The notes beneath the pieces were generated by a model that worked only from the letters and a program-made list of their open reading frames with translations, was not told where the DNA came from and made no database searches. Source: Candidatus Eiseniibacteriota bacterium (lineage in GTDB: Bacteria; Eisenbacteria; RBG-16-71-46). From it: a stretch of DNA of 59,954 nucleotides. The stretch is taken from NCBI GenBank assembly GCA_005893225.1, contig VBOT01000029.1:1-59954 (forward strand), written 5' to 3'. Made by a program: the position numbers and the translations under genes. This document shows, one piece after another, positions 1 to 59,954 of the stretch (positions within the stretch are counted from its first letter, which is position 1; the number at the start of each line of letters is the position of its first letter).

Positions 1-92
1 CTCACACTTCGACCGGCTCGGCGTTCCTCGCCTGGCCGGCCGCTGAACCATCGAACCGCCGGATGCGGACCCGCATGTCCGGTGGTGTGGGA

Positions 93-122
93 GGGGGTTA
101 GCGGGACGAACCCGCTACCCCC
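93..122 (-). terminator. GC-rich hairpin downstream of the histidine phosphatase gene (possible terminator)
   Basis: The inverted repeat gggggttagcggg / cccgctaccccc has a 5-nt loop and lies about 30 nt past the stop at 154. No clear U-tract follows it. Confidence 0.3.
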
Positions 123-153
123 TATCCCGATCTAACCCGACCATGAAGAGGGG

Positions 154-933
154 CTAGTTCCGAGCGGCTCCGGCTGGCGCGCGCGGCGGGGCCGCATAGG
201 TCTGGAGCGAGGGGGGCAGATGGCCGACGTCGTTCAGCCCCACGAGTTTCATCGTTCCGTCAGGACGGATCTGGATCGTGGTGAGGCTGCAGTTGGCGAT
301 CCACATCCGGTTCCACACGTGAGGCTCGATCCCGAGCGCGCGACAGCACAGGTAGCGGATCACGTTCCCGTGGCAGACCAGCACCTCGCTGCTGTCCCGC
401 AGGGCCGAGGGCCGGAAGTAGCGAGCGAACGCCCGATCGATCCGGTCGCGACAGGCCACCTGCTCGCCCCGGAACAAGCGCACCCTGAAGTCGACCGGCC
501 GGAAGGGAGGAGTGCACTCGCGAAGATCGGTGGACAGCCGGGGCCTGAGCGAGAGGGTCTTGGCGATGACCTCGGCCGTCTCCCGGGCGCGTGTCATGGT
601 GCTCGCATGCAGGGCGGTGATTCTCACCGGCAGGGCGGCGAGCCGTTCGGCCACGAGGCGGGCCTGCTCGCGCCCCTCCGGCACCAGGTGTTTGCCCACG
701 TCGGGGTCGCGCGGATCGACCTCGTCGTAGAGCCCGTGCCGGACCAGGTACAGCGTCCGCACCCCGGTGCCCGCCCGGGCATGCGCGGCGCCGGACGGGG
801 CTGGCGCGACCGCGGTGCGTGGAGCGGGAGCCCCGCTCGAGGGTGCGGGAGCCGGCGCCGCGAGCAGCAGGGCGATTCCGACGAGGCAAGCGGCATTCCG
901 GCGGCCCCTCGAGATCCACGTCGGCGCCGTCAC
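154..933 (-). CDS. Secreted histidine phosphatase family protein (phosphoglycerate-mutase-like)
   Basis: This is the last 259 codons of ORF 154..1851. It has the RHG motif (LYLVRHG), a later CHGN, and a hydrophobic signal-like N-terminus (AACLVGIALLLAAPAPA). The GTG start at 933 overlaps the TGA of add (GTGA). Confidence 0.75.
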   Translation of the reverse strand: MTAPTWISRGRRNAACLVGIALLLAAPAPAPSSGAPAPRTAVAPAPSGAAHARAGTGVRTLYLVRHGLYDEVDPRDPDVGKHLVPEGREQARLVAERLAALPVRITALHASTMTRARETAEVIAKTLSLRPRLSTDLRECTPPFRPVDFRVRLFRGEQVACRDRIDRAFARYFRPSALRDSSEVLVCHGNVIRYLCCRALGIEPHVWNRMWIANCSLTTIQIRPDGTMKLVGLNDVGHLPPSLQTYAAPPRAPAGAARN

Positions 934-1961
934 CGAGCCTCCCTCGCCCCGCCGCTGCCCAGGGCGACCGCCTTGGCCCGGGCCAGCGCATCGCGTTCCT
1001 CGCGCGAGAGGAACGCGACCTCGAGTGCGTTCCTCTGGGCCTGCCGGACCTGCTCCGGCGCGAGTCCCGCCGCCGGCGCGGCGACCCGGTACTCGTGCGG
1101 GAGATCGATGCCGCTGATGCCGGGATCGTCGGTGTTGATGGTGGCGAGCAGCCCGCGCTCCAGCCAGCGGCGCAGCGGATGGCTGCCGTAGCCCGGCACC
1201 GTACGGGTCTGGACGTTGCTCGTGAGATTGGCCTCGATCCCGATCCCGCGTTCCAGCATGTAGTCGAGCAGCGCCGGGTCCTCCGAGGCGCGAACCGCGT
1301 GCCCGATGCGCGCCGCGCCGAGTTCGCGCAGCGCCTTCCACACGCTCTCCGGCCCGGCGGCCTCCCCGGCATGGACCGTGACCCGCCAGCCCGAATCGCG
1401 GGCGCGGCGGAAGTGGTCGACGAAGAGATCCGCCGGCTGGCCGGCTTCGTCGCCCGCGAGATCCAGCCCCACGATCCGCCCGCGATGCCGGAGCAGCGCT
1501 TCGAGCTCCCGGCGCGCGATCTCGGGCCCGTAGGTGCGGCTCAGGATTCCGATCGCGCCGGTCGGGAGACCGAAGTCCCGCGCGCCCGCCGACACGCCGT
1601 CGAGGACTGCTTCCACCACGCCCGCCGGGTCGAGGCCATGGGTCTCGGCCATGAACCACGGGCTGAAGCGGAGCTCGACGTAATCGATCCCTTCCTGCCG
1701 GGCGTCCGCCACGCTCTCGTACGCTACGCGGCGGCATGCCTCCAGGTCGACCAGCACGGCGGTCATCCACCGGAAGCGCGCGATGAAGGCCATCACCCCG
1801 GGCTCGGGCTCGGCCACCTGGACGTGGGGCCTCAGGCCCTCCACGTCCCACGCCGGCAGCTCGATGCCGTGGCGGCGACCCAGGTCTAGGATGGTCTCGA
1901 GACGCACGCTGCCGTCGAGGTGGCGGTGAAGGTCGATGAGCGGCAGCGCGGGATCGATCAT
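930..1961 (-). CDS. add: Adenosine deaminase
   Basis: The 343-aa ORF opens with the typical N-terminus LIDLHRHLDGSVR and also carries HAGE and TINTDDP metal/active-site motifs. Confidence 0.9.
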   Translation of the reverse strand: MIDPALPLIDLHRHLDGSVRLETILDLGRRHGIELPAWDVEGLRPHVQVAEPEPGVMAFIARFRWMTAVLVDLEACRRVAYESVADARQEGIDYVELRFSPWFMAETHGLDPAGVVEAVLDGVSAGARDFGLPTGAIGILSRTYGPEIARRELEALLRHRGRIVGLDLAGDEAGQPADLFVDHFRRARDSGWRVTVHAGEAAGPESVWKALRELGAARIGHAVRASEDPALLDYMLERGIGIEANLTSNVQTRTVPGYGSHPLRRWLERGLLATINTDDPGISGIDLPHEYRVAAPAAGLAPEQVRQAQRNALEVAFLSREERDALARAKAVALGSGGAREAR

Positions 1962-1971
1962 GCGGCGCGAG

Positions 1972-2385
1972 TCACAGCTCCAGGGCCTTCACCGCCTTCT
2001 CGTAGTCGTCCGGTCTCACGTAGATGATGTATCCGTAGCTTCCCCTGCCGTCGGTCACCCCGCTCGAGGCGTACACGTTCACCTGCGCCTGGCCGAGCTT
2101 GGCGTGGACGCGCGTCAGCGCGCCCAGCTCGTCGTCGCCTTGTACCAGGAGCGCGCGGTGGGGTCCGTCCAGGACCAGCCCGGCGCGCTTGGCCGAGTCG
2201 ACGAGCTTCGCTGGGTCCTCCGGAAACAGCGCCACCTGGGTTCGATCTGGCCCGAAGGGCACCGCCGTGAGCGCCATCAGGTTCACTCCGAGGCTGGCCA
2301 GCCCGGTGAGGAGCTTGTACGCCTCGCCGGGCTGGTCCTCGATCGTGGCATAGAAGTAGTCCACGCGCCGGATCTCGTATGCCAT
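1972..2385 (-). CDS. ACT-domain-like small protein
   Basis: The 137-aa ORF shows two beta-alpha-beta-beta-alpha-beta style repeats (YFYATIEDQPGEAYKLL ... LLVQGDDELGALTRVHAKL). It lies between the ALDH gene and add. Confidence 0.7.
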   Translation of the reverse strand: MAYEIRRVDYFYATIEDQPGEAYKLLTGLASLGVNLMALTAVPFGPDRTQVALFPEDPAKLVDSAKRAGLVLDGPHRALLVQGDDELGALTRVHAKLGQAQVNVYASSGVTDGRGSYGYIIYVRPDDYEKAVKALEL

Positions 2386-2412
2386 GGAACCCGCCCCCGC
2401 CGGCCGCGGCGC

Positions 2413-3948
2413 CTAAAGGTCGAACTTCACGCCCTGCGCGAGCGGAAGCTCCCGGCCGTAATTGATGGTCACGGTCTGCCGGCGCATGTAGAGCCTCCAG
2501 GCGTCCGAGCCGGCCTCTCGCCCGCCCCCCGTGTCCTTCTCGCCGCCGAACGCGCCGCCGATCTCCGCCCCCGAGGTTCCGATGTTGACGTTGGCGATGC
2601 CGCAGTCGCTCCCCGCCGCGGAGAGGAACTTCTCCGCCGCGAGCAGATCGCGGGTGAAGATGGCGGACGAGAGGCCCTGGGTGACGCCGTTGTTGACGGC
2701 GATGGCCTCGTCGACGCCCCGGACCTCGATCAGGTAGAGGATCGGCGCGAACGTCTCCTCCTGCACGATCTTCATGTCGGCCCGGGCCCTCACCAGCGCG
2801 GGCTCGACGAAATGGCCGGGCCGCTGGAGCCGCCGGCCGCCCCACAGCACCTCGCCGCCTTCGCCCCGGACCTGCTCGAGCGCGCGCATCATCGCCTCCA
2901 CCGCGTCCTCGTCGATCAACGGGCCCATCAAGGTGTCGGGGTCGAGGGGGTCGCCGATCCGCACCGAGGCGTAGACCTTCTCGAGGCGCTCGGTCATCTC
3001 GGCGGCGATGCCCTTCTGGAGCAGCAGCCGGCGCGTCGAGGTGCAGCGCTGCCCGGCCGTCCCGACCGCGGCGAAGGTGACCGCCCGGGTCGCGAGGTCC
3101 AGGTCGGCGTCGTCCAGCACCGTCACCGCGTTGTTGCCGCCCAGCTCGAGCAGGGTGCGGCCCATGCGCGGCCCCACCACCTCGGCGATGCGGCGGCCCA
3201 TGCGGCAGCTCCCGGTGGCCGAGATGAGCGGCACGCGCCGGTCGGCCAGCAAACTCTCGCCCACCTCGGAGGCCGAGCCCACCACCAGGTTGAACACTCC
3301 CGGGCAGCCCTGCGCCTCCATCACCCGGTTGCAGATCTGCTGCACCGCCGCCGCGCACAGCGGCACCTTGTGGGACGGCTTCCAGATCACCGGGTCGCCG
3401 CACACCGCGGCCACCGCCGCGTTCCAGGCCCACACCGCCACCGGAAAGTTGAAGGCGGTGATGACGCCCACCGGGCCGAGCGGGTGCCACTGCTCGTACA
3501 TGCGGTGACTCGCGCGCTCGCTGTGCATGGAAAGGCCGTAGAGCTGGCGCGACAGCCCGACGGCGAAGTCGCAGATGTCGATCATCTCCTGCACCTCGCC
3601 GAGCCCCTCGGAGAGGATCTTTCCGTTCTCGATCGAGACCAGGCGGCCGAGATCCTGCTTGTGGCGGCGCAGCTCGTTCCCCAGTTCCCGCACCACCTCG
3701 CCCCGCGCGGGCGCGGGCACGAGCCGCCAGGTCTCGAAGGCTTTCTGGGCCGCCTGCATCACGGCCTCGTAGTCGCCCGCCGAGGCCATTCGGACGCGCG
3801 CGATCGGCTCGCCGGTGGCCGGGTTGTGCGACACGGCCTCGGGTCCGTGCGCCTCGAGAAAGCGGCCTGCGGCCACGCCGGATTGCGGGTCGCCGAGGCC
3901 GAGACGCCCGAGCACGCCGTTCAAGACCTGGGCGGTTGAGGTGGTCAT
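2413..3948 (-). CDS. Aldehyde dehydrogenase, ALDH7 / aminoadipate-semialdehyde (piperideine-6-carboxylate) dehydrogenase-like
   Basis: The 511 aa run from MTTSTAQ. They contain ALDH motifs ELGGNNA and GQRCTS (catalytic Cys), FNFPVAVW, and the C-terminal GGEKDTGGGRE typical of the ALDH7 family. The upstream 47 codons of the track ORF look non-coding. Confidence 0.88.
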   Translation of the reverse strand: MTTSTAQVLNGVLGRLGLGDPQSGVAAGRFLEAHGPEAVSHNPATGEPIARVRMASAGDYEAVMQAAQKAFETWRLVPAPARGEVVRELGNELRRHKQDLGRLVSIENGKILSEGLGEVQEMIDICDFAVGLSRQLYGLSMHSERASHRMYEQWHPLGPVGVITAFNFPVAVWAWNAAVAAVCGDPVIWKPSHKVPLCAAAVQQICNRVMEAQGCPGVFNLVVGSASEVGESLLADRRVPLISATGSCRMGRRIAEVVGPRMGRTLLELGGNNAVTVLDDADLDLATRAVTFAAVGTAGQRCTSTRRLLLQKGIAAEMTERLEKVYASVRIGDPLDPDTLMGPLIDEDAVEAMMRALEQVRGEGGEVLWGGRRLQRPGHFVEPALVRARADMKIVQEETFAPILYLIEVRGVDEAIAVNNGVTQGLSSAIFTRDLLAAEKFLSAAGSDCGIANVNIGTSGAEIGGAFGGEKDTGGGREAGSDAWRLYMRRQTVTINYGRELPLAQGVKFDL

Positions 3949-3988
3949 GGGTGAAGCTCCGGGTGAAACGTCGAAATGCCTAGTGCGC

Positions 3989-4138
3989 TTAGTGCCCGTG
4001 CTCGTGCTCCTCGAGCGTCCGCTCCTGGCGCTTGAGGAGTACCCCGACTCCGAGAAAGAGAAGCACCCAGGCAGCGATCCAGAACGCACCGAAGATCATG
4101 AAGACGGTCGAAAGCGTCGAGTTCAAGTCGAGGATCAT
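3989..4138 (-). CDS. Small (49 aa) single-pass membrane protein, unannotated
   Basis: My own translation is MILDLNSTLSTVFMIFGAFWIAAWVLLFLGVGVLLKRQERTLEEHEHGH. GGGAGAG lies 8 nt upstream of the ATG. The ORF fills the gap between pckG and the ALDH gene and is below the size cutoff of the ORF track. Confidence 0.4.
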   Translation of the reverse strand: MILDLNSTLSTVFMIFGAFWIAAWVLLFLGVGVLLKRQERTLEEHEHGH

Positions 4139-4219
4139 GTCAGGGACTCTCCCATGAGGTTCTCGTCCACGGCGGGCAGCGATCCCGGAACCGGACTCTG
4201 GTGTTCCCCCTCGGGGGGG

Positions 4220-6001
4220 TCACCGCCCGGCGGCGACCGCCGCCTTCTGCAGGCGCTGCTCGAGGGCCGCCAGGTCTTCCCTGAGTCCCTGGGGAAGACG
4301 CGGCTCGAACCTCGCCAGGTGGCTCTTGATCGCGGGCAGCTCGGCCATCCACCCCTCGACGTCGACCCGCAGCAGCTCGGCCATGCTCGAGTCGGGAATC
4401 CTCAGGCCCGAAAGGTCCAGGGCCCCGGGCGCAGGAAGTCTCCCGATCGGGGTCTCGACGGCCTTCCCCGTCCCCTCGGTTCGCTCGAAGATCCACTTGA
4501 GCACGCGGCTGTTGTCGCCGTAGCCGGGCCACAGGAACCTGCCGTCGGGGTCCTTGCGGAACCAGTTGACGTGGTAGATGCGGGGTAGCTGGGCCGGATC
4601 GGCGGAAGCGCCGATCCTGAGCCAGTGGGCGAAGTAATCCCCCATGTGATAGCCGCAGAACGGCAGCATCGCGAACGGATCGAAGCGCAGCCGGCCGACC
4701 GCTCCGGCCGCGGCGGCGGTGGTCTCGCTGCTCATGATCGAGCCCAGGAAGGTCCCGTGCCGCCAGTCGAGGGCCTCGTTCACGAGCGGCACGACGCCGG
4801 CCCGCCGGCCGCCGAAGAGGATCGCCGAGATCGGAACGCCCTTCGGGTTCTCCCATTCGGGAGAGATCACCGGACATTGCCGGGCCGGCGTGGTGAAGCG
4901 GGCATTGGGGTGCGCGGCCGTCCGCCCGTTGCCGGGCGCCCACGGGCGGCGCAGCCAGTCCACCAGCTCAGGCGGCGGCGCCTCGGTCATCTCCTCCCAC
5001 CACACGTCGCCGTCGGGCGTGATCGCGCAGTTGGTGAAGATCGAGTTCTCCCGGCAGGTCCGCAGGGCGTTGGGATTGCTCCTCATGCTGGTCCCGGGAG
5101 CGACCCCGAAGAAGCCGGCCTCGGGATTGATCGCGTGGAGCCTCCCGTCGGCCCCGAACTTCATCCACGCGATGTCGTCGCCGATGGTCTCGACCCGCCA
5201 GCCGGGGAGCGTGGGGTTCATCATCGCCAGGTTGGTCTTGCCGCAGGCCGAGGGGAACGCCGCCGCCATGTAGGCCTTCCGCCCCTCGGGGTTGGTGATG
5301 CCGAGGATCAGCATGTGCTCGGCGAGCCACCCCTCGTCGCGCGCCTGGACCGAGGCGATGCGCAGGGCGTGGCACTTCTTGCCGAGCAGGGCGTTGCCGC
5401 CGTAGCCGGAGCCGAACGACCAGATCTCGCGTGTCTCCGGGAAGTGGCAGATGTACTTCGTGCCCGTGTTGCAGGGCCAGGGCGAGTCGGCGGCGTGCTC
5501 GGCCAGCGGGGCGCCGACCGAGTGCAGGCCCCGCACGAACTCTCCGTCCGGTCCCAGCGCCTCGAGCACCGGGGCGCCGACCCGCGCCATGATGTGCATG
5601 CTGGCGACGACGTAGGGCGAGTCCGTCACCTGGACTCCGACCTTGGCAATCGGAATCACGTAGAGGGTGCGGCCCTTCATGGCGCCGCTGAAGAGCTGGG
5701 TCAGCGTGCGCTTCATCTCGGCCGGGTCGCGCCAGTGATTGGTCGGCCCCGCGTCACCCTGCTGCCGCGAGCAGATGAAGATGAACTCCTCCACGCGCGC
5801 GACGTCGGCCGGGTCGGAGCGGACGAAGATGCTGTTGGGACGCCTCTCGCCATCGAGCCGGATGGCGGTTCCCGCCTGCACGAGCAGCCGCAGCATCAGC
5901 TGGTACTCGTGGTCCGAGCCGTCGCACCACACCACGCGCTCGGGCTGGCACATGGCGGCCGTTTCCTGCACCCAGACTTCGAGCTTCCGATTCTCGGTCA
6001 T
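4220..6001 (-). CDS. pckG: Phosphoenolpyruvate carboxykinase (GTP)
   Basis: The sequence is very close to GTP-PEPCKs, with [41 protein letters not shown] and [10 protein letters not shown] prefer the ATG at 6001 ([10 protein letters not shown]). A GTG at 6052 is an alternative start. Confidence 0.9.
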
Positions 6002-6134
6002 GCGGTTGGTCTCGATCAGGCGATGCCGTTTGGGCAAAGTGAAGCGCGCCACGAGCCTCGCGGCCGGCGCGTGATACTACCCGATCGCTCGGACATCGCA
6101 ACCACCTCCGACGATCGGCATCGCCGGGCCATCT

Positions 6135-6380
6135 CTACGATCGCTTGACCCTGTTCCGCACAGCCGCGAGCACGGACCCGACTGACGGCAGGACGCCGAG
6201 GAAGCCGAGCGTTCCACTCTGCGCCACGACCTCTCCATCGACCAGCACCTTGAACTCCCCGTAGCGTCCGCTCACCATCTCGACCGCTTCACCCAGCTCC
6301 TTCCGGATTCGCGCCGCCGCCCGGGCGGCGAGGAGGGAAGTGACTCAGTAGGTGCAGTAGCGGATCGTGACTCGGTTCAT
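6135..6380 (-). CDS. SelW/SelT/SelH (Rdx) family selenoprotein, with in-frame TGA = Sec at 6345..6347
   Basis: My own translation is MNRVTIRYCTYU VTSLLAARAAARIRKELGEAVEMVSGRYGEFKVLVDGEVVAQSGTLGFLGVLPSVGSVLAAVRNRVKRS. The CxxU motif sits where Rdx proteins have CxxC/U. AGGAGG lies 7 nt upstream of the ATG. Coding-like sequence continues for 69 codons past the TGA. Confidence 0.75.
6300..6340 (-). promoter_or_regulatory. Candidate bacterial SECIS hairpin for the SelW-like gene
   Basis: The structure starts 4 nt after the UGA. The outer stem is CUUCC/GGAAG and the inner stem is CGCCGCC-[CGGGC]-GGCGGCG, with a G-rich apical loop about 25 nt downstream of the UGA. Confidence 0.5.
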
Positions 6381-6422
6381 GGGATCCTCCTTTCGTGGCC
6401 TGGAACGCCCTCGCGCACCCGT

Positions 6423-7211
6423 TCAGGAGGGCTCGAGGCGGGAGAGCCAGGCTTCCACGGACTCCGCCAGCTCGTCGAGCACCTGCTCGCCGGTCCTGCC
6501 CGAGCGCTTGAGCACCCCGAACGAGTGGTCCGCGCCCTCCACGACGTGGAGCGTGGGGCGATCGCCCAGGCGATCCAGGACCCCCCGCAGCAGCGCCAGG
6601 TCGGCGAAATCGTCACGCGTCCCCTGCAGGAACAGCATGGGCACGGTCACGTCCTCGAGGTGTCGGGCCCGGGTGACCGAAGGTCGGCCCGGCGGATGGA
6701 GCGGGAACCCGAGGAAGACCAGGCCGCGCACCGAGGGCAGCGCCCCTTCCGCGATGGCGGTCGAGGTCATGCGGCCGCCGAACGACTTTCCCCCCGCGAC
6801 GAGCGCCGCCCCCGGGCAGCACCGGGAGGCTTCGGTCACCGCCGCTCGCACCGCGGCGACGGCCACCGGCGGCGGATCGGGCCGGCTGCCTCCCCGTTCC
6901 ATGTAGGGAAACTGGTAGCGAAGGGTCGCGATGCCGCGTCCCGCCAGTCGCTCGGCCATCGCCGCCATGAACGGATGTCTCATCCCCGCACCCGCGCCGT
7001 GAGCGAGGACGTAGAGCCATCGAGCCTCACCGGGCACGAGGAGGAGCCCCGAGACCTCTCCGTGGGGGCCGGCGCTGAAACGGATCGACTCCGGTGGCGC
7101 CGGCGCCGGGACTCCGCGAGGCGCGGGATGGATACCCGAGCCGGGACCCTCCGTCGTCGGCGCGCCCATCGGGGTGCCAGGACTGTCGTCGCGAGCGTGC
7201 CGGGGCGGCAT
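6423..7211 (-). CDS. Alpha/beta hydrolase (dienelactone-hydrolase / KANL3-like)
   Basis: This is the last 262 codons of the 898-aa track ORF. It has a nucleophile elbow GKSFGG and HGAGAG, followed by a D...H region. The ATG at 7211 shares one base with the TGA of the upstream gene. Confidence 0.8.
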   Translation of the reverse strand: MPPRHARDDSPGTPMGAPTTEGPGSGIHPAPRGVPAPAPPESIRFSAGPHGEVSGLLLVPGEARWLYVLAHGAGAGMRHPFMAAMAERLAGRGIATLRYQFPYMERGGSRPDPPPVAVAAVRAAVTEASRCCPGAALVAGGKSFGGRMTSTAIAEGALPSVRGLVFLGFPLHPPGRPSVTRARHLEDVTVPMLFLQGTRDDFADLALLRGVLDRLGDRPTLHVVEGADHSFGVLKRSGRTGEQVLDELAESVEAWLSRLEPS

Positions 7212-9019
7212 CAGCGTCGGACCCGCAGCTCGTCCAGCGGCCGCACCTCCCCGCCGCGGATCACGTAGCGGATCCGCCGCAGGTTCGCGACCCCGGCCAG
7301 CGGGTCGGCGGCGACCACCAACAGGTCCGCCGCCTTCCCCGGCTGTACGGTCCCGAACTCGTCGAGCTTCCCCATCGCCAGCGCCCCGCCCCGCGTCGAG
7401 GCCACGATCACCGCCATCGGGGAGAGACCGGCCGCCTGCATGGCTTCCATCTCCGCGTGGACCGACAGTCCGTGCAAGGTGAGCGGGTTTCCCGCGTCGG
7501 TTCCCATCGCGATCGGGATCCCCGCCCTGTGGACCCGGACGAGGTTCGCCGCCATGATGCCCCGCAACTGGGCCAGCCCCGAGGGGTCCGCGCCCCGCGA
7601 CGGATCGAGCCGCCCGGCGCCGACCGCCGGAGTGCTCGCGATGTGCGCGAGGGTCAGGGAGTCCACGCAGCCCAGGGGATCGTCGATCGCGGGCGGCTTG
7701 CCGGTCCGGACCGATTCGTACACGCGAGCGTAGCCGTCGGCCACCGTCAGGGTCGGGCAGTAGATGGCGTGGCCGGCACGCGCGAGACGGATGAACTCCT
7801 CGTCCACCGGCCGGTCCCACACGCTGTGCACGAGCACCTTCGCCCCCGCCCGGAGCGCCGCCTTGGCCTCGCGAAGTCCGGTGGCGTGAACGATGAGCGG
7901 GAGCCCCGAACGCCGCGCTTCGTCTCCCGCCGCGGCCACCGCGCGGGCCATCTCGTCGAAGTCGCGACCCGGCGCGATGATGAACCACACCTTGACGGCC
8001 GCCGACCCCAGAGACTCGAGATAACGCACGCCGTCGCGCGCCACGGCCTCGTCCTTCAAGTAGATGAACTGCCGCTCGGCGGGAAGGTTGAGCCAGAAGT
8101 CGAGGGTCGAAAGCAGCGGGCCCGCGGCCGCCACGTGCGGGGCGCGCGGGTCCCCTCGGGCCTGGCGCTGCATCGCCACCGTCCACGGGTAGCCGCCGAC
8201 GTCGAACACCGCCGTCACGCCCGAGCACAGATAGCTCCTGAACCAGGTTTCCGGATGCGAGCGCAGGCGCTCCTCGACCTGCTCGTAGGGGTAGACGTCG
8301 CGGGCATCGAGGGCGTCGGGCCGGCCGTCGACCCAGCCGGTCTGCGAGAAGTGGACGTGGGCGTCGACCAGGCCGGGCGTGATCCAGAGGCCGCCGAGGT
8401 CGAGCGTGTCCACTCCCGCCGGCACGCGGCACCGGGTGCGCGGCCCGGCGCATTCGATCTTCCCGTCGCGCAGCACCACCACCGCGTCGCGGACCGGGGG
8501 CTTCCCGGTGCCGTCGATGAGCGTGGCGCCGACCAGGGCCCGGGGCGGAGGCGGCGTCCCGGGAGGCGCCGGAAACGCGGTGGTGACGGCGATCCGCCAG
8601 CCGCGCGGCGTGCTCACGAACAGGCGCTCCGAGAGCCCCGACTGCTCGTCCTCTCCGTAACGCACGCGGTAGCGATAGGTCCCGTAGACGATGCCCTCGC
8701 GGACCGGGGCGAGCTTCAGGTCCGAGGCGTCGAAGAAGTCCGGCCAGTCGTTGGCGCCGGTACGATCGGCCAGATCCTTGAAGCCGAGCCTGAACCCCAC
8801 GGGCCCGGTGCGGGCCAGGGAATCCGACTCGAGGTAGCAGGCGAGATAGGCGGCTCGGTCCCGGCGGCGGATCGCATCCAGGTTGGTCCGAAAGAGCGCC
8901 CGCGCGGCGCCGAGGTCGGGGCTCTGGCGCTCGACGCCCCGGGCGGCGGTGGGTGGAGCGGCGAGCACGCCGATCCCCACGACCAGCAGGCCCCGTTCGA
9001 ACGCCGTTCGAAGGTTCAT
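7211..9019 (-). CDS. Secreted amidohydrolase with an N-terminal NTF2/SnoaL-like domain
   Basis: The protein has a signal-like N-terminus and a metal-binding VDAHVHF motif. LIVHATG and MGTDAGN motifs typical of the imidazolonepropionase/prolidase-like amidohydrolase superfamily follow. Both ends overlap their neighbours by 1-4 nt. Confidence 0.85.
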   Translation of the reverse strand: MNLRTAFERGLLVVGIGVLAAPPTAARGVERQSPDLGAARALFRTNLDAIRRRDRAAYLACYLESDSLARTGPVGFRLGFKDLADRTGANDWPDFFDASDLKLAPVREGIVYGTYRYRVRYGEDEQSGLSERLFVSTPRGWRIAVTTAFPAPPGTPPPPRALVGATLIDGTGKPPVRDAVVVLRDGKIECAGPRTRCRVPAGVDTLDLGGLWITPGLVDAHVHFSQTGWVDGRPDALDARDVYPYEQVEERLRSHPETWFRSYLCSGVTAVFDVGGYPWTVAMQRQARGDPRAPHVAAAGPLLSTLDFWLNLPAERQFIYLKDEAVARDGVRYLESLGSAAVKVWFIIAPGRDFDEMARAVAAAGDEARRSGLPLIVHATGLREAKAALRAGAKVLVHSVWDRPVDEEFIRLARAGHAIYCPTLTVADGYARVYESVRTGKPPAIDDPLGCVDSLTLAHIASTPAVGAGRLDPSRGADPSGLAQLRGIMAANLVRVHRAGIPIAMGTDAGNPLTLHGLSVHAEMEAMQAAGLSPMAVIVASTRGGALAMGKLDEFGTVQPGKAADLLVVAADPLAGVANLRRIRYVIRGGEVRPLDELRVRR

Positions 9020-10656
9020 TTTCGGGCGGCCGCCGCCTCGCGACGGACCAGGACCAGCGTGATGTCGTCGGTGCGCGGAGCGCCCGCCAGGAAGTCGTCG
9101 ACACGCCCGAGGATCCCACCCCGCAGCGCTTGAAGGTCCGCCGTCGCCCCCTCGGCCAGCAGCGCCTCGTGGAGCCTCCGGTCGTCGAAGAACTCCTCGC
9201 CGCGCTGCGCCTCGGGGATCCCGTCGCTGAACAGCGCCAGCAGCTCTCCGGGCGCGAGGGTCACGGTCGCAGACGAGTAGGGAAAATCCGGCAGCACTCC
9301 GAAGGGAACCCCAATGGCCGGGAGCTCGCGGAGTGTCGGGCCGAGCACGAGGCAGGGCGAGGGATGGCCGGCGTTGACGTATTCCAGGACACCCGTCGCC
9401 GGGTCGAGCCGGCCCACGAACCCGGTCACGAAGTGTCTCGCGTCGGTGCCGCGGTTGAGGATCGTCCCGAGACGGCGCGCGAGATCGGCGGGGTCGGGGC
9501 AGGTGTCGTAGAGGACGCGCGCCGAAGCCAGGAACGAGGACATGAGGAGCGCCGCCCCCATTCCCTTTCCGGTCACGTCCCCGACCACCATCAAGAGCTT
9601 CCCGTCCGCGCCCAGGTAGAAGTCGTAGAGGTCCCCTCCGACCTCGTTGCAGCTCTCCAGGAACGCGTCGATCCGGTAGCCCTCGACCTCGGGCGGTCGA
9701 GCCGGCAAGAGGCCGCGCTGGATGCGGGTCGCGGTCGCCAGCTCCTGTGCCATCCTGAGCCGCGCCTGCTCGGCCTCGAGCAGCCGGGCGTTGGTGATCT
9801 TCACCGCCGCCATGTTGGCCAGCAGCGTCAAGAGCTCGAGTTGGTCCTCGCTGAAGGAGACCGAGAGGTCCTGGCTGTCGACGTAGATCAGCCCCAGGAC
9901 CCGCTGGTTGTCGAACAGCGGCACCGCCATCGCGGAGCGCACCGCCTGGGCGACGATGCTGTGCTGGGCCTGGAACCTGGGGTCGTGCGCGGTGTCCCCG
10001 GTCAGCACCGAGGTGCAGTCCTCGAGCACCGTCCGCATGATCGAGCGCGAAAGGGCCAGCGGCTGGTTCGCCCGGCCCTGGCGGGTGCGGGCCGCGACCT
10101 GGACCGGCTCCTCGCGGTCCTCCTGCTTGAGGAGCAGGACGTAGCGCGATGCCGGCACGGCCTTCTCGACGAACACCAGGAGCTCCTCGCAGGTCTCCTG
10201 GAGGGGCCGCGGCAGCACCAGCAGCCGCCCGGCCTCGGCGAGCAGGTGGACCATCTCGCCGGCGGCCTCGCCGGTGCGGGCGCGCCGGTCGAGGATGTGG
10301 TCGACGCGCAGCTTGAGCGACGAGCCCACCACGGCGGCGTCACTGAGGCGAACCTCCGGCCCTGGCTCCCGGTCGGTCACTCGCAGCAGCAGATGCCCCA
10401 CCTCGATCTGGTCTCCGGACTTGAGCTCGACCGGCTCGCGCGCCTCGACGCCGTTCACGCGCGTGCCGTTGCGGCTGCCGAGGTCGCGGATGAAGTACCG
10501 GTCGCCGCGCCGGGTCACCTCGGCGTGCTCCTTGGATACCGTGGCGTCGGGAACGTGGATGCCGTTCTTGGAGGACCTGCCGATGCTCTTGATCTCGGCA
10601 TCGAGCGGCCAGACCAGGTTCTCGTCGCCCACGGTGCCGGACAGGTAGAGGGTCAT
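9016..10656 (-). CDS. FHA - GAF - PP2C/SpoIIE-type protein phosphatase
   Basis: An N-terminal FHA domain (SIGRSSKNGIHVPDATVSKEHAEV...RDLGSRNGTRVNG) is followed by a central GAF-like region. The C-terminus is SpoIIE/PP2C-like (RIQRGLLP...GGDLYDFY...VGDVTGKG...TDGI). Confidence 0.9.
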   Translation of the reverse strand: MTLYLSGTVGDENLVWPLDAEIKSIGRSSKNGIHVPDATVSKEHAEVTRRGDRYFIRDLGSRNGTRVNGVEAREPVELKSGDQIEVGHLLLRVTDREPGPEVRLSDAAVVGSSLKLRVDHILDRRARTGEAAGEMVHLLAEAGRLLVLPRPLQETCEELLVFVEKAVPASRYVLLLKQEDREEPVQVAARTRQGRANQPLALSRSIMRTVLEDCTSVLTGDTAHDPRFQAQHSIVAQAVRSAMAVPLFDNQRVLGLIYVDSQDLSVSFSEDQLELLTLLANMAAVKITNARLLEAEQARLRMAQELATATRIQRGLLPARPPEVEGYRIDAFLESCNEVGGDLYDFYLGADGKLLMVVGDVTGKGMGAALLMSSFLASARVLYDTCPDPADLARRLGTILNRGTDARHFVTGFVGRLDPATGVLEYVNAGHPSPCLVLGPTLRELPAIGVPFGVLPDFPYSSATVTLAPGELLALFSDGIPEAQRGEEFFDDRRLHEALLAEGATADLQALRGGILGRVDDFLAGAPRTDDITLVLVRREAAAARK

Positions 10657-10907
10657 GGGCCGTCGCCCAGGTCGCGCACCAGCGTCCGGGCCGCTTCCTT
10701 GCTGAGCGAGATTCGCGGCAGGGCCAGCACCTCGAGCGTTCGCCGCCCGTCGACGCCGACCAGCGTGACGCGGTCGCCCGGCCGCACGCCGTGGCTCGGC
10801 TTCACCACCTCGCCGTTCAGCAGGACCGCGCCGTCCTGAACGGCCAGGCTCGCCTGGGACCGGCTCTTGAACAGCCTGAGCTCGAAGAGCGTCACGTCGA
10901 GGCGCAT
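10653..10907 (-). CDS. S4-domain RNA-binding protein (Hsp15-like)
   Basis: The 84 aa are MRLDVTLFELRLFKSRSQASLAVQDGAVLLNGEVVKPSHGVRPGDRVTL. The gene overlaps the downstream FHA gene by ATGA. Confidence 0.75.
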   Translation of the reverse strand: MRLDVTLFELRLFKSRSQASLAVQDGAVLLNGEVVKPSHGVRPGDRVTLVGVDGRRTLEVLALPRISLSKEAARTLVRDLGDGP

Positions 10908-10960
10908 CGTTTCGGTTACAACCGGGTGCGGCCGGGCAAGTCTTGGCGGGCCCGCGGGGT

Positions 10961-12340
10961 TCAGGGAGACGCCTGGAGCTTCTTCTTGATCGAGGCGATC
11001 GTGGATTCGGAGCGCTGGCCCTCGGGCATCGCCTCGGCGGCGCTCAGCGCCTCTTCCAGCGTCCGCCTCGCCGACCCCGCGTCGCCGCGGCCCGAGTAGA
11101 TGTCCGCGCGCGTCTGGAGGATCCCGAGACGGCGCGGCCCGTAGGCCTTGGAGAGTGCCCGGTCCGAGGCCGCCAGTGCGTCGTCCCAGCGCTTCATGGC
11201 CTTGAGCGCCACCGCCAGGCGGGCGGGCGGGTTGTAGTCGCCGGGCAGGTCCCGCTCCGAGGCCTCGAGCATCGGGATCGCGCGCTTTGGCTCCCCGAGC
11301 TTGAGGTAGGCGCTCAGGCGATGCGGGTCGAACACCGCGCGCTCCTCGGGAGTTCGGGCCCGGGCGGCCTCGCGCTCGAGAAACGCCGCCCACTCGGAGG
11401 CCACCTGCTTCGCGCCCTGATCGTCCTTGGCGTCCTCGCGGGCGTCGAGCAGGCTTCCGAAGGCCCCGGAGCGGTCGTCCGCCGCCATGGGCGCCGTCGT
11501 GTCCGCGACCACCTCGCGCGCGTCCGCCTCGAGGGCCGCGACCAGCTCCTGGCGCGCCGCGCTCTCCGCCGGCAACTCGAGAGCCGCGTCGAGACCGCTC
11601 GCCGCCACGTTCGCCGCGGACGGCGTGCTTCGAAGCCTGGGATAGGCCTCGCGGGCGAGCTTCGCCGCCTCCTCGCTGGCTTGGGTCCTCTGCAGCGCGA
11701 ACAGCAGCGACTCGACCGTCCGGCCGTAGCGGCCCCACCCCTCGGGTGCGGCCGCCAGCGCCTCCTGATAGGCCTTGGCGGCGCCGGCGTTGTCGCCCTG
11801 CCCGTAGAGAGCGTCGGCGCGGAGCAGCAGGCGATCGGCCTCGGGAGGGCGATCTCCGGAGGATGCTCCCGCGCGGCCCGCGGGCTCCGGCCCGCCTCCG
11901 GCGACGGCGAGGCGGCCGTCGTCCAGCAGTCTCCTGAGCTGGGACGCGGTCGCTCCGCCCACCCAGCGCAACGCCACATTCTGCTCGGCGGGATCGACGA
12001 TCAGGAACGTCGGCAGCGCCTCGATGGGGAACTGCTTACGGAACGGCGCGTTCCTGGACTTCTCGGTGTCGATCTCGAGCCAGACGAACCGCCCGGCCTC
12101 GCTCGCGAGGGACTTGTCGGTGAAGACGAAGGCCCTCATCGAGCGGCAGGTGTGTCACCAGGGCGCCCAGGCCTCGATGAAGAGAGGCACCTTGCGCGCT
12201 CGCGCCTCGGCGAGCGCCCTGCCGTAGTCGTCCTGGATGAACCGGAAGACCCGGGGCGGGGCCGCGACGCCGCCCGAGCGAGCCGGGCTCGCGAGGGCCG
12301 CGAGCGCCAGGGGGAGCAGGAACGCGGGATGCGACTTCAC
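10961..12340 (-). CDS. Secreted thioredoxin-fold (Thioredoxin_7-like) + TPR selenoprotein, with in-frame TGA = Sec at 12155..12157 (UxxC)
   Basis: Track ORFs 12155..12613 and 10961..12139 are in the same frame, separated only by one TGA plus 5 codons. Read through, the sequence is ...KVPLFIEAWAPW-U-HTCRSMRAFVFTD..., i.e. the WCxxC thioredoxin motif with Sec in first position. The GTG start at 12340 gives a signal peptide VKSHPAFLLPLALAALASPARS. TPR-like repeats follow. Confidence 0.7.
12107..12137 (-). promoter_or_regulatory. Candidate SECIS hairpin for the thioredoxin-like selenoprotein
   Basis: The sequence GAGGG-C-CUU-C-GUC [UUCACC] GAC-AAG-U-CCCUC begins 17 nt after the UGA. It is a bulged stem with a 6-nt apical loop. 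Confidence 0.4.
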
Positions 12341-12445
12341 GCGCGGAACGCTACCAGATAGCCTGTCCGTGCGCCACCGCCGCGCCCGCGCGCCATCAGG
12401 GCCATGGGCGCGCCCTCGTGGCGCCCGTACCGATGGGGGCCGACC

Positions 12446-12829
12446 ATGGCCGATCTGCCGGACGAGGAGCAACTCCTGAGGCACTTCGAATGGAACCGGG
12501 AGCTGCTCCGCGAGATCGCCGCGATGTTCGTGAGCGACGCTCCCGGGATGATGCGCGATGTCTCCGGCGCGGTGGACCATGGCGACGCGCCGCTCCTCCG
12601 TCAGGCCGCTCACAAGCTCAAGGGCTCGGTCGCGAACTTCCGGGCTCAGGCGGCGGTCGAGGCCGCGCTCCGGCTCGAGCGCATGGGCGCCTCCGGGGAC
12701 TTGATGGGCGCCCGCGAGGCGTGTCGGGCGCTCGAGGTCGAGGTCATGCGACTGCGCGAGAGGCTGGGCGAGATGTGTGTGACGCCGGAGCGAGGGACGG
12801 CCGGGGGCGCCGAGGAGGATCGGGGCTAG
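12446..12829 (+). CDS. Stand-alone Hpt (histidine phosphotransfer) domain protein
   Basis: The MADLPDEEQLL start is followed by the Hpt signature AAHKLKGSVANF in a four-helix-bundle-like sequence. It is transcribed divergently from the thioredoxin-like selenoprotein gene. Confidence 0.8.
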   Translation: MADLPDEEQLLRHFEWNRELLREIAAMFVSDAPGMMRDVSGAVDHGDAPLLRQAAHKLKGSVANFRAQAAVEAALRLERMGASGDLMGAREACRALEVEVMRLRERLGEMCVTPERGTAGGAEEDRG

Positions 12830-12928
12830 TCCCGGCCGATCGGGCGCGATGCGCGGTTTGGCTCAGGCGCAGGGTCAAATTTTCCAGCGCGATCTCGCCC
12901 TGGTATCGGCTGCGCGCGATTTCACTCG

Positions 12929-12968
12929 CACGCGCGGTCAATTCCCCCCCGCGCGCGTGATTTATTTG
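12929..12968 (+). terminator. Intrinsic terminator downstream of Hpt
   Basis: A GC stem cgcgcgg...ccgcgcg is followed by the T-rich tract atttatttgg. Confidence 0.45.
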
Positions 12969-13171
12969 GCTCTCGAGGGCGTTTCGTCTGATCTCCGCGC
13001 CCCCGCGGATGGTACGCCTGATGCACCACGCTTTCTCACCCGCCCCGTGCTCGGCAGATCGTTTTCTCCCTGGATCCACCAGCGCAGACGCACCGAGCGC
13101 GAAACTCGATCCGCGACCGCTAGTCGTTCGGATTCGATCGATGCTTGCGAGATCTGGCTTCCACACGCCCG

Positions 13172-16100
13172 ATGCCCGAGCACCGCTCGCCCGAGCGAGG
13201 AGCGGCGACTCCAGACCGGAGGCTCGTGGTGTTCGTCGGCGTGGCTCGCCAGGGGGCGTGGGCGAGCGTGTGCGCTCTGCTCGCGCTGCTCGCACCCCTC
13301 CCCGCGCATGCGGTGACCGTTCCTCCGGGCTTCGTGGTCGAGAACGCGGTTCCCGGATTCGGCTTCAACGCGCCCGTCGCGGTGGCGTTCCTCCCGGATG
13401 GCCGCTGGCTCGTGGCCGAGCGGCGCGGCCGCGTCTTCATCGTCCAGAACGGCGTGAAGAACCCGACCCCCCTGATCAACATCGAGGCCGAGGTGCTGTA
13501 TCGCGAGGATCGCGGGCTGATGTCGCTCGCCGTCGATCCCGACTTCAGGACCAATCGCTCGATCTATCTCCTCTACACCGTGGATCCCGACAGCAACGGC
13601 GTCGACGACAACGACGACGCGTTCGCCCGCCTCACGCGCTACCAGGTGAGCGCCTCCGACCCGGGCACGATCGATCCGGCCTCGCGAACCGTGCTGATCG
13701 GAAAGAGCTGGCACGAGGGGATCCCCTCCGGCTCGCCGTCGCACACCGCGGGGGCGCTGCGCTGGGGGGCCGACCGGAGCCTCCTCATCTCGGCGGGCGA
13801 CGGGGCGCAGTTCAGCCAGATGGATGCCGGGGGTCTCGACCCGGGGCTGTTCGGCCCCGACCGGACCGACCCGGACCAGGACATCGGGGCGTTCCGCGCG
13901 CAGCACCTCGGAAGCCTGGCGGGCAAGATCCTGCGCATCGATCCCCTGACCGGCGAGGGCTACCCGAGCAATCCGTTCTACGACGGCGATCCGCGCTCCA
14001 ATCGCTCGCGAGTGTGGGCGTACGGCCTCCGCAACCCGTTCCGCTTCACGGTCCGGCCGGGCACCGGCAGCACCGACCCGGCCGCGGGCAACCCCGGCTC
14101 ACTCTACGTCTCCGACGTCGGCTGGCGGACCTGGGAGGAATGTAACGTCGCCTCGAGCGGCGGCAAGAACTTCGGCTGGCCGTGCTACGAAGGCCCCGCC
14201 GCGTCGACTGCCTATCAGACCGCCGCGCCGGCTCGTCAGGGATGCGCCTCGATCGGCACCGCCGACAATCCCGGTGTCCTGACCGCGCCGCTCATCACTT
14301 ACCATCACAGCGTCCCATCGCTGAGCCAGCCTCAGGGCATCACCGGAAACGCCGCCACTGGAGGGGTCTTCTACACCGACAGCCTCTATCCGGCCTACTA
14401 CCGACAGCGCTATTTCCTCTGCGACTACGGAGCGAACTGGATCAAGGTCGCGGCCTTGGATGCCGGCGACCATCTGGTCTCACTCGATCCGTTCGCGGCC
14501 GGCGCCGACGGCCCGGTCGACATCGCCACCGACCCGCAGACCGGCGACGTCCTCTACATCTCGATCATGACCGGCGAGCTGCGCCGCATCCGCTACACCG
14601 GACCGACCGGCAACGCGCCGCCGGTGGTGGCGGCGGCGGCCACCCCGACCTCCGGGGCCGCGCCGCTCGGGGTCCAGTTCTCGAGCGCCGGGAGCTTCGA
14701 TCCCGACAACGACCCGCTCTCGTTCGGCTGGAGCTTCGGCGACGGAGAGGGATCGATCGCCGCCAGCCCCTCCCATTCCTTCGCCACTCCCGGCGTCTAT
14801 CACCCGGTGCTCACCGTGACCGACGGGCGCGGCGGGCTGAGCCGCGACACGCTCGAGATCACGGTGCTCCCGAGCGTGGGCTTCCCCTCCACCGGGATCC
14901 TCGACGACTTCAACCGGCCCGGCGCCGCGCTTGGGGCGCCGTGGGTCGGACAGACCTCCGGACTCGCGATCGACCAGAATCAGCTGGTCCAGAGCTCGGG
15001 CGCCTACGTCTCGCCGGTCTGGGGCGGCGGCGTCTTCGGTCCCGACCAGGAGGCCTTCGTCACCCTCGATGCCCTGACGAGTAGTTCGCCCGAGCACGAC
15101 CTGATGCTCAAGATCCAGGGCGAGTCCTGGAACGCCGGGAACATCAAGGTCGACTATGACGCCCGGTACGGCACGGTCTACGTGAAGACCTATACGCCCG
15201 GAGTCGGCTGGCAGAGCTACCCGGGGTCGATCCCGGTCGCGTTCCAGGCGCACGACGTATTCGGGGCTCGGGCGCTCTCGAGCGGCGACGTCGAGATCTA
15301 CCGGAACGGCGTCAAGCTCGGTACCCTCTCGGTGCGCGGCTGGCCTTACGCCTCGCAGGGAGGCAGGGTCGGCCTGCTGCTCGGGAGCGCGCTCACCTCC
15401 CGGCTCGACAACTTCGGAGGGGGAAACGTCGTCTTCCCCTCCAACGCCCCTCCCGAAGCCCGTATCGTCTCGCCGCTCGATCGCGCCTTCTTCGCGGCGG
15501 GCGACACGGTGCGGCTCGTCGGCTCGGCCAGCGACGCCGAGGACCCGGCGTCGAGCCTGCTCTTCCAATGGGAAGTCGACATCCACCACAACAACCACAT
15601 CCATCCCGACAGCTACGTGTTCGACGGGCCGAGCGCCGCCTTCGAGTTCGAGAACCACGACGACGGGACCGGCGTTCACATCGAGATCCGCCTCATCGTG
15701 ACCGACACTGGTGGCCAGAGGGACACCGCGGCCGTCGACGTCTATCCCGAGGTCGACCTCGAGCCCGGCCCGGTCTCGACTCTCGCGGACCCGGTAGGGG
15801 CGGGTAGCGCGACCGAATATCGATTCAAGATCTTCAACCGCGGCCGCATGCCGGCGCCGATCTCGCGCTGGCAGCTCACGGCCGGCGGCGTGACACTGGC
15901 CGCGGGCGACACGCTCGTCGCGGCGCGGGACAGCGTCACGATCGTGCGCAGCCTGGCAGCGCCCCTGGCCCCGGGGGCTTACACCCTGCGCGCCACGGTG
16001 GACGCGCTCGCGCAGGTGATGGAGACCCACGAGGCCAACAACGCCTGGAACGGCACGCTCACCGTCGCCGGCCCGCCGGGCCCACCGGCCGGCCGGTTCC

Positions 16101-16993
16101 CGACCACGCCCGTGCTCGACGACTTCAACCGTCCCAACGCCCCGCTGGGCGCACCCTGGATCGGACTGACCTCGGGCCTCATCCTCGACCAGGACCAGAT
16201 GGTTCAGGGCTCCGGCACCTACGCGTCGCCGGTGTGGGGCGGCTTGGCGTTCGGGCCCGACCAGGAAGCCTTCGTCACGCTGGATGCGATCACTCCGGGA
16301 GCGCCGGAGCACGACCTCATGCTCAAGATCCAGGGCGCGTCGTGGAACGCCGGTCACGTGAAGGCGATCTACGACGACACGTACAAGAAGGTCTACGTGA
16401 TGACCTACACGCCGGGAGTCGGCTGGCAGAGCTATCCCGGCTCGATCCCCGTGACGTTCTCGGCCCATGACGTGTTCGGCGCCCGGGCCCTGTCGACCAG
16501 CGACATCCAGATCTATCGCAACGGCCTCAGGCTCGGGACCCTCTCGGTGCGTGGCTGGCCCTACGCCGCCCTGGGAGGAAGGATCGGCCTCCTGCTCGGC
16601 AATGCCGCGCTGAGCCGTCTCGACAACTTCGGCGGCGGAACCGTGACGCGCCGGCCGGCCGGGGGCGGCACGGCCTCGGTCCCCGAGGTCGTCCCCGATC
16701 CCTTCGGCGGCCCCATTCCAGGGACACTCTCTCTCTCGAGCCCGTTCCCGAACCCGAGCCCGGGCGGCGTGTCGCTGAGGCTCGACCTGCCGCGGGCGGC
16801 GAGAGTCGAGATGAGCGTGTACGACGTCTCCGGCCGCTCGCTGGAGCAGCGGACATCGGACTACCGGCCCGGGCGCTGGACGCTCAAGTGGAGCAGGGCG
16901 AGCGGCGGCGCGCCGGCCCCTCCCGGCCTCTACTTCGCGCGGGTTCGCGCTGGCTCGCGGGTCTTCGAGCGTCGCTTCGTGCTGCTGCAGTGA
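13172..16993 (+). CDS. Large secreted multidomain protein: PQQ/GSDH-type beta-propeller, PKD, two copies of an unassigned jelly-roll-like domain, Ig-like, CARDB-like, T9SS-type C-terminal domain
   Basis: The N-terminus is glucose/sorbosone-dehydrogenase-like (PGFVVENAV...AFLPDGRWLVAERRGRVFIV...GLMSLAVDPDF). A PKD domain follows (FSSAGSFDPDNDPLSFGWSFGDG). The C-terminus is a FlgD-Ig/T9SS sorting domain (FPNPSPGG...VYDVSGR...GLYFARV). The start is uncertain: TTG 13145 or ATG 13172. An RR-containing signal region is present. Confidence 0.85.
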   Translation: MPEHRSPERGAATPDRRLVVFVGVARQGAWASVCALLALLAPLPAHAVTVPPGFVVENAVPGFGFNAPVAVAFLPDGRWLVAERRGRVFIVQNGVKNPTPLINIEAEVLYREDRGLMSLAVDPDFRTNRSIYLLYTVDPDSNGVDDNDDAFARLTRYQVSASDPGTIDPASRTVLIGKSWHEGIPSGSPSHTAGALRWGADRSLLISAGDGAQFSQMDAGGLDPGLFGPDRTDPDQDIGAFRAQHLGSLAGKILRIDPLTGEGYPSNPFYDGDPRSNRSRVWAYGLRNPFRFTVRPGTGSTDPAAGNPGSLYVSDVGWRTWEECNVASSGGKNFGWPCYEGPAASTAYQTAAPARQGCASIGTADNPGVLTAPLITYHHSVPSLSQPQGITGNAATGGVFYTDSLYPAYYRQRYFLCDYGANWIKVAALDAGDHLVSLDPFAAGADGPVDIATDPQTGDVLYISIMTGELRRIRYTGPTGNAPPVVAAAATPTSGAAPLGVQFSSAGSFDPDNDPLSFGWSFGDGEGSIAASPSHSFATPGVYHPVLTVTDGRGGLSRDTLEITVLPSVGFPSTGILDDFNRPGAALGAPWVGQTSGLAIDQNQLVQSSGAYVSPVWGGGVFGPDQEAFVTLDALTSSSPEHDLMLKIQGESWNAGNIKVDYDARYGTVYVKTYTPGVGWQSYPGSIPVAFQAHDVFGARALSSGDVEIYRNGVKLGTLSVRGWPYASQGGRVGLLLGSALTSRLDNFGGGNVVFPSNAPPEARIVSPLDRAFFAAGDTVRLVGSASDAEDPASSLLFQWEVDIHHNNHIHPDSYVFDGPSAAFEFENHDDGTGVHIEIRLIVTDTGGQRDTAAVDVYPEVDLEPGPVSTLADPVGAGSATEYRFKIFNRGRMPAPISRWQLTAGGVTLAAGDTLVAARDSVTIVRSLAAPLAPGAYTLRATVDALAQVMETHEANNAWNGTLTVAGPPGPPAGRFPTTPVLDDFNRPNAPLGAPWIGLTSGLILDQDQMVQGSGTYASPVWGGLAFGPDQEAFVTLDAITPGAPEHDLMLKIQGASWNAGHVKAIYDDTYKKVYVMTYTPGVGWQSYPGSIPVTFSAHDVFGARALSTSDIQIYRNGLRLGTLSVRGWPYAALGGRIGLLLGNAALSRLDNFGGGTVTRRPAGGGTASVPEVVPDPFGGPIPGTLSLSSPFPNPSPGGVSLRLDLPRAARVEMSVYDVSGRSLEQRTSDYRPGRWTLKWSRASGGAPAPPGLYFARVRAGSRVFERRFVLLQ
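14882..15430 (+). repeat. Intragenic domain repeat, copy 1 (about 183 aa)
   Basis: The sequence LDDFNRPGAALGAPWVGQTSGL...FGPDQEAFVTLDA...EHDLMLKIQGESWNAG...TYTPGVGWQSYPGSIPV...LSVRGWPYA...SRLDNFGGG is colinear with copy 2. Confidence 0.8.
16094..16645 (+). repeat. Intragenic domain repeat, copy 2 (about 184 aa)
   Basis: The sequence LDDFNRPNAPLGAPWIGLTSGL...FGPDQEAFVTLDA...EHDLMLKIQGASWNAG...TYTPGVGWQSYPGSIPV...LSVRGWPYA...SRLDNFGGG matches copy 1. By eye roughly three quarters of residues are identical. Confidence 0.8.
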
Positions 16994-16999
16994 CCCCTT

Positions 17000-17023
17000 G
17001 CCTCGGCCAGGGTGAGCCGAGGC
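17000..17023 (+). terminator. Hairpin after the large secreted protein gene
   Basis: The stem gcctcggc-[cagggtga]-gccgaggc is 8 bp and begins 7 nt after the stop. There is no U-tract. Confidence 0.35.
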
Positions 17024-17080
17024 GGGCGAAACCTACGGGATGCCGGCTCCGTAGTCATGCCCACACGCGGAGGATCCGGC

Positions 17081-17929
17081 ATGCGCACGCACATCGCTGG
17101 CCTCGCGGCTGCAGGGCTCCTGTCCTGGGCGGGGCTCGCAGCCGCGGACCAGTGGGACCGGAGCTTCAAGGTCACGGGGAAACCCGCCGTCCGCATCGAG
17201 ACCGACGAGGGGAGCATCCGCGTCTCGGCCTGGGATCGCCCCGAGGTGGCGCTCCACGTCGCGACCCGAGGCTGGCGCATCGCGCCCAGCGGGGTCACGG
17301 TCTCGGCGCGGCAAGCGGGCGAGCGCATCGAGCTCATCGCCCGGACGCCGCGCTTCGAATGGAACCTCTGGGGCGGCCGCTCGCTCGAGATCACCGTCCA
17401 CGTTCCTCGCCAGTCCGATCTCGAGGTGCAAGCCGGGGACGGATCGATCCGGATCGAACCGGTGGCGGGCGAGATTCGGGCGCGCTCCGGCGACGGCGCG
17501 ATCACGGCCTCCGGCCTGCGGGGGAGGATCGCGCTCCACACCGGGGATGGTCCGATCGAGGCGGTGGCCCTGGACGGAGAGCTCACCGCGACCACCGGGG
17601 ACGGCCGCATCCGCGTCGCGGGCCGGTTCGTGGGGCTCGACCTCGGAAGCGGTGACGGATCCCTCGAGGCCGAGGTCACGGCGGGCTCGCGCATGGAACG
17701 GCCGTGGAGCCTCCACACCGGCGACGGGTCGATGGAGCTGCGGCTTCCCGCCGACCTCGCCGCCGATCTCGACGCTCACACCGGCGACGGCGCGATCAAC
17801 CTCGGCATGCCGGTCGTCGTCAGCGGAGCACTCAGCCGCTCGCGGATCCACGCAGCCCTGAACGGAGGCGGGCCGCTCCTGCGCCTCTGGAGCGGTGACG
17901 GCTCGATCCGGATCGACGCGGCGCGGTAG
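17081..17929 (+). CDS. DUF4097-like putative adhesin / beta-helical repeat protein, secreted
   Basis: GGAGGA lies 7 nt upstream of the ATG at 17081. The signal peptide is MRTHIAGLAAAGLLSWAGLAAA, and GDG-S/A/P-I repeats recur (GDGSIRI, GDGAITA, GDGPIEA, GDGRIRV, GDGSLEA, GDGSMEL, GDGAINL). Confidence 0.8.
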   Translation: MRTHIAGLAAAGLLSWAGLAAADQWDRSFKVTGKPAVRIETDEGSIRVSAWDRPEVALHVATRGWRIAPSGVTVSARQAGERIELIARTPRFEWNLWGGRSLEITVHVPRQSDLEVQAGDGSIRIEPVAGEIRARSGDGAITASGLRGRIALHTGDGPIEAVALDGELTATTGDGRIRVAGRFVGLDLGSGDGSLEAEVTAGSRMERPWSLHTGDGSMELRLPADLAADLDAHTGDGAINLGMPVVVSGALSRSRIHAALNGGGPLLRLWSGDGSIRIDAAR

Positions 17930-17947
17930 CTCCGGCCCTCTGAACGG

Positions 17948-18559
17948 TTAGCTCTTCTGCTGGTATTGCCGGTCCAGCGCGTCCAGAACGTTCATCGACG
18001 CCAGGTGCTTGACCCGCGCGAGATCGATCAGGCTCTCCCGGTACCAGGGGATCTTGCCCGGACTCCAGCCCAGGTACTCGATGACCCTGAGGGCGCTCCG
18101 GCTGATCCCCGGCAGCTCTTTGACCTGCAGCAACCAGCCGGTCGGAAGATCGAGCTCCAGCGCGGTCCGATACTGGCTCAGGCGGGCGATGTCCTCGTCG
18201 ACATCGGGGCGCGGCGCGAAACCGGTCTTCGCCTTCATGGCCTCGTAGCGCTGCGGAAGGGGATCCGCGTCCGTGCCCCTCCCCGGGTGGTCGGACCCGA
18301 AGTGCGGCTGAAGCGTGCGTTCCCCGGGCTCCACCTCCGGCGCGGGACGCCCTCCGTCGAGGCTCGCCACCACGAACGCGAGGACCGCGTGGTACAGGGT
18401 GATCAGGACCCACTTCCACGAATAGGGGTCGATCACGGCGCCGATCAGCTGCGAGTGAAGGGCCTCCAGGGCCCGCGCGGCATCTTTCTGCTGATCCGAT
18501 TCCACCCACACGCCCGCGCGCTGCAGATGACCGGCCGAGGGAAATGGGCCTTGCGACAT
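17948..18559 (-). CDS. Hypothetical protein, 203 aa (no family recognised)
   Basis: The ORF is intact with GGAGGA 6 nt upstream of the ATG, 31 nt downstream of the preceding gene. The region is visibly less GC-rich than its neighbours. Confidence 0.7.
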   Translation of the reverse strand: MSQGPFPSAGHLQRAGVWVESDQQKDAARALEALHSQLIGAVIDPYSWKWVLITLYHAVLAFVVASLDGGRPAPEVEPGERTLQPHFGSDHPGRGTDADPLPQRYEAMKAKTGFAPRPDVDEDIARLSQYRTALELDLPTGWLLQVKELPGISRSALRVIEYLGWSPGKIPWYRESLIDLARVKHLASMNVLDALDRQYQQKS

Positions 18560-18590
18560 CAGAATCCTCCACGTCGTTGGTCCGGGGGGT

Positions 18591-19142
18591 TCATGCTGCG
18601 CCTTCGGTGAGGGTCACCGGAAGCTCGACTCGAACTTTGTCGAGGGCGTCGTAGAGCGGCGACAAGAAGGCTCCCGACGCCACTGCCGCGGCCAGCGGCT
18701 CGGCGTTGCCTACGATCAACCGCCCCGCCCACGACTCGCCGCCCGAGGCGACCGCACGAACTCCCAACGAGCGGCGCGTGAAAGCCAGCAGCACCTTCTG
18801 CGTGTGCCTGCCAAGACCCGCCACGTGGTCGAGGAAGAGGGTACCGTTCTCGGCCGCCCCGAGCGGGTCACCGCAGGGCGCGGCCAGCGTGGCCGAGAGC
18901 CGGGCATGCAAGGCCCCGAGCAGGCGATGCTGGTCGCGAACGCAATCCACGCACACGAAGGGGCCGAGGCGAAGCTCGCTCTCCCGGTGGAAGGCGTGGG
19001 CGACGTTCAGCCGTTGATCCACCGTCCCTCCGTGGATCAAGACGTTGAAGACATCGTGACGGTGCGACCGGACAAGCAACGCGGGGGCCGTCGATTGCAG
19101 CCCCCGCGCGAGCCAACCCGGTGAGAGTTCCACCTCGGTCAC
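18591..19142 (-). CDS. Degenerate sigma54-activator-type AAA+ core only (no Walker A lysine, no Walker B Glu, no GAFTGA, no HTH)
   Basis: The protein aligns by eye to EBP cores. NVLIHGGTVDQRLNVAHAFH matches VLLTGENGTGKELIARILH, GPFVCVDC matches PFVAVNC, and NGTLFLDHVAGL matches GGTLFLDEVGDM. RLIVGNAEPL...GAFLSPLYDAL..VELP matches RIIAATNRDL...GAFREDLFYRL..IEVP. The GTG start at 19142 overlaps the TGA of the upstream gene (GTGA). Confidence 0.65.
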   Translation of the reverse strand: MTEVELSPGWLARGLQSTAPALLVRSHRHDVFNVLIHGGTVDQRLNVAHAFHRESELRLGPFVCVDCVRDQHRLLGALHARLSATLAAPCGDPLGAAENGTLFLDHVAGLGRHTQKVLLAFTRRSLGVRAVASGGESWAGRLIVGNAEPLAAAVASGAFLSPLYDALDKVRVELPVTLTEGAA

Positions 19143-19447
19143 GACCCCAGACGGTGCCAGCTGGCCAGCGACACCCAACGGAGCGCCGGCGCGTGACCAT
19201 CGGCGGGAGCCAGCCAGCTGGCGAGAACGAGCCTCGGCCAGAACGTCTTCGCGAACTCCAGGACCTGATGGAAGTCCTCGGTCGTGCTGGCCGGGAGACT
19301 GGAAGGAAGGTCCGGATCGACGGGAGTCATCACCGACCCGCCGGAGGGGTCGAAGGGCAAGATCTGCGCATGAGCGGAGCGAGGCGCTGCCGAGAGAACG
19401 AAGAGGCATAGGAACAGCGCGATGGGCAAGGCACGAAGGGCTTTCAT
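19139..19447 (-). CDS. Small secreted protein, 102 aa (no family recognised)
   Basis: AGGAG lies 8 nt upstream of the ATG. A clear signal peptide MKALRALPIALFLCLFVLSAAPRSAHA-QI is followed by a Trp-rich C-terminal half. Confidence 0.6.
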   Translation of the reverse strand: MKALRALPIALFLCLFVLSAAPRSAHAQILPFDPSGGSVMTPVDPDLPSSLPASTTEDFHQVLEFAKTFWPRLVLASWLAPADGHAPALRWVSLASWHRLGS

Positions 19448-19594
19448 CGGAGTTCTCCTGGGTTTGGTGTTTCAAAGCGTCAGGCTGAACCGCGGCCGTT
19501 CAGGCGAGGAATGTGCCGCTTTGGCACGCCAGGAAAACTTATTTGTAAGTCCATGTGCCAAAATTAATTAGCTTTACATTCCAGCCTCCATTCA

Positions 19595-19623
19595 AGTCTA
19601 GACCTGGGCTTTAAGCTCGTCAA
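19595..19623 (-). promoter_or_regulatory. Candidate sigma70-type promoter for the three-gene cassette
   Basis: The minus-sense sequence TTGACG-N17-TAGACT lies inside the AT-rich spacer, about 145 nt upstream of the ATG at 19447. A TCGTAGAAA half-site abuts the -35 hexamer. Confidence 0.3.
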
Positions 19624-19683
19624 TTTCTACGAATGTGCGCCACGAAAATCAAGCAAGTGACTGCTGAAAAATGCGTTACATGA

Positions 19684-22600
19684 CTATCGTAGTTTTCTAC
19701 GAGTTCGTAGATTTCTACGAGATCCGCCGAATCCGTGCTTTCGCATGCGGTAGCGAATCGTGGGCTCCGGCAGACCGAGTTCGCGGGCGGCGAGGCTCTG
19801 ATTGCCGCCGGCACGTCTCAGCGCCTCTTTGAGCAGGCGCTTTTCGAGATCCTCGACCAGGTCCGAGAGACGCTTACCCCTGGCGAGCCTCATCGTCCCG
19901 GCCCGCTCCTCGAGATCGCGCGGGAGCGGAGAGGGATAAAGCACCCCCCCGGGGTTCATCGCGATCACGCGCTCGATGTAGTTCTGGAGCTCCCGGACGT
20001 TCCCGGGCCAGTCGCTCTGCATCACGGCGGCCAGGAACTCGGGGGAGAGCTCCGGCATCTCGCGCTCGAGACCGCGCGCGAACTGGGCCACGAAGTGCTG
20101 TACCAGCGCCGGGATGTCGGCCTTGCGCTCTCTGAGCGGCGGCACCTCGATCGGGATCACGTTGAGCCGGTAGAAGAGGTCCTCCCGGAAGGCGCCGTCC
20201 TCGATCTGCCGCCTCAGATCCCGGTTGGTGGCCGCGATGATGCGCACATCGACCGGAAGCGACTTCCCCCCGCCCACCGGCGTGATCTCGCGGTTCGCGA
20301 TCGCCGAGAGCAGCGCCACCTGCTGCTTGAGCGGCATGTCGCCCACCTCGTCGAGGAACAGCGTCCCCCCGTCGGCCTGCTTGAAGCGCCCCTCACGCCC
20401 GCGCACGTCGGTCGCCACGTTCGGCAAAATGCCGAACAGCTCGGTCTCGAGCAGCGTTTCGGGAATCGCGCCGCAGTTCACCGCCACGAACGGGCGCAGC
20501 CGTCGCTTGCCGCCGTGATGAAGGATGCGCGCGATCAGCTCCTTGCCGGTGCCGTTCTCCCCCGTCAGGAGCACCGTGCTACTGGTGTGGGCGGCCCGCT
20601 CGACCAGGGGCATGATGCGCATCATGGCCGAGCTCGTCCCGATCAGGCGGTGCGACTGGAACTTCACCACCGCCTCCTGCCGCAGCGAGAGGTTCTCGCG
20701 CACCAGGTTCTCGTTGGTCCGCTGCGCCTCCTCGTGACCCCGGGCCTTCTCGATCGCCACCGCCATGAGGTGCGCGAAGCCTTCGATCAGCCCCCGCTCG
20801 GCGTCCCCGAACGCCAGCGAGCGGCGCGAGTCGTCGAGATAGACCGCCCCGATCACCCGGCCGGAGAGGTACATGGGGACACACAGGATCGACCGGAGGT
20901 GCAGGTTGTCCACGCTCTCGAACGCCACGCGGGCGTCGCGCCGCGCGTCCTGGATCAGCAGGCTCCCTCGGCTCTCGGCCACGCGCTGCACCACCCGGCG
21001 GCTGTAGCCCACCGCGTCGCGGCGCATCGCCGCGTCGACCGCGCCGTGCTCCACCAGCGGGACGAGCCGGCCGCTCTCGTCATCGGCGAGCAGCAGCACT
21101 CCGCGCTCCGCATCCAGCTGCTCGACCACCATCTCCATCGCGCGCTGGCCGAGCTCGCGCAGGTCGGAAAGCGAATGCAGCAGCTCGCCCACGGAGCGGA
21201 TCAGGTCGTGATCGTGCGGCAGGACCGACGTCCGCGCCGACGAGCGGCGCAGCCAGGTGACGAGCAACGTGAGCGCCCGCTCGCGCCCGCGGCGGTCGCC
21301 GAGGCGCTCGTAGGCCGCGACCGCTTCCTCCAGCCACTTCCCCACCGCGGGCTGCCGGTCCGCCCCCGATTCGATTGCCACCTGCCCGAGCTCGGTGGCC
21401 GCGGCCGCGCGATCGGGCGGGGCGGGCAAAGCGAGGAGCCGCGCCAGGCATTTCTCGCCCGCGCCGATCCCCTCGGTGAAGCGCCCCGCCACGAAGGCTA
21501 CCTCGGCCCGGAGCTGCTGGACCAGCGCCTCCGCGTAAGGCCGGACGTCCGATCCCTCGAGCAGTCGCTCGGCATCCTCCAGCCTCCGGGCGCCCAGCTT
21601 CGCGTCTCCACGTCTGAGAGCCGCGCGGCCCGCCAGGGAGCGGATGACGGCGCCGACGGAGCGCTGCCCGGGCGAAGCCTGGCCGGCGCGATCGCACACC
21701 TCCTCGGCTTCCTCCCAGCGGCGCTGGGCCATCAAGGTGCGGGCGAGCTCGACACGACACCACTCCAGCTCGTTGGAGAGCCGCGACGCGGTGGCGAGCT
21801 CCAGGGCGCGGCGCGCCGTTCGCTCGGCTCCCCGCAGGCGCCCGGCGCACCGGCAAGCTCCGGCCAGGGCCCGCCAGGCCGAGGTCTCGAGGGCCGGCAG
21901 GTGCGCGCGCGTGAGCCGGATCGCGGCCCGCGCCTGGCGCGCGGCGTTCCGCGGGCGCCCCGTCATGGCATCGGCGTGCGCCAGGTTCGTGATCGCCGCC
22001 GCGGCGTCCCGGGCCCGCCCGTCCTCGAGTGCCATCCGGGCCACCTCGGCGTTGGCCTCGCGCATGCCCTTCCAGTCGCCGGATTCCCAGAGCAACACGC
22101 CCAGGTTGATGAGCAGCTCGCCGGCCGCGAGCCTGAGTCCGGCCGCCCGGGCGCGCCCGAGCGCCTCGCGATAGAGGCGCTCGGCCTCCGCGGGCCGCCG
22201 GCACGCGTGGGCGGCGACTGCCTGCACGCCGATCGCGCGCACCTCGCCCTGGAGCTGTCCGGCGCGCTTGAAGGCATCGACCGCTCGCGCCGCCATCGAC
22301 TCGGCGGCGTCGAGGTCGCTGGCCAGAAGCGAAAACGCGAGGGAGGTCGCCGACATCCCGAGCGCCTCGGGGTCCTGGGCCTCCTCGGCCAGGGCCAGCG
22401 CCTCGCGCGCGGCGATCGCGCCGGCCTCGACCTTCCCCAGGCTCTTCAGCCGCGCCGACTCGTTGGTGAGAAGCCGCGACCGAAGCCCGGGCGCGGCGTC
22501 GGCGAGCACGATGCCCTCCACGCCGGCCCGCTCCAGCAGGCCGGCGCGGAGACCGGCGGTGGAAAGGAGATAGCGGCGCTCGAGCCACGGTCCGGCCTCG

Positions 22601-24840
22601 CTTTCCAGCTCGAGAGCGCGCTCGAGATGGGGAATCGCGTCCGAGTAGCGACCCTGGGCGAAGAGCTCCCGGCCGGCCCGCTCGTGCCAGTGGGCCGCTT
22701 GCTCGGGAACCTCGGTCTCGGCCAGCGTGGCGGCCGCCTCGGCCAGCGCGGCGTTCCCACCCGAGCCCAGCGCCTCCGCCGCGGCCGAGAGCGCCGCCCT
22801 CGCATCTCCCGCGCCACGCAGGTGCCTGAACCTCTCCTCTGCCCCGAGCCCGGGCTCGGCCAGGATCGCGCGGTGGAGGGCGCGCCGCCTCTCGTCGCCA
22901 GCCGCCCCGAGGACCCGATCGGCGAAGGTCTGCGAGGGGAGCGCGATCTGGCCCGGGGCGGGCGTCCGCGCGAGGCCCACCCGGACCAGGAGAGCGAGCG
23001 TCTCGGGGCAGGCCGCCGACTCGATGCGCAGCGCCTTCTCGGGATCGACGGGACGCCGCCAGGCGGCCAGGGCTTCCGCCGCCCGGCGCGCGCTCTCCGG
23101 GAGCTCCAGGAATCTCTCGAGCAGCATCGGCTCGAACCCGACGGCGGCGGCCAGACCCTCGAGCGCCCTCATGTCCACCACCAGGCCCGCGCCGACCTCG
23201 GCGAGCGTCCCGCGCTCGGCGGCGAGATGCAGAACCTGGACCGTGAGCCCCGGATGCCCCGACGCCCGTTCCCACAGGAACGAGACGAGGCGATCCGGGG
23301 CCGGGTCGCCGAGACGGGCCGAGGCCAGCCTCGCCACATCGTCCTCGCCGAGGAAACCGAGCTCGACCGTGTCGGCCACCCCCGCGTCGCTCAGGAGTCG
23401 AGCCTCATCGTCGAGCTCGCCCGGGCCGGGCCGAGAGGCGATCACCCACGCTGCCGCTGGAAGGCCGGGCTCGAGGACCCAGCGGCGGATCAGAGCGCGA
23501 GCCAGTGGGTCGAGGCGATCGCCATCGTCGAGGAGGAACACAGGTGCTCGGTCGCCGAGGACCGAGACGCAGTCCGCCATCGCCTGGAGCATCGCTTCGA
23601 GATCGTGCTCGGACGGGGCGCTCGCGGTCGCCGGGGTTCCGGCCGCAGGCTCCCCGACATCCGTTCCGGCAGGGGGCGCGGGGTGCCTCGCCTGCACTTC
23701 CAGCTCCAGCCTGCGTAGCAGCGCCCGGGCAACGCCGCCCGGTCCCTCGAACCCATCGCAAGAGACGTGAACTGCCGGCCGGCCGGAGAGACTCGCCCGC
23801 GCGCTCAGCTCGCGAAGCACGGCCGACTTTCCGACCCCCGCCTCGCCCGAGATGACGACCAGGCGCGACCGCCGCCGCGCCCCCCGCTCGCTCGGGCCGG
23901 GAGCGACGAGCCGCTCCAGCGCGGCGAGCTCCCGCTCGCGGCCCACCACCACTTCGGTCCCGAGCCGCTCGCTCAGCGGCCGGCGCACGGCGGGATCGAT
24001 GCCCTCGATCTCGCGGCGCACCTCCCGGGCGTCGCTCGGCCTCTCGCGGGGCTCGGGCGCCATCAGACGCAGCACCAGCTCGACCCAGGCCAAGGGCGCC
24101 CCAGCCTCGGCCAGCGGCAAGCCGGACGGGGGACCCTCCTGCTGCAGGCCGAGAAGCCGCTCGGTCGATTCCGCCTCGAAGGGAGGGCGGCCGCAGGTCA
24201 GGGCGTAGAGGCACGCGCCCAGCCCGTAGAGATCCGAGGCCACGCTCGGCGGCTCGCCCCTCACCAGCTCCGGCGCCGCGAAGCCGGGCGTGCCGCGGTG
24301 ACCGCGGCTCACCGCCTCAATCGAGGCGCAGAAGCCGAAGTCCACGAGCCTCACGCCGCGAGGACGCCGATCGCCGGCCTCGCCCTCGAGGACCAGGACG
24401 TTCGAGGGCTTGAGGTCCCCGTGCAGCAATCCGGCCGAGTGCAGCGCCTCGAGGCCGTGGGCGACCTCGTGGCCGGCGGTCAGCAGTGCGGGCCAGTCGC
24501 CCCGGCGGATGGCCTTGTCGGCCGGGGCGCCCGGCACGAATTCCATGGTGTAGAAGGGGGTCCCGTCGGGGGACGTGCCGAGCTCGTAGACCGCGACCAC
24601 CGAGGGGTGCCGGAGGCGCGTGAGCCCGGCGAACTCGTTCCGGAGCTCGTCGAGCGCCCCGGTGGGGCTCCGGAGCCGCTTGAGCGCGCATTCCTTTCCG
24701 GTCGCGAGGTCTCGCGCCCGGAACACTTCGCCCCTGCCACCCTGCCCGAGTCGCTCCATCAGGACGAAACGCCCGGCGAAGGCTTGATCCAAAGCCGCTC
24801 CTCCTCCCGCCCCGAGACCGGCGGGCCTAGCCCGGATCAT
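19684..24840 (-). CDS. Ser/Thr protein kinase - P-loop STAND (AAA_16-like) - TPR - GAF - sigma54-activator AAA+ - Fis-type HTH fusion protein (1718 aa)
   Basis: The kinase region has GQGGRGEVF, ALKRL, HGDLKPSN, DFG and GTPGFAAPE. The STAND P-loop is ISGEAGVGKS. A long TPR-like helical region and a GAF-like region follow. The EBP core has LLTGENGTGKE, GGTLFLDEVGDM and RIIAATNRDL. The C-terminal HTH is SLAARELGLPEPTIRYRMRKHG. Confidence 0.9.
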   Translation of the reverse strand: MIRARPAGLGAGGGAALDQAFAGRFVLMERLGQGGRGEVFRARDLATGKECALKRLRSPTGALDELRNEFAGLTRLRHPSVVAVYELGTSPDGTPFYTMEFVPGAPADKAIRRGDWPALLTAGHEVAHGLEALHSAGLLHGDLKPSNVLVLEGEAGDRRPRGVRLVDFGFCASIEAVSRGHRGTPGFAAPELVRGEPPSVASDLYGLGACLYALTCGRPPFEAESTERLLGLQQEGPPSGLPLAEAGAPLAWVELVLRLMAPEPRERPSDAREVRREIEGIDPAVRRPLSERLGTEVVVGRERELAALERLVAPGPSERGARRRSRLVVISGEAGVGKSAVLRELSARASLSGRPAVHVSCDGFEGPGGVARALLRRLELEVQARHPAPPAGTDVGEPAAGTPATASAPSEHDLEAMLQAMADCVSVLGDRAPVFLLDDGDRLDPLARALIRRWVLEPGLPAAAWVIASRPGPGELDDEARLLSDAGVADTVELGFLGEDDVARLASARLGDPAPDRLVSFLWERASGHPGLTVQVLHLAAERGTLAEVGAGLVVDMRALEGLAAAVGFEPMLLERFLELPESARRAAEALAAWRRPVDPEKALRIESAACPETLALLVRVGLARTPAPGQIALPSQTFADRVLGAAGDERRRALHRAILAEPGLGAEERFRHLRGAGDARAALSAAAEALGSGGNAALAEAAATLAETEVPEQAAHWHERAGRELFAQGRYSDAIPHLERALELESEAGPWLERRYLLSTAGLRAGLLERAGVEGIVLADAAPGLRSRLLTNESARLKSLGKVEAGAIAAREALALAEEAQDPEALGMSATSLAFSLLASDLDAAESMAARAVDAFKRAGQLQGEVRAIGVQAVAAHACRRPAEAERLYREALGRARAAGLRLAAGELLINLGVLLWESGDWKGMREANAEVARMALEDGRARDAAAAITNLAHADAMTGRPRNAARQARAAIRLTRAHLPALETSAWRALAGACRCAGRLRGAERTARRALELATASRLSNELEWCRVELARTLMAQRRWEEAEEVCDRAGQASPGQRSVGAVIRSLAGRAALRRGDAKLGARRLEDAERLLEGSDVRPYAEALVQQLRAEVAFVAGRFTEGIGAGEKCLARLLALPAPPDRAAAATELGQVAIESGADRQPAVGKWLEEAVAAYERLGDRRGRERALTLLVTWLRRSSARTSVLPHDHDLIRSVGELLHSLSDLRELGQRAMEMVVEQLDAERGVLLLADDESGRLVPLVEHGAVDAAMRRDAVGYSRRVVQRVAESRGSLLIQDARRDARVAFESVDNLHLRSILCVPMYLSGRVIGAVYLDDSRRSLAFGDAERGLIEGFAHLMAVAIEKARGHEEAQRTNENLVRENLSLRQEAVVKFQSHRLIGTSSAMMRIMPLVERAAHTSSTVLLTGENGTGKELIARILHHGGKRRLRPFVAVNCGAIPETLLETELFGILPNVATDVRGREGRFKQADGGTLFLDEVGDMPLKQQVALLSAIANREITPVGGGKSLPVDVRIIAATNRDLRRQIEDGAFREDLFYRLNVIPIEVPPLRERKADIPALVQHFVAQFARGLEREMPELSPEFLAAVMQSDWPGNVRELQNYIERVIAMNPGGVLYPSPLPRDLEERAGTMRLARGKRLSDLVEDLEKRLLKEALRRAGGNQSLAARELGLPEPTIRYRMRKHGFGGSRRNLRTRRKLR
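19687..19720. repeat. Two tandem 16-bp palindromes (TCGTAG-N4-CTACGA) with 18-bp period
   Basis: The palindromes are tcgtagttttctacga (19687-19702) and tcgtagatttctacga (19705-19720). They overlap the last 12 codons of the giant kinase-EBP gene. A third half-site tttctacga lies at 19624-19632. Confidence 0.7.
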
Positions 24841-25144
24841 TCATGAGCCTGCTGCTGCAAGGACGACGCGGGGTCATGAATAACCCGGGCTGGCTGGTGG
24901 GATCTCCGTCCCTAACGGATATCACCCTCGAGCGCGGCTTGTCCCGCGCAAAAAACGCCCGGCCGGTGGGTTCGAGGCTCGCCGTGACCTGGATCGTCCC
25001 GACCGGGGCTCGCGCCGCCCCCCTCCGGAGCCACCCCCGTCACTGGCGGTTCGCGGATCCCTCTCCTACATTCAGGCGCCCCGGGAGCCGGGTCGCGCCT
25101 CTCCAGCGCCTGCGGTCTTCCGGGTCTGGAAGGAGGTCGCCGCG

Positions 25145-25585
25145 ATGTCGATCGACTGGAACTGGGCGCTGGTCGTCGTGGGCGCCCTGCTGGTGCTGAT
25201 CGAGGTGGCGCTCGGCGGGTTCACCGGCTTCGATCTGGTGCTGATCGGCTCCTCGATGGCGCTCGGCGGAACGCTGGGATTGATCTTCGGCAGCGTTCCG
25301 GTCGGGCTGGGCCTGGCGAGCGCGCTGTCGCTCGCTTACATCGCGCTCGGCCGGCGCTGGGTGCGGGAGCGCCTGCGCCACCGCCCCGTCGCCTCGAACG
25401 TGGACGCGGTGGTGGGGCAGCGGGCGCTGGTGACCGCGTGCGTGGCGGAGCACCAGCCGGGGCAGGTCAAGGTGCGTGACGAGGTGTGGCGGGCCGTTCC
25501 GGCACCGGGAGTCAGCGGTCCGTTCGAAACCGGCGCCGTGGTCACGGTCCAGGCCATCGACGGTGTCACCCTTCAGGTGAGGTAG
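25145..25585 (+). CDS. NfeD-family membrane protein (short form, C-terminal OB-fold)
   Basis: AGGAGG lies 9 nt upstream of the ATG. Three TM-like segments are followed by GQVKVRDEVWRAV...GAVVTVQAIDGVTLQV. Confidence 0.85.
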   Translation: MSIDWNWALVVVGALLVLIEVALGGFTGFDLVLIGSSMALGGTLGLIFGSVPVGLGLASALSLAYIALGRRWVRERLRHRPVASNVDAVVGQRALVTACVAEHQPGQVKVRDEVWRAVPAPGVSGPFETGAVVTVQAIDGVTLQVR

Positions 25586-25591
25586 CCCAAG

Positions 25592-26265
25592 ATGATCGCT
25601 TCGGTCGGGGTTTTCCTGCTGCAACGTCGAGCCCCAGAAGGTGATCACCAAGGACAACGTCTCGGTGACGGTCGACGCGGTGATCTACTACCGCATCAGC
25701 GACCCGGTGAAGGCGACCTTCGAGGCCCAGAACTTCGCATACGCGGCCACCACGCTGGCGCAGACCAACCTCGCAACCTGATCGGCGACAAGACGCTCGA
25801 CGAGACGCTGGTGGCGCGCGACACGATCAACGCCAACCTGCGCAACCTGCTGGACGAGGCCACCAACACCTGGGCGTCAAGGTGACGCGGGTCGAGGTCC
25901 AGAAGATCGATCCGCCCGCCGACATCACCGAGGCCATGTCGCGCCAGATGAAGGCCGAGCGGGACAAGCGCGCTGCGATCCTCGATTTCGAGGGCGTCAA
26001 ACAGTCCCAGATCCTGCAGGCCGAGGGAGTGAGGCAGTCGGAGATCCTCAGGGCGGAGGGCGACGCCCAGGCCAAGGTGCTGCGAGCCACCGCGGACGCC
26101 AAGGCCATCGAGCTGGTCTCCCTGGCGGCCGAGCAGTTCTTCAAGGATCGGGCCGAGGTCAGCAAGAAGCTGGACGTGCTCCGCGAAGTGCTCGCCCAGC
26201 AGAGCAAGTTCATCGTCCCGGCGGGATCGGATCGGCCCTCGGGCGTCCTCCCCCGTGAGACCTGA
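25592..26265 (+). pseudogene. SPFH/stomatin (band 7) pseudogene: internal 5-prime deletion plus two -1 frameshifts
   Basis: SPFH homology is spread over three frames. The first block is [50 protein letters not shown], with a frame break near 25771. The second is [34 protein letters not shown], with a break in the G-run near 25872. The third is [36 protein letters not shown]. Only about 10 N-terminal codons ([10 protein letters not shown]) precede the first block, where homologs have roughly 70 more. Confidence 0.75.
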
Positions 26266-26276
26266 CCGACGCTAGC

Positions 26277-27320
26277 CTACTGGGGCTTCCAGGCCAGCCG
26301 GCCCTGCGCGGTCAGGCTCGGCGTCGTGAGTCGCGCCAGGTAGAGCCCCGCCGGTAGCGACTTCAGGGCGCCGGACTCGATGGCCAGCCGCTGCGGCCCC
26401 TCGCGCAGCGCAAAGGGCACTCCCCTCCAGACCCTGCGACCCGCGAGGTCGAAGAGCTCGAGGCGACCCGTCTCGGCGCGCTCGAGCGTGAAGGTGATGG
26501 CGAGGGGTCCGCGCACGGGATTGGGCCAAACCCCCAGGCTGGCGCGATCCGGCGCCGCGCCATCGAGCCGCGGGGAACCGGCCTCGAGCCACGCCCGGCG
26601 GACCAGCTCGCCGGCCAGGCTCAGCGCCGCGTTCAGCCGCTCCAGGCGCAGCTCCGCGAAGCTCACCTCATCGCCGACGAGGAACCGATCCTCCACCATC
26701 CCTCTCGAGGACACGCTCTCCCCTGCCAGCTCGAGGCCGGCATCGCCCGCGTCCGGCGGCCACGTACGGGGAGAGATGGACAGCCCGGCGAGGTCTTCGG
26801 CGCGCACGAGATCGCCGAACTCCGCGCGCGCCCCGGGAGTCTCCTCGAGATTCGGCGCCGTCATCTGGAAGGGGTCCGCGAGGTCGCTCGCCGCGATCGC
26901 GAGCGCGGCCAGCGATTCCACGATGTTCGCCGCCTGGCGCGTCCTGAATGCCCCGGTGAGAGACTGCGAGGCTCGCTCCAGCTCGAGCGGCGCGGTGCCG
27001 CTCACTCTCAGGCGGCCGGCCGCCACGGCGTCCGGGTCCGCGGCGGGCAGCGGGTTCCCCGGCTCCCAGCGATGCCGGGGGACGGAGGCCTCCGGGTCGG
27101 TTTCCTCGAAGTCGAGCCGCCGCTCCACCTCAGCGGAAGCGCCGGCGTTCCATCGCGGATCCCAGTGCGCGGCAAGGGGGAGCGCACCGGGGATCCGCGC
27201 CGCGACCATGGCCGCGGCCTGTGGGGCAAAGGCATGCCCCTGCTCGGCGCGCGTCAGGCCGCACACGCCGAATGTCAGGGCGATCACGATTGCGGACCGC
27301 GTCCTTGGGACTTGTATCAC
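26277..27320 (-). CDS. Secreted hypothetical protein with T9SS-type (FlgD-Ig-like) C-terminal domain
   Basis: The N-terminus is signal-like (AIVIALTFGVCGLTRA). The C-terminus VWPNPVRGPLAITFTL...LELFDLAGRRV...GLYLARL is typical of T9SS sorting domains. I do not recognise the body. Confidence 0.75.
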   Translation of the reverse strand: MIQVPRTRSAIVIALTFGVCGLTRAEQGHAFAPQAAAMVAARIPGALPLAAHWDPRWNAGASAEVERRLDFEETDPEASVPRHRWEPGNPLPAADPDAVAAGRLRVSGTAPLELERASQSLTGAFRTRQAANIVESLAALAIAASDLADPFQMTAPNLEETPGARAEFGDLVRAEDLAGLSISPRTWPPDAGDAGLELAGESVSSRGMVEDRFLVGDEVSFAELRLERLNAALSLAGELVRRAWLEAGSPRLDGAAPDRASLGVWPNPVRGPLAITFTLERAETGRLELFDLAGRRVWRGVPFALREGPQRLAIESGALKSLPAGLYLARLTTPSLTAQGRLAWKPQ

Positions 27321-27476
27321 GTACCGACCGCCGACTCGCGCCGCGACCGGGACGCTCCGCCATTGGCCTGCCTGGGCGTTCCTCCCGCGGAACGAGCGAG
27401 AGGCTCGGGATGGAACTCATCGGGGGAAAGGAAACACCGGGCGGGAACCTGCCGGGCCCATCAGGAAGTGGAATTG

Positions 27477-27506
27477 ATTCTACGCTGCGGGGGGTGGTGG
27501 GTTCAA
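27477..27506 (-). promoter_or_regulatory. Candidate sigma70-type promoter upstream of 26277..27320
   Basis: The minus-sense sequence is TTGAAC-N18-TAGAAT. The implied leader is long (about 150 nt). Confidence 0.3.
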
Positions 27507-27510
27507 GAAC

Positions 27511-28914
27511 TTAGTGCGCCGCCGGCTCGGGCGGGGCGGCAGCGAGGCTCAACCTCCAGGTGGCGGCCGAGAGCAGCATGAGCACGATCTTGAATTGCTC
27601 GCCGTACAGCGTGGACTCGAACTGGTTGTGGATCGCGAATCCCACGAACGCCGCCCAGACTCCGAGCCCCAGGGCGCGCTCGCGGCTCGAGCGGGCCGCG
27701 CAGCGCGCCCGCCAGGCGGTCACGCCGAGCGTTCCGGCCCACAGGATCGCGAGCAGAGCGCCCGGCAGGCCGAGCTCGGAAAGGAAGCCGAGCTCGAAGT
27801 TGTGCGGCACCGTGTCCACCCCGGTGAGACGGTGGGAGATCACCGAGAAGTTGTTGAGCCCGATCCCGAGCAGCGGATTCCGGCAAAAGGTCTCCCACGC
27901 CAGAGAGTAGAGGTCCATGCGGGCGCCCACCGAGTACTCGACCGCCGAGGCCTGGAGACGGTACAGGAGCACCTGGCGCAGCGGCCCGAACTCGAAGATC
28001 GCGACCCCGATCCCCAGGATCGCGGCCGTGACGGCGGCGCCGGCGCGCCCGGCCCGGCTCCCGGGCGCGAAGCTCACCACCAGGGCCGTCACCAGCGCCA
28101 CGATCGCGCCCTTGGAGGCCGAGAGCACGATGCCGAGGGCATTGAGGGCCAGGACCACGAGCCACAGGGCTCGCCCGCGCCAGCGCGAGGCGTGCCCGAG
28201 GAGCCCGAGCGCCACCGGGAAGCCGATGGCCAGGAGCCCGGCCAGGTAATTGGTGCGGCCCCACGGCAGGTCGACCTGCTTGAGGAGCACCGCCAGCGCC
28301 GGACCGAGCGGCGAGGTGAAGGCGACGCAGGTCATGTGCAACGCCACCAGGCTCCCGGTCACGGCGATCGTCCCGAGGAGCAGCCGCGCGCGAGCCGAGT
28401 CGGTGGCAAAGCACGCCGCCGCCGCCGCCGCCAGCAGCGCGACGCACCACTCCTTGAGCTCGGCGATCCCGGTCAGCGGATCGGGCGAGACGAGCAGGCT
28501 CAAGGCGCTCCAGGCGAGGAGCGGGATCATGGCGATCAGGAACGGCGCGCGCGGCACCTCGACCTTGAACCCGTTCCCGAGGAGCGCCCACGCGAGCCCC
28601 AGGCCGAGCACGAGGTCGGCCCAGAGCAGGCGCCCGCTCTGACCGCCGAGGGAAACCGCCGAGAGCTCGCCGGCCAGGATCGAGAGCGAGAGCAGCGCGA
28701 TCCACGCCGCGAGACTCCCGTGGCGGCGCGCGAAGCGGACGGCGAGAGCGAGGACGGCGGCGGCGAGCCCCGCACCCACCAGGAGCAGAGGCGAAGCCCA
28801 TCGCGTGACGGCGGCGGCGAGGGCCACCGCGCCGGCGGCGATCAGGGCGCCGCGGACCAGCTCGCGGGACCCGCGCTGCGGCGCCGCGAGCGCCGCGCCC
28901 GCCCCGGGCCTCAC
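27511..28914 (-). CDS. O-antigen ligase / Wzy_C-family polytopic membrane protein
   Basis: This is the last 467 codons of the track ORF. It has about 10-12 TM segments and a Wzy_C-like region (LSASKGAIVALV...MDLYSLAWE...GIGLNNF...HNFELGFLSELG). The GTG start overlaps the TGA of the upstream GT4 gene. Confidence 0.8.
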   Translation of the reverse strand: MRPGAGAALAAPQRGSRELVRGALIAAGAVALAAAVTRWASPLLLVGAGLAAAVLALAVRFARRHGSLAAWIALLSLSILAGELSAVSLGGQSGRLLWADLVLGLGLAWALLGNGFKVEVPRAPFLIAMIPLLAWSALSLLVSPDPLTGIAELKEWCVALLAAAAAACFATDSARARLLLGTIAVTGSLVALHMTCVAFTSPLGPALAVLLKQVDLPWGRTNYLAGLLAIGFPVALGLLGHASRWRGRALWLVVLALNALGIVLSASKGAIVALVTALVVSFAPGSRAGRAGAAVTAAILGIGVAIFEFGPLRQVLLYRLQASAVEYSVGARMDLYSLAWETFCRNPLLGIGLNNFSVISHRLTGVDTVPHNFELGFLSELGLPGALLAILWAGTLGVTAWRARCAARSSRERALGLGVWAAFVGFAIHNQFESTLYGEQFKIVLMLLSAATWRLSLAAAPPEPAAH

Positions 28915-30098
28915 GCGGCTGCCTCCGCGGCCTCCGTTTGCTCGGCCCCGAAGGCGCGGTCGTAGACACGCTGGAGCTCGAGGCTGCTCCGCTGGAGCGA
29001 GAAGCGGCGGGCGCGCTCCGGCGCCGCGCGCGCCCAGGTATCGAGCAGGCCCCGATCCTCGGCGAGCCGGATCAGCTCCTCCCCCCAGCGTCCCGGCGCG
29101 TCGGGCGGCAGCAGCAAGCCACACACCCGATCGCCGACCACCTCGGGGATCCCACCCACCCGGGAGGCCAGCACCGGCAGGCCCGCCGCCAGCGCCTCGA
29201 TGATCGCGATCCCGAGGCCCTCGGTCCGCGAGGGCGCGGCGAACAGGTCCATCGCGCTCAGATGCTCGTGGACCCGCGTCTGGTGATGGACGAAGCGGAT
29301 CCGATCCCCCAGGCCGCGGATATGCGCGAGGGATCTCAGGCGCGCGCGCTCCGGCCCGTCTCCCACCACCAGCAGTCTGAGCTGGGGGGCCTGGGGGGCG
29401 GCCCAGGCGACTGCGTCGATCAGGGTGTCCAGGCCCTTGCGCGGATCCAGTCGCGCCACCACGCCGATCACCAAGTCGTGCTCGTCCGTGTAGCCGAGCG
29501 ACTGGCGCATCCGCGCGCGGCCCGCGCGCGCTGCCCACAGCTCGTCCACTGCCACGCCGTTGCGCACCGTGATGGTCCGCTCGGCGAGCTCCGGGAGCGC
29601 TCGCACCAGCGCCCCTCGAACCGCATCGCTCACGGCCACGATGGTGTGGGCGAGCGGCAGGGTGAAGCGGTCGAGCCAGCGCACCGGATCGGCGCGCTTC
29701 TCCTCCCAGTCGGTGAGGTTATGGAGCGAGGTCACGATGCGCGGCACGCGATGGCGGCGCGCCGCCGGCCTCCCGACCACTCCCGAGGCGGCGAGGTGCG
29801 TGTGCACCAGATCGGGGCGCAGTTGCTTGAGCAGCGCATCGAGGCGCGGCCCCACGCGCCAGGCGGGCTCCTTGGGGCCCCTCAGCCGGTGGACCCGGAT
29901 CCCCGCGCTCTCGAACGCGGGGACGAGATCGCCGGCCGGGCCGAGCTCGAGGCTCGCCACCTCGGCCACGAAGCGCCTGCGGTCGAGGGAGGCGGCCTGG
30001 CTCAGGACCACGCGCTGGGCGCCCCCGAGCGCGAGGTCGTTGATCACGAACAGCACGCGCCGCACGGCGTGGGGGCTCTGCCGGCCTATGTCGGACAT
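28911..30098 (-). CDS. Glycosyltransferase family 4
   Basis: The sequence is GT-B fold-like, with N-terminal LFVINDLALGGAQR and a C-terminal EGLGIAIIEALAAGLPVLAS (E-x7-E region). Confidence 0.85.
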   Translation of the reverse strand: MSDIGRQSPHAVRRVLFVINDLALGGAQRVVLSQAASLDRRRFVAEVASLELGPAGDLVPAFESAGIRVHRLRGPKEPAWRVGPRLDALLKQLRPDLVHTHLAASGVVGRPAARRHRVPRIVTSLHNLTDWEEKRADPVRWLDRFTLPLAHTIVAVSDAVRGALVRALPELAERTITVRNGVAVDELWAARAGRARMRQSLGYTDEHDLVIGVVARLDPRKGLDTLIDAVAWAAPQAPQLRLLVVGDGPERARLRSLAHIRGLGDRIRFVHHQTRVHEHLSAMDLFAAPSRTEGLGIAIIEALAAGLPVLASRVGGIPEVVGDRVCGLLLPPDAPGRWGEELIRLAEDRGLLDTWARAAPERARRFSLQRSSLELQRVYDRAFGAEQTEAAEAAA

Positions 30099-30117
30099 CG
30101 CGTGCCGCCGCGCCCGC

Positions 30118-31293
30118 TCAGGCGGCGCGGCGCTCCCCGGCCTCGTCCGGCTCGGCGTGGGCCAGCATCACGCCGGCCACCGACATCGCCCGCGAGGGCA
30201 GCGACCCGGCCACCTTGAGGCGCAAGACCCTGAACGCGCGCCAGGTCGCGATCGAGAAGATGACCAGCATCGCGAGACCGACCCAGGGGACGCGCGAGAG
30301 GATGCAGCCCGCAACCGCGAACGTCGCGGCCGCGCCCCACAGCATCGCGACCGCGCGGCGAGTCGAGAACCCCGCCTGGATCAGCCGATGGTGCACGTGC
30401 ATGCCGTCGGGCTCGAACACCCGGGTCCGGACCTCGCGCACGAACTGGAGCATGGAGCTCGACTGGTGGGCGGCGGCGAGCGTGCGGCGCCGGATCGCGT
30501 CGCAGGTGTCGTAGAGCGGCACCATGAGCAGCAGGGAAGGCACCAGCGGGAAGGCCTCCGGCGAGGAGAGCTGCCCGGCGCGCAGCGTCATCGCCGAGAG
30601 CACGAACCCGACGAACAGGCTGCCCGCGTCCCCCATGAAGATGAGGGCCGGGTTCAGGTTGAACCACAGGAAGCCGAGCAAGGCCCCCGCGAGCGCCGCA
30701 GCCGCGAGCAGCAGCAGGCCGCCCTCGGGGGCGAGCAGCGCGCAGGCGGCCAGCGTCGCCACCAGCGCCACGCCGCACGCCAGGCCGTCGAGGCCGTCGA
30801 TCAGGTTGATGGCGTTGGTGACGAACACCACCCACATCACGGTGAGCGGCAGGCTCAGGAGCCCCACGCGCCAGACCCCGACCCCCGGCACGCCGAGCGA
30901 CTCCACGCGCCATCCGAAGCGGTAGAGCAGGAGCGCCGCGACGAACTGACAGACCAGCTTGGCGGTGGCTCGCAGGCCGTAGACGTCGTCGGCCACGCCC
31001 ACCAGGAGAAGCAGGCCCGAGCCGAGCATCATCCCGATCATGCCGACGTCCTCGCCGTGGAACGGGTCGCTCCAGGATGGATGCCCGTAGGTGGCGAGCG
31101 CCATCGCCACGTAGAAGCCCCAGTAGATGCCGAGACCGCCGAGGCGCGCGGTGGGACGGCGGTGAACGCGGCGGCCTCCGGGGCTGTCGACGGCGCGCAG
31201 TCGGTGGGCGAAGACGCGGACCATTTCGGTGACGCTCAGGGTCGCGATGAGTGCGACCAGAGCGAAAACGATCCACGCGAACGGCACGTCCAT
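30118..31293 (-). CDS. Polyprenyl-phosphate N-acetylhexosamine-1-phosphate transferase (WecA/MraY family)
   Basis: The protein is polytopic and has the motifs GVADDVYGL, NAINLIDGLDGLA and IFMGDAGSLFVGF. Confidence 0.85.
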   Translation of the reverse strand: MDVPFAWIVFALVALIATLSVTEMVRVFAHRLRAVDSPGGRRVHRRPTARLGGLGIYWGFYVAMALATYGHPSWSDPFHGEDVGMIGMMLGSGLLLLVGVADDVYGLRATAKLVCQFVAALLLYRFGWRVESLGVPGVGVWRVGLLSLPLTVMWVVFVTNAINLIDGLDGLACGVALVATLAACALLAPEGGLLLLAAAALAGALLGFLWFNLNPALIFMGDAGSLFVGFVLSAMTLRAGQLSSPEAFPLVPSLLLMVPLYDTCDAIRRRTLAAAHQSSSMLQFVREVRTRVFEPDGMHVHHRLIQAGFSTRRAVAMLWGAAATFAVAGCILSRVPWVGLAMLVIFSIATWRAFRVLRLKVAGSLPSRAMSVAGVMLAHAEPDEAGERRAA

Positions 31294-31401
31294 GGCCTCC
31301 CCGGACCGGCCGAGCGGGCTCGGATGGGATATGGGATGTCAGCCGGGGCGGCGCCGAACCGAGAGGGAACGAGAGGGGCTCCTGGTGGTTTTCATCGGCA
31401 T

Positions 31402-32622
31402 TCAGGCGGCCCTCCTTGAGGTCCAACGCTGGTAAAGATCGTCGAGCCGCTCGAGCATGGTCTCGACGGTCCACCGCTGGGTCACCTCGCCCGGACCCGC
31501 CTCCCCGAGGGCTCGCGCCCGGGCATGCTGGCTGAGCAGGATGTCGAGCCGGACGGTGAAGGTGTCGACGTCGCGCGAGGGCACCACGAACCCGTTGCGC
31601 CCCTCGCGCACCACCTCCCAGGCGCCTTCCACGTCGAAGGTGAGGATCGGCTTGCCCGCCGCCGCCGACTGGACCAGCACGCGCGGCAGACCCTCCCAGA
31701 GCGACGTCAGCACCGAGATGTCCGACGCCGCCAGCACCTTGGGCAGGTCGTGGCGATGCCCGAGGAAGCTCACGATGTCGGCGATGCCGAGCCGGCCGCA
31801 GCGCGCCTCCAGCTCCGCGCGCATCGGCCCGTCTCCGAGGATCAGCACCCGCAGGTCCGGGTGGCGGGGCTTGAGCCGTTCCAGCGCCTCGAACAGGTAG
31901 ACGTGTCCCTTGCGCTCCTCCAGCCGCGCGGCCATCACCACCACCCGGTGGCGAGGCTCGAAGCCGAGCTCGGCCCTGAGGCCCTGGCGCTCCGTCTCGC
32001 TCATCTGACCGGCCTCGAGATACTCCTTGAGCGGCATGCCCGAGTAGATCGTCTCGTACGTCTGCGGCGTGCCCACGCCCGAGCGCAGGTAGATGTTCTT
32101 CACGTCCTCGCCCACCGCCACGAACTGGTCGGTGAAGCGCGCCGCCGTGCGCTCGAGCGCGAGGTAGAACCAGCGCTGCGCGGGCGACAGGTGCTCGTGG
32201 AACGTCACCCCGTGGACGGTGTGGATGATGGTCGGACCGCCGACCAGGGCGGCGGCGACCCGGCCCAGGAACCCGGCCTTGGCGGTGTGGGTGTGCACGA
32301 TCTGGTAGCCGCCACCCCGGATCAGGGCGGCGAGCTTGAACAGGGCCATCAGGTCGTTCCACGGGTCGGGATCGCGCTTGAGCTCGGGCACGACGTGCAC
32401 GCGCACGCCGTCCAGCGGGCCCACCAGGTCGAGCTCCGACCCGCTGCCCACGGCCAGGTCGACGACGTAACGGGTCTTGTCCAGCCCCCTCACCGTGTAC
32501 AGGGTGTTCTCGTCGGCCCCGCCGCGGATCATCCGAGTGATGACGTGCAGCATGCGGATCGGCGGGTAGGTGCCGCGACGCCGCTCGCTCGGGATCTGGG
32601 ACGGAGAGGGAGACAGGCTCAT
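31402..32622 (-). CDS. Glycosyltransferase family 4
   Basis: The sequence is GT-B fold-like, with MLHVITRMIRGGADE and EGLPRVLVQSAAAGKPILTFDV. An alternative start lies at the internal MLHV. Confidence 0.85.
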   Translation of the reverse strand: MSLSPSPSQIPSERRRGTYPPIRMLHVITRMIRGGADENTLYTVRGLDKTRYVVDLAVGSGSELDLVGPLDGVRVHVVPELKRDPDPWNDLMALFKLAALIRGGGYQIVHTHTAKAGFLGRVAAALVGGPTIIHTVHGVTFHEHLSPAQRWFYLALERTAARFTDQFVAVGEDVKNIYLRSGVGTPQTYETIYSGMPLKEYLEAGQMSETERQGLRAELGFEPRHRVVVMAARLEERKGHVYLFEALERLKPRHPDLRVLILGDGPMRAELEARCGRLGIADIVSFLGHRHDLPKVLAASDISVLTSLWEGLPRVLVQSAAAGKPILTFDVEGAWEVVREGRNGFVVPSRDVDTFTVRLDILLSQHARARALGEAGPGEVTQRWTVETMLERLDDLYQRWTSRRAA

Positions 32623-33659
32623 GGCGTGGCGTTGACCTCGCGCAGCGCCCGCCAGTAGTCGTCGGGGCTACCCTGGAGGATATAGGGGCCCTCGAGCTGG
32701 GACGGGTCGATCCACAGGCTGTAGGTCGTGAACACGAAGTATCCATCGGCGCTCGAGGCGATCGACCGCAGCGCTTCGGGAAGCTCGTGGGGAGCGAAGC
32801 GCTTGAGCCATACGCCCCCGATCAGGGGAGCGTCGGGGAGCCCCAGGCCCGCCAGGCGGCCGCGCGCCCCGGGGAGGACCGAGCCCCCCTCCGAGTACGA
32901 TCGCTCGCAGTAGTCGGCGGCCGGAACGCCGCTCCTCGCCAGCGCCCGGGCCAGGGCCCGGTGAACGAAGGAATCCAGATCGAGATCGAAGACCCCGATC
33001 TCGACGTCGGGGTGGCGTTCGTGGAACTCTTCCAGGAGGCCGCGGAGGATGTGGAAGACGCGGGACTCCTCGAACGACAGGAGCCCCTTCAGCCTCCTCG
33101 CGCCGCTCCCCATGTAGCTGAGGCCCGAGGGCCCCGCGTACTCGGTCAGGCACCAGCGGCAGCGGCAGGGTCCGGCATCGTAATGGGTTCGGGTTGCCGA
33201 GTGCAGCTCCAGGTCCACGGCCATCCGCTTCACCGGGACCGCGGCCAGCACCTCCTCGGCGCGATCCAGCAGCGCGCTCCTCCAGAACAGCGAATCGAGC
33301 GGGCAGGCCACGTCGATCTCGTGGTTCCCGTCTCCCCAGGTGTAGCGCCTGAGGCCCGGGAGCGCGCTCAGCCTCGAGTCGGCCTCGAGCGCCCACTGGG
33401 GCACGACCTCGACGCCGATCGAGTCGCCGTGTGCCTTGAGTGATCGGAGCCTCGCCCCGCCGTCGAGCGGCAGCGAGTCGCCGATGGCGTGGACCAGGGC
33501 GCGGTTGAAGCCGGCCCCTCGCAGGAGGTCGAGATGATCGTTCCCCATGTACTCGTAGAAGTAGGCTGCCCGCACCGCGGGAGCGCCGGAGAAGGCCGGG
33601 GCCGGCGCCGCGGTCGCGAGGAGGACCGCGAGCCCGAGGGCCTCGCCGCGGCCGGTCAT
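32619..33659 (-). CDS. Secreted hypothetical protein embedded in the polysaccharide operon (possible TIM-barrel glycan-processing enzyme)
   Basis: The signal peptide is MTGRGEALGLAVLLATAAPAPAFS. A CRCRWC cysteine cluster is present. Both ends overlap their neighbours by ATGA. I recognise no family. Confidence 0.7.
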   Translation of the reverse strand: MTGRGEALGLAVLLATAAPAPAFSGAPAVRAAYFYEYMGNDHLDLLRGAGFNRALVHAIGDSLPLDGGARLRSLKAHGDSIGVEVVPQWALEADSRLSALPGLRRYTWGDGNHEIDVACPLDSLFWRSALLDRAEEVLAAVPVKRMAVDLELHSATRTHYDAGPCRCRWCLTEYAGPSGLSYMGSGARRLKGLLSFEESRVFHILRGLLEEFHERHPDVEIGVFDLDLDSFVHRALARALARSGVPAADYCERSYSEGGSVLPGARGRLAGLGLPDAPLIGGVWLKRFAPHELPEALRSIASSADGYFVFTTYSLWIDPSQLEGPYILQGSPDDYWRALREVNATP

Positions 33660-34564
33660 GCCGCCCATACCGCCTCCAAGCCGGCCGCGTAGATGCCGGC
33701 GCTGGCACGGCCAGTGCGGCCCGCCATGCTGGCGCACCACTTGAGCGATAGGCTCAGGAGAAGGATCAGCTTCGCGCACCACGCGGCGGGGGCCCCATGG
33801 TGCTTTCGGAAATAGTAGACGCGCGACCGAAGGTTGTGGAGATAGGTCGCGCCGGGAACCTGGCGGGAGGACCGCTGGCCGTGGTGCACGAACCTGGCCT
33901 CGGGGACGTAGCGCACGCCGAGCCCCAGGCGCGCCGCGCGCTGGCACCAGTCCACCTCCTCCATGTACATGAAGATGCTCTCGTCCAGGCCGCCGACCCG
34001 CTCGAAAGCGGGGCGTCGGATCAGCAGCGCGGCGCCCGAGGCCCAGTCCACTCGGTCCAGTGAATCCATCGCCCGGCCGCCGTACTTGTAGCTCCCGAAC
34101 CAGCGCGACTCGGGAAGCGCCTGGGCCATTCCCAGGTGGTCGCAGAGCAGGGCCCAGAGGTCCGGAAACCGCCCGCACGACCGCGCCACCAGGCCCTCGC
34201 CGTCGATCAGCATCGGGGCGGCCGCGGCCAGGTCCGGCTCCTCCTCGAGCGCCGCGATCAGACGCTCGAGCGCGCCCGGGCGGATCTCGCAGTCGGGATT
34301 GAGGACCAGCAGGTGGTCTCCGCGCGCGCGCGCGAGGCCCTGGTTCACACCGCGCGTGAAGCCGCGGTTCTCGGAATTGGCGATCACCTCCACCTCGGGA
34401 TGAGCCTGCTCGAGCCACTCCACCGTGCCGTCGCCCGAGTCGTTGTCCACCACGATCACCTCGAGGGCCAGAGTCTTGGCGCAGCGCTCCAGCGACTCGA
34501 CGCAGGCGGACAGGGAATCGAGCGAGCGAAAGCTCACGATCACCGCCGTGACCCGGGGTCTCAT
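33656..34564 (-). CDS. Glycosyltransferase family 2
   Basis: The sequence has VTAVIVSFRS, VVDNDSGDGT and NPDCEI (DxD-type) motifs, plus MYMEEVDWCQRA. Confidence 0.85.
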   Translation of the reverse strand: MRPRVTAVIVSFRSLDSLSACVESLERCAKTLALEVIVVDNDSGDGTVEWLEQAHPEVEVIANSENRGFTRGVNQGLARARGDHLLVLNPDCEIRPGALERLIAALEEEPDLAAAAPMLIDGEGLVARSCGRFPDLWALLCDHLGMAQALPESRWFGSYKYGGRAMDSLDRVDWASGAALLIRRPAFERVGGLDESIFMYMEEVDWCQRAARLGLGVRYVPEARFVHHGQRSSRQVPGATYLHNLRSRVYYFRKHHGAPAAWCAKLILLLSLSLKWCASMAGRTGRASAGIYAAGLEAVWAA

Positions 34565-35703
34565 GCCGCCTTCTCGAGCGGCTCGATCCGCCGCCCGCTG
34601 CGCATCGCGCGGCGGTCGGCGCGCAGCGTCCCGACCACCAGGCCGGAGGCCACGGCGAGCAGCGCGAGCGCCGGGCCGGAGAGCAGCGAGCCGGCCAGCT
34701 CGAGCGCCCCGAACAGCCCCAATGTGAGCGTCACCGCGAGCCAGCGCGGGCCCTCGTGCAGTCGCCCGGCCCGCACCCTGAGGGCGAGCCACCCCACGAT
34801 CGAGAGCGTGATCCAGGCCAGCCCGGTGCGACAGAGGTCGTGCGGGGTCCAGGCTCGGCCGGAGAGTCTCAGGTCGGCGAACACCCCTCCCCGGGCGAGG
34901 TGGATCCCGAGCCCGGCCGCCCCGGCCACGGCCGCCAGCATCCAGACCACGCGGGCGCGCGACTGGCCGGCGGAGAGCGCCAGACCGGCCGTCACCGGCA
35001 GCGCCACGAGCAGCGCGTTGAACACGCCGTGCCGGGATCCCCACACCAGGTCGGCGACCCGCACCGCGGCCCCGAACCCGTTGCCGCCCCGGCCCAGCTC
35101 AAGGATCGCGTGGAGCCCGATCAGGGCGCTGGCGAGCGGGAAGGCGATCCACACCCATCGCGAGCCCCGCGGCCGGCTGGCCACCGTGGTGGTGGCGTAA
35201 AAAACCACGACCAGCACCAGGAACTGCTTCAGGTCCATGAGCGTCCGCTCGCGCGCCCCGGGCAGGAACATGCTCACCGTGAACCCCGCCAGGGTCGCGA
35301 TCACGAGACCGTCGACCGGAGTCCGCGGCAGGAGGGGGCGCCCCAGCCCCACCGCACGCACCACCGACACCAACACCACGCCGATGGTGAGGAGATCGAT
35401 GTAGACCAGCGGCCCGAATCGGCTTCGCATCGGCAAGGGCGAGAGCGGCTCGAGCATCGTCGCCACCACCAGCACCGCCGGGAACCACCACAGCCACTCG
35501 AAGTGCCGCCAGCCCCAGAGCGCCAGGAGACCGGCCAGGAGCGCCCCGGGAAGCACCCAGGGGCTGCCGAGGTAGCCGAGCCACAGGCAGGCGAGGGCCC
35601 ACAGCACGCCCAGCATCCAGACCCCGAACGCCTCGCCCGCGTCCGGCGAGGCGTGATGCTCGATGGCGTCGGGCCTCACGAGAGTGCGCCAGCGGTGTCT
35701 CAT
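34561..35703 (-). CDS. Polytopic membrane protein, possible Wzy-like polymerase
   Basis: The 380 aa contain about 10 hydrophobic segments. The gene has ATGA overlaps at both ends and sits between the Wzz-like and GT2 genes. Confidence 0.6.
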   Translation of the reverse strand: MRHRWRTLVRPDAIEHHASPDAGEAFGVWMLGVLWALACLWLGYLGSPWVLPGALLAGLLALWGWRHFEWLWWFPAVLVVATMLEPLSPLPMRSRFGPLVYIDLLTIGVVLVSVVRAVGLGRPLLPRTPVDGLVIATLAGFTVSMFLPGARERTLMDLKQFLVLVVVFYATTTVASRPRGSRWVWIAFPLASALIGLHAILELGRGGNGFGAAVRVADLVWGSRHGVFNALLVALPVTAGLALSAGQSRARVVWMLAAVAGAAGLGIHLARGGVFADLRLSGRAWTPHDLCRTGLAWITLSIVGWLALRVRAGRLHEGPRWLAVTLTLGLFGALELAGSLLSGPALALLAVASGLVVGTLRADRRAMRSGRRIEPLEKAA

Positions 35704-36998
35704 GCGGCCCTCTTCCCCTCCCGGAGTTCCCCGGCACCCTCCCGGATGTGGGGCGTCCCCGGCAGCGAGGCCACGGTGTTCCCGCCCCGCCACTGCAGGT
35801 AGCCGAGCGAGGCCGCCATCGTGAGCACCAGGGCGAGCGCCACCGTCATCGCGCGCTTGGGACGCGAGTGGCGCTCGGGGAGGTCGGCCGCGTCGAGCAG
35901 CGAGAAGCTCGGCACCGGGTTCGCCTCCTCGACGCGCGCCTGCTCGTACACCCGTCGCAGGAGCTCGCTCACCGCGGTCAGGCTCATCTGCTCGCGCGTG
36001 AGCTGCAGGTACTCCTGCTTCAGGGCAGGGAGCTCCTGGCCCTTGAGCAGCATCGTGCCTCCGTGGCGCGCCAGGCGGTCGATCTGGCGATTGAGCTCGG
36101 CGATCCGGTCGCGCAGCTGGTTCACCTGGGGCGCCTCGTCGGTGAAGTAGCGACGCGCCGCCGCCAGCTCGGTCTCGAGCAGCGCCACCTGGGCCTCGAG
36201 CGTGCCGGCGGCTTCCATGGTCTCCTTGGTCTGCTCGGGCAGCGCCACCGCGCCGTGCTGCTCCTCGAACACGCGCACGCGGTCCGAAGCCTGCGAGATC
36301 CCGCCCTCGAGCTCTCGGAGCCGGGCCTCGAGGTAGAACCGTCGCTGGGTGGCCAGGCTGGTCTTGAGCCGCACCGCCTCGCTGGCCGCGAACGTCGCGT
36401 AGGCCGCCGCCATGTCGCGCGCCAGGGCGGGGCTCTGGGCCTCGACCGCGATCACCAGCTGGCCCTCCTTGGGAGTGGTCACCGTGGTGTGCTCGGCGAG
36501 CTTGTCGCGCGCCTGCTCGCGGCGCTTCGCCTTCCAGCGCCGCACCAGGTCGAAGCGCTTGACGATCGAGTCCGCCACCGCCCGGCTCGTCGCCACCATC
36601 TTGAGCTGGTCCTGGGGAGTCGGGGCGCCTCCGAGGCTCAGGGAGGCGCCGCCCAGCCCCTGCCCGATCCCGGAGAAATCGAGCGCCATGCCGTCCGACG
36701 GCGCGGGCACGAGCGTGACGCTCGACGTGTACCAGCGCGGCAGCAGGAACACGACCGCCACCGCGAGCACGGCCACCGCCCCGTGGAGCCGCAGCAGCCG
36801 GAGCCGCTCGCTCCAGGCGGCGCGGAGAAGCCGGGAGAGATCGAAACTCCACGCCCCGTGCGGGCCGGACGGCGCCGACGGCCCGGGCGGCTGCGACTCG
36901 GAGGGCGCGAGGTCCGGATCGGCAGCCCCACGAGCGGAGACCTCGGGGCGGCGAATCTCGAACTCGGCGGAGCGGTCGCTCCCCTTCCCGGCCGTCAC
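35700..36998 (-). CDS. Polysaccharide chain-length determinant (Wzz/GumC-like, no C-terminal tyrosine-kinase domain)
   Basis: An N-terminal TM with the Wzz motif region (LLPRWYTSSVTLVP) is followed by a long coiled-coil periplasmic region and a C-terminal TM. The GTG start overlaps the TGA of the Wza-like gene. Confidence 0.8.
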   Translation of the reverse strand: MTAGKGSDRSAEFEIRRPEVSARGAADPDLAPSESQPPGPSAPSGPHGAWSFDLSRLLRAAWSERLRLLRLHGAVAVLAVAVVFLLPRWYTSSVTLVPAPSDGMALDFSGIGQGLGGASLSLGGAPTPQDQLKMVATSRAVADSIVKRFDLVRRWKAKRREQARDKLAEHTTVTTPKEGQLVIAVEAQSPALARDMAAAYATFAASEAVRLKTSLATQRRFYLEARLRELEGGISQASDRVRVFEEQHGAVALPEQTKETMEAAGTLEAQVALLETELAAARRYFTDEAPQVNQLRDRIAELNRQIDRLARHGGTMLLKGQELPALKQEYLQLTREQMSLTAVSELLRRVYEQARVEEANPVPSFSLLDAADLPERHSRPKRAMTVALALVLTMAASLGYLQWRGGNTVASLPGTPHIREGAGELREGKRAA

Positions 36999-39058
36999 CG
37001 CGTGGCCGCCATCACCAGCGCCGCGGCCGTGGCCATCTCCATCAAGAAGCGGGTGCTGCTCGTGAGGGCGCGACCGACGCTGCCGGGATTCGGCGGGCGC
37101 GAGGCGATCACGATGGCGTCGCCCGCCTCGATCCGGCCGGCGTGGCCCTTGCTCACCGCCTCGCCGTTCGCCCGCAGCACGTAGCTGCGCCCCAGGTCCG
37201 CATCGTGGGAGAGCCCCCCGGCGAGCTTGATGTAGTCCTGGAACGAGCCGTTCTTGCGCGCCATCAGCGTGCCGGGGTTCATGACGCTGCCGAGCACCGT
37301 CACCGTGGCCGGACGGAGCGGCACGATCAGCCGGTCGCCGTCCTCGAGCACCGGGTCGCGCGCGGTGTTGACCCAGCGCCCGCCCTCGTCGAGGTCGAGC
37401 ACCACTCGCCCGGTGTCGGTCTGGCTCTCCATCTGCGCGGTGAGCTGCTCCTGGGCCCTCACCATCTCGTTCGCGGCGGTCGAGTCTCCCGACTGGGCGA
37501 GACGGGCCTGCTGCTCGGCCAGCTCGAGCCGGCGCCGCTGCACGAACTCGCGCAGGAACGCCCGGCCCTGCTCCGCCGCGCTGCGCCGCACGAAGACCGC
37601 CGCCGGGAGGTAGCCGTTCGCGGTGATCCCACCGGCGCGGCGCAGCACCGCCGAGAGCCGCTCCCCCTGGCCCGCGGTGTACGTGCCGGGGCGCACCACC
37701 TCGCCCTCGAGCGAGACAGCGCGTGGGAACCGCGCGCTCGAGAACACCGTGATGGCATCCATGGCCTGGAGCTCGAGGTCGTCCTTGCCCGACCACACAC
37801 CCCGGACCGAGAACGAGCGGACGTCGACCCGGAAGGTCGAAGGATCGATGCGCCTGAGTTCGGCCTGCTCGAGGGCCGCCTCGGGAAGCAGGCGGCTCGG
37901 CGCCAGGAGCTGGGACAGCTTGAGCCCGGGCGTGAGCTCGTACTCGCCCGGGTGCCGCACGAAGCCGTCCAGCGTCACCACGTTCCGCACCCGCTCGTGC
38001 AGGGGCAGAACCGTCACCAAGTCGTAGCTCGAGAGCATCAGCGAGTCGGGATTGATCCCGTGTCCGTGATCGAGGGGCAGATCCTGGAGCCGGAACCCTC
38101 CGTTGGCGTCGACGCGCTCTACGTTGACGCGGCTCAGGTCCGCGAACGGCGAAGGGCCGCCCGCCATGGCCAGGAGCGAGCCCAGGCTCAGGGGGCCGCC
38201 GCCCTCGTAGACTCCGGGGCGCACCACCGCGCCCTGGATCCCCATCTGCGAGAGGACGAGGCCCACGAACACCACGTCGCCGGCCTGGAGCCGCTCATCG
38301 TTGCTGCGGTCCCCGTCGAGCAGGAAGCGGTAGAGGTCGAGCCGCGCGACCTCGCGGTTGGCCCGCAGCACCCGGATGTCGCGCAGGCTGCCGAGCGAGT
38401 CGGGCCCGCCGGCGGCGACCAGCGCGTTGAAGGCGGTCGAGAGCCCCGTGAGCGTGTACTTGCCGGGGCGCGCCACGCTGCCCAGCACGAAGACGTCGAT
38501 CGCCCTCAGGCGCCCCATCGAGACCTGGACGCGGGCGTTCCGGAGCACGGTGGCGATGCGCGCCTTGATCAGTCCCTCGGCGTTCGCGAACGTGAGGCCC
38601 CAGAGGTACGTGCTGCCGACGCGCGGCAGGAACACCTGACCGTCGCGATCGAGGGTGAGCACCAGGCTGGTATCGGAGAGGCCGGACACGAACAGCGACA
38701 GGTTGTCGCCCGGTCCGAGCACGTAGCCGGGCCCGACGGGACCGTCCTCGATCGCGGAGAACTTCTGGTCCGCGCCGCGGAACAGGTCGCGGCCGAACGG
38801 CGTCAGACCGCGCCAGCGCGTGGCCGCGGATGGAACGGAGAGCGTTCGCTTGAGGCTCTGGATGGTCTCGCGGCCGGGCAGTTGGTCGCCGAGCACGTCG
38901 GTGACCGTGGGGTCGGTCGACGCCGCCACCGGCGGCGCATCGACCATCCCGTGGAGCCCCAGCATCAGCAACACCGCCATCACTGGCGCTGCAAATGCGA
39001 GGCACGCGGCCGGACGCAACCCCTGCGCCCAGCGCCGAGGGGTTGATTCGCGTGACAT
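36995..39058 (-). CDS. Polysaccharide export protein (Wza-like: Poly_export + multiple SLBB domains)
   Basis: YVLGPGDNLSLFV...DGQVFLPRVG is Poly_export-like. Soluble-ligand-binding beta-grasp-like segments with GD..V.VP motifs recur after it. Confidence 0.85.
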   Translation of the reverse strand: MSRESTPRRWAQGLRPAACLAFAAPVMAVLLMLGLHGMVDAPPVAASTDPTVTDVLGDQLPGRETIQSLKRTLSVPSAATRWRGLTPFGRDLFRGADQKFSAIEDGPVGPGYVLGPGDNLSLFVSGLSDTSLVLTLDRDGQVFLPRVGSTYLWGLTFANAEGLIKARIATVLRNARVQVSMGRLRAIDVFVLGSVARPGKYTLTGLSTAFNALVAAGGPDSLGSLRDIRVLRANREVARLDLYRFLLDGDRSNDERLQAGDVVFVGLVLSQMGIQGAVVRPGVYEGGGPLSLGSLLAMAGGPSPFADLSRVNVERVDANGGFRLQDLPLDHGHGINPDSLMLSSYDLVTVLPLHERVRNVVTLDGFVRHPGEYELTPGLKLSQLLAPSRLLPEAALEQAELRRIDPSTFRVDVRSFSVRGVWSGKDDLELQAMDAITVFSSARFPRAVSLEGEVVRPGTYTAGQGERLSAVLRRAGGITANGYLPAAVFVRRSAAEQGRAFLREFVQRRRLELAEQQARLAQSGDSTAANEMVRAQEQLTAQMESQTDTGRVVLDLDEGGRWVNTARDPVLEDGDRLIVPLRPATVTVLGSVMNPGTLMARKNGSFQDYIKLAGGLSHDADLGRSYVLRANGEAVSKGHAGRIEAGDAIVIASRPPNPGSVGRALTSSTRFLMEMATAAALVMAATR

Positions 39059-39390
39059 GGTGGATTCCCTTGAACTCGGCTCGATGCCGGTGGTCTTGCT
39101 CGAAGACCCGGGGCAGCCTGCCCTTCTGAGGGAGAGATCGGCCTCCGCGGCTAGGCGCTTGAGTCCGGGCGAAGAGGTCGAGCAAGGACAGTGCCCGGGG
39201 GCGGCGCAGGATCGCGCCTCTCCGGCGGCGCGCTCGCGAGAGCGCCTTGGGCCAGGGCAAGTTACATGGAAACCGTGGGCCGGATCTCGGGGCGCCCACG
39301 GGGGCCGGGGCTCTCGAAGTGGGCTTGTGGCGGCCAGTTGCGGCCGGAACGATCCCCGGAGCGCTCAAATCTTGTCCGGAGTCCCGAACC

Positions 39391-40317
39391 TCACTCGCCC
39401 CTGAGCGTCGCGCGCACGTCCGCCACCGCCAAGGCCGCGGCTCCGAACGCCACGGTGATGCCGAGAAGTGGGGGGCGCGTCACATCGCCCGCGGCCCAGA
39501 CGGCCGGCCGCGAGGCGCGATGCCTCGGGTCGACCCGGATGAATCCCTCCCCGTCGTGATCGAGCACCGCCCGGCACCACTCGGTGTTCGGGATCACCCC
39601 CACCTTGATCACCGCGCCCGAGGCCTTGCGGACGAACGGTCCGTCCGGGCCCTCGAGCTCCACGGCCTCCAGCCGATCCGCGCCGAGGAAGGCGTTCACC
39701 CGCACGCCCTCCACGACCTCGATGCTCCTCTCCCGCGCCACTCGATCGCGGAACTCGCGTCGGGCCCGCGGCTCCTCCAGCAGGGCCAGCAGCACGCGGC
39801 AGCCCGCCCCGGCCAGGATCAACGCGTTCTCGAACGCCCCATCCCCGCCTCCCACGACCACCACGTCGCGCCCCGCCAGGCTCCGGAGATCGCGAGTGGC
39901 CGAGTAGGAAACGCCCCGGTCCTCGAGCTCGCGTTCGCCCGGCACCTCGAGACACCGCCGGCGCACCCCGGTGGCGACCAGCACCGCATCCGCCTCGAAG
40001 CGCTCGCCCGCCGAGCTCTCGACCCAGGGTCGCCCCCGCGGATCCGCCGACCCGAGCGATGCGGCGGCCGTGTCGCAGCGCACCGGCACGCCGGAGTCCC
40101 GGAGCTGATGGGCGAAGGTCGCGGCGATCGCCGGCCCATCGCCGGCCGGGAGGCCCGGGAGCTCGCGCGGGTGGAAGTGGACATGATGGAGCTGTCCGCC
40201 CGGCGCGGGGCCCGCCTCGATCACCGAGACACCGAGGTCTCGCGAGAGCGCCCAGAGCGCCGCCGAGACGCCTGCCGGGCCCGCGCCGACGATCAGGAGC
40301 TCGGTCTCAGCGGCCAG
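39391..40317 (-). CDS. Thioredoxin-reductase-like FAD/NAD(P) oxidoreductase lacking the CxxC redox centre; start codon unresolved
   Basis: The frame reads ...TELLIVGAGPAGVSAALWA...GVSYSATRD (true TrxR has CATCD here)...VVVVGGGDGAFENA...AAGDV. No ATG, GTG or TTG precedes the GxGxxG motif. The 5-prime end given here (CTG at 40317) is a guess. Confidence 0.65.
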   Translation of the reverse strand: MAAETELLIVGAGPAGVSAALWALSRDLGVSVIEAGPAPGGQLHHVHFHPRELPGLPAGDGPAIAATFAHQLRDSGVPVRCDTAAASLGSADPRGRPWVESSAGERFEADAVLVATGVRRRCLEVPGERELEDRGVSYSATRDLRSLAGRDVVVVGGGDGAFENALILAGAGCRVLLALLEEPRARREFRDRVARERSIEVVEGVRVNAFLGADRLEAVELEGPDGPFVRKASGAVIKVGVIPNTEWCRAVLDHDGEGFIRVDPRHRASRPAVWAAGDVTRPPLLGITVAFGAAALAVADVRATLRGE

Positions 40318-40888
40318 CCTTCCTCCGCCCGCCGCTCCAGAGCTCGGTCCACGGGGTGTCCCGCAGCGCGCCGCGCACCACGCGCGTCTCGACCCGCCCG
40401 AAGCGCCGCACGCCGCGCATCTCCATGCACAGGTGCCGGGCCTCGAGCAACACCGCCACGCCGCGCGGGCGGAGCAGCTTCTCGACGTGATCGGCGATCT
40501 GCGCCGTCATCCGCTCCTGGAGCTGCGGGCGGCGCGCGTAATGGTCGACCAGGCGCGCCACGCCGCTCACGCCGATGATCCGCTCGCCCGGCACATAGAC
40601 GAGATGGGCGCGCCCGAAGAAGGGGATGAAGTGATGGACGCACAGCGAGTGGAACGGCAGATCCCGCACCGCAACCAGGTCGTCGCTTCCCGAGTGCGGG
40701 AAGGTCACGAGGTCGGGCTCGGAGTCGGGCTCGAGGCCGGAGAAGACCTCGAGATAGAGGTCGGCGACGCGCGAGGGGGTTTGGGCCAGCTCGGGATCGC
40801 GTGAAGGATCGAGGCCCAGGCCGCGGATCAGCTCGGCGACCGCGCGCTCCACCGCGCCCCGGTCACGGCCCCGCGGCTGGGAGCTCAC
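40307..40888 (-). CDS. folE: GTP cyclohydrolase I
   Basis: The motifs SLCVHHFIPFFGRAHLVY, IGVSGVARLVD and RPQLQERMT are present. The GTG at 40888 has GGAGG 5 nt upstream. The longer track ORF runs into the tRNA and I rejected it. Confidence 0.85.
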   Translation of the reverse strand: MSSQPRGRDRGAVERAVAELIRGLGLDPSRDPELAQTPSRVADLYLEVFSGLEPDSEPDLVTFPHSGSDDLVAVRDLPFHSLCVHHFIPFFGRAHLVYVPGERIIGVSGVARLVDHYARRPQLQERMTAQIADHVEKLLRPRGVAVLLEARHLCMEMRGVRRFGRVETRVVRGALRDTPWTELWSGGRRKAGR

Positions 40889-40945
40889 ATGCACCTCCGA
40901 GGCCGGACGGCGGCGGGGCCGACCCCAGAGCCGGCCCCGCGGAAA

Positions 40946-41022
40946 TGGAGCGGAAGACGGGATTTGAACCCGCGACAACCACCTTGGCAAGGTGGGGCTC
41001 TACCGGGCTGAGCTACTTCCGC
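40946..41022 (-). tRNA. tRNA-Gly (anticodon GCC), CCA encoded
   Basis: The cloverleaf GCGGAAG-TA-GCTC-AGCCCGGTA-GAGC-C-CCACC-TTGCCAA-GGTGG-TTGTC-GCGGG-TTCAAAT-CCCGT-CTTCCGC-TCCA was folded by hand. Confidence 0.9.
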
Positions 41023-41035
41023 TGAACGGGGACGG

Positions 41036-41065
41036 ACTATATCCAGGCCCCCGAATGAGCGTCAA
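41036..41065 (-). promoter_or_regulatory. Candidate promoter of tRNA-Gly (and possibly folE)
   Basis: The minus-sense sequence is TTGACG-N18-TATAGT. The -10 hexamer ends 13 nt before the mature tRNA 5-prime end. Confidence 0.45.
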
Positions 41066-41078
41066 GGAGTGGCGCGGT

Positions 41079-41107
41079 TTGGCACCCGCGCCGGCAGCCT
41101 CTATAAG
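41079..41107 (+). promoter_or_regulatory. Candidate promoter of aspartate kinase (would give a leaderless or near-leaderless mRNA)
   Basis: The sequence is TTGGCA-N17-TATAAG. The -10 hexamer ends 7 nt before the ATG at 41115, and there is no Shine-Dalgarno sequence. Confidence 0.4.
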
Positions 41108-41114
41108 TCCCTGG

Positions 41115-42314
41115 ATGCCCCTTCTGGTCCAGAAGTACGGCGGCACGTCGGTGGACGGCCCGGCTCGCATCCGCGCCGTGGCCGAGCGCGTGGCGGCCGC
41201 CCACCGCGCCGGTAATCCCACGGTCGTCGTCGTCTCGGCGATGGGCCAGACCACCGACGAGCTCCAGTCGCTGGCCCGCCAGGTCTCGGCTCGCCCACAC
41301 CCGCGCGAGCTGGACATGCTGCTCACCGCCGGGGAGCGCGTGGCCATGGCATTGCTGGCGATGGCGCTCCACGACCTCGGGGTCGAGGCGATTTCGTTCA
41401 CCGGCTCGCAGAGCGGTATCTTGACCGACGGGGCGCACAGCGCGGCGCGCATCGTGGCGGTCAAGCCGGAGCGGATCCTCGCCGAGCTCGAGCGCGGGCG
41501 CGTGGTGATCGTCGCCGGCTTCCAGGGGGTGAACCCCGAGACCAAGGAGATCACCACGCTGGGACGCGGCGGCTCGGACACCACGGCGGTGGCGCTCGCC
41601 GCCTCGCTGGGCACCGGGCGCTGCGAGATCTACACCGACGTGGGCGGGGTCTGCACCGCGGACCCGCGAATGGTGCCCGGGGCGCGGGTGCTCCCGCGCC
41701 TCTCGTACCGGCTGTGCTCGACCCTCGCCCACCTGGGAGGCCGGGTGCTCCACGCGCGCTGCGTCGACCTCGCGGCCGCGAACGGGGTGCCGCTCACGGT
41801 GCGCTCGTCGTTCGACGAGGAGCCCGGGACGTCGATCGGAGGAGAGGAGATGGAGCGGGCGCGCGTCCAGGCGGTGACCCACCGGGACCAGGTCTCGATC
41901 GCGATCGCCGAGGGCACCGCCGGGGGCCGCGGCGAGGCCCGCGGGATCATCGAGGCGGTGGCCCGGGCGTTCCCCGAGCTCGAGCTGATCGCCCACGAGC
42001 AGGCCACCGACGCGCACGGCGCGATCGTGTGGATCGGAACCCGCTCCGACGCCGAGGCGCTGCGCCGCGGCTTCCGCGACCTCAGGGGACCCGGCGGCGA
42101 GTGGAAGCTCCAGGTGGACGACGGCGCGGCGTTCGTCTCGGTGGTGGGGCTCGGCCTCGGCGCGCAGGAGACGGTGCGGGCCGAGCAGGCCCTCGAGCGC
42201 GCCGGGGTCCCGCTGGTCGCGCTCCGGACCACGCCGACGGCTCTGATCTTCCGCGTCCCGGGCGAGCGATGCGCGGCCGCCGTGCAGGCGCTGCACGCCG
42301 CGTTTCTGGAATAG
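41115..42314 (+). CDS. lysC: Aspartate kinase
   Basis: The sequence has [24 protein letters not shown] and [13 protein letters not shown] motifs, followed by C-terminal ACT-like repeats. Confidence 0.9.
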
Positions 42315-42481
42315 CAGCCGAAGCCCGGGTCGGGACGCCCAAGGGCTTCTGCGAGACTCTCGCAGCGCGCGGAGGCAGGAGTCGGAGCGCGCGTCGCGAG
42401 TCAGCGAGCCGGGGACAGGATGTCGGAGGCCGCGGGTCTCGCAAGAGGCCCTTGGGCGTCCCGAGCCGGGGTTGCGGCTGC
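42314..42481 (+). repeat. Rod-like palindromic intergenic element, copy A (REP/MITE-like or structured RNA)
   Basis: The element fills the whole convergent lysC/glgA gap. Its long arms (gggacgcccaagggc...gcccttgggcgtccc) flank a 91-nt core (42352-42442). That core matches the reverse complement of 54139..54229 with about 4 mismatches by eye. Confidence 0.8.
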
Positions 42482-42484
42482 CCG

Positions 42485-44017
42485 TCAGATCATCGAGCGG
42501 GCGGCTTCGAGAGTGATCGCCCGGCCGGAAGCGACCCGCTCGCGAGCCTCCTCGTACAGCTCGTCGTAGCGATCGGCGCTCTTCCGCCACGAGAAGTCGT
42601 GGCTCATCCCGTTCCGCTGCAGCGTCCGCCACAGCGCCGGCTGGCGGTGGATCGCCAGCGCGCGGCGAAGCGCGCCGATCATCTCGTCGGGATCGAAGCG
42701 CTGGAACAGGAAACCCGTGCCCTGACCGGTGAGCGGGTCGAACTCCTCGACGGTGTCCGCCAGCCCTCCCACCGCGCGGACCACCGGGGGCGTACCGTAG
42801 CGCAGACTGTACATCTGGTTCAGGCCGCATGGCTCGTAGCGCGACGGCATGAGGAACAGGTTGCAGCCGCCCTCGATCCCGTGCGCGAACGCCTCGTCGT
42901 GCGCGGCGCGGTAATGGAATCGCTCCGGATGGTCGACCGCCAAGCGGCGGAGCAAATCCTGGTAGCGCGGCTGGCCGGTGCCGAGAAGCACGAAGCGAGC
43001 CTCGAGTCGAACCAGGTCCTGGCGCGCCTGCTCGATCAGATCGAAGCCCTTCTGCTCGGTGAGCCGGGAGATCATCCCGATCAGCGGCCACGAGGGCTCC
43101 CTCGGGAACCCGCACTCGCGCGCCAAGAGCCGCGTGTTCATCAGCTTCTTCTCGATCTCGGCGAGATCGTAGCGATGGGGAAGGTGAGCGTCTCGCGCCG
43201 GGTCCCACTCGCCGTCGTCGATGCCGTTCAGGATCCCGCGCAGATCGTCCCCGCGGCGGGCCAGCACGCCCTCGAGGCCGCAGCCGAACTCCCCGCTCGA
43301 CTGGATCTCCTGCGCGTAGCGGGGGCTCACGGTCGAGATCATGTCGGCGAACACGAGCCCGACCTTCATGTAGTTCACGCGACCCCAGTATTCGAACGGG
43401 CCGGAAGGATAGAACAGCTCAATTCCGATCCCGACCAGCCCCAGCACCCACGGGTCGTGAATTCCCTGGTAGCCGAGGTTGTGCACGGTGAACACGGTCG
43501 CCGTGTCGCGGAACGCCTGAACGCAGGGTTCGTGGGTGCGGGCCAGGCACAGGGCCCACGCCGCCTGATGGTCGTGGCCGTGGAGGATGTCGATGGGCTC
43601 GCCGAGCCGTGTGAGGCCCTCCAGCGCCGCGCGCGCGAAGAACAGGAACCGCTCGGCGTTGTCGGCGTAGCCCTGGCCGCTCTTGGGGTCGTCGTAGACG
43701 CCGGGCCGGTCGAAGAACTGCCGCTCGCCGGCGTGGCCCACGAGCAGGACCCGGGGGCCGGCCTCCGGGACGCACAGCTCGAAGCTCGCCGGCTCGCGGC
43801 CCATCCCCCACGGAACCCCGCCATCCTCCAGCGTCCGCCGCTGCCATTCGTGGGGAACCTGCAAGGTCCGGTAGGCAGGAATCGCCACCGTGACCCGATG
43901 GCCCCGGCGAGCCTGCTCGGAGCTCAGCGCCCCGACCACGTCGGCGAGCCCCCCGACCTTGACGAGCGGGCCCATCTCGCTCGCCAGGTGGGCGATCGAC
44001 CAGCGCCTCCCGCTCAT
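42485..44017 (-). CDS. glgA: Glycogen (starch) synthase
   Basis: The N-terminal KVGGLADVVGAL motif is present and the sequence is GT5 family-like throughout. Confidence 0.9.
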   Translation of the reverse strand: MSGRRWSIAHLASEMGPLVKVGGLADVVGALSSEQARRGHRVTVAIPAYRTLQVPHEWQRRTLEDGGVPWGMGREPASFELCVPEAGPRVLLVGHAGERQFFDRPGVYDDPKSGQGYADNAERFLFFARAALEGLTRLGEPIDILHGHDHQAAWALCLARTHEPCVQAFRDTATVFTVHNLGYQGIHDPWVLGLVGIGIELFYPSGPFEYWGRVNYMKVGLVFADMISTVSPRYAQEIQSSGEFGCGLEGVLARRGDDLRGILNGIDDGEWDPARDAHLPHRYDLAEIEKKLMNTRLLARECGFPREPSWPLIGMISRLTEQKGFDLIEQARQDLVRLEARFVLLGTGQPRYQDLLRRLAVDHPERFHYRAAHDEAFAHGIEGGCNLFLMPSRYEPCGLNQMYSLRYGTPPVVRAVGGLADTVEEFDPLTGQGTGFLFQRFDPDEMIGALRRALAIHRQPALWRTLQRNGMSHDFSWRKSADRYDELYEEARERVASGRAITLEAARSMI

Positions 44018-44036
44018 CCGCGGAATCTCCGGGCGG

Positions 44037-45050
44037 TCACGCCTCGACGGCGATCTCGCGCAGGTACTGGGCGGCGTCCTCGGGCGGGGTGGGGTTGATG
44101 TAGAAGCCCGAACCGATCTCGAAGCCGGCCACTCGGGTGAGCTTGGGCATGATCTCGAGGTGCCAGTGGTAGTACTCCAGCGCTCCGTCGCTCACGGGCG
44201 CGGTGTGGATGACGAAGTTGTAGGGCGGGCGGTCCAGCGCCCGGTTCAGGCGCTGGAGTGTGTCCTTGAGGATCCCGGCCAGATCGCGGAGCTCGTCCCC
44301 ATCGCCGAGGGTGTCGTACGAATCGTCGTGACGGCGCGGCAGGATCCAGGTCTCGAACGGGAAGCGCGGGGCGAACGGCTCGACGGTCAGGAACCGCTCG
44401 CTCATCGTGACCACCCGGCGGCCGTTGTTCTCCCCGGTCTCCTGCTGGACGATGTCGCAGAAGACGCAGCGCTCCTTGAGCTCGTAGTAGCGGCGGCTGC
44501 CCTCCAGCTCCTCCTGCAAGATCTTGGGAATGATCGGAGTCGCGATGAGCTGGGTGTGAGTGTGCTCCAGCGTGGCGCCCGCCTGGGCGCCGTGATTCTT
44601 GAAGATCAGCACGTACCGGAACCGCCGGTCGCGGTGGAGGTCCAGCACCCGCTCGCGGTAGGCCCCGAGGACCTGCTGGATGTGCTCGAGCGGGAGGTCG
44701 GCGAGGTCCTGGTCGTGGACCGGCGACTCGATCACGACCTCGTGCGCGCCGATGCCGTTCATCTTGTCGTAGAGCCCCTCGCCGCGCCGGTCCATGGTCC
44801 CCTCGATCTGGAGGGCGGGGAACTTGTTGGGCACCACGCGCACCTTCCAGCCCGGCGTGTTCGGGGCCTCGTGCCCCGGCCGGCAGGCGTACACCTCGGG
44901 TGGAGTCTTGTCCTCGTTGCCCGGGCAGAAGGGGCAGAACGTCATCGCCCGGCCCGGCGAGGCGGGCGCGAAGCTGGTGGGCCGCAGGCTGCGCTCGGTC
45001 GAAATGATGACCCAGCGGCCGACGACCGGGTCCTTTCGGAGCTCGGGCAT
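44037..45050 (-). CDS. galT: Galactose-1-phosphate uridylyltransferase family (HIT superfamily) protein
   Basis: The sequence has RKDPVVGRWVII, the zinc site CPFCPGNE, NKFPAL, and the active-site LEHTHTQL (HxHxQ). I prefer the start at MPELRKD (45050) over 45110. Physiological substrate is unknown; the glgA neighbourhood suggests a nucleotide-sugar phosphorylase role. Confidence 0.8.
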   Translation of the reverse strand: MPELRKDPVVGRWVIISTERSLRPTSFAPASPGRAMTFCPFCPGNEDKTPPEVYACRPGHEAPNTPGWKVRVVPNKFPALQIEGTMDRRGEGLYDKMNGIGAHEVVIESPVHDQDLADLPLEHIQQVLGAYRERVLDLHRDRRFRYVLIFKNHGAQAGATLEHTHTQLIATPIIPKILQEELEGSRRYYELKERCVFCDIVQQETGENNGRRVVTMSERFLTVEPFAPRFPFETWILPRRHDDSYDTLGDGDELRDLAGILKDTLQRLNRALDRPPYNFVIHTAPVSDGALEYYHWHLEIMPKLTRVAGFEIGSGFYINPTPPEDAAQYLREIAVEA

Positions 45051-45209
45051 GCGCCCCTCGCGCTTGACAAGGTCGGGGTGCCCGGCCGAGAGACCGCGCA
45101 CCCAGTGCACAAGAGGGGCAGTTTAGGGACCGGGCGGAGCGCCGGTCAAGGCGCGGACCCGGCAGGCACTGGACAATCCCGGCGGTCTTCCTCCGTCCCC
45201 GCGCCGCGC

Positions 45210-46541
45210 TCACCCGCTCGGGAGACGACGCCCGCTGATCCTCTCGGCACGGATCACGCACGCGGCGAAGAGCGGTGCCAGGAAGAGCGGCTTGGTGGCG
45301 TGGTGAAGCACCGAGACCAGCAAGGACCAGTGATGCTCGGGGTCGTTGCCGCCCGGCGGCAGCGCCACGTCGTAGAGCGCGAACGCCGTGGGCAGGGCGA
45401 GCCCGATGCTGCAGCCGAGGAGCAGGCGCGGGGGCACGAAATCGGAGGCCCACAGGAACGCGAGGCCGAGCACCAGGATCGAATAGCTGTGCTCCCAGAC
45501 CTCGCCGAAGGCGAGCAGGTAGATGCACGAACCGAGGAAGACTCCCACCCCGAGCCGCTCCCGGGCGCGCCAGGAGGCCCGGAGGGCGAGCACCGCCACC
45601 GCCGCCTGCGAGGCCACGAGCAGCGCGCGCGCCGCGGCCGGGAGCTGACTCAAGGAAGAAAGCTCGGCGGTCGAGATGCCGCTCGCCCGGGTGAGGATCG
45701 CGGCGAGGAGCCCCTGGAGGCCCTGGTTGCCGGCGTGCACCACCCAGCCTTGGGCCCGCCCCTCGAGGTTGGCGGTCAGAAAGAGGCCGAGGTCCAAGGG
45801 GTGCCGGAAGAAATAGGGCACCGCGAGGGCCGCGGCGGCGGCCCCGATCCCGAGCGCCGCGGCGGCGCGCCCGCGCATGAGGAGGAGCGGCAGGAAGACG
45901 ACGCCCACCGGCTTGACCACGATCGACGCCACGAACAGCAGCACGAGCGCCCAATCGCGCCGGCTGTCCGCCGTCCGCGAGGCCTGCAACACCGGGCCCC
46001 TCTGCCGGTCGAGGCAGAAGGCGAACAGCAGGAGGCTCGCCGCCACGAACGAGGCGTTCCCCATGTAGACCTCGAGGTAGTAGGGCGAGAAGAGGAGCAT
46101 CAGCGCCGCGAAGGCGCGGCGGCGGAGACCGTCGGGGATCAGGATCCGGAGCGCCCACAGGTCGCCTAGGAGCAAGAGTTCGTGCAGCACCACCCAGAGC
46201 GCGAACGCGGCCCGGATCGGAAGGTGGCAGAGCCCCGCCCCCGCCGTCATGGCGAACAGGGGGTGATAGCGGTATCCGAACCCGTAGCCGCCCCGGTAGA
46301 TGCTCCGGCCCTCGAGCCAATTGTGCCCGGCCACGTAGTAGGTGGCGAAGTCCGAGGCCGGGCCCACGCGGTGCATCGCGTCGTTGAAGAGAAAGTCGAG
46401 CCGGCGGGAGAGCATGAGTCCGAGCAGCGCGGCGTGGGTCAGGAGCAGCAGGACCCAGACGCGCGATGGCCCCGCGCGGCGGCGGGGCACCGCGTGGGGA
46501 CCGGGTTCGGGCTCCGGGGCGAATTCTCGGGCGAGCGACAT
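45210..46541 (-). CDS. Polytopic membrane glycosyltransferase-like protein (DUF2029 / GT87-like)
   Basis: There are about 11 TM segments. The N-terminal DFATYYVAG...W..G...Y region is typical of DUF2029 proteins. Confidence 0.7.
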   Translation of the reverse strand: MSLAREFAPEPEPGPHAVPRRRAGPSRVWVLLLLTHAALLGLMLSRRLDFLFNDAMHRVGPASDFATYYVAGHNWLEGRSIYRGGYGFGYRYHPLFAMTAGAGLCHLPIRAAFALWVVLHELLLLGDLWALRILIPDGLRRRAFAALMLLFSPYYLEVYMGNASFVAASLLLFAFCLDRQRGPVLQASRTADSRRDWALVLLFVASIVVKPVGVVFLPLLLMRGRAAAALGIGAAAAALAVPYFFRHPLDLGLFLTANLEGRAQGWVVHAGNQGLQGLLAAILTRASGISTAELSSLSQLPAAARALLVASQAAVAVLALRASWRARERLGVGVFLGSCIYLLAFGEVWEHSYSILVLGLAFLWASDFVPPRLLLGCSIGLALPTAFALYDVALPPGGNDPEHHWSLLVSVLHHATKPLFLAPLFAACVIRAERISGRRLPSG

Positions 46542-46596
46542 GGCGGCGCCGCAGGTATCGGCACGCGCCTCGGGATGCGTTACGGCGTGGAGAACC

Positions 46597-47853
46597 TCAT
46601 CTCACCGCTCGCCCCGCCGCGGCTCCGAATGTCGCCGCGCGCTCCTCCGCGGTGACCTCGAACCAGCGTCTCAGGGTCTCCTCCTCGGCGGCCGAGAGCG
46701 ACCGCTCCCTCCTCCCCATCGCCGCCCGGGCGGTCTCGAGGAACGCCTCGAGCCGGTGCTCCTCGAAGCGCTCGCCGTCCCACCACGAGAAGGGCGGGAC
46801 GACCTTGGGCACGAAGCGACCGCCCCCGAACAGGTTCGACCCCACGCCGATCCACGCGCCGGTCGGGAGCAGCGTGCCGATCCCCGTCTTCACATGGGCG
46901 CCCACCAGGGACCCGATCTTGCGCGTTCCGCTGTCGACCGTTCGCCCCTCGACGTGCATCCGCACCACGCCGTAGTTGTTCTTGAGGTCGCTGGTGGTGG
47001 TGAGCGCGCCGAGATTCACCCACTCGCCGATCGCGCTGTGGCCCACGAAACCGTGGTGGCGCTTGTTGGCGTAGCCCTGCCACACGCACTCCTCCACCTC
47101 GCCCGCCACCCGGCACTGGGGCCCAAAGGTGGAGCGGCCGATGACGCCGCCGAGGAGCTGGGTCCCCGCTCCCACGGCGCAGGGGCCCACCACCACGGTC
47201 TGAGCCAGCACCTCGGCGCGGGGGCCGATCCACACCGGACCCGCGCGCCCGTCGAGCACCGCGAGCGGATCCACCCGCGCCCCCGGCTCGACGGTCACCC
47301 GCCTGGGCTCGACCACCGCCGCGCGCGGATGGACGTGACCGAAGATCGCGCCCGGCTCGTCCGCCAGGTCCGCGGCGATCGCTTCCGCGTTCCAGCCAAT
47401 CAGCTCCCACGGATAGGTGATCATCCGCGCCTCGATCGGCTGCGACTCGAGTCCGGCTCCGAGGAGGAAGGTCTCGAGATTGCCGCCGCGCGCGAGCACC
47501 GGCTGGAGCTTCGAGTGCTCCACGAGCGCGGCCGCCACGCGACCGCCGGCGCTGAACAGGACCCCTGGCCCGTCCTCGAGCGCCCGCTCGACCCAGGGGC
47601 CGGGCAGCGCCGCCGCGTTGGCGACCACGACCGTGTCCCCGCGTTCGGGTGAGCCCACCTCGTGGGGGCCCAACGGCCGCGCGGAGAGGCCGGGACGGGT
47701 CAGGACCGCGAGCACCGGCAGCCGCGTGGCGCGAGCCCAGCGAGCCGCCAGGTTGGAAGAACCGAAGACCAGCGAGGGGACCGGCACGAGGTCGGTGAGC
47801 GGCCGCAAGGATCGCCAGTGGGAATCCTCGAAGATCAGGAGCCACCGTCTCAC
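46597..47853 (-). CDS. Putative sugar nucleotidyltransferase with left-handed beta-helix (GlmU-like, non-canonical)
   Basis: Hexapeptide-repeat regions are present (IGPRAEVLAQTVVVGPCAVGAGTQLLGGVIGRS...). The C-terminal part has the conserved FVPKVVPPFSWW. The GTG start overlaps the TGA of the SPOR gene. Confidence 0.7.
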   Translation of the reverse strand: MRRWLLIFEDSHWRSLRPLTDLVPVPSLVFGSSNLAARWARATRLPVLAVLTRPGLSARPLGPHEVGSPERGDTVVVANAAALPGPWVERALEDGPGVLFSAGGRVAAALVEHSKLQPVLARGGNLETFLLGAGLESQPIEARMITYPWELIGWNAEAIAADLADEPGAIFGHVHPRAAVVEPRRVTVEPGARVDPLAVLDGRAGPVWIGPRAEVLAQTVVVGPCAVGAGTQLLGGVIGRSTFGPQCRVAGEVEECVWQGYANKRHHGFVGHSAIGEWVNLGALTTTSDLKNNYGVVRMHVEGRTVDSGTRKIGSLVGAHVKTGIGTLLPTGAWIGVGSNLFGGGRFVPKVVPPFSWWDGERFEEHRLEAFLETARAAMGRRERSLSAAEEETLRRWFEVTAEERAATFGAAAGRAVR

Positions 47854-48737
47854 GGTTTCCGCCCCGCGAACCGGAACGCCCGGGTGAACCCCGCTGCGAC
47901 CGCGCGCTCCTTGAGGCGCTGGGCCGCCACGCGATCGAGGCACGAGGAGGACCTCACCTTGAAGAGCCCCTTCTCACGCTCGATCGCCATCGGCGCGAGA
48001 AGCTGGGACTCGGCCGCCTCGCGCAGGCGCTCGGCCTTCTCGCGCTGGTTGGGGGCGCCGACCTGGACGCGCCAGCAGGTGTCGCTCGCGGCACTCCCTC
48101 GGGGTGATCCGGGCGCCGGGCGCGCGGGCGGGCTCGAGCCGGCGGGCGGCGTTGCAGTGGGAGGCGGGCGTGAGCCCTCGGAGACGCCGCTCGGGGGAGA
48201 CGGCTGGGAGGCCGCGGTGTCGGCGGGCGGCGTTGCAGTGGGAGGCGGCCGCTGCCCGAGCGGCAGCGTGGGCGAGGGAACGGGAACCTCGGGTCCCGAG
48301 GTGTCGGCCGGGGCCTCAAGCGCCACCCCCGTGCTGTCGGCGACGCTCGGGCTCGCCGGCGAGCCCGTGGTGTCCGCGGGTGCCAGAGCAGGCGACACGC
48401 CGGAATCGGGCCGCGCCTCAGCCCGCCCTTGCGGAGGGGTGCCACCACTGCTCGCCAGGGCCCGCGGTTCGGGCGGCGGCACGCGCTGGGCCGCCGGGAT
48501 GGGCTCGGGAATCGTCCCCAGCACCTCGAGCGCTTCCCTGGAGGGCGTGCTGTCCACGACCGCGGCTGGAGGAGCGCCCGGCCGGGCCGCGGCTCCCGCG
48601 GATGAGCCGGGATGGGTGCCCGAGGCTGGGCCGGCGGGAACGGCACCCGCCGATCGGGGCGGCTGCAGAGGCGCGGCGCAGCCGAGGAGCGGCGTCACGG
48701 CCGCCATGATCCAGAAGAGGAGTCGAGCCCGGCTCAC
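47850..48737 (-). CDS. SPOR-domain lipoprotein with Pro/Ala/Ser-rich linker
   Basis: The lipobox is LLFWIMAAVTPLLGC. The linker is low-complexity and includes a duplicated 27-codon unit. The C-terminal SPOR domain is WRVQVGAPNQREKAERL...GLFKVR...FRF. Confidence 0.75.
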   Translation of the reverse strand: MSRARLLFWIMAAVTPLLGCAAPLQPPRSAGAVPAGPASGTHPGSSAGAAARPGAPPAAVVDSTPSREALEVLGTIPEPIPAAQRVPPPEPRALASSGGTPPQGRAEARPDSGVSPALAPADTTGSPASPSVADSTGVALEAPADTSGPEVPVPSPTLPLGQRPPPTATPPADTAASQPSPPSGVSEGSRPPPTATPPAGSSPPARPAPGSPRGSAASDTCWRVQVGAPNQREKAERLREAAESQLLAPMAIEREKGLFKVRSSSCLDRVAAQRLKERAVAAGFTRAFRFAGRKP

Positions 48738-49792
48738 GGCGTCCCCCTGGCCCGGACGGCCTCGCTCACACGGCGCACCTGGTCGCTGTCCGAGATCCGG
48801 CAGGTCAGGGTCGCTCCATCGGCATGCACCACCACCATGTCCCTGAGCCCCATCGCGGCGGCGGTCCCCCCGTCGCCGACCACCACGCAGCGCTCGCAAT
48901 CCAGGGCGAAGGCGTCGCCGAACAGCACGTTGCCCCGCTCGTCGTGCGGCTGCCGGCGCGCCCATGCGCTCCAGGACCCCAGATCGTCCCAGTCGAACGA
49001 CGCCTCCAGCACCAGGACGTTGGGGGCATGCTCGAGCACCGCGTAGTCCACCGAGATCGACTCCAGCGAGGGAAAGACCTGCTCGAGCTGCCGCTCGAAC
49101 CCCTCGTCGCTTCCGGTCCAGGACAGGTTCCCAAGGGGACCCGCCAGAGCCGGGCGGCTGGCCTCCAGGGCCGCCATGAACGTCGCGCAGCCCCACACGA
49201 AGATGCCGGCGTTCCACAGGTACTCACCGCTCGTGAGCCACTGCTCGGCCAGCTCCCGGTCGGGCTTCTCGGTGAAACGGGCGACCCGGGACAAACGCTC
49301 GGCCAGCGGCGCGCCGCGCCGGATGTAGCCGAATCCGGTCTCGGGAGCGCGCGGCCGGATGCCGAAGGTGATGAGCACTGCCTCCCTCTCGGCGACGTCG
49401 TAGGCTCGGCCGAGGTCGGCCCCGAAGGCGGCCGTGTCGTCGATCGCGTGGTCGGCGGGAAGGACGGCGAACGACGCTCCGCGCGCCTCGCCCTCGAACA
49501 GCACCGCCGCCGCGCCGATCGCGGCGGCGGTGTTCCGGGCCACCGGCTCGCCCAGGACGCGCACTCCCGAGCCGCCGCATTCCCGGCCCACCGCGGCCGT
49601 GAGCCGGCGCGCGGTCATCACCACCACCCGCTCCGGCGGTGCGAGGACGAGCGCGCGCTCCAGGGTCGAGGCCAGCAGCGAGCGACCCCCGCGGGCCAGC
49701 GGCAGGAGTTGCTTGGGACGATCGGGGCGGCTCCACGGCCAGAAGCGCTCGCCGAGCCCTCCAGCCAGCACCAGGACGAAGCGCTCAGCCAT
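48734..49792 (-). CDS. Mannose-1-phosphate guanylyltransferase-like nucleotidyltransferase
   Basis: The sequence has VLAGGLGERFWPWSR...PKQLL, AD.AI and GYI motifs. There is no C-terminal isomerase/cupin domain. Confidence 0.85.
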   Translation of the reverse strand: MAERFVLVLAGGLGERFWPWSRPDRPKQLLPLARGGRSLLASTLERALVLAPPERVVVMTARRLTAAVGRECGGSGVRVLGEPVARNTAAAIGAAAVLFEGEARGASFAVLPADHAIDDTAAFGADLGRAYDVAEREAVLITFGIRPRAPETGFGYIRRGAPLAERLSRVARFTEKPDRELAEQWLTSGEYLWNAGIFVWGCATFMAALEASRPALAGPLGNLSWTGSDEGFERQLEQVFPSLESISVDYAVLEHAPNVLVLEASFDWDDLGSWSAWARRQPHDERGNVLFGDAFALDCERCVVVGDGGTAAAMGLRDMVVVHADGATLTCRISDSDQVRRVSEAVRARGTP

Positions 49793-49900
49793 GCGTGCTC
49801 CAGCGGTGAGGGACGAAACGGCGAAGCACTAGCACAGGGCGGAAGCGAGCATCAAGCGCGGGGCGCTCCGGGGCGGCGGCCGGGGCGTGCCGCCGCTTCT

Positions 49901-51100
49901 TCAACCGCGCCCCGCCACGAGCGGCGTGAAGGTGGCGAGGCCCAGGACGTCGTCGTAGACCGACTCGTAGGCCGCGACCACACGGGCCCAGGTGAATTCC
50001 TCGCGCACCAGAAGCTCGCCGTTCTCGCCCAGCCGGCGGGCGGCATCGGGCGCGCGGTGGAACGATTCGAGCGCCGCGGCCAGGGCTCCCGGATCGCCGG
50101 GCGGGACCAGTCGTCCGTGGATCCCGTCCTCGACGACCTGGCAGATTCCCCGCGTCCTGCTCGCGACGACCGGCCGGGCGCGCCCCAGCGCCTCGAGGAG
50201 ACTCGCGGGTACCCGCTCGTCAAGCAGCGGCAGAGCCACGGCATCGGCCGCGAGCAGCAGCGGCCCGAGATCGTCCACCTCGCCGAGGAACCGCACCGCG
50301 TCCGAGAGCCCGGCCTCGAGCGCTAGCCGCTCCAGCTCCTCGCGCTGCGAGCCCTCGCCCACGAACGCCGCCTGGAAGGGGAGGCCGCGTCGCCCGAGCT
50401 CGGCAAGCGACTCGAGGAGGATCGCCTGGCCCCTCGCCGGCTCGAGGCGCGCGGGGCAGAGCCACAGCGGTCGCGCCGGGCCGGCGCCGAGCCGCTCGCG
50501 CTCGGCGCGCGCCGCCGGCCACTCGTCCTCGGGGTCGGGGATGTCCACGCCGTGCGGCACGAGGTGAGTCCTGCATCGCAGGGCGCCGCACATCAAACGC
50601 TCGGCCGCTCCGGCGTGAGGCACGGTGATCGCGTCGGCGCGCTCCAGCGGGCGGGCTCCGATCGGGGCGGGAGCCGACTCCAGCGCGGCATGCTCGGTGA
50701 TCACCACGTGGGCCGCGCCCGCCGCCTCCCCGAGCAGGGTTCCGAAGTGCTCGGCGGCAGGGGAGCCGCAATGGAAATGAAGAAGCGTCGGGCGCGTCCG
50801 GTGAAACCTGCGCCAGAGCTCGAGCCGCCTGCGCCAGTCCCACGGCGAATCCACCTCAGGCATGCGCTCGATCTCGAGGCCGCGAGCCGCAAGGGCTGCC
50901 GCCAGCTCATCCAGGGCCGGGGCGGTGGAGAGCCAGACCTGCACCGTGAACCGGCCGCCGTCGAGCCGAGTCGCGATCTCCCAGATCGCGCGCTCGGCCA
51001 TCCCGGCCGCTTCGGAGCAAGCCGCCAGCACCAAACCCGGCCGTTGACCCGCTCCGTTCGTGCCTGCCGCCGCTCTCCGGGGCACGCCTCCGCGTCGCAT
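49901..51100 (-). CDS. Glycosyltransferase family 4
   Basis: The sequence is GT-B fold-like, with a C-terminal DERVPASLLEALGRARPVVASR region. The N-terminal start is uncertain. Confidence 0.78.
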   Translation of the reverse strand: MRRGGVPRRAAAGTNGAGQRPGLVLAACSEAAGMAERAIWEIATRLDGGRFTVQVWLSTAPALDELAAALAARGLEIERMPEVDSPWDWRRRLELWRRFHRTRPTLLHFHCGSPAAEHFGTLLGEAAGAAHVVITEHAALESAPAPIGARPLERADAITVPHAGAAERLMCGALRCRTHLVPHGVDIPDPEDEWPAARAERERLGAGPARPLWLCPARLEPARGQAILLESLAELGRRGLPFQAAFVGEGSQREELERLALEAGLSDAVRFLGEVDDLGPLLLAADAVALPLLDERVPASLLEALGRARPVVASRTRGICQVVEDGIHGRLVPPGDPGALAAALESFHRAPDAARRLGENGELLVREEFTWARVVAAYESVYDDVLGLATFTPLVAGRG

Positions 51101-51307
51101 TCCCTTGCGTTCCCTCTCCGACCTTGTCCGCGCGGGCCGACCTCCGATGTCGGTGCCCAGTCGAAGCTATCACAGGCCTGCGCCGATACGGCCCATTTTC
51201 GAGCCGGCGAGCGTCGAGAGGATCGAGGTGTCGCGACGCTGCGGCTGATCCGGGCGCGCGACTCGAGCGGAGGAGCGAGGCGCGGCATCTGGCGGTGGAG
51301 CGGCGCG

Positions 51308-52780
51308 TCAGGCAGCGGTGCGCGCCGCGAGCCATTCGTGGAGAAGCCTGCCGATGCCGGTGCCGCGACCGAACCACAGGAGCACCGGAGAGTAGGCGAT
51401 CGTCACCGCGGCGGAGCGCAGGAGCGAGGCGGGAACGCTCTCGCTCGTTCCGACCGCGCAGGCGGCGAGCGCGGCCGCTCCTCCCCAGAGCGCCGGGGCG
51501 AAGCTCGAGAGCACGAGTGCCGCGCGCTCGCTCGGGGTCGCGAGCCACTCGCGGCCGGCGAGCAGCACCAGCCCCACGCCCAGCAGCGAGTAGCCGAGAC
51601 CCTGAGCCGCCGCCACGGGAAGGGGATTCGGATCGCGCGCGGCGACCGCGAACACCAGCGCCAGATCGAGGACCGCGCCGGCCGCTCCGATCCCGAACAG
51701 CATTTTCCCCCTTCCCGCGGCGAGCAGGTAGTAGCCGGGCAGCACGGCTCCCGAGTACATGAGAGCCCCGATCGAGAGCACCCGCAGCGCCGCAACTCCG
51801 TCGCGGTAGCTCGGGAGAAGCCATCCCACCACCGGGCCCGCCCATACCAGCGCCAGGGCCACGACGAGCGGCAGCGCGACCATGAGCGCTCGGTGCGCCC
51901 TCAAGGCTTCGGAGCGCACGGGACGCTCATCGCTCGCCTCGCGCGCCGCGGCGAAGCGCGGATAGAGAACGTAGGCCGCGGCCTCGGGGACGTACAGCAC
52001 CAGTCCGGCCGCCATCAGGGCGAGGCTGTAGAGCCCGAGCGCCTCCGGGGTGCCGTGGCGGACCAGCGCCAGCCGATCCGCCGACCTCAGCACCAGCATG
52101 GCGGCGATGTACCCGAAGACCGGGAACCCGACGCGGGCCAGGGACAAGGCGGTGGAGAACGAGCCGGGGCGGAGCGGCACCTCGGGGCCCGCGTTCCGCA
52201 TCACCGCGAGCGCCGCGATCCCGCCCGCGAGCCACGCCGCGAGCAGCCCGCCGACCCCCCAGCGCCACACCAGGGCCGCGCCGAGGGCGCCCCCGAGGCC
52301 GGCCTGGACGACGTAGGCCAGGCTCACCGCCTGGATCCGCCCCAGTGCCCTCAGAGCGGAGGCGAAGTACTGGAAAGGGAGTTGGAGCAGAGCCGCCGCC
52401 AGCATCAGCAGCGGCAGCCCCCACCCCGGCGTGGCCGCGAAGGCCCGCCCGCCGCTCTCGACGTAGAGCAGGACCAGAGCGGCGAACGCCGCGCCTCCGG
52501 TGACCACGGCCGACACGGCCCCGCCCATGAGCCGTCGCTGCCGCGCCCCGTCGCCCTGCGCGACCGCCGGCGGAAGCTCGAGGTCGAGGCCGTGGAGCGC
52601 GCCGCCGGCGGAGTAGACGCCGTAATCGAAGATCAAGTTGAGCGCGTTCCAGCCGCCGTAGCCGTGGGGCCCGAGCGCCGCCGCCGCGGCCAGGCCGCGC
52701 ACCACCAGCGCCGCGCGCGACAGGTACTGGCTCGAGGCCATGGCCAGCGCGTCGCGGACCAGCTTGCGGGGGTGCCTCAC
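51308..52780 (-). CDS. Polysaccharide flippase (Wzx / MOP superfamily)
   Basis: The 490 aa contain about 12-14 TM segments and the typical N-terminal SSQYLSRAALVVRGL. An alternative start lies at 52741. Confidence 0.8.
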   Translation of the reverse strand: MRHPRKLVRDALAMASSQYLSRAALVVRGLAAAAALGPHGYGGWNALNLIFDYGVYSAGGALHGLDLELPPAVAQGDGARQRRLMGGAVSAVVTGGAAFAALVLLYVESGGRAFAATPGWGLPLLMLAAALLQLPFQYFASALRALGRIQAVSLAYVVQAGLGGALGAALVWRWGVGGLLAAWLAGGIAALAVMRNAGPEVPLRPGSFSTALSLARVGFPVFGYIAAMLVLRSADRLALVRHGTPEALGLYSLALMAAGLVLYVPEAAAYVLYPRFAAAREASDERPVRSEALRAHRALMVALPLVVALALVWAGPVVGWLLPSYRDGVAALRVLSIGALMYSGAVLPGYYLLAAGRGKMLFGIGAAGAVLDLALVFAVAARDPNPLPVAAAQGLGYSLLGVGLVLLAGREWLATPSERAALVLSSFAPALWGGAAALAACAVGTSESVPASLLRSAAVTIAYSPVLLWFGRGTGIGRLLHEWLAARTAA

Positions 52781-52875
52781 CTGGGGTTCGCCGCCGGGCG
52801 GTGGAAAGGCTCGGCGCCGCGGGCTAGAATGCGCGCTTCCATGCGTGCCTCCTCGGCTCGATCCGTCCCCCGGCC

Positions 52876-54087
52876 ATGAGCGTGCGTGGCGCGCTCGACC
52901 CGCTGGCCTCGCGCGGCGGGTCGCCGGTCCGCGAGTCCTTTCTGCCGCTCGCGGTGCCGTCGATCGGCGAGCGAGAGAAGCAGCTCGTCCTCGAAACCCT
53001 CGATTCGGGCTGGATCACGACCGGGCCCAAGACCCACGAGCTCGGGGCCAGGATCGCCTCGCTCACGGGAGCACGGCACGGCGTCGCCGTCAACTCCGCG
53101 ACGGCGGCGCTCCACCTCGGCCTCGTGGCGCTGGGTGTCCGGCCCGGCGACGAGATCGTGACCTCGACCTACACGTTCGCTGCGTGCGTCAACGTCATGG
53201 AGCATCTGGGCGCCCGGCCGGTGCTGGTGGACGTCGAGCCCGACACGCTGTGCATGGATCCGGCGCGGCTCGAGGCGTCGATCACGCCGCGCACGCGCGC
53301 CGTGATGCCGGTGGATTACGGCGGCCACCCCTGCGACCTCGACGCCATCGCCGCGATCGGGAGCCGTCACGGCCTCCCGATCGTCGAGGACGCCGCCCAC
53401 GCGCTCGGCGCGCGCTGGAAGGGCCACCCGGTCGGCTCGTTCTCCACCGTGACGGCCTTCTCCTTCTACGCCACCAAGAACCTCACCACCGGCGAGGGAG
53501 GCGCCGCCGTCACCGACGACGGGGAGCTGGCCGAGCGCATCTCGCTGCTCTCGCTGCACGGCATGAACCGGGACGCCTGGAAGCGCTACACCGACACCGG
53601 CTCCTGGTACTACGAGATCACCGCGCCTGGATTCAAGTACAACCTGAGCGACGTGCTGGCGGCGATCGGGCTCGGGCAACTCGAGCGCTTCGAGGAGATG
53701 CAGCGCCGGCGCGCCGAGCACGCGGCCCGGTACCAGGCCCTTCTCGAGGACGTGCCCGAGGTGCGGCGCCCGCGCACCCGCGCCGACGCGCTCCACGCCT
53801 GGCACCTCTATCCGATCGCGCTCGAGCTGGAGCGGCTGACCTGCGACCGGGCCCGGTTCATCCAGGAGCTGCGGGCGGAGAACATCGGCTCCTCGGTCCA
53901 CTTCATTCCCATCCACCTCCACCCGCATTTCCGCGCCACGCTCCCCTATCGCGAGGGCGACTTCCCGGTCGCCGAGGACGCCTACCGCCGCGCCGTCTCG
54001 CTGCCGCTCTTCCCAGGCATGAGCCCGCGGGACGTGGAGGACGTGTGCGCCGCGGTGCGCAAGGTGGCGGGGCACTACCGGCGATAG
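52876..54087 (+). CDS. DegT/DnrJ/EryC1/StrS-family sugar aminotransferase
   Basis: The sequence has LAVPSIGEREKQLV, NSATAALHL and DAAHALGA motifs. FSFYATKNLTTGEGG carries the PLP lysine. Confidence 0.9.
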   Translation: MSVRGALDPLASRGGSPVRESFLPLAVPSIGEREKQLVLETLDSGWITTGPKTHELGARIASLTGARHGVAVNSATAALHLGLVALGVRPGDEIVTSTYTFAACVNVMEHLGARPVLVDVEPDTLCMDPARLEASITPRTRAVMPVDYGGHPCDLDAIAAIGSRHGLPIVEDAAHALGARWKGHPVGSFSTVTAFSFYATKNLTTGEGGAAVTDDGELAERISLLSLHGMNRDAWKRYTDTGSWYYEITAPGFKYNLSDVLAAIGLGQLERFEEMQRRRAEHAARYQALLEDVPEVRRPRTRADALHAWHLYPIALELERLTCDRARFIQELRAENIGSSVHFIPIHLHPHFRATLPYREGDFPVAEDAYRRAVSLPLFPGMSPRDVEDVCAAVRKVAGHYRR

Positions 54088-54095
54088 CCAGGGTC

Positions 54096-54268
54096 GGGCT
54101 GCTGAGAACGCCCGATGGAGGACACCCGAGGGCCTCCGCGAGACCCGCGGCCTCCGACATCCTGTCTCCGGCTCGCTGACTCGCGACACGCGCTCCGGCT
54201 CCTCCTCCGCGCGCTGCGAGAGTCTCGTTACGGCCCTCGGGTGTCCTCCATCGGGCGTCTTCGACAGC
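54096..54268 (-). repeat. Rod-like palindromic intergenic element, copy B (inverted relative to copy A)
   Basis: The element fills the convergent gap between the aminotransferase and the UPF0104-like gene. It has perfect 27-bp arms (acgcccgatggaggacacccgagggcc / ggccctcgggtgtcctccatcgggcgt). The core is near-identical to copy A on the opposite strand. Confidence 0.8.
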
Positions 54269-54271
54269 CTG

Positions 54272-55276
54272 TCAGGTCACGCTCTCGCGAGCCTCTCCCA
54301 GCGATCGCAGCGTGAGTCCCTCGCGCCGCAAGTAGTAGAGCCCCACCAGCGAGACCGGCAGCCACTGCCCGGCCCAGTAGAACCACGAGAACGGCACCGC
54401 CCGCTCCTTGCCGACGGAGAACAGCGCCAGCCCCGCGACGCACGCCAGGTTCAGGGTCCCGACGTAGCCGGGGGCGGCCGGCACCATGATGCCGATCGCG
54501 GTGATCACGAGCATGATCAGCCCCCCGTACCACGGCACGCCGAGGCCCAGAGCCCACATCCCGACCTGGAGGCCCATCGCGAAGGCCAGGAACATGACGA
54601 ACGACAGCAGGAACACCCACAGCAGGCGCGGCAGGTCGCGGAACAGCCCGAGCCCTTCCACGAACTGCTGGAGCGCCTGCACCGCGCGGCGGCCGAAGCG
54701 CTCGGGCAGCGGCCGGGTGATCTTATCGACCAGGATGCCCAGCAGTCGCGGGCTGCGCTCGATCGCCACCAGGAAAGCGGTGAGGCCCACGCAGCTCAGC
54801 ACCAGCAGCCCCGCGCCGGCGCTGGTGAGGCGCCCCGCCTCGGTGCTCGCCGAGATTGGGTGGAGCAGCAGCGCGACGCCGAAGATCGCGAGCAGCGTGA
54901 TCATGTCCACCACGCGCTCGACCACCACGGTGGCGAACACCGTGGTCTTCGACAGGTTCTCGCGCCGGCCGAGCGCCCAGGCGCGCACGAACTCGCCGAC
55001 TCTCAGCGGAAACAGGTTGTTCGCCATGAACCCGATCATGGTCGCGCTGTAGAGGCTGTCGAGGCTCACCGGCCGGGGAGTGGAGAGCAGCCAGCGCCAG
55101 CGGAACGCCCGGATCCAGAACCCCAGCAGGGTCAGCCCCATCAAGGCGATGAACCCGCGGTAGTCGGCGCGCCGGAGGGCGTCCCACACCTCGGCCGGAC
55201 GCACCTCGCGCATCGCCCACCACACGCACGCCGCGGAGATGACGGTGCCGACGACGAGCTTGATCCTCGCGCTCAC
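54272..55276 (-). CDS. UPF0104 / lysylphosphatidylglycerol-synthase-TM-region-like (flippase-like) membrane protein
   Basis: The 334 aa contain about 8 TM segments and a RAFRWRWLL...NLFPLRVGEFVRA motif. The GTG start overlaps the TGA of the DUF2304 gene. Confidence 0.78.
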   Translation of the reverse strand: MSARIKLVVGTVISAACVWWAMREVRPAEVWDALRRADYRGFIALMGLTLLGFWIRAFRWRWLLSTPRPVSLDSLYSATMIGFMANNLFPLRVGEFVRAWALGRRENLSKTTVFATVVVERVVDMITLLAIFGVALLLHPISASTEAGRLTSAGAGLLVLSCVGLTAFLVAIERSPRLLGILVDKITRPLPERFGRRAVQALQQFVEGLGLFRDLPRLLWVFLLSFVMFLAFAMGLQVGMWALGLGVPWYGGLIMLVITAIGIMVPAAPGYVGTLNLACVAGLALFSVGKERAVPFSWFYWAGQWLPVSLVGLYYLRREGLTLRSLGEARESVT

Positions 55277-55641
55277 GCCCCCTCTCCCGGCCCGCCCCCT
55301 CGCTCGACCTCGTGCCTCAGCAGCGCCAGCTCGCGGACCACGATCTGGTGCTCCACGGTGAGCCGTGACAGCTTCACCGAAAGGTAGAGCAGCACCGCCA
55401 CGGCGAACGCCAGGCCGACGGCGAACACGGTCGAGCTCTCGAACAGCATTCCGAGAATGCGCGTGATGAGCCGGAGGAGCGGCGTGGAGAAGCCGAGCGC
55501 GGCGATCACGACGCTGGCAGCCATCCACAGCACCGAGAATTCCTCGCCCAGCCGGCGCCGGCGCACCAGCTCCAGAACGAACACCGCCAGACCGACCGCC
55601 GCGAGGGCGACGATGATCTGGGTACGAGAGATGAATTCCAC
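55273..55641 (-). CDS. DUF2304-like small membrane protein
   Basis: The 122 aa contain 3 TM segments followed by a helical tail. AAGGAAGG lies upstream of the GTG start. This family is a typical partner of GT2 genes. Confidence 0.7.
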   Translation of the reverse strand: MEFISRTQIIVALAAVGLAVFVLELVRRRRLGEEFSVLWMAASVVIAALGFSTPLLRLITRILGMLFESSTVFAVGLAFAVAVLLYLSVKLSRLTVEHQIVVRELALLRHEVERGGGPGEGA

Positions 55642-55663
55642 GGGAGCCTTCCTTGGGTGCGGG

Positions 55664-56434
55664 TCAAACGGGGCGCTGGATCCACGCCATGAGCGAGGCC
55701 AGCAGGTTCTTGTAGGGGTAGTAGATCGACTTGCCGAGGGTGTAGAAGGAGCGGCCGGCCGACCGCTCGCGCATGGAGACCGGCACCTCGCGCAGCCGGA
55801 AGCCGCGCCTCGCCAGCGCAATGAGGAGCGGGGCATCCGGGAAGTCCTTGGGAAAGTCGCGCTGGCACACCTCCATCACCTTCATGGCGTAGGCGCGAAG
55901 CCCCGAGGTGGTATCCGCGATCTTCTGCCGCAGCGCCAGCTTCACCACGCCCGAGAACACCAGCATCCCCAGGCGGCGCATGAGCGGGGCGCGGTAGCCG
56001 CTGGCGGTGACGTAGCGCGAGCCGATCGTGACGTCGCACTCGCCTTCCAGCACCGGCGCCACCAGCGCGTCCAGGAAGCGCGGGTCGTGCTGGCCGTCGG
56101 CGTCGAACTGGACTCCCACCTCGTAGCCGTGCTCGACCGCGTAGCGGAACCCGGTCTGGAGCGCCGCCCCGACCCCCAGGTTGACGGCGTGCCGCACCAC
56201 CTCGACGCCCCGGTCGAGGGCGAGCTTCGCGGTCGCGTCGCGCGATCCGTCGTCCACCACCAGCACGTCGTGCTCGGGCGCGTGGAGGCGCAGCTCGTCG
56301 AGCGTGCGCGGGAGGCTCCCCTGCTCGTTGAGCGCCGGGATGATGAGGAGCACGCGGCCGCGGCTCCTCCGGGTCGCCTGGCGCTCCGATCCGGGGCCCG
56401 CCTCGGGCCCGCTGCGCGGCCGGCGCGGGCTCAT
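55664..56434 (-). CDS. Glycosyltransferase family 2 (polyprenol-phosphate sugar synthase-like)
   Basis: The motifs LLIIPALNE, VVDDGSRD, FDADGQHDP and the later TSGLRAY are present. Confidence 0.85.
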   Translation of the reverse strand: MSPRRPRSGPEAGPGSERQATRRSRGRVLLIIPALNEQGSLPRTLDELRLHAPEHDVLVVDDGSRDATAKLALDRGVEVVRHAVNLGVGAALQTGFRYAVEHGYEVGVQFDADGQHDPRFLDALVAPVLEGECDVTIGSRYVTASGYRAPLMRRLGMLVFSGVVKLALRQKIADTTSGLRAYAMKVMEVCQRDFPKDFPDAPLLIALARRGFRLREVPVSMRERSAGRSFYTLGKSIYYPYKNLLASLMAWIQRPV

Positions 56435-57432
56435 GTGCCGCGCGAGCCGGCGGTCCGGCCGCCCGAGGTGTGGGGAGAAGCCGGCGTCGCTTCCAGCTCG
56501 GCGAGCACCGCCCCGGCGAAGAGCGGTATCAGGATCTCGTGGTGGCCCGTGAGGGCGTAGCCCCTGGCGCCGGCGGCCCTGGTCGGCCGCTCGACCACGT
56601 TCACGCGCGGGCGGTAGTGCTGGATCTGGTCGAAGTTGACGGTGGTGAGGTCCGAGAGGTCGGCCCCGAGGTTGCGCGCTACCGAGAGCGCCTTGAGGAA
56701 CACCTCGGGGAGGAGCACCGCCGAGCCCAGGTTGAGCACCACCGCGCCCCGCACCTCGGCCAGCGTCCGGGCCAGGATCCGGAAGTCCCGCATTGCGGTC
56801 TCGCCAAGCGCCGCGCCGTCGCAGCGCGGATGATGATGAACGGTGTCGGTTCCGATCGCGACGTGGACGGTGGCGGGGATGCTGAGGCGGTACGCCGCCG
56901 CGACCAGGCTCCGGGCGCGGTGAGGGGCCGGCTCCTCGTTCAGGGCGCGTCCCCAGCACTCCCCTAGCCCCTCGCCGCGCCGCGCCCCCTCGAGCATCGC
57001 CCCGTTCATGAAGTCACCGGTCTCATCCACCATCCCGAAACGTCCCTCGTGGAGGTGCGCCTCGACGTCCTCCGAGGTCCGGCCCATGCGGGCGATCTCG
57101 ACGTCGTGCAGCGCCGCCGCGCCGTTCATCGCCAGGTGGGTGATCACTCCGTGCTCCATGAGCGCCAAGAGGCAAGGCGACACGCCGACCTTGACCACGT
57201 GGCCGCCGCACATCGCCACCACCGGCCGGGAGGCGCGATGCGCCCGCACCACCCGCGCCACCACCTCGGGGAACGCCAGCCCGGCGAGCTGGCGCGGGAG
57301 CGACTCCAGCACCGCGCGCGCCGCCCTCGGATCGAGCGGGCGCGAGAAGTCCTCCACCCGGACCTTGGTCGGACGTTCGGCCGCCGGTCCGATCGCGAGG
57401 CGCGAGAAGTCGGCCTCCGGGTAGCGCCCCAT
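56431..57432 (-). CDS. Conserved hypothetical protein (Rossmann-like; family not confidently recognised)
   Basis: The 333 aa include VVAMCGGHVVKVGVSPCLLALMEHGVITHLAMNGAAALHDVEIA. The gene overlaps the downstream GT2 by ATGA. Confidence 0.65.
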   Translation of the reverse strand: MGRYPEADFSRLAIGPAAERPTKVRVEDFSRPLDPRAARAVLESLPRQLAGLAFPEVVARVVRAHRASRPVVAMCGGHVVKVGVSPCLLALMEHGVITHLAMNGAAALHDVEIARMGRTSEDVEAHLHEGRFGMVDETGDFMNGAMLEGARRGEGLGECWGRALNEEPAPHRARSLVAAAYRLSIPATVHVAIGTDTVHHHPRCDGAALGETAMRDFRILARTLAEVRGAVVLNLGSAVLLPEVFLKALSVARNLGADLSDLTTVNFDQIQHYRPRVNVVERPTRAAGARGYALTGHHEILIPLFAGAVLAELEATPASPHTSGGRTAGSRGT

Positions 57433-57434
57433 GG

Positions 57435-58301
57435 CTACGCTCCGTTCCGCGCTTCCTGCAGCACCACGCTGATCGAGCCGATCGCCACCTTGCTCTTCAT
57501 CAGCACCGGCATGCGGCGCTCGTCCTCGGTCATCCAGATCACCAGGCGCCCCTTGTTCTTGAAGATACCGCCCGCCTTGAGAAGCGGCTCGATCGCCACG
57601 CAGTCGAACGTGCCGGCCGGGGTATCCACCCGCTCGCGGCCCAGCACCTTGACCTCGAGAGGCTGGCTCTTCCGGCTGGCATGATAATCGAACACGATGC
57701 TGCCGCCGAGGGGCAGGGCCTGGAAGCGCGTGTAGTAGAAGGCCGAGAGGGCGTCCTGGACCTTGGAAGGGATGGGGAAGGTCTTGCCGTCCGCGTAGCG
57801 CGCCTCGTGACGCTCGTTGTCGAAGAGGATCTCGCTCTTCGTGCGGTAGCCGCCTTCGCGGCGGTTCTCCTGGTAGCGCCAGCTGAACCGCCCGTCCTTG
57901 TCCCACAGCGACTCGATCCGGTTCCGCACCTTGTAGAAGCGGCTGATGAAGGAGTTCGACTCGGCGCGCGCCACCAGCCGGTAGACGTTGCGGCCGTTCC
58001 AGTCCGAAAGCTGCGGGACCTCGAGGTAGGCGGTGCCCGCCTTGATGATGCCCCATTGCACCGAGAACTTGAGGGATTCGCCGGGCCGGAACGGCTGGCT
58101 CACCGCCGGCAGGACCTCGTGGCTTTCCGGCTGCGGCGTCGGGATCAGCGAGTCGGCCTCGCTCGTGTCCGCCGGCACGAGCGGCAGCGAGTCGGCGATC
58201 GGCGAGGCCGAGGCGCAGGCCGTGAAGGCGATCCAGGCCCCCACGCCCAGGACATGAAGCAGCGGGGCCCGGCTCGGGCGAGGGACGGCGTTGCGTTCCA
58301 T
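57435..58301 (-). CDS. DUF3108-like secreted/lipoprotein
   Basis: The signal/lipobox-like N-terminus is VLGVGAWIAFTACAS. The body resembles DUF3108 (GESLKFSVQWGIIKAGTAYLEV...GRLVIWMTEDERRMPV). Confidence 0.75.
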   Translation of the reverse strand: MERNAVPRPSRAPLLHVLGVGAWIAFTACASASPIADSLPLVPADTSEADSLIPTPQPESHEVLPAVSQPFRPGESLKFSVQWGIIKAGTAYLEVPQLSDWNGRNVYRLVARAESNSFISRFYKVRNRIESLWDKDGRFSWRYQENRREGGYRTKSEILFDNERHEARYADGKTFPIPSKVQDALSAFYYTRFQALPLGGSIVFDYHASRKSQPLEVKVLGRERVDTPAGTFDCVAIEPLLKAGGIFKNKGRLVIWMTEDERRMPVLMKSKVAIGSISVVLQEARNGA

Positions 58302-58532
58302 CAGCCGGCTAGATTACGCAAGGGCGGTGCCGCGTTTCCACGAGCGGCGGCGACGGCCCGCAAGCTTCTCGGACACGCTCGATTGGGGACTCGCGCCGGC
58401 TCGGGCCTGCAGCCTTTCTTCCGACCCCGGGCCGCGACCCGAGGGCCCGCCGCCTCGGTGCGTGGCGGCTCGGCCACCGGCCTTCCGCACGTCGGACGAG
58501 TGGCCGCGAAGCGCGGGCACCCCCTCGCTTTC

Positions 58533-59828
58533 CTACGCCGCCGCCCCGAACGCGCTGCCGACAGGCCAGTGCTCCTCGGTGATCTCGCCTCCCGGCGCCG
58601 GCCCGAGCGCGGTCAACACGAAGCCCTCCGGGTCGAGGAAGCGCCGCGCCAGGGCGGCGACCTGGTCGTGAGACACCGCCTCGATCTGCGCCGCCTGCTC
58701 GTCGGGAGGCGTGTAGCCGCCGCAGTAGAGCTCCTCGTGGGCGAGGTGGTACATGCGGTTCGACACGCTCTCCTGGCCCATCACGACGCTGCCCTTGAGC
58801 TGGGATCGCGCCGAGGAGACCTCCTCCTCGGTCGGCCCCTGCTCGCGCAACCGGATCAGCTCCTCGCGCACGCGGGCGAGCGCCTCCCGGCCCCGCTGCG
58901 GCGATACGCCGAGGTGAATCGAGATCATCCCCGCGTCGCGGTGGAAGTCGGTGGCGGAGTAGACCGAGTAGGCGAGCCCGGCTTCCTCGCGCACGCTCTG
59001 GAACAGCCGCGAGCTCATGCCGCCGCCGAGCAGGGTATTGAGCACCACCAGCGGGTAGCGGTCCGGATCCCGGTACTGGAACCCCCGGGTGGCGAGCGAG
59101 AGGTAGAGCTGCTGCAGGTCGGTGCGCACCACGTGCTGGACGCTCGGCCGGAACGGCGGAGGGGACTGGGAGAGCGGGAGCGGCTCGCCGTCGGGGGCCG
59201 CGAAGCTTGCCCCCGCCAGATCGACGAGCTGCTGGTGCTCGAGCGCCCCCGCGGCCGAGATCACCAGGTGCTCGGACCGGTAGCGGCTCTGGAAGTAGCT
59301 CCTGAGCGCCGTCGTGCCGATCCCCTCGAGCGTCTCGACGGTGCCCAGGATGGGCCGGCCGAGCTCGTGCCCGCTCCACACCTGGGCGGACAGGAGCTCG
59401 TTCACCTTGTCGTCGGGACTGTCCTCGGCGGCGTAGATCTCCTCCCGCACCACCGACTTCTCGCGCACCACCTCGGCCTCGGCGAAGCGCGAGCAGCAGA
59501 CGATGTCGGAGAGCACGTCCACCACCGCGGGGAGGTGCTCGGACAGCGTGCGGGCGTAGTAGCACACCTGCTCGCGGGCGGTGAAGGCGTCCAGGTGACC
59601 CCCCAGCGACTCGAGGCTCTGCGCGATCGCCCGGGCGTCGCGCCGCTCGGTGCCCTTGAACATCATGTGCTCGATGAAGTGCGAGATGCCGAGCTTGTCG
59701 GCGGGCTCGTCGCGCGCCCCGTTGCGCACCCACACCCCGGCCGCGACCGAGCGGCGATGCGGCAGCTTCTCGGTGACCACGGTGATCCCCGAGGGAAGCA
59801 CGGACTTGTGGAAATCGAAGTCGGTCAT
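58533..59828 (-). CDS. M16-family zinc peptidase (insulinase-like)
   Basis: The HxxEH motif is in GISHFIEHMMFKGT, and the downstream E is in REEIYAAED. The typical two-domain length is present. Confidence 0.88.
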   Translation of the reverse strand: MTDFDFHKSVLPSGITVVTEKLPHRRSVAAGVWVRNGARDEPADKLGISHFIEHMMFKGTERRDARAIAQSLESLGGHLDAFTAREQVCYYARTLSEHLPAVVDVLSDIVCCSRFAEAEVVREKSVVREEIYAAEDSPDDKVNELLSAQVWSGHELGRPILGTVETLEGIGTTALRSYFQSRYRSEHLVISAAGALEHQQLVDLAGASFAAPDGEPLPLSQSPPPFRPSVQHVVRTDLQQLYLSLATRGFQYRDPDRYPLVVLNTLLGGGMSSRLFQSVREEAGLAYSVYSATDFHRDAGMISIHLGVSPQRGREALARVREELIRLREQGPTEEEVSSARSQLKGSVVMGQESVSNRMYHLAHEELYCGGYTPPDEQAAQIEAVSHDQVAALARRFLDPEGFVLTALGPAPGGEITEEHWPVGSAFGAAA

Positions 59829-59874
59829 CGACGATCCACGCTCGGAAGTCTTCGCCGCGCGGCGATCAAACGCC

Positions 59875-59898
59875 GAGTGGCAGGTCGCCCTGCCACTC
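59875..59898 (-). terminator. Perfect 10-bp hairpin upstream of the M16 gene (likely terminator of the gene ending near 59925)
   Basis: The hairpin is gagtggcagg-tcgc-cctgccactc. In the minus sense it is followed by GGCGUUUGAU. Confidence 0.35.
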
Positions 59899-59954
59899 GC
59901 GCCGCGCGACCCCTACCCATGCGCCTCAGCGCCGCCGGCCCCGGTCGCGGTCAC

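Follow-up and report, generated by a model that had tools for sequence, protein, structure and literature searches.

The locus considered here raises the question of whether an in-frame TGA ends a short gene or is decoded as selenocysteine (Sec). It is located on the minus strand of a contig from Candidatus Eiseniibacteriota, and the window, i.e., the whole stretch of DNA that was analyzed, comprises 59,954 nucleotides with a GC content of 71.5%. At 6380-6135, an 81-codon frame is flanked by genes for an Abhydrolase_11 hydrolase and a GTP-dependent PEPCK on the same strand, and its sole break is a TGA at codon 12. A first-pass annotation had described both the location between an alpha/beta hydrolase gene and pckG and a frame opening with MNRVTIRYCTYU that only this TGA interrupts, and both descriptions were borne out. 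With a probability of about 0.9, judged from sequence comparison, the frame encodes an 81-residue cytosolic SelW-like (Rdx) selenoprotein with a Cys9-x-x-Sec12 redox centre. The features of the locus are as follows.

6135..6380, minus strand: coding sequence of the probable Rdx-family selenoprotein, 81 residues including Sec12, plus the TAG stop (translation, Pfam, conservation in 83 loci, codon periodicity)
6386..6391, minus strand: Shine-Dalgarno motif AGGAGG, 5 nt (ATCCC) before the ATG (sequence)
6378-6380, minus strand: start codon ATG (sequence)
6354..6356, minus strand: TGC for Cys9, the first CxxU residue (invariant Cys, aligned with the first Cys of the CxxC in 2fa8 and 2ojl)
6345..6347, minus strand: in-frame TGA, codon 12, the second CxxU residue (TGA in 83/83 loci, Cys in solved homologues)
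6312..6330, minus strand: predicted bacterial SECIS hairpin (folding, RNAalifold, synonymous-site entropy, bSECIS criteria)
6135..6278, minus strand: 47-aa fragment of the public gene calls (P0004), which replaces the full gene in annotation
6135-6137, minus strand: stop codon TAG (sequence)

Around the start, the minus strand reads AAAGGAGGATCCC-ATG. The AGGAGG and the ATG had been recognized before, and only the spacer of 7 nt assigned to them needed to be corrected to 5 nt. An SD-like motif was also found upstream of the gene in 53 of 72 distinct relatives. The frame translates as MNRVTIRYCTY*VTSLL...GEFKVLVDGEVV...GVLPS..., and the read-through product is MNRVTIRYCTYUVTSLLAARAAARIRKELGEAVEMVSGRYGEFKVLVDGEVVAQSGTLGFLGVLPSVGSVLAAVRNRVKRS. 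The gap between the neighboring genes, which standard gene callers had been expected to leave empty, is occupied in the public calls by a C-terminal fragment (6278-6135). In every public contig read from this population, it is called as a 47-aa product without annotation or Pfam hit; exact look-ups of two window proteins led to metagenome contigs of at most 33 kb. The subfamily obtained 422 database matches, mostly fragments of 56-72 aa that start after the TGA, and the starts chosen by gene callers vary from locus to locus. Some Cys forms of the subfamily are already labelled “predicted Rdx family selenoprotein” in IMG.

The affiliation of the protein was determined with U read as C. The Pfam model Rdx (PF10262) matched residues 3-52 with 29.8 bits over a cut-off of 22.6 (E=7e-7), and it also matched eight of nine aligned members of the subfamily. 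Two NCBIfam models remained below their cut-offs for the window protein, with 14.5 vs 34.2 for TIGR02174 and 35.5 vs 88 for NF041051, a Campylobacter equivalog. Hence, the protein belongs to a divergent Rdx branch that is missed by automatic naming, although the superfamily is still detected. The HMM check proposed with the first-pass annotation succeeded with PF10262, while the score of TIGR02174 stayed below its cut-off. When a profile of the subfamily was compared with all PDB sequences, the SelW-related Atu0228 of Agrobacterium (2fa8) was found first and 2ojl second, and the motif RIAIRYCxxC aligned column for column.

An alignment of 33 relatives was used to model P0002, a natural Cys homologue with 60% identity to the window protein. 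The model reached a pLDDT of 91.8 and a pTM of 0.83, with strands at residues 4-8, 33-37, 43-47, and 50-54 and helices at 14-29 and 67-79. In a Foldseek search of the PDB with this model, all of the top 21 hits were bacterial SelW-related structures (2ojl, 2oka, 2fa8, 2obk, 3dex, and 2p0g) with TM scores of 0.72-0.83, followed by MIEN1 and mouse SelW, and ordinary thioredoxins appeared only later. By the positions of the P0002 model, C9-T-Y-U12 sits after the strand of residues 4-8 and before the helix of residues 14-29. Compared with the published definition of the Rdx/SelW fold (PMC3527542), the model of this homologue displays the Rdx fold. The Pfam score, the profile match to 2fa8 and 2ojl, and the fold search thus all agree with the Rdx/SelW assignment made at the outset.

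Orthologous loci were collected from two sources. Each GTDB species was represented by one genome in the first scan, which returned four loci, belonging to a Candidatus Solibacter, a Gemmatimonadales metagenome-assembled genome (MAG), and two Acidobacteriota MAGs, and a scan of metagenome contigs returned 262 loci, of which 80 were kept. Orthologues with TGA are present on the 2.47-Mb Gemmatimonadales contig CAVQSR010000001.1 and the 1.8-Mb Acidobacteriota contig CAVUTP010000014.1. The related loci originate from Acidobacteriota and Gemmatimonadales genomes and from soil metagenomes. The motif could be placed in the window and in 82 related loci, and the codon after Y-C-x-Y was TGA in 83 of 83. 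An ATG occurs exactly 11 codons before the TGA in 71 of 72 distinct sequences, and codon 9 encodes Cys in all 69 distinct sequences compared at this position (TGC in 59, TGT in 10). A conserved start after the TGA was not found in these loci, as codon 13 is GTA, ATC, GTG, GTC, ATT, GTT, or CTG.

Conservation is codon-periodic before and after the TGA. The first, second, and third codon positions have entropies of 0.59, 0.33, and 1.30 bits in codons 2-11 and of 0.63, 0.40, and 1.51 bits in codons 24-75, respectively, while no conservation is seen in the 30 nt before the start, with 1.79 bits per site over the 72 distinct sequences. This periodicity, as seen in the comparison of aligned loci, demonstrates selection at the protein level on both sides of the UGA. 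Conservation of the frame in orthologous loci, which had been named as a check, was found in other taxa as well.

Codons other than TGA were rare at this position. TGC occurs in L093 as well as in L094 and L095, the latter two from two independent samples, and single contigs carry TGG or TTA. The loci are listed below.

L093, 116-358: TGC (Cys) at the Sec codon
L094, 313-555: TGC (Cys) at the Sec codon
L095, 343-585: TGC (Cys) at the Sec codon
L096, 529-771: TGG (Trp) at the Sec codon
L097, 386-628: TTA (Leu) at the Sec codon

The TGC variants form one unbroken ORF of 80 aa. Along with the alignment to the CxxC of 2fa8 and 2ojl, they answer the proposed check for Cys homologues across the TGA. 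Their rarity agrees with the literature, in which Cys homologues of SelW-like proteins are described as very scarce among organisms that use Sec (PMC1794560). All five variants differ from TGA by one substitution and retain the stem past this codon, so they are either “fossil SECIS” cases or single-read errors. In L094 and L095, the loop has become CAUGU and the G at loop position 2 is lost.

The downstream stem starts 14 nt after the UGA and consists of CGCCGCC-CGGGC-GGCGGCG, a 7-bp stem with the 5-nt loop CGGGC (6330-6312). It is located inside codons 17-23, which code for helix alpha1. Folded alone, the hairpin has -13.6 kcal/mol, and it stands apart in the centroid structure. The distance from the UGA to its apical loop is 21 nt. 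According to the bSECIS model, the loop should comprise 3-9 nt and the upper stem 4-16 bp, a G, in most cases with G or U after it, should occupy loop position 1 or 2, the UGA should be 16-37 nt from the loop, and the minimum free energy should be -7.5 kcal/mol or lower (PMC13188914). The hairpin lies within this model on all four counts. A GC-rich stem-loop with a G-rich loop and a spacing compatible with bacterial SECIS elements had been proposed earlier, and this proposal was strengthened by the bSECIS comparison and by the consensus structure and synonymous-site constraint given below.

The 81-nt region as a whole folds no better than shuffled sequence (z=+0.32). This is expected at 71.5% GC, where a test of whole-region folding is useless, and comparative and synonymous-site tests were therefore used instead. 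RNAalifold of 62 distinct sequences returned the hairpin at 6330-6312 as the sole consensus structure. Standard pairs were present in 96.8% of stem cells, compared to 29-60% in most shifted registers, while the GC repeat of the stem allows 92% of cells to pair in register -3 as well. The predicted fold was obtained in 66 of 72 sequences, at -10.5 kcal/mol on average. Most loops are CGUGU (32), CGGGU (31), or CGGGC (4), position 2 is G in 72/72, and the 17-nt core GCCGUCCGKGUGGCGGC is nearly invariant across phyla. The closing pair of the stem is C-G in 40, U-A in six, U-G in five, and G-C in one case, the fifth pair alternates between U-G and C-G, and double changes in the stem are confined to the closing pair. 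The stem varies so little that covariation is thin, which makes the synonymous sites the stronger test.

At the four-fold degenerate codons 18-23, the entropies of the third position are 0, 0.42, 1.16, 0, 0.11, and 1.15 bits, respectively, with a mean of 0.47 bits. The mean over the 43 other four-fold codons of the gene is 1.65 bits (Mann-Whitney p=5.7e-5). Of the two looser codons, one falls on the loop base that varies and the other on the closing pair that covaries, and the essentially fixed codons of the hairpin are GCC in 69/69, GUG in 64/64, and GCG in 68/69. Outside the hairpin, the conserved residues G41, V45, L46, V47, and P65 have third positions at 1.6-1.9 bits. Taken from aligned sequences, this constraint at synonymous sites demonstrates that the hairpin 14 nt past the UGA is under selection at the RNA level. 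Besides the element itself, the window contains no further exact copies of the core. A copy with two mismatches at 48248-48264 was rejected as it has no upstream TGA and lies inside a coding region rich in Pro, Ala, and Ser.

The use of TGA elsewhere was considered next to this element. TGA is the commonest stop in the window and ends 20 of the 31 confident ORFs, including both neighbors of the SelW-like gene. In the orthologues of Solibacter (L001) and one of the Acidobacteriota (L003), the SelW-like gene itself stops with TGA. As TGA is ordinarily a stop, read-through would be local and signal-dependent, with the code unchanged. A tblastn search with SelA, SelB, and SelD of E. coli returned no match at 1e-3 in the 60-kb window and the flanks of the related loci. 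In the window, ARAGORN reported tRNA-Gly only and Rfam nothing relevant, and no tRNA-Sec was found there or in the flanks of the related loci. For a 60-kb piece of a genome, these negative results are uninformative.

A further gene of the window is likewise broken by a single TGA:

10961-12340, minus strand: gene with signal peptide, Thioredoxin_7, and TPR, one frame broken only by the TGA at 12155-12157

This TGA (12157-12155) falls inside the Thioredoxin_7 domain in the motif WAPW-U-HTC. The best 120 homologues comprise 34 full-length proteins, all with WCH[TS]C, and 86 truncated ones. The four truncated examples listed start with MRA[FY]VFTD, five codons past the position of the TGA. The nearest named relatives of the protein are encoded in MAGs of Candidatus Eisenbacteria, Acidobacteriota, and Thermoanaerobaculia with 59-68% identity. 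The second case at 12155 that the first-pass annotation had listed is thus well supported, with Cys in every full-length protein among these 120. A crude scan of the window for other genes with an in-frame TGA returned mostly antisense-frame artefacts along with this case. On the plus strand, long same-frame segments with high GC3 at 13124-16993 and 16994-17929 are split by a single TGA (16991-16993); a stricter scan for in-frame TGA did not flag them, and they are thus probably merely adjacent genes.

Four other explanations were weighed against selenocysteine insertion. It is very unlikely that the TGA is an ordinary stop, with a shorter downstream ORF (47-68 aa) as the real gene and the 11 upstream codons as a leader peptide or non-coding DNA. 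Such a stop would agree with the public annotation, which has just the 47-aa fragment, with the more than 400 database entries of 56-72 aa that begin past the TGA, and with the frequent use of TGA as a stop in the window. However, the start after the TGA is not conserved, as codon 13 is variable and called starts differ by locus, while the 11 upstream codons are always in frame, codon-periodic, and headed by ATG in 71 of 72 sequences. They also provide strand beta1 and the redox Cys, both needed for the Rdx fold and the Pfam match at residues 3-52, and the unbroken 80-aa ORF of the TGC variants spans them as well. The chance that a Cys-type Rdx gene is decaying into a pseudogene here is close to nil. 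Although TGC changes to TGA by one mutation and variants with TGC, TGG, and TTA exist, decay would require that 83 of 83 loci from at least two phyla had all fixed this one change. Purifying selection acts on both sides of the TGA and the hairpin is constant at synonymous sites, and pseudogenes show neither.

Insertion of a standard amino acid at the UGA without Sec, be it through a genome-wide reassignment to Trp or Gly (codes 4 and 25) or through near-cognate read-through, is given a slightly smaller chance than an ordinary stop. TGG at codon 12 of one metagenomic relative (L096) points in this direction, as does the fact that Sec machinery was not seen in the 60-kb window, but TGA stops 20 of 31 window ORFs, both neighbors, and the L001 and L003 orthologues. 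Furthermore, the codon occupies the second redox position of the CxxC/CxxU motif, which is functional only as Cys or Sec, and the hairpin fits the SECIS model of the SelB type. A GC content of 71.5% is also unlike that of the known lineages with reassigned TGA. It is also exceedingly improbable that the conservation of the hairpin reflects nothing but protein constraint on helix alpha1 (A-V-R-V-A-A), without an RNA element. The hairpin does lie within a conserved helix and its covariation is limited to the closing pair. Yet four-fold third positions are essentially fixed in the stem, while those of the equally conserved G41, V45, L46, V47, and P65 vary at 1.6-1.9 bits, and the closing pair covaries between C-G, U-A, and G-C. 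The selenoprotein interpretation of the first-pass annotation was supported in all respects tested, and decoding of codon 12 as Sec is the reading followed here.

Under selenocysteine insertion, a complex of SelB, GTP, and Sec-tRNA(Sec) would bind the hairpin at 6330-6312 as the ribosome reaches codon 12, and selenocysteine would be delivered at the UGA in place of termination by release factor 2. In the minimal thioredoxin-like fold of the product, strand beta1 is predicted to precede the Cys9-x-x-Sec12 centre and helix alpha1 to follow it. The product may act as a thiol/selenol oxidoreductase that alternates between the selenolate/thiol state and a Cys9-Sec12 selenenylsulfide.

Gene neighborhood was considered as a clue to function and discarded. 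Synteny with the hydrolase, PEPCK, and amidohydrolase genes is limited to three near-identical or close loci (L005-L007), and clustering of the flanking ORFs of 84 loci returned no neighbor shared by more than seven loci, apart from an antisense artefact. As no neighbor recurs, the SelW-like gene stands alone and would be a stand-alone unit. Three observations were made in the surroundings of this and related loci. At 54-131 on the plus strand, the Rfam model RF00029 (group II catalytic intron) scored 42.2 bits with a gathering score of 40, which suggests that the window opens with a group II intron. In L089 (3317-4948), which belongs to the same population, pckG is mostly replaced by two opposite-strand ORFs of 286 and 84 aa without Pfam hits, and a PEPCK_GTP remnant of 94 aa is left beside the SelW-like gene; this may be an insertion or rearrangement variant. 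On the 40-kb contig Ga0136614_10000044, the SelW-like locus occurs twice in inverted orientation (L081 and L082; 6424-12657 and, reversed, 27522-33755) with identical proteins, which represents either a large inverted duplication or an assembly artefact.

SelW-like CxxU proteins were already described in the earliest selenoproteome surveys of prokaryotes (2004-2005), and the window gene therefore adds a member to a long-known family rather than a new kind of protein and is ordinary biology in this respect. Kryukov and Gladyshev reportedly gave an early account of the bacterial members in 2004. The family is established, and it was the most abundant selenoprotein family in Sargasso Sea data (PMC1088965). 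Its described members (PF10262; PMC1088965, PMC1794560) resemble the window gene in a length of about 80 aa, a CxxU right after strand beta1, a SECIS hairpin in the coding sequence directly past the UGA, few Cys homologues among Sec users, routine mis-annotation, and a presumed redox role. In contrast, the window branch is divergent, falls below the threshold of both NCBIfam models, matches Pfam in residues 3-52 only, and has a C-terminal half with motifs of its own (YGEFKVLVDG and LGVLPS). While the original sources were marine, deltaproteobacterial, and clostridial, the branch described here occurs in soil Acidobacteriota, Gemmatimonadales, and related uncultured lineages.

The solved Cys-type Rdx proteins (2fa8, 2ojl, 2oka, 2obk, 3dex, and 2p0g) share the fold of the P0002 model with the TM scores of 0.72-0.83 given above, and their N-terminal R-I-A-I-R-Y-C-x-x-C aligns residue for residue. 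They differ by CxxC in place of CxxU, an identity of 20-33%, and deposited chains of about 100-108 residues. Mammalian SelW (2npb) and MIEN1/Rdx12 (2ljk) have the superfamily and fold in common with the window protein, with CxxU or CxxC in the same loop (PMC3527542), but match the P0002 model less closely with TM scores of 0.61-0.67. Eukaryotic SECIS elements are located in the 3' UTR, contain a kink-turn, and are read by SBP2, whereas the element predicted here is a hairpin of the bacterial SelB type in the coding sequence. With the SECIS elements of E. coli fdhF and fdnG and the bSECIS model, it shares the position directly past the UGA, a small loop in which G precedes G or U, and a distance within 16-37 nt. 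Unlike that of fdhF, to which it has no sequence similarity, it has no bulged U and forms a short, perfect GC stem as the predicted target of SelB.

The find leaves knowledge of Sec decoding and of Rdx protein function unchanged. What is mildly new is a divergent branch below the NCBIfam cut-offs, common in soil Acidobacteriota and Gemmatimonadales, with its near-invariant 17-nt SECIS core across phyla. It is conceivable, at somewhat less than even odds, that the branch constitutes an undescribed, almost obligately Sec-containing Rdx subfamily that is restricted to soil Acidobacteriota, Gemmatimonadales, and uncultured lineages allied to them. If so, the nearly invariant core would point to a recent horizontal transfer of gene and SECIS together, or to unusually strict rules by which SelB recognizes the SECIS in these lineages. 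For annotation, the 47-aa “hypothetical protein” should be corrected to an 81-aa selenoprotein, and several hundred related entries carry the same error. The 17-nt core offers a simple DNA signature with which such genes may be found and repaired. The find also fits a wide distribution of SelW-like proteins in soil Acidobacteriota and Gemmatimonadales, beyond marine and anaerobic bacteria, and, with codon 12 read as Sec, the SelW-like gene and the gene at 12155 mark an uncultured soil bacterium with 71.5% GC as a user of selenocysteine.

Follow-up and report, generated by a model that had tools for sequence, protein, structure and literature searches.

Several bacterial selenoproteins carry a UxxC redox motif in a thioredoxin fold; they include Sec-thioredoxin (PF00085), the 'thiol:disulfide interchange protein' (PF13098), and DsbA-like and DsbG-like proteins (PMC13188914 Table 1, PMC1794560). 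The alignment of Sec and Cys at one codon is the classic signature by which selenoproteins are defined (PMC13188914). According to the bSECIS model quoted in the same paper, the apical loop is located 16-37 nt after the UGA, the MFE is -7.5 kcal/mol or lower, and one of the first two loop nucleotides is a G; some bSECIS elements do not conform to this model (PMC13188914). The combination of an N-terminal thioredoxin domain and a client-binding TPR domain has been described for the CnoX/YbbN chaperedoxins (PMC10998233, PMC8129009).

We analyzed a gene in a 59,954 nt stretch of DNA from a Candidatus Eiseniibacteriota bacterium, referred to as the window throughout. Its product resembles the bacterial UxxC selenoproteins in having a predicted Sec at the N-terminal Cys of CxxC, a thioredoxin fold, common Cys homologs, and a hairpin inside the coding region after the UGA, and, like the Dsb-like selenoprotein families, it is predicted to work outside the cytoplasm. 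In contrast to these proteins, it has a C-terminal conserved TPR superhelix of 300 residues and a domain of the Thioredoxin_7 / DsbD-gamma type. The score for PF13098, the family of the UxxC 'thiol:disulfide interchange protein' (representative WP_011366075.1), was borderline (27.4 bits versus a cutoff of 27). A Thioredoxin_7-type domain combined with a protein-interaction module is also found in the Trx7/PDZ family (NF041199), likewise a predicted selenoprotein. However, that family has a CxxU motif, with Sec in second place, and a PDZ domain, whereas UxxC and TPR were found here. Membership was rejected because of the UxxC motif, the missing PDZ domain, and the lack of an NF041199 match in NCBIfam at E <= 0.01. 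No NCBIfam model reached its cutoff on the window protein. Nor is the Thioredoxin_7-TPR selenoprotein architecture listed among the 119 prokaryotic selenoprotein families inventoried in 2026.

By sequence, the closest solved structures were the DsbD gamma domain and the Bacteroides 'putative disulphide-isomerase' 2kuc, each of which is a periplasmic thioredoxin-fold domain with CxxC that belongs to the reductive pathway. They differ in having Cys instead of the Sec predicted here and in their low identity (profile E = 1e-9 to 1e-17), and the DsbD gamma domain is, in addition, tethered to a membrane domain and lacks TPR. The overall logic of a thioredoxin domain linked to a TPR domain is the same as in CnoX/YbbN, and this resemblance accounts for the JGI automatic name 'thioredoxin-like negative regulator of GroEL' of some homologs. 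CnoX, however, is cytoplasmic, has GroEL as a partner and lacks Sec, whereas the window protein has a signal-peptide-like N-terminus. Because of this N-terminus, and because neither YbbN nor CnoX was found among the PDB matches listed or the top 50 Foldseek matches, membership in this family was also rejected.

The gene is located on the minus strand, and its frame extends from a GTG (12340-12338) to a stop TGA (10963-10961), with the TGA at 12157-12155 as the sole internal one (Table 1). The initial annotation had described two ORFs of the track (12155..12613 and 10961..12139) as sharing a frame and being separated by a single TGA. Frame translation yielded the same arrangement and an identical junction, ...KVPLFIEAWAPW-TGA-HTCRSMRAFVF..., in which the context of the TGA is EAWAPW-TGA-HTCRSM. 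Full-length Cys homologs of 435-480 aa were colinear with the read-through product over its entire length, signal peptide included. In the start region around the GTG at 12340, we did not see a clear Shine-Dalgarno sequence. Beyond 12340, the upstream ORF is noncoding and runs antisense to an Hpt gene (12404-12829, plus strand).

Table 1. Predicted features of the gene, with positions in the window
Feature	Position	Strand	Basis and remarks
Complete gene, probable selenoprotein	10961..12340	-	459 codons plus stop, one internal predicted Sec-UGA; frame and colinear Cys homologs
Inferred GTG start codon	12338..12340	-	First start that gives the signal-peptide-like N-terminus MKSHPAFLLPLALAALASPA; homologs start equivalently
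Signal-peptide-like N-terminus, aa 1-20	12281..12340	-	Reading of the sequence; putative cleavage after S-P-A
Thioredoxin-fold domain, Thioredoxin_7 / DsbD-gamma type, aa 36-139	11924..12235	-	Pfam, PDB profiles, AlphaFold secondary structure
Predicted Sec-UGA codon, residue 62	12155..12157	-	Aligned codon is TGC/TGT at 42 loci of related species, TGA at 37
U-H-T-C redox motif (predicted)	12146..12157	-	Cys65 is the only cysteine of the protein
SECIS-like imperfect hairpin, ~22 bp	12093..12150	-	Core helix 12100-12145; folding, Sec/Cys contrast, covariation at three pairs
Apical loop UUCACC	12119..12124	-	Begins 30 nt past the UGA
All-helical TPR-type superhelix, aa ~165-459	10964..11848	-	Pfam TPR_12, invariant columns, AlphaFold, Foldseek

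TGA is the usual stop codon in the window and terminates most of its coding-type ORFs, and therefore a reassignment of this codon was excluded. The whole window was scanned for TGA codons with 40 stop-free codons and coding-type GC3 on each side, and the TGA at 12157-12155 was the single match. An equivalent scan over ~520 kb of related loci yielded eight matches besides the gene under study. None of them was at a redox motif, and we read them as chance gene junctions.

For a comparison across species, 79 related loci were used, each from a different GTDB species. The codon at position 62 was TGA in 37 and TGC or TGT in 42 of them, exactly aligned, and the peptides upstream and downstream of it were conserved in the TGA group and the Cys group alike. 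The proposal that the TGA replaces the first Cys of WAPW-C-x-x-C agrees with the full-length Cys homologs, which read WAPWCHTC, and the motif of the family is WAPW-U-[HKP]-[TS]-C. In the 30 codons 5' of the UGA, divergence at third, first and second positions amounted to 0.38, 0.27 and 0.18, respectively, and the same order was observed in the Cys forms; no additional stop was present within 40 codons 5' of the UGA in the UGA forms. At the level of the compared sequences, purifying selection was evident on each side of the UGA. Two hallmarks of a selenoprotein were found: the in-frame UGA corresponds to Cys codons in homologs, and the protein sequence on each side of it is conserved in several organisms. 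Three clades are represented among the UGA forms, the Eisenbacteria-type, an Acidobacteriota pair, and the Anaeromyxobacteraceae, which implies several Sec/Cys switches. Carriers of the UGA form include the Eisenbacteria chromosome OY970178.1, DASXQT01, JANMQY01 and the Acidobacteriota assembly CAWGSA01. Downstream of the UGA, third-position divergence was 0.295 in the UGA forms versus 0.406 in the Cys forms, a difference that fits an RNA constraint superimposed on the coding sequence.

The initial annotation had noted a bulged hairpin that starts 17 nt after the UGA. The hairpin turned out to be real, but the distance of 17 nt marks the onset of an inner helix (UGAGGG/CCCUCG), while the whole helix begins after ~5-10 nt. 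A SECIS prediction on 12100-12155 had been suggested, and the hairpin found 3' of the codon was specific for the UGA forms. Over 81 nt, the window hairpin has a free energy of -38.2 kcal/mol (z = -2.69); over 62 nt, the MFE is -30.1 kcal/mol, with a loop of 6 nt and a spacing of 30 nt from the UGA, so that spacing and MFE lie within the limits of the bSECIS model. The loop UUCACC does not contain a G at its first two positions, and just 5 of the 38 UGA forms have such a G. Each of the 38 UGA sequences folds into a single hairpin whose apical loop follows the UGA at a distance of 28-32 nt; 19-23 pairs were counted in 37 of them, compared to a mean of 11 in the Cys forms. The mean MFE was -28.65 kcal/mol for the UGA forms (z -3.45) versus -17.47 kcal/mol for the Cys forms (z -0.09), at equal GC content (Mann-Whitney p = 8e-13), and the contrast persisted inside clades. 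Most Cys forms lack the hairpin that the Sec forms carry.

Column-wise covariation was modest, with double changes at 3 of 11 pairs, and an invariant GU (columns 34-35, nt +28/+29 after the UGA) was found in the 5' strand of the apical mini-helix, which comprises 3 bp. RNAalifold did not find a common structure for the 38 UGA-form sequences, as the lower helix is formed in a different register in each clade; therefore, folding of each sequence and a named core structure were used in its place. A bSECIS filter that demands an uninterrupted stem of 4 bp or more proved too stringent to be of use, and an Rfam search at permissive thresholds yielded no match to a SECIS family.

The predicted architecture of the protein was derived from profiles and a structural model. 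With U replaced by C, the Pfam model PF13899 (Thioredoxin_7) scored 41.3 bits (cutoff 27, E = 1.7e-10) and PF00085 scored 31.0 bits (cutoff 23.5, E = 2.6e-7), and PDB profiles matched 2kuc_A at 7.7e-17 and the C-terminal domain of DsbD at ~1e-9. The AlphaFold model of a Cys homolog (P0005, 64% identical to the window protein, pLDDT 90.7) has a strand at residues 60-65, followed by a helix at 70-79, with CHTC at 69-72. In agreement with the initial annotation, the part upstream of the TGA comprises, according to this model, the signal-peptide-like N-terminus and then a strand-helix-strand of the fold; the opposite arrangement, a thioredoxin domain that starts after the TGA, is contradicted by these data. 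The N-terminus is hydrophobic in nearly all full-length reconstructions of both Sec and Cys forms, and disordered in the AlphaFold model. P110 (window numbering) is invariant across the family and is presumed to be the cis-proline of the thioredoxin fold. The C-terminal two thirds had been described as TPR-like, and this was borne out by Pfam TPR_12 (38.9 bits, cutoff 30.1), by 17 helices after residue 165 in the AlphaFold model, and by Foldseek matches (probability 1.0) to TPR superhelices of both designed and natural proteins. Invariant motifs of this region are AADDRS, DxHR, DYNPP, YGPR and GQRS.

The internal TGA might have explanations other than selenocysteine. An error of sequencing or assembly that created a false stop has only the general error rate of metagenome assemblies in its favor, and its probability is negligible: the identical TGA is found in three independent ENA metagenome assemblies, with 0-2 mismatches across the 1380-nt gene, which excludes a sequencing error, and also in 37 other species, so that this explanation is already refuted. 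Inactivation of a former Cys gene by a change from TGC to TGA, followed by decay, would be in accord with TGA being a normal stop here and with every gene caller splitting the gene at this codon. However, a decaying gene is hard to reconcile with the same TGA in 37 other species from three phylum-level groups without more stops in the 40 upstream codons, with a coding-type substitution pattern on each side of the TGA, and with a hairpin that is maintained in the TGA forms only. The comparative data effectively refute a pseudogene, which we consider extremely unlikely. Taken together, the Sec/Cys pairing, the two-sided conservation, the UGA-specific hairpin and the replicated TGA argue for a UxxC selenoprotein instead.

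Termination at the TGA and separate synthesis of a TPR protein from the ATG at 12139 (Met68) is how the databases present the family: 176 of the 240 homologs listed start with the Met that closely follows the TGA, with 86 of 120 and 90 of 120 of the matches listed called from exactly Met68, and the C-terminal TPR domain could perhaps fold alone. Nevertheless, two products are very unlikely. Full-length proteins of the Cys type also have an invariant Met68, which is thus a structural residue rather than a start codon. No ribosome-binding site precedes the ATG, and the 61 codons upstream are conserved as protein. A product starting at Met68 would retain two thirds of the thioredoxin fold without its first strand-helix-strand, the nucleophile or the signal peptide. 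Read-through of the UGA without selenium, either by hairpin-stimulated insertion of Trp by a near-cognate tRNA or by insertion of Cys via the Sec pathway, would be compatible with a hairpin that breaks the loop-G rule of the SECIS consensus, but we regard it as improbable: Cys is the only residue aligned with the codon, which lies at the catalytic site of CxxC, where Trp would abolish catalysis, and SelA is present in three MAGs with the UGA form. We conclude that the sequence data very probably describe one functional gene whose product is an exported selenoprotein with TGA as the Sec codon; selenocysteine, specified by the in-frame TGA, is almost certainly the catalytic residue. The initial interpretation of a UxxC selenocysteine center in a Thioredoxin_7-type and TPR protein is supported by the Sec/Cys pairing, the fold and the hairpin.

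Genes for selA, selB, selD or tRNA-Sec were not found within the 60-kb window. With a sequence pattern specific for the SelA of Anaeromyxobacteraceae, SelA was detected in 3 of 13 assemblies of this family with the UGA form (MAGs CAVOWI01, CAVYBH01 and DATIUR01), one copy being frameshifted; Sec decoding is documented for Anaeromyxobacter dehalogenans (PMC1794560). The gene was not seen in any cultured Anaeromyxobacter. A DNA scan with a degenerate SelA motif yielded no Eisenbacteria record among the matches listed, a search for relatives from the Anaeromyxobacter SelA returned mostly Chloroflexota, and a protein search from a Gemmatimonadota SelA returned only Gemmatimonadota names. The neighbors in the window encode an S4 protein, an FHA-GAF-PP2C phosphatase, an Hpt protein and a GSDH/PKD protein. 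None of them recurs at the related loci, no neighbor family is common to several phyla, and no conserved context at these loci points to a pathway.

From the standard bacterial mechanism, we infer that the hairpin at 12093-12150 would act as a bacterial SECIS in translation and recruit SelB-GTP with Sec-tRNA(Sec) to the ribosome, whereupon the UGA at 12157-12155 would be decoded as selenocysteine. The 459-residue product would be exported via the Sec translocon by means of its N-terminal signal peptide. Outside the cytoplasm, U62-x-x-C65 would be the only redox pair of the thioredoxin_7 / DsbD-gamma-like domain. Sec62 might be the exposed nucleophile that attacks disulfides or oxidized cysteines of client proteins, after which a selenenylsulfide formed with Cys65 would allow the intermediate to be resolved. 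The highly conserved TPR superhelix may hold the client. The redox center would presumably be re-reduced by a membrane electron shuttle of the DsbD/CcdA type. The protein may thus combine the functions of an oxidoreductase and an interaction scaffold.

The thioredoxin-TPR family is widespread in soil bacteria. Among the database entries examined, it is represented only by truncated 'TPR repeat proteins', and the records starting at Met68, insofar as they bear a name, are called 'tetratricopeptide repeat protein' or 'hypothetical protein'. The signal peptide, the catalytic residue and a portion of the catalytic domain are missing from the truncated records, which a reading of the UGA as Sec would correct. 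On balance, though with some reserve, we favor the view that the proteins form an uncatalogued selenoprotein family, i.e., exported Thioredoxin_7-TPR proteins with WAPW-U-x-x-C in soil Eisenbacteria, Acidobacteriota and Anaeromyxobacteraceae, truncated in database entries, with a SECIS class that has a loop spacing of ~30 nt and lacks the consensus loop G. Within this analysis, it would also be the first sign of Sec decoding in Eisenbacteria; in the library searched, no paper names both Eisenbacteria and selenocysteine. Because the decoding mechanism is well known, as is the general chemistry, the finding is incremental rather than surprising. If true, it would add one more family to the catalogue of prokaryotic selenoproteins and extend the use of selenocysteine to Eisenbacteria-type soil bacteria. 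The repeated Sec/Cys switching in one orthologous family would offer a clean natural data set, which could be used to study the origin of SECIS elements inside coding sequences and the needs of SelB when a canonical loop G is lacking.

On the minus strand, the frame of the gene under study contains a single internal TGA, flanked by the peptide ...ARARKVPLFIEAWAPW-TGA-HTCRSMRAFVFTD..., and the view of the initial annotation that two ORFs share one frame split by a single TGA is borne out by this frame, which runs from GTG to the terminal TGA. The upstream ORF of the track extends past the GTG, where it is antisense to an Hpt-domain gene; this extension is a stretch open by chance. When the whole window was scanned for TGA codons with 40 stop-free codons and a coding GC3 signature on each side, the internal TGA was the sole match. 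The same scan of about 520 kb of related loci yielded eight matches besides the gene under study, none at a redox motif, and these were read as chance gene junctions. Three independent ENA metagenome assemblies carry the identical TGA, and their copies of the 1380-nt gene differ by 0-2 mismatches. Reassignment of the stop codon was considered as an alternative and ruled out, because TGA closes most coding-type ORFs in the window.

Coordinates of the features in the window and at related loci
Feature	Locus	Coordinates	Strand	Remarks
Group II catalytic intron match (Rfam RF00029)	window	54-131	+	at the very start; 42.2 bits, gathering score 40
FHA-GAF-PP2C(SpoIIE) phosphatase gene	window	9016-10656	-	overlaps S4-domain gene by 4 nt; amidohydrolase follows
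S4-domain protein gene	window	10653-10907	-	84 residues; starts 54 nt past selenoprotein stop
Gene under study	window	10961-12340	-	GTG at 12340; TGA at 10963-10961
Internal TGA	window	12157-12155	-	residue 62
Upstream ORF of the track	window	12155-12613
Hpt-domain gene	window	12404-12829
Multidomain signalling ORF	window	19684-24840	-	1718 codons
Polysaccharide synthesis and export cluster	window	~26000-58000
Thioredoxin-reductase-like Pyr_redox_2 gene	window	39391-40506		inside polysaccharide cluster region
tRNA-Gly GCC	window	40946-41022	-	sole tRNA in window
TGT codon in place of UGA	L023 (CAYNPF010000059.1)	1157
selA	L334 (CAVYBH010000015.1)	5658-6830
tRNA-SeC	L107	5369-5464		at start of open frame containing selA
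tRNA-SeC	L140	6230-6325

The standard basis for calling bacterial selenoproteins is Sec/Cys pairing together with a downstream hairpin (PMC13188914). Among the best 120 of 2465 homologs from a protein search, 32 were full-length proteins with the sequence PW-C-H-[TS]-C, and 86 started at a Met five residues past the TGA position. In a second search, seeded with an Anaeromyxobacter-type member, 90 of 120 entries were truncated, and none of the matches listed in either search carried a U or a selenoprotein name. Because the full-length Cys proteins also have an invariant Met68, this Met is a structural residue rather than a start codon. At the DNA level, with a single genome for each GTDB species, the motif was present at 79 loci; TGA occupied exactly the same codon in 37 and TGC or TGT in 42. 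The 30 residues upstream of the TGA were no less conserved than those downstream. Across the 30 upstream codons of the UGA forms, nucleotide divergence was highest at third positions (0.38), lower at first (0.27), and lowest at second positions (0.18), and the Cys forms showed the same order. This pattern is the signature of in-frame translation under purifying selection.

The region downstream of the UGA was compared between the two forms. In the window, the 81 nt from the codon preceding the UGA folded with -38.2 kcal/mol (z = -2.69). Each of the 38 UGA sequences contained one long imperfect hairpin from roughly nt +5 to +62, with 19-23 pairs counted in 37 of them and an apical loop starting 28-32 nt past the UGA, whereas the largest hairpin of the Cys forms averaged 11 pairs. 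For a 57-nt region, the mean MFE was -28.65 kcal/mol in UGA forms (z -3.45 versus shuffles, GC 0.68) and -17.47 kcal/mol in Cys forms (z -0.09, GC 0.67); the Mann-Whitney p of 8e-13 overstates independence, as the sequences are related. The contrast recurred within each clade: in the Eisenbacteria-type clade the Sec mean was -29.1, with Cys forms from -12 to -25 and one exception at -32; the Acidobacteriota Sec pair had -31 and -33, and sister Cys forms -15 to -29; the Anaeromyxobacteraceae mean was -31.3, and the Myxococcales Cys forms had -13 and -16. One TGT form among the UGA forms in the tree, L023, kept the hairpin (-25 to -32 kcal/mol), which looks like a recent Sec-to-Cys change. Two further Cys forms, L041 and L029, also had stable folds. 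Third-position divergence downstream of the codon was lower in UGA forms (0.295) than in Cys forms (0.406), as an overlaid RNA constraint would produce. These folds confirm the bulged hairpin proposed after the UGA in the initial annotation.

RNAalifold found no common structure across the UGA forms, because the codons that form the lower helix differ between clades: ACGUGCCGC is paired with GCGGCACG in most Eisenbacteria-type genes, and CAACUUCAUG with CGUGAAGUUG in Anaeromyxobacteraceae. In a named 11-pair core, 78% of cells were paired, versus 34-58% with the partner slid, and three of its pairs showed double changes. The window hairpin agrees with the bSECIS model in spacing (30 nt, range 16-37), loop length (6 nt, range 3-9), and energy (PMC13188914). 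It lacks the G that the model also specifies at the first or second position of the loop and that only 5 of 38 UGA forms have, and it had no match in Rfam; a subset of bacterial SECIS elements does not fit the model (PMC13188914). Together with the Pfam matches, the Sec/Cys pairing and the UGA-form hairpin uphold the earlier proposal of a UxxC thioredoxin-fold/TPR selenoprotein: the gene is almost certainly a genuine selenoprotein gene, split by gene callers.

In a neighbour-joining tree, the gene adjoins that of L001, an Eisenbacteria MAG, and UGA forms occupy three places: a large Eisenbacteria-type clade in which six Cys forms are scattered, an Acidobacteriota pair nested among Cys forms, and a clade of Anaeromyxobacteraceae, with UGA forms throughout. 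A 247-kb contig labelled 'Candidatus Saccharimonadaceae' (L017, DATJGS010000041.1) carries an Eisenbacteria-type UGA form that groups with Eisenbacteria, and appears to be mislabelled through a taxonomic or binning error.

No Pfam match to SelA, SelB, or SelD was found among 40 ORF translations of the window, which says little because 60 kb is about 2% of such a genome. A DNA pattern specific to Anaeromyxobacteraceae SelA matched 69 loci, three of them in assemblies that also contain UGA-form genes (CAVOWI01 with L063, CAVYBH01 with L059, and DATIUR01 with L069). Two of these SelA genes were intact across the stretch covered and 65-71% identical to an Anaeromyxobacter SelA. In the third, L334, from the MAG that carries L059, only the C-terminal 200 residues were in frame and the N-terminal half lay in another frame; the cause is an indel in the assembly or a real frameshift. 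Sec decoding is documented in Anaeromyxobacter dehalogenans, which has 11 selenoproteins (PMC1794560). Sec decoding thus appears to be available in one of the three UGA clades, and for the window's own clade we infer it. tRNA-SeC genes adjoin selA in two MAGs labelled 'uncultured Fibrobacterota', L107 and L140.

With the TGA translated as Cys, the product of 459 residues matched Pfam Thioredoxin_7 at residues 36-117 (41.3 bits, cutoff 27), Thioredoxin (31.0 bits), and TPR_12 (38.9 bits, cutoff 30.1). By sequence, the nearest solved structures were the Bacteroides 'putative disulphide-isomerase' 2kuc and the C-terminal thioredoxin domain of DsbD. The AlphaFold model of P0005, a 64%-identical Cys homolog (mean pLDDT 90.7, pTM 0.86), has a disordered N-terminus of 30 residues, a thioredoxin fold in the order strand-helix-strand-[CHTC]-helix-strand-helix-strand-strand-helix, a short linker of low confidence, and a TPR superhelix of 17 helices. 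The top 50 Foldseek matches were generic TPR superhelices only, with no thioredoxin-TPR structure among them. At the N-terminus, MKSHPAFLLPLALAALASPA-RS resembles a Sec-type signal peptide, and a signal-peptide-like start is shared by nearly all full-length sequences reconstructed at related loci, Sec and Cys forms alike. Cys65 is the sole cysteine, which leaves no redox pair other than U62/C65. Many charged and aromatic residues of the TPR part are invariant (motifs AADDRS, DxHR, DYNPP, YGPR, and GQRS), which suggests a specific binding site and not a generic scaffold.

In the mechanism that we propose, the hairpin would serve SelB as a SECIS, UGA 62 would be decoded as Sec, and the chain, still unfolded, would be routed by its signal peptide through the Sec translocon. 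Once in the periplasm, the TPR domain would hold client proteins, and Sec62 would attack their disulfides or oxidised cysteines. The mixed selenenylsulfide would be resolved by Cys65, and a DsbD/CcdA-type shuttle would recycle the redox centre. Given its DsbD-gamma/Thioredoxin_7 ancestry, the protein would more likely be a reductase or isomerase than an oxidase. No conserved neighbour gene was found: the window's neighbours are not kept at related loci, and no neighbour family spans phyla.

The order of the S4, phosphatase, and amidohydrolase genes is kept in the near-identical contigs L081-L084 and not at 80 related species loci. The signalling ORF joins modules for signalling and transcription in a fusion of unusual length (Ser/Thr protein kinase, AAA_16 ATPase, TPR, GAF, sigma-54 activator domain, and Fis-type HTH). 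The large polysaccharide cluster encodes several GT1/GT2/GT4 glycosyltransferases, a Wzy_C O-antigen ligase, Poly_export/SLBB, a DegT aminotransferase, nucleotidyl transferases, and an LPG_synthase_TM protein. The tRNA-Gly lies between the genes for GTP cyclohydrolase I and an amino-acid kinase, and open frames around these genes run over it.

Thioredoxin-fold proteins with UxxC or CxxU make up the majority of bacterial selenoproteins. The thioredoxin-TPR family is absent from the 119 families and subfamilies tabulated in a review (PMC13188914), where the nearest entries include Sec-thioredoxin (PF00085, UxxC) and a Trx7/PDZ protein (NF041199, CxxU), and no NCBIfam model matched at its cutoff (best match 31 bits, cutoff 125). 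A distant relation to the PF13098 selenoprotein family is possible. CnoX/YbbN has the thioredoxin-plus-TPR logic in common with the protein (PMC10998233), but is cytoplasmic and without Sec, and no relation to it was detectable among the PDB sequence matches listed or the top 50 Foldseek matches. In summary, the gene almost certainly encodes a well-known kind of selenoprotein that involves no new mechanism, and it belongs to a widespread family that is apparently uncatalogued.

Follow-up and report, generated by a model that had tools for sequence, protein, structure and literature searches.

The minus-strand genes g1, g2 and g3 may together form the sigma-54 target operon of the neighbouring kinase-activator gene (STK-EBP), with g2, a stand-alone pseudo-AAA+ protein, feeding back on the EBP ring; we put the probability of this combined reading close to, if a little short of, even. 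The suggestion in the original prediction that g2 poisons or tunes the neighbouring ring fits all of the findings given here, in so far as sequence can speak to it, because g2 has lost its catalytic and trans-acting residues and is most strongly conserved on the former Arg-finger face, and because it is strictly co-located with the kinase-EBP and lies behind a predicted sigma-54 promoter.

The cassette lies downstream of STK-EBP in the window (the whole stretch of DNA that was analysed, 59,954 nt), with the following layout:

19684–24840, minus strand: STK-EBP, a 1718-aa ORF
19139–19447, minus strand: g1, a 102-aa ORF for a predicted exported peptide
18591–19142, minus strand: g2, a 183-aa ORF with a GTG start, the stand-alone pseudo-AAA+ protein
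18560–18590, minus strand: g2-g3 spacer of 31 nt, with a GGAGGA ribosome-binding site at 18570–18565
17948–18559, minus strand: g3, a 203-aa ORF for an all-alpha protein

Three minus-strand ORFs of 102, 183 and 203 aa behind an AT-rich spacer had been described and are all present; the GTG start of g2 overlaps the g1 stop as GTGA and is followed, after g2, by the 31-nt gap with GGAGGA, both as predicted from the sequence. An alternative GTG start for g2 is found at 19133, and no terminator-like sites were found across 17700–19900. The region had been called less GC-rich than its surroundings, which is modestly true: GC is 0.66–0.69 in the genes and 0.475 in the spacer between STK-EBP and g1, against a window value of 0.715 and 0.731 in the EBP gene. 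GC3 of the cassette genes is 0.79–0.86 and dN/dS against a close relative is 0.27–0.47 (g1 0.47; EBP 0.12); given these values and the homologs of g2 and g3, all three are real genes and not chance ORFs.

In related loci, g2 adjoins a kinase-EBP ortholog wherever there is enough flanking DNA, down to 28–36% identity, and g1 and g2 are tightly linked or overlapping. The conserved unit is g1+g2, two genes and not three, a pairing overlooked in the original prediction: within the three-gene cassette first proposed this pair is the conserved core, beside the kinase-EBP in every locus with enough flank, whereas the third gene varies between lineages and g3 is lineage-specific. A reading of the genes as remnants in decay, or as housekeeping genes brought together by chance, would agree with a cassette dN/dS above the 0.12 of the EBP and with a slightly lower GC3, but is effectively refuted and keeps hardly any probability, given large conserved families with invariant residues, the retention of gene order, promoter, ribosome-binding site and start context across lineages at only 28–50% identity, and no match to a housekeeping family in Pfam, NCBIfam or PADLOC. 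An unconserved remnant without synteny, the outcome that would have counted against the original prediction, is not what the 183-aa ORF turned out to be: it is conserved and in strict synteny with the kinase-EBP.

The only Pfam match of g2 is to Sigma54_activat (PF00158; E 5.9e-10, 39.5 bits, cutoff 20.2; profile positions 22–167 of 168). Its AF2 model (pLDDT 80), in which the unconserved N-terminal ~28 aa are of low confidence, has the AAA+ domains of FleQ, PspF, DmpR, LuxO and FlrC as top Foldseek matches (E ~3e-10), and the family profile matches DmpR and ZraR in the PDB (E ~1e-18); the matches by Pfam, Foldseek and PDB profile are thus without exception to bEBP AAA+ domains. Of the HMM and structure searches suggested for all three proteins, those with g2 returned an EBP AAA+ fold, while g1 and g3 were left without a family in Pfam, NCBIfam or PADLOC.

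The earlier description of g2 as an EBP AAA+ fragment with Walker A GGTVDQR, Walker B FLDH and no GAFTGA, lid or HTH holds on every point. Walker A is replaced by GGTVDQR(L), with loss of the preceding Gly and the following Ser/Thr/Glu, and the Lys position is Arg in 141/141 family members, the set over which motif states were counted. The Glu position of Walker B (FLDH in g2) is most often S, R, H or G in the family, and Glu is not among these four. A GAFTGA-like motif is absent from g2, the stretch between helix 3 and Walker B being unconserved in the family alignment, and at the Arg-finger positions (equivalent to PspF R162 and R168) family members have L/S and A/C/S. The chain ends ~10 residues past beta-5, the last strand of the alpha/beta subdomain, and neither the lid (AAA_lid_14, sensor II) nor an HTH was matched in g2 by Pfam. 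From these motifs g2 is best described as an EBP AAA+ alpha/beta fold that has been kept with its catalytic residues lost. The bEBPs of PF00158 (PspF, NtrC1, FleQ) are like it in homology and in the fold of the AAA+ alpha/beta subdomain, but g2 is without their Walker-A Lys, Walker-B Glu, GAFTGA, Arg fingers, lid/sensor II and regulatory or DNA-binding domain, and so cannot be an activator; the labels ‘NtrC family response regulator’ and ‘sigma-54 interacting transcriptional regulator’ carried by members of this family need correcting, neither being possible.

A word-indexed search gave 24 homologs of g2, and a profile search that used no word index (E<=1e-30) at least 110 cluster representatives. 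Family members are nearly all 120–240 aa, and those named by source are all Candidatus Eisenbacteria, a phylum that is uncultured; the contigs come from soil and sediment. A new near-invariant motif, LDK(V/I)R(V/I)E, is present, and conservation is highest in the G-x-F...L-x-D-x-L-D-K segment, corresponding to the former Arg-finger face. Because of the 110 clusters, a dN/dS of 0.33–0.54, this motif and the conserved face, the family is judged to be under selection rather than in decay, and g2 not to be a remnant. Against EBP AAA+ domains, scores are 59–81 bits for that of the neighbour and up to 91 bits for those of unrelated EBPs; g2 is thus no closer to the neighbour than to unrelated EBPs and has no dedicated-partner signature. 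A recent duplication of the neighbour's AAA+ was also rejected (identity 27–30%, profile scores not above those of unrelated EBPs). Long matches to the g2 profile, considered as g2 fusions, are actually tandem-AAA+ EBPs with additive scores, and a defence system was discarded, with g2 matching RtcR AAA+ only weakly in PADLOC and g1 and g3 matching nothing.

The spacer between STK-EBP and g1, overlooked as a regulatory region in the original prediction, has the predicted organisation of a canonical sigma-54 control region, with the classic layout of UAS, bend and −24/−12 element shared with bEBP targets:

19705–19720, no strand: UAS palindrome 1, TCGTAG-N4-CTACGA with 0 mismatches, overlapping the last STK-EBP codons; position kept in alignment A3
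19687–19702, no strand: UAS palindrome 2, a second perfect TCGTAG-N4-CTACGA, 18 bp from palindrome 1 and reaching with its last three bases into the STK-EBP stop region
19617–19632, no strand: UAS palindrome 3, TCGTAGAAATTGACGA, non-coding, 70 bp from palindrome 2
19541–19575, minus strand: IHF-like AT-rich tract, conserved TAAT plus CA(A/C)-N4-5-TT(A/G), alignment A3 columns ~183–206
19504–19517, minus strand: predicted sigma-54 promoter, GGCAC-N5-TCGC, with −24 GG and −12 GC at exact consensus spacing

The palindromes, of 16 bp each, are centred ~108, 178 and 196 bp upstream of the −24 element; the predicted promoter reads CGGCACATTCCTCGCC (19518–19503), with a predicted TSS near 19493. At <=2 mismatches TCGTAG-N4-CTACGA has 7 matches in the 60-kb window (1.2 expected), among which only the three of the spacer cluster. 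The −24/−12 element, GGCAC-N5-T(C/G)GC, keeps a constant distance from the EBP stop (stop + ~166 nt): 18 of the first 19 loci have it there, as do 29 of the 30 loci with enough upstream DNA, and the GGCA..T.GC columns are invariant in alignment A3. Positions of palindromes, AT-rich tract and promoter are conserved across related loci. The half-sites co-vary, all three copies within a lineage, including the non-coding palindrome 3, sharing the same ones. In one locus (L021) the kinase-EBP gene is convergent and not upstream, and the encoded protein is without the basic tail that overlaps the UAS in other loci; palindromes and promoter are nonetheless present ahead of g1 there, in non-coding DNA. 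Conservation of the UAS as a by-product of coding for this tail was rejected, since palindrome 3 is non-coding, as are all the L021 copies, where the tail differs.

By consensus match only, the AT-rich tract may serve as an IHF-like bending site between UAS and promoter. A TGGCAC at 19560–19555 (TGGCACATGGACTTAC) was discarded as promoter (−12 spacing off by one; the conserved −24/−12 element lies 40 nt further on); this site falls within the IHF-like tract. An ncRNA in the spacer was likewise rejected, with no Rfam match and a hairpin at the predicted 5′ end that is not conserved in L004. With the spacer as a sigma-54 control region, the cassette is most likely the target operon of the EBP, and any inhibition by g2 would then constitute a feedback loop; the adjacent EBP is presumably the one that uses this promoter.

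STK-EBP is the presumptive activator of the operon. The order of its Pfam domains, also seen in orthologs, is Ser/Thr kinase - AAA_16 (STAND) - TPR - GAF - sigma-54 AAA+ - lid - HTH_8, and the AAA+ domain, at residues ~1395–1650, has an intact Walker A (GENGTGKE), Walker B (GTLFLDEV) and Arg-finger region (FREDLFYRLN). The L1 loop, another feature overlooked originally, reads ELFGILPNVATDVRG where GAFTGA is expected; in all orthologs it is NVATDV or VATGV, the Phe of GAFTGA being changed to Ala and the Thr retained. Given this non-canonical loop, STK-EBP may not itself be driving sigma-54. The promoter could instead be served by another EBP, such as an RR-EBP encoded in the operon, leaving the kinase-EBP as a sigma-54-independent regulator or repressor acting on the palindromes. 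The variant L1 of every kinase-EBP ortholog and the existence of GAFTGA-less, sigma-54-independent members of the EBP family (TyrR, some NtrC; see below) would agree with this, as would the third gene of L009-11 and L021, an RR-EBP with GAFTGA or GSFTGA: two lineages have their own canonical RR-EBP in the operon, which could be the real activator. However, the lineage of the window keeps promoter and palindromes although its operon encodes no RR-EBP, every locus has the palindromes together with the kinase-EBP, and strong conservation of the variant L1 with its Thr retained argues for a working contact and not for loss; we regard service by another EBP as very unlikely.

The third slot is occupied, according to lineage, by g3, a degenerate receiver or a full RR-EBP, or is empty. 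The receiver-like gene (profile A6) matches only receiver domains in the PDB, weakly (CpxR, E 0.0046), is missing the acidic pair after beta-1 and has a Pfam PDE8A_N match below cutoff. The 203-aa g3 protein had been taken for an orphan, but a word-indexed search found 24 homologs, all in the same type of locus. It consists of six helices (AF2 pLDDT 87), with conserved motifs WVES..QKDAARALE.LH.QLI.AVIDPYSWKW and LGWNPG (alignment A4) and an R29-x5-H35 motif that resembles the catalytic Rx4-6H of HEPN domains but lies in the first helix and not in the canonical one, and in which His is replaced by Asn in 2/23 homologs. No match to g3 was found in Pfam, NCBIfam or PADLOC, and Foldseek against the PDB gave nothing significant; the best match, to a HEPN entry (AF_0298, E 0.25, TM 0.37/0.55), does not support identification as HEPN. 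The g3 profile matched PDB sequences only in a 17-residue stretch of two designed repeat proteins (E 3e-4). A derivation from the RR-EBP found in the same slot elsewhere was rejected (no profile similarity). g3 is thus lineage-specific with a family of its own, and its proposed role is that of an accessory.

g1 is predicted to be a small Sec-exported peptide. The clean signal peptide and Trp-rich tail noted originally are both borne out, by inspection and hydropathy for the former (K/R n-region, hydrophobic core, A-H-A↓Q site; Sec-type) and by 4 Trp in the latter. Beyond the signal peptide g1 has the motifs P-S-G-G-(T/S) and x-W-(L/I/V)-(A/T), with a variable middle rich in Ser/Thr/Pro between them, and its C-terminus is basic; Pfam, NCBIfam and PADLOC gave no match. 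A g1-like ORF precedes g2 in 13/15 loci examined, and A-x-A↓Q is kept in 11/13 aligned orthologs (site offset in L012; L020 and L022 differ).

The tight, partly overlapping linkage of g1 and g2 is also what might be expected if g2 worked with g1, for instance in handling or sensing it, with the EBP controlling only expression; g2 would then be a substrate or partner of the kinase, or else an adaptor whose dead P-loop fold binds a ligand or a phosphoprotein. Invariant basic and polar residues of g2 cluster at the old nucleotide pocket (R44, at the Walker-A Lys position, with H52, R53, D105, R141, K169 and R171), so that g2 could bind a ligand instead of acting on the ring; its profile shows no particular likeness to the AAA+ of the neighbour, and the c-di-GMP-binding FleQ and VpsR AAA+ domains are among its best structural matches. 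We nevertheless consider an adaptor unlikely, if far from negligible: no ligand-binding motif was recognised in g2, direct contact between an exported g1 and a g2 without signal peptide would be limited to the time before export, and the most conserved surface of g2 is the former Arg-finger face, which by inference is a protomer-protomer interface, as in AAA+ proteins.

In the feedback circuit that we prefer, the EBP would bind the three palindromic enhancers, two of which overlap its own last codons, and a bend at the AT-rich tract would bring it to the −24/−12 promoter, leading to transcription of the operon and production of the Sec-exported g1, the dead pseudo-enzyme g2 and the lineage-specific accessory g3. 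g2 would then dock on a protomer of the EBP ring via the conserved former Arg-finger face and, with no Arg finger or L1 loop to supply, would cap or poison the ring, resulting in negative feedback on, or tuning of the output of, its own operon. Both the g2-EBP contact and the sign of the effect are what we infer from the features above. g2 is without the lid, a contributor to AAA+ ring interfaces, and so may not fit into the ring at all.

A positive role for g2 would be as obligate partner of the kinase-EBP in a mixed assembly, in the manner of HrpR/HrpS, or as ring nucleator or stabiliser, the unusual L1 loop working only in the mix. Co-occurrence of g2 and kinase-EBP is strict, the conserved non-canonical L1 loop of the neighbour may need help, and precedents exist in co-dependent EBP pairs (PMC3105312) and in interacting paralogous EBPs (HrpR/HrpS, VnfA/AnfA and RedR1/RedR2; PMC3105312, PMC9542535, PMC10084136), side-by-side AAA+ paralogs thought to share one ring. 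In such pairs, however, both partners are complete and competent, with GAFTGA and HTH, whereas g2 is a truncated dead subunit which, having no L1 loop, Arg fingers or ATP site, cannot supply what the EBP lacks; placing g2 behind a promoter that needs g2 also creates a bootstrap problem that only read-through from the EBP gene would solve. We find such a positive role quite unlikely. The boldest form of the feedback proposal, that g2 founds a class of sigma-54 anti-activators acting by subunit mimicry, in which a lid-less, finger-less, loop-less core made from the target promoter of the EBP caps the EBP ring, whose own L1 loop would be a re-invented one, and makes the g1 pulse self-limiting, is possible but in our estimate doubtful.

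PspA, FleN, HrpV and NifL are expressed under the control of the EBP that they restrain, and to our knowledge these known brakes on sigma-54 activators are all unrelated proteins. Restraint by such anti-activators, which bind the AAA+ domain, is common among bEBPs (FleN, PspA and NifL, PMC8528422; HrpV, PMC3105312). By analogy, the logic proposed for g2 would be that of PspA/PspF, FleN/FleQ, HrpV/HrpS and NifL/NifA, an EBP-controlled small protein lowering EBP output. PspA is a coiled coil, FleN a MinD-type ATPase, HrpV a small T3SS regulator and NifL a PAS/kinase-like protein; unlike g2, none is a degenerate AAA+ copy, and none of their families was matched by g1, g2 or g3 in Pfam, NCBIfam or PADLOC.

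Loss of the sigma-54 contact loop within PF00158 has a parallel in TyrR and in the NtrC of Rhodobacter and Caulobacter (bioRxiv 10.1101/2023.06.06.543975): TyrR and some NtrC are members of the EBP family without GAFTGA and are sigma-54-independent. These are full-length DNA-binding proteins, many of them still binding ATP, whereas g2 has 183 aa and no DNA binding. Doping of rings with inactive subunits offers another parallel, in that PspF forms mixed heterohexamers, for which statistical modelling of such doping predicts a lower output (PMC3467059). A dead AAA+-fold subunit that sets ring geometry or limits activity is what g2 might, by analogy, have in common with doped PspF and with the clamp-loader delta/delta' subunits. 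Natural dead AAA+ subunits such as clamp-loader delta/delta' are permanent stoichiometric parts of other machines, and the literature searched describes no naturally occurring dead subunit of a sigma-54 activator.

Sigma-54 activators are a main model for the mechanical work of AAA+ rings on their targets, and g2, to judge by its sequence, may represent a type of feedback brake that is new for them. The locus constitutes a compact, fully predicted circuit of enhancers, promoter, activator and candidate inhibitor that might be reconstructed in E. coli or in vitro. If the proposal is true, a conserved natural dead subunit, produced from the very operon that the activator targets, would represent a new mode of ring control and a natural counterpart of laboratory doping experiments, making ‘dead-subunit doping’ an evolved control of AAA+ transcription activators.

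The cassette proposed in the original prediction is confirmed as three linked minus-strand ORFs in tandem (g1, g2 and g3), downstream of the gene for the kinase-EBP (a Ser/Thr-kinase/STAND/TPR/GAF/sigma-54 AAA+/HTH enhancer-binding protein):

Kinase-EBP gene: 24840..19684 (-), 1718 aa, upstream of g1 on the same strand
g1: 19447..19139 (-), 102-aa ORF
g2: 19142..18591 (-), 183-aa ORF with a GTG start
g3: 18559..17948 (-), 203-aa ORF

The GTG start of g2 lies on the g1 stop (GTGA overlap; translation could equally well begin at a second GTG, 19133) and the 31-nt gap between g2 and g3 contains GGAGGA. A DUF4097 gene converges with g3 from its downstream side, and no terminator-like site was found across 17700-19900. 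The region is, as had been noticed, less GC-rich than its surroundings: 47.5% in the 236-nt spacer before g1 and 66-69% in g1-g3 (GC3 0.79-0.86, a little under the window's usual ~0.9), against 71.5% for the window.

The sole Pfam match of g2 is PF00158, the sigma-54 interaction domain (E 5.9e-10; profile positions 22-167 of 168), and in NCBIfam it weakly matched numerous EBPs over their AAA+ part. An AlphaFold2 model built with 25 homologs as input (mean pLDDT 80; confident core, residues 30-125 and 140-175, mostly >90) has the predicted beta-alpha-beta order of the AAA+ alpha/beta subdomain, and its top Foldseek matches in the PDB are exclusively AAA+ domains of bacterial EBPs (FleQ, PspF, DmpR, LuxO, FlrC, NtrC1; E ~3e-10), as are those of the family profile by sequence. 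The earlier description of g2 as a catalytically dead core holds family-wide in an alignment to the neighbouring EBP's AAA+ domain and a tally over 141 members. The Walker-A Lys position is Arg in 141/141, the Walker-B Glu position is most commonly Ser, Arg, His or Gly (Glu does not figure in this group), Leu/Ser and Ala/Cys/Ser stand where the two Arg fingers would be, sensor-I Asn is lost, and no conserved motif was found in the L1 region by the same alignment and tally. The chain ends ~10 residues past the last strand and thus lacks lid, sensor II and HTH. Conserved motifs peculiar to the family are A-x-x-F-H-R-E-S and G-R-L-x-x-G, together with L-D-K-(V/I)-R-(V/I)-E, which sits on the last strand and hardly varies. 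Although homologous to the AAA+ domains of bacterial EBPs, g2 has none of the functional features that define an activator; it is a pseudo-enzyme offshoot of them, not an EBP. The source annotations of such proteins ('DNA-binding NtrC family response regulator', 'sigma 54-interacting transcriptional regulator') are contradicted by the sequence.

A word-indexed search returned 24 g2 homologs (all 141-226 aa) and an exhaustive profile search 110 cluster representatives at E<=1e-30, with lengths <=270 aa in 140 of the best 150 matches. The ten long matches were rejected as relatives: they are EBPs in which the scores of two or three tandem AAA+ domains are summed. True EBPs reach <=91 bits with the family profile, and family members among the matches listed score 101-234 bits. 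The host is Candidatus Eisenbacteria wherever the source gives an organism. Tandem sigma-54 AAA+ domains, two or three per chain, occur in P0079, P0125, P0159, P0164, P0174, P0175 and P0193 from public metagenomes; these EBP-family proteins, a few of which begin with an FHA or FleQ domain at the N-terminus, have an unusual architecture and are unrelated to g2.

Neighbourhoods were compared in 38 loci from metagenomes and MAGs (L001-L038). In all with enough upstream DNA except L021, the gene for an ortholog of the window's kinase-EBP (50-98% identical in its C-terminal part) stops 520-620 nt ahead of g2, and g1 occupies the interval; in L021 a response-regulator EBP comes after g1-g2, and the kinase-EBP converges from the opposite side. 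The linkage persists where g2 has only 28-36% identity (L020-L022). The third position is variable. The g3 family fills it in the window's clade (L001-5, L013-15, L023-25, L027, L038), a ~125-aa degenerate receiver-like protein in L006, L008, L012, L016, L017, L019, L028-30, L032, L035 and L036, and in L009-11 and L021 an entire REC-AAA+-HTH EBP whose L1 motif is canonical (GAFTGA or GSFTGA); L018, L020, L022, L031 and L033/34 match none of these types. The conserved unit is therefore kinase-EBP plus g1 plus g2: of the question whether the trio always adjoins a kinase-EBP, the part concerning g1 and g2 stands, while g3 makes the trio one lineage's version.

Against the close relative L004, the dN/dS values of g1, g2 and g3 are 0.47, 0.42 and 0.27, where the EBP C-terminus has 0.12; against more distant relatives dN/dS is 0.33-0.67. 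The genes g1-g3 evolve rapidly yet under constraint. With 110 cluster representatives and synteny with the kinase-EBP, the 183-aa ORF is not an unconserved remnant, and decay or coincidence is barely credible as an explanation of the locus, even at these rates.

Separately, window and L004 (ENA ERZ28573580 scaffold_3691) are ~100% identical in the flanks (21847-19950 and 17565-16866) and 81-93% identical in a ~2.35-kb block (~19950..17600) that runs from the HTH end of the EBP through enhancers, promoter and g1-g3 into the 3' end of the convergent DUF4097 gene; dS is 0.23-0.28 within the block and 0.045 outside. The block resembles a recombination tract exchanging the entire module, unless the assembly is a chimera of strains. 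Cross-matches with L004, reciprocal and at 79% identity, also revealed two ~530-nt module copies (DDFNRP..LGAPW.G.TSGL ... RLDNFGGG; ~14900-15429 and ~16115-16644) in a 1282-aa GSDH/PKD/CARDB surface protein (13145..16993, +). A Band_7 (stomatin-like) gene beside NfeD (25617..26253, +) matches its L014 ortholog only across three reading frames, with frame shifts near 25772 and 25873 and the first ~67 residues absent, and is either a pseudogene or affected by assembly errors. In the window, L001 and L014, NfeD/Band_7 lie upstream of the kinase-EBP gene; in L020 they are found on the downstream side of the locus.

Neither g1 nor g3 matched Pfam, NCBIfam or PADLOC. By inspection and hydropathy, g1 has a putative Sec-type signal peptide ending A-H-A|Q. 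A g1-like ORF precedes g2 in 13/15 loci examined, 11 of the 13 with a signal peptide and A-x-A|Q; in most, P-S-G-G-(T/S) lies 5-6 residues after the start of the mature chain, followed by a variable region rich in Ser/Thr/Pro, x-W-(L/I/V)-(A/T) and a basic C-terminus. L020 and L022, the most distant clade, have a 75-aa equivalent that combines a signal peptide with a hydrophobic segment at the C-terminus instead. Homologs of g3 (n=24, 190-212 aa) strongly conserve an N-terminal (WVES..QKDAARALE.LH.QLI.AVIDPYSWKW) and a C-terminal block (LGWNPG...DLARVK..AS..VLDALERQY). Its model predicts six helices confidently (pLDDT 87), with no significant structural neighbour (closest a HEPN protein, E 0.25) and no meaningful match in a sequence search of the PDB.

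Alignment of twelve distinct spacers gave the following elements, in order toward g1:

UAS (enhancer) palindrome 1: 19720-19705, TCGTAG-N4-CTACGA, 16 bp, perfect, overlapping the last EBP codons
UAS palindrome 2: 19702-19687, TCGTAG-N4-CTACGA, 16 bp, perfect, adjoining palindrome 1 and overlapping EBP codons/stop
UAS palindrome 3: 19632-19617, non-coding, 70 bp beyond palindrome 2
AT-rich, IHF-site-like tract: 19575-19541, with conserved TAAT and CAA-N4-TTR
-24/-12 promoter: 19517-19504, GGCAC-N5-T(C/G)GC, exact spacing, invariant GGCA..T.GC columns
GGAGG and then the g1 start codon: after the promoter, the last elements in the alignment

By this conserved layout, the spacer appears to be a sigma-54 control region. 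The promoter motif lies ~166 nt past the EBP stop in 18 of the first 19 loci and in 29/30 with enough upstream sequence, the exception being an error-rich contig; transcription is predicted to start near 19493, giving a ~46-nt leader. This is the one place in the window where the palindrome occurs: of 7 matches at <=2 mismatches (1.2 expected), these three alone form a cluster. Half-sites are lineage-specific yet match among the three copies within each lineage. Rfam matched no family in the spacer region. Palindromes 1 and 2 also encode the last ~12 EBP codons, a basic tail (...SRRNLRTRRKLR then stop; 19720-19684). L021 (7395-7520) settles whether the regulatory or the coding constraint on them prevails, because it keeps palindromes and promoter, non-coding, before g1, while its EBP gene lies elsewhere and has a different tail, without the basic one.

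The tightly linked g1 and g2, which always lie beside one particular EBP, are driven, or at any rate preceded, by a conserved promoter of the sigma-54 type with enhancer-like sites. The kinase-EBP would bind the palindromes and activate the promoter, since the enhancers are welded to the end of its gene and travel with the g1-g2 unit. Its L1 loop, the sigma-54 contact, calls for caution. Walker A, Walker B and the Arg-finger region are intact, and residues ~1470-1490 read ELFGILP-NVATDV-RG in place of GAFTGA, retaining Thr with Phe replaced by Ala; the L1 Phe is required for activation in PspF. All orthologs (L004, L007, L012, L014, L016-L022) keep x-(V/T)-A-T-(D/G)-V, a conserved, re-invented loop. 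Either the loop and its target have changed together or the promoter is served by another EBP; the response-regulator EBPs of L009 and L021 carry canonical GAFTGA or GSFTGA. A different EBP at this promoter, compatible with the other alternatives, is quite improbable. An FHA-GAF-SpoIIE (PP2C phosphatase) protein (9016..10656, -), ~9 kb from the kinase-EBP and also in L004, may partner the kinase domain in Ser/Thr phosphorylation.

The original interpretation, in which the dead AAA+ subunit poisons or tunes the neighbouring EBP ring, is partly supported. The best reading, a tentative one, is that g2 acts as a brake on the EBP ring encoded beside it, since it retains the fold making AAA+ protomer contacts and its most conserved segment matches the face that normally carries Arg fingers into the neighbour's ATP site. 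It would bring no finger, ATP turnover or L1 loop to the ring; bound to an EBP protomer, such a subunit would keep the ring from closing or put one or two sites out of action. As precedent, mixed PspF heterohexamers form, and a statistical doping model predicts lower output from inactive subunits (PMC3467059). That g2 is instead a positive ring partner is unlikely. Against the brake, g2 is not specifically similar to the neighbouring EBP's AAA+ domain, the absent lid may prevent docking, and exported g1 is left without a role. A ligand- or phosphoprotein-binding adaptor, partner of g1 or the kinase, is a possible if less favoured function.

FleN, PspA, NifL and HrpV, which restrain EBPs, are often expressed from the regulon under their restraint. 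EBPs are typically restrained by AAA+-binding proteins such as FleN, PspA and NifL (PMC8528422), and HrpV likewise binds the AAA+ domain of its EBP (PMC3105312). As a brake g2 would share the action of PspA, FleN and HrpV, but it is unrelated to all three. Neither a stand-alone dead EBP core nor sigma-54 control in Eisenbacteria was found described in the literature, where coverage was incomplete and absence of evidence is all that this conveys. The locus, whose key mechanistic step we infer, forms a clean, conserved circuit that lends itself to testing and includes an unusual component, in an uncultured phylum; if the brake is real, g2 would be the first of its kind that is a degenerate copy of the AAA+ core.

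Follow-up and report, generated by a model that had tools for sequence, protein, structure and literature searches.

The window, by which we mean the whole stretch of 59,954 nucleotides analysed here, contains two copies of a long palindromic element, copy A and copy B, each of which lies between a pair of convergently transcribed genes.

40992–42314, + strand: aspartate kinase-like (lysC-like) gene (AA_kinase), left neighbour of copy A
42314–42481, + strand: whole rod of copy A, 168 nt, delimited by extension of the arm pairing and by folds; fills the lysC/glgA convergent gap
42485–44017, − strand: gene for glycogen/starch synthase GlgA (Glyco_transf_5 and Glycos_transf_1), right neighbour of copy A
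52876–54087, + strand: gene for a DegT/DnrJ/EryC1-family aminotransferase, neighbour of copy B, stop codon at 54085–54087
54097–54269, − strand: whole rod of copy B, 173 nt, arms at 54097–54149 and 54217–54269 (81%)
54272–55528, − strand: gene for an LPG_synthase_TM-family membrane protein, neighbour of copy B, stop codon at 54272–54274

Two inverted copies of a palindromic rod

The TAG stop codon of the aspartate kinase gene occupies 42312–42314 and its last base is also the first base of the copy A rod, which ends just before the stop codon of glgA (42485–42487, TCA on the + strand). Copy B, which is inverted relative to copy A, also fills its convergent gap from stop to stop, and the genes around the two copies are unrelated. 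Throughout, the 'forward' strand of the element is the + strand of the window for copy A and the − strand for copy B. Copy A folds into one single long imperfect rod, with an RNA minimum free energy of −131.4 kcal/mol on the + strand (z = −9.7; none of 200 shuffled sequences was as good) and −114.7 kcal/mol on the − strand (z = −8.9). A repeat search within the window matched 42377–42442 to 54138–54203 (95% over 66 nt) and 42320–42375 to 54204–54259 (77%). A 20-mer from the centre of the element has two exact occurrences in the window where 0.08 are expected, and a 29-mer likewise has two (0.00 expected). In a pairwise alignment, the centres of the two copies, of approximately 88 nt, differ by three substitutions and one indel. 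The preliminary description of this DNA regarded the lysC/glgA gap as one imperfect hairpin with a near-identical second copy on the opposite strand, flanked by unrelated genes, and placed both copies between convergent stop codons; our analysis bears out each of these statements.

The internal organisation of the element was resolved from folds, from alignment and, for copy B, from assembly depth.

54125–54242, − strand: repeated unit of copy B, 118 nt, CCCGAGGGCC...GGCCCTCGGG, delimited by depth boundaries
42338–42456, + strand: counterpart of the approximately 118-nt unit in copy A, ends CCCAAGGGC / GCCCTTGGG, placed by alignment
42353–42440, + strand: conserved centre of copy A, 88 nt, defined by folding; 95–100% identity among approximately 17 copies of the family
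54140–54226, − strand: conserved centre of copy B, 87 nt
42360–42399, + strand: hairpin P2 of the copy A centre, from the fold
42404–42433, + strand: hairpin P3 of the copy A centre, from the fold, apex GACA-GGA-UGUC

The centre of copy A is predicted to form a three-way junction, in which a 9-bp closing stem (GAGACUC../..GGGUCUC) carries the hairpins P2 and P3. These hairpins repeat each other in direct orientation, agreeing at 23 of 30 positions, a match equalled by 0.6% of shuffles. Outward of the centre lies a conserved purine-rich internal loop (GUA/GGA), followed by a 10-bp inverted repeat, which in copy B is perfect (CCCGAGGGCC/GGCCCTCGGG) and terminates the 118-nt unit. The same two sequences are the family consensus for the unit ends, and a unit of approximately 118 nt is common to nearly all copies. 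Outside the repeated unit, the arms of copies A and B are homologous but have diverged with compensating changes.

A dispersed family with conserved centres and variable arms

The 20-mer from the centre was found in 32 stretches of JGI metagenome contigs from soil, among which 30 are true copies, representing approximately 19 distinct loci with unrelated flanks. L020 and L023 were rejected as chance 20-mer matches in coding DNA, and L034 looks like a chimeric contig. In Logan contigs from six soil metagenomes, examined for four different copies, the depth of the centre is 10–60 times that of the flanks (from approximately 4–15x to 40–350x), and dozens of different sequences enter and leave it. 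At copy B the depth climbs from approximately 5x to 100–330x exactly at 54125–54242, and many different loose ends begin at 54124–54126 and 54239–54242. The element thus belongs to a dispersed family, whose copies number in the tens per genome equivalent. A purely local duplication of two copies, suggested by the presence of only two within the 60-kb window, would not account for the distinct loci elsewhere, their unrelated flanks or the large depth excess, and we practically discount it. The preliminary description had proposed a dispersed REP/BIME- or MITE-like repeat, a proposal upheld by these data and by the presence/absence alleles described below, and had delimited the repeated element as a 91-nt core, which does recur but belongs to a larger unit of 118 nt according to the depth profiles.

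Neither the centre 20-mer, searched among 185,579 GTDB species-representative genomes, nor a degenerate two-gap pattern, searched among GTDB representative genomes, gave any match, and there were likewise no matches among viral contigs or, by blastn, among plasmids. An nhmmer and covariance model search (R1) of 16 Eisenbacteria MAG loci around glgA detected no copies; the L008 hit in these searches is a generic palindrome only (E 0.14). No half-copies adjoining a transposase were present in approximately 510 kb of loci. The exact GlgA protein encoded next to copy A was found on two ENA soil-metagenome contigs, and its nearest relatives among the 185,579 GTDB species genomes are from Candidatus Eisenbacteria MAGs (63–70% identity). 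Judged by these sequence relationships, the host of the family is probably an uncultured soil bacterium from an Eisenbacteria lineage that lacks a represented genome.

The neighbours of the copies are unrelated housekeeping genes, and the rods adjoin stop codons within 0–25 nt. Among 15 copies with classifiable contexts, nine are located between convergent genes, five between tandem genes and none between divergent genes, while one is intragenic and in frame. In the tandem pairs the forward strand of the element runs with the genes in two cases and against them in three. The intragenic copy (L036/L030), which has 41-nt arms, is read through in frame without stop codons and is inserted in a rifampin-phosphotransferase/PEP-synthase-like protein, in the linker that follows the ATP-grasp domain. 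The element occupies two of the three convergent junctions in the window; at the third (17930–17947) there is neither an element nor a hairpin. In three Eisenbacteria MAGs the orthologous convergent junctions, of the glgA/lysC type, span approximately 10–25 nt and contain no hairpin.

This distribution is relevant to a role in transcription. Blocking of 3′ exonucleases and transcription termination have been proposed for REP/BIME and ERIC sequences, and the rod, being present in both converging transcripts, could be a selected bidirectional terminator or mRNA 3′-end stabiliser that stops polymerase or blocks 3′ exonucleases. The enrichment at convergent junctions, the proximity of the rods to stop codons and the very stable folding of both strands are consistent with this explanation, and selection as a terminator would likewise predict such enrichment. 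Two metatranscriptome contigs also overlap the centres of other copies (depth approximately 2.5–2.9), but this RNA evidence is minimal and unstranded and could reflect DNA carry-over. Against selection as a terminator, neither strand of either window copy contains a U-tract terminator-like site or other canonical terminator signature, and one copy of the family lies within a coding region. Moreover, the third convergent junction of the window and the orthologous junctions of the related MAGs have no element or hairpin, so the organism needs none there. We therefore consider it unlikely that the family is maintained as a selected terminator. A terminating or mRNA-stabilising effect, which the preliminary description listed as a candidate role, is nevertheless possible and could coexist with mobility, and the location of the copies fits it.

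Alignment of 17 copies revealed that the outer arms vary among copies, yet both arms of each copy pair together. At L045, 38 of 41 arm positions are Watson–Crick pairs and the outermost 36 are unbroken. Across the alignment, 16 of 21 arm pairs have changed on both sides; the arm covariation score was matched by none of 500 shuffles, and slid controls collapse. This maintenance of arm pairing despite changing arm sequence would also suit a terminator, for which, however, the conserved asymmetric centre would be superfluous. Recurring arm types (GTGAATCGAGGG... and GCTGCTGAGAACGCCCGA...) are present at different loci, and a given set of arms can be found with more than one centre variant; L043, for example, combines the centre of L022 with the arms of L019. 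Element length across the family is about 140–230 bp. Decayed copies were also observed, namely an internally deleted stub (L046, approximately 1235–1300) and a truncated copy (L033), together with a partial tandem duplication in L039 and a diverged subfamily member (L041, 11216–11391). Decay products of this kind are typical of mobile palindromes.

In the same alignment, only two of 30 pairs in the centre exhibit compensatory change, and all its other changes are uncompensated, as seen at the apex of P3 in L024, L022/L043 and L045/L042/L033. This bears on the suggestion in the preliminary description that the element is a small structured RNA family, that is, a small RNA gene or cis-regulatory RNA (sRNA, ribozyme or protein-binding RNA) with a functionally conserved centre. 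The 95–100% identity of the centre in all copies, its defined three-way junction, the conserved GUA/GGA loop and the better folding of the forward strand in every copy could all be taken to favour an RNA function. However, the forward-strand advantage stems from the shared centre, and the arms are unbiased, with 27 G.T and 18 A.C oppositions, which do not differ significantly and provide no G.U excess; strand asymmetry was accordingly rejected as independent evidence for an RNA. The disruptive P3 changes in several copies, the occurrence of the element in both orientations relative to neighbouring genes, the absence of promoter-like sites at either window copy and the persistence of truncated and internally deleted copies also argue against an RNA function, and it would be unusual for a genome to carry one RNA gene in tens of copies. 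The element has no match in Rfam at the gathering score, and at E ≤ 10 the best hits, mir-8932 (18 bits, cut-off 50) and S15-Halobacteria (13 bits), are chance matches. A structured RNA family is, on this evidence, highly improbable. As for the near-identity of the centres, for which recent spread or strong constraint had been put forward, recent spread or homogenisation between copies explains it better than structural constraint does.

Presence/absence alleles and element boundaries

Element-free alleles were read from assembled contigs (Logan) rather than from raw reads. In run X2, a 283-nt contig with no mismatches joins position 1757 of L045 directly to position 1909 and omits 151 nt, which include the centre and, beyond the 118-nt unit, 15–19 nt of arm per side. 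The joint has 1 nt of shared sequence and no target duplication, and the filled allele of L045 is carried by runs X3, X5 and X7. The element-free form of L045 is itself a small hairpin with a perfect 7-bp stem and a 4-nt loop, the stem being the outermost part of the rod. A second event is represented by a contig from a strain diverged by approximately 8%, which lacks positions 550–709 of L031 and in which homology resumes exactly after ...CCGGTT. The third event concerns copy A in the window.

42332–42473, + strand: segment absent from one X2 contig, 142 nt, ending ...GGGGTT; possible element-free or deleted form of copy A

The copy A joint (42331 to 42474) has a depth of 3, a 29-nt side and 1 nt of shared sequence and is the weakest of the three polymorphisms; X2 contigs also break at 42332 and at 42474. 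This 'empty' form retains GCAGCCG...CGGCTGC. As a separate peculiarity of copy A, the retained sequence AAGCCCGGGTC is complementary to the lost sequence GAGCCGGGGTT. Among the other copies, no element-free alleles were seen at copy B, L029 or L026, and L036 gave only imprecise joints, from diverged homologues.

The right boundary is located immediately 3′ of GGTT in all three events, while their left boundaries are not equivalent. The left boundary of L045 coincides with the GTGAA terminus common to other copies. The left flanks are GGTC at copy A and CACG at L045, and before type-2 copies the sequences are TGAC, ATCG and ACGC, all from a small number of cases with uncertain ends. Target-site duplications, which the preliminary description had proposed to look for, amount to at most 1 nt shared at the joints. 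The alleles are readable as insertion, excision or deletion, and the contigs give no direction; the coexistence of element-free alleles in nature is a further argument against the rod being a selected terminator.

The element-free alleles also raise the possibility that only the centre of approximately 88–118 nt is mobile and that it enters the apex of short palindromes or terminator hairpins already present between converging genes, in which case the outer arms of each copy would represent the old target. The residual hairpin of the element-free L045 allele, which forms the outermost rod, and the sequence retained in the 'empty' form of copy A are as expected from such homing, as are the combinations of the same arms with different centre variants (L043 compared with L019 and L022) and the sharp end of the depth excess at CCCGAGGGCC/GGCCCTCGGG. 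However, the segment omitted at L045 includes arm sequence on each side beyond the 118-nt unit, and the recurrence of the GTGAATCGAGGG... and GCTGCTGAGAACGCCCGA... arm types at different loci implies that arms travel too. In addition, the 41-nt arms of the copy in the coding linker could not have been an old terminator, and the orthologous junction of related MAGs lacks a hairpin. Centre-less arm hairpins were not found, with the exception of one deletion stub: the window contains no centre-less arm palindromes, and a looser scan of all loci gave noise. We therefore regard homing of the centre alone as rather improbable.

A probable non-autonomous mobile palindrome and its relation to known systems

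The repeat family is real and previously undescribed; the literature collection searched contained no paper mentioning both Eisenbacteria and transposable elements. We interpret it as a non-autonomous mobile palindromic repeat, REPIN- or MITE-like in character, which persists where it is harmless, and assign this reading a probability of roughly 0.7. The unit would be mobilised by a putative transposase supplied in trans, none having been found on the metagenome fragments examined. This enzyme would most plausibly recognise hairpins in single-stranded DNA in the style of REPIN/RAYT or IS200/IS605 systems, as suggested by the lack of target duplication, the constant right-end signal and the two like hairpins on one strand. 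Copies would then persist at harmless sites, overwhelmingly in the few bases between converging stop codons, in some cases behind a gene of a tandem pair and in a single case within an inter-domain linker, in frame. The self-complementarity of the arms may be kept since the hairpin is needed for mobility, or may be restored at the DNA level, rather than reflecting a need for a specific RNA. Any putative termination or 3′-end-protecting effect on both converging mRNAs would be a by-product. Less easily accommodated are the varied left flanks of the few mapped cases, which do not readily fit a fixed target of the IS200/IS605 type, and the conserved centre with variable ends, which is the reverse of the pattern in REPINs and classical MITEs.

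Candidate explanations for the divergence of the arms beside centres that are approximately 97% identical are that copies exchange centres, as the mixed make-up of L043 would suggest, that target palindromes are captured, as the hairpin-forming empty site of L045 would suggest, or that palindromes are corrected at the DNA level. An inverted duplication of the target on insertion was also considered, given the locus-specific look of the arms, and dropped, since arm types recur across loci and the empty site of L045 is already palindromic; the complementarity of retained and lost sequence at copy A stays odd in this respect. A tentative elaboration of the mobile-repeat reading, which we think unlikely to be correct, is that the centre serves as the single-strand recognition module of a hairpin-specific transposase as yet undescribed in Eisenbacteria and that the rods grow in layers. 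The transposase, of the Y1/HUH or another type, would cut at positions set by structure and by the short right-end GGTT signal rather than by fixed termini. The element would prefer the middle of short palindromes between converging genes, and each move would carry along, or stack onto, local palindromic DNA. Layered growth of this kind would produce a constant centre, inner arms shared by subfamilies and outermost arms that are locus-specific yet perfectly paired.

To our knowledge, the Eisenbacteria have no cultured members, and the family provides a first handle on within-genome mobile DNA in this phylum, with both filled and empty alleles available in public metagenomes. Contrary to the usual rule for miniature elements, conservation falls on the centre and variation on the self-complementary ends, an architecture that could shed light on how transposases that recognise hairpins define their substrates and on the survival and growth of long palindromes in bacterial genomes. 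In practical terms, metagenome assemblies of this lineage break and become chimeric at the repeat, as in L034 and in contigs whose ends fall within the element, and the repeat might be used as a strain marker. Should the rods terminate or stabilise converging transcripts, selfish DNA would be providing 3′-end structure in a high-G+C organism without U-tract terminators. Layered growth, if true, would be a mode of repeat evolution undescribed for REPINs or MITEs that builds 'super-hairpins' at gene ends.

Among known systems, intrinsic (Rho-independent) terminators resemble the element in being G+C-rich hairpins located right after stop codons and between converging genes, but the stem here is 5–10 times longer, has a branched centre and no U-tract, and belongs to a repeated family with a near-identical centre. 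The inverted repeat CCCGAGGGCC is reminiscent of a classical MITE derived from a DDE transposon, whereas the fixed-length target-site duplication of such elements is absent and replaced by a 1-nt overlap. Such a MITE would also have an autonomous IS with the same ends in its genome, for which the half-copies sought beside transposases in the approximately 510 kb of loci gave no candidate. ERIC/IRU sequences are 127-bp imperfect palindromes of enterobacteria and, like the Correia elements of Neisseria, are co-transcribed with their neighbours, with effects on mRNA stability or termination having been proposed; Correia elements have conserved 26-bp terminal inverted repeats and a TA duplication. 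The present family shares with them the dispersed intergenic distribution of imperfect palindromes of 100–160 bp and presence/absence among strains, but has no known sequence similarity to them, a duplication of 1 nt at most and variable outer arms. Rickettsia palindromic elements provide a parallel for the in-frame, stop-free insertion of L036/L030 in a protein gene, although such insertion is exceptional here (one of approximately 17 copies) and there is again no known sequence similarity.

The closest comparisons are with elements mobilised through single-stranded DNA. IS200/IS605 elements and their miniature derivatives (PATEs) transpose by a single-strand 'peel and paste' mechanism, with precise single-strand excision, hairpins at both ends on one strand and no duplication (PMC3201880, PMC5027513). 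Two similar hairpins on the same strand, precise boundaries, the constant GGTT at the right cleavage point, an asymmetric excised segment and the lack of target duplication are points of likeness. In contrast to IS200/IS605 ends, the whole element here is a rod, its hairpins are central (40–60 nt from the ends) rather than subterminal, the small number of cases gives no constant tetra- or pentanucleotide on the 5′ side of the left end, and there is no TnpA or TnpB nearby. Membership in either the IS200/IS605 or the REPIN/RAYT group is not established, given a conservation pattern inverted relative to REPINs, the central hairpins and the lack of a known transposase and, in the few cases available, of a fixed left target.

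REPINs are REP doublets mobilised by RAYT Y1 transposases (Bertels & Rainey 2011, PMC3116915) and form hairpins that show compensatory changes and leave asymmetric footprints on excision (PMC3116915). Their ends (REP 16–25-mers in inverted copies) are conserved and the spacer varies, whereas in this family the central 88–118 nt are conserved, the arms vary and the internal hairpins are direct repeats; the element is also longer (140–230 nt compared with about 70–110 nt) and occurs in another host phylum. A REPIN/RAYT system also has a single-copy RAYT gene (Y1 transposase, PF01797) flanked by the repeats, and no RAYT gene has been identified on the fragments examined here. In other respects the family resembles REPINs: the copies are extragenic and number tens or more per genome, each forms one long hairpin with compensatory changes, whole units are missing from some alleles in populations, with asymmetric boundaries and no target duplication (here at contig level), and the family behaves as non-autonomous selfish DNA.

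Diverged, deleted and partial forms of the element

The dispersed rod-forming hairpin repeat is accompanied in the metagenome contigs by relatives that depart from the standard architecture of a conserved centre (a closing stem enclosing hairpins P2 and P3, flanked by an inverted repeat) and self-complementary arms.

L041 11216-11391, - strand: diverged relative of the element (covariance model score 46 bits, E 8e-7)
L046 approximately 1235-1300: 65-nt hairpin lacking the centre, GTGAATCGAGGGGGGAAGGC...GGCCTTCCCCCGATTCAC; also in L050

The diverged relative co-occurs with a standard copy on the same contig and retains the closing stem, GCGAGAC...GGGTCTCGC, and the two-hairpin layout of the element, with an additional 5' hairpin. 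Its arms resemble those of the 65-nt hairpin, and our analysis indicates that it represents an older subfamily. The 65-nt hairpin lies approximately 35 nt upstream of a full element copy and keeps in its loop 15 nt from the centre's end (CTCCGCGAGACCCGC). It looks like an element that has suffered an internal deletion, in which case this single intergenic gap holds two elements. At L029 3414-3458, in contigs from three soil-metagenome runs (X1, X2 and X10), the element's rightmost 45 nt, comprising the 3' half of P3, the closing stem and the inverted repeat, is joined on its own to unrelated sequence (...GGTCTCCATCGAA). These loose ends could be solo right ends of the element or, conceivably, the terminus of a longer, possibly autonomous, element.

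The arms also vary at their outer limit. At position 709/710 of locus L031, the allele from run X7 carries 9 additional bases (CTCAGCAGC) directly after the GGTT that marks the right boundary of the element, and this motif also makes up the outermost arm both of copy B (window 54256-54269) and of the copy in L033. This hints at an outer GCTGCTGAG/CTCAGCAGC layer whose presence can vary independently.

Effect on metagenome assemblies

Assemblies of this lineage are both fragmented and chimerised by the repeat. Many metagenome contigs terminate within the element (L021, L035, L043, L047, L048 and L050), and at L034 1522-1720 the left flank of one locus is fused to the right arm of another, L045.

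Other features of the window

54-131, + strand: Intron_gpII, group II intron domains V/VI (Rfam, 42.2 bits versus a gathering score of 40)
14882-15181 and 16097-16396: two 300-nt direct repeats, 76% identical and 1215 nt apart
40946-41022, - strand: tRNA-Gly (GCC)

The remainder of the group II intron and its reverse transcriptase would lie upstream, outside the window. Both direct repeats fall within an ORF of approximately 1290 aa (13124-16993), suggesting that this large protein contains an internally duplicated domain. The tRNA-Gly is located immediately upstream of the aspartate kinase gene, in divergent orientation. Since it overlaps the longest lysC ORF (GTG at 40992), lysC probably begins at a start codon further downstream; ENA calls a gene of 419 aa. 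The third convergent junction in the window (17930-17947) consists of only 18 nt (CTCCGGCCCTCTGAACGG) and contains no hairpin, so the organism does not need one between converging genes.

An in-frame copy within a coding gene

L036 approximately 8075-8246, - strand: intragenic element copy; same locus also in L030

This copy is enclosed by an 810-aa open frame that matches PPDK_N at residues 1-182 and PEP-utilizers at residues 732-801. The ATP-grasp match to the Listeria rifampin phosphotransferase stops at ...QARPITTL, exactly at the edge of the rod, and the open frame continues through the element as a linker insert of approximately 57 aa, resembling in this respect the RPEs of Rickettsia.
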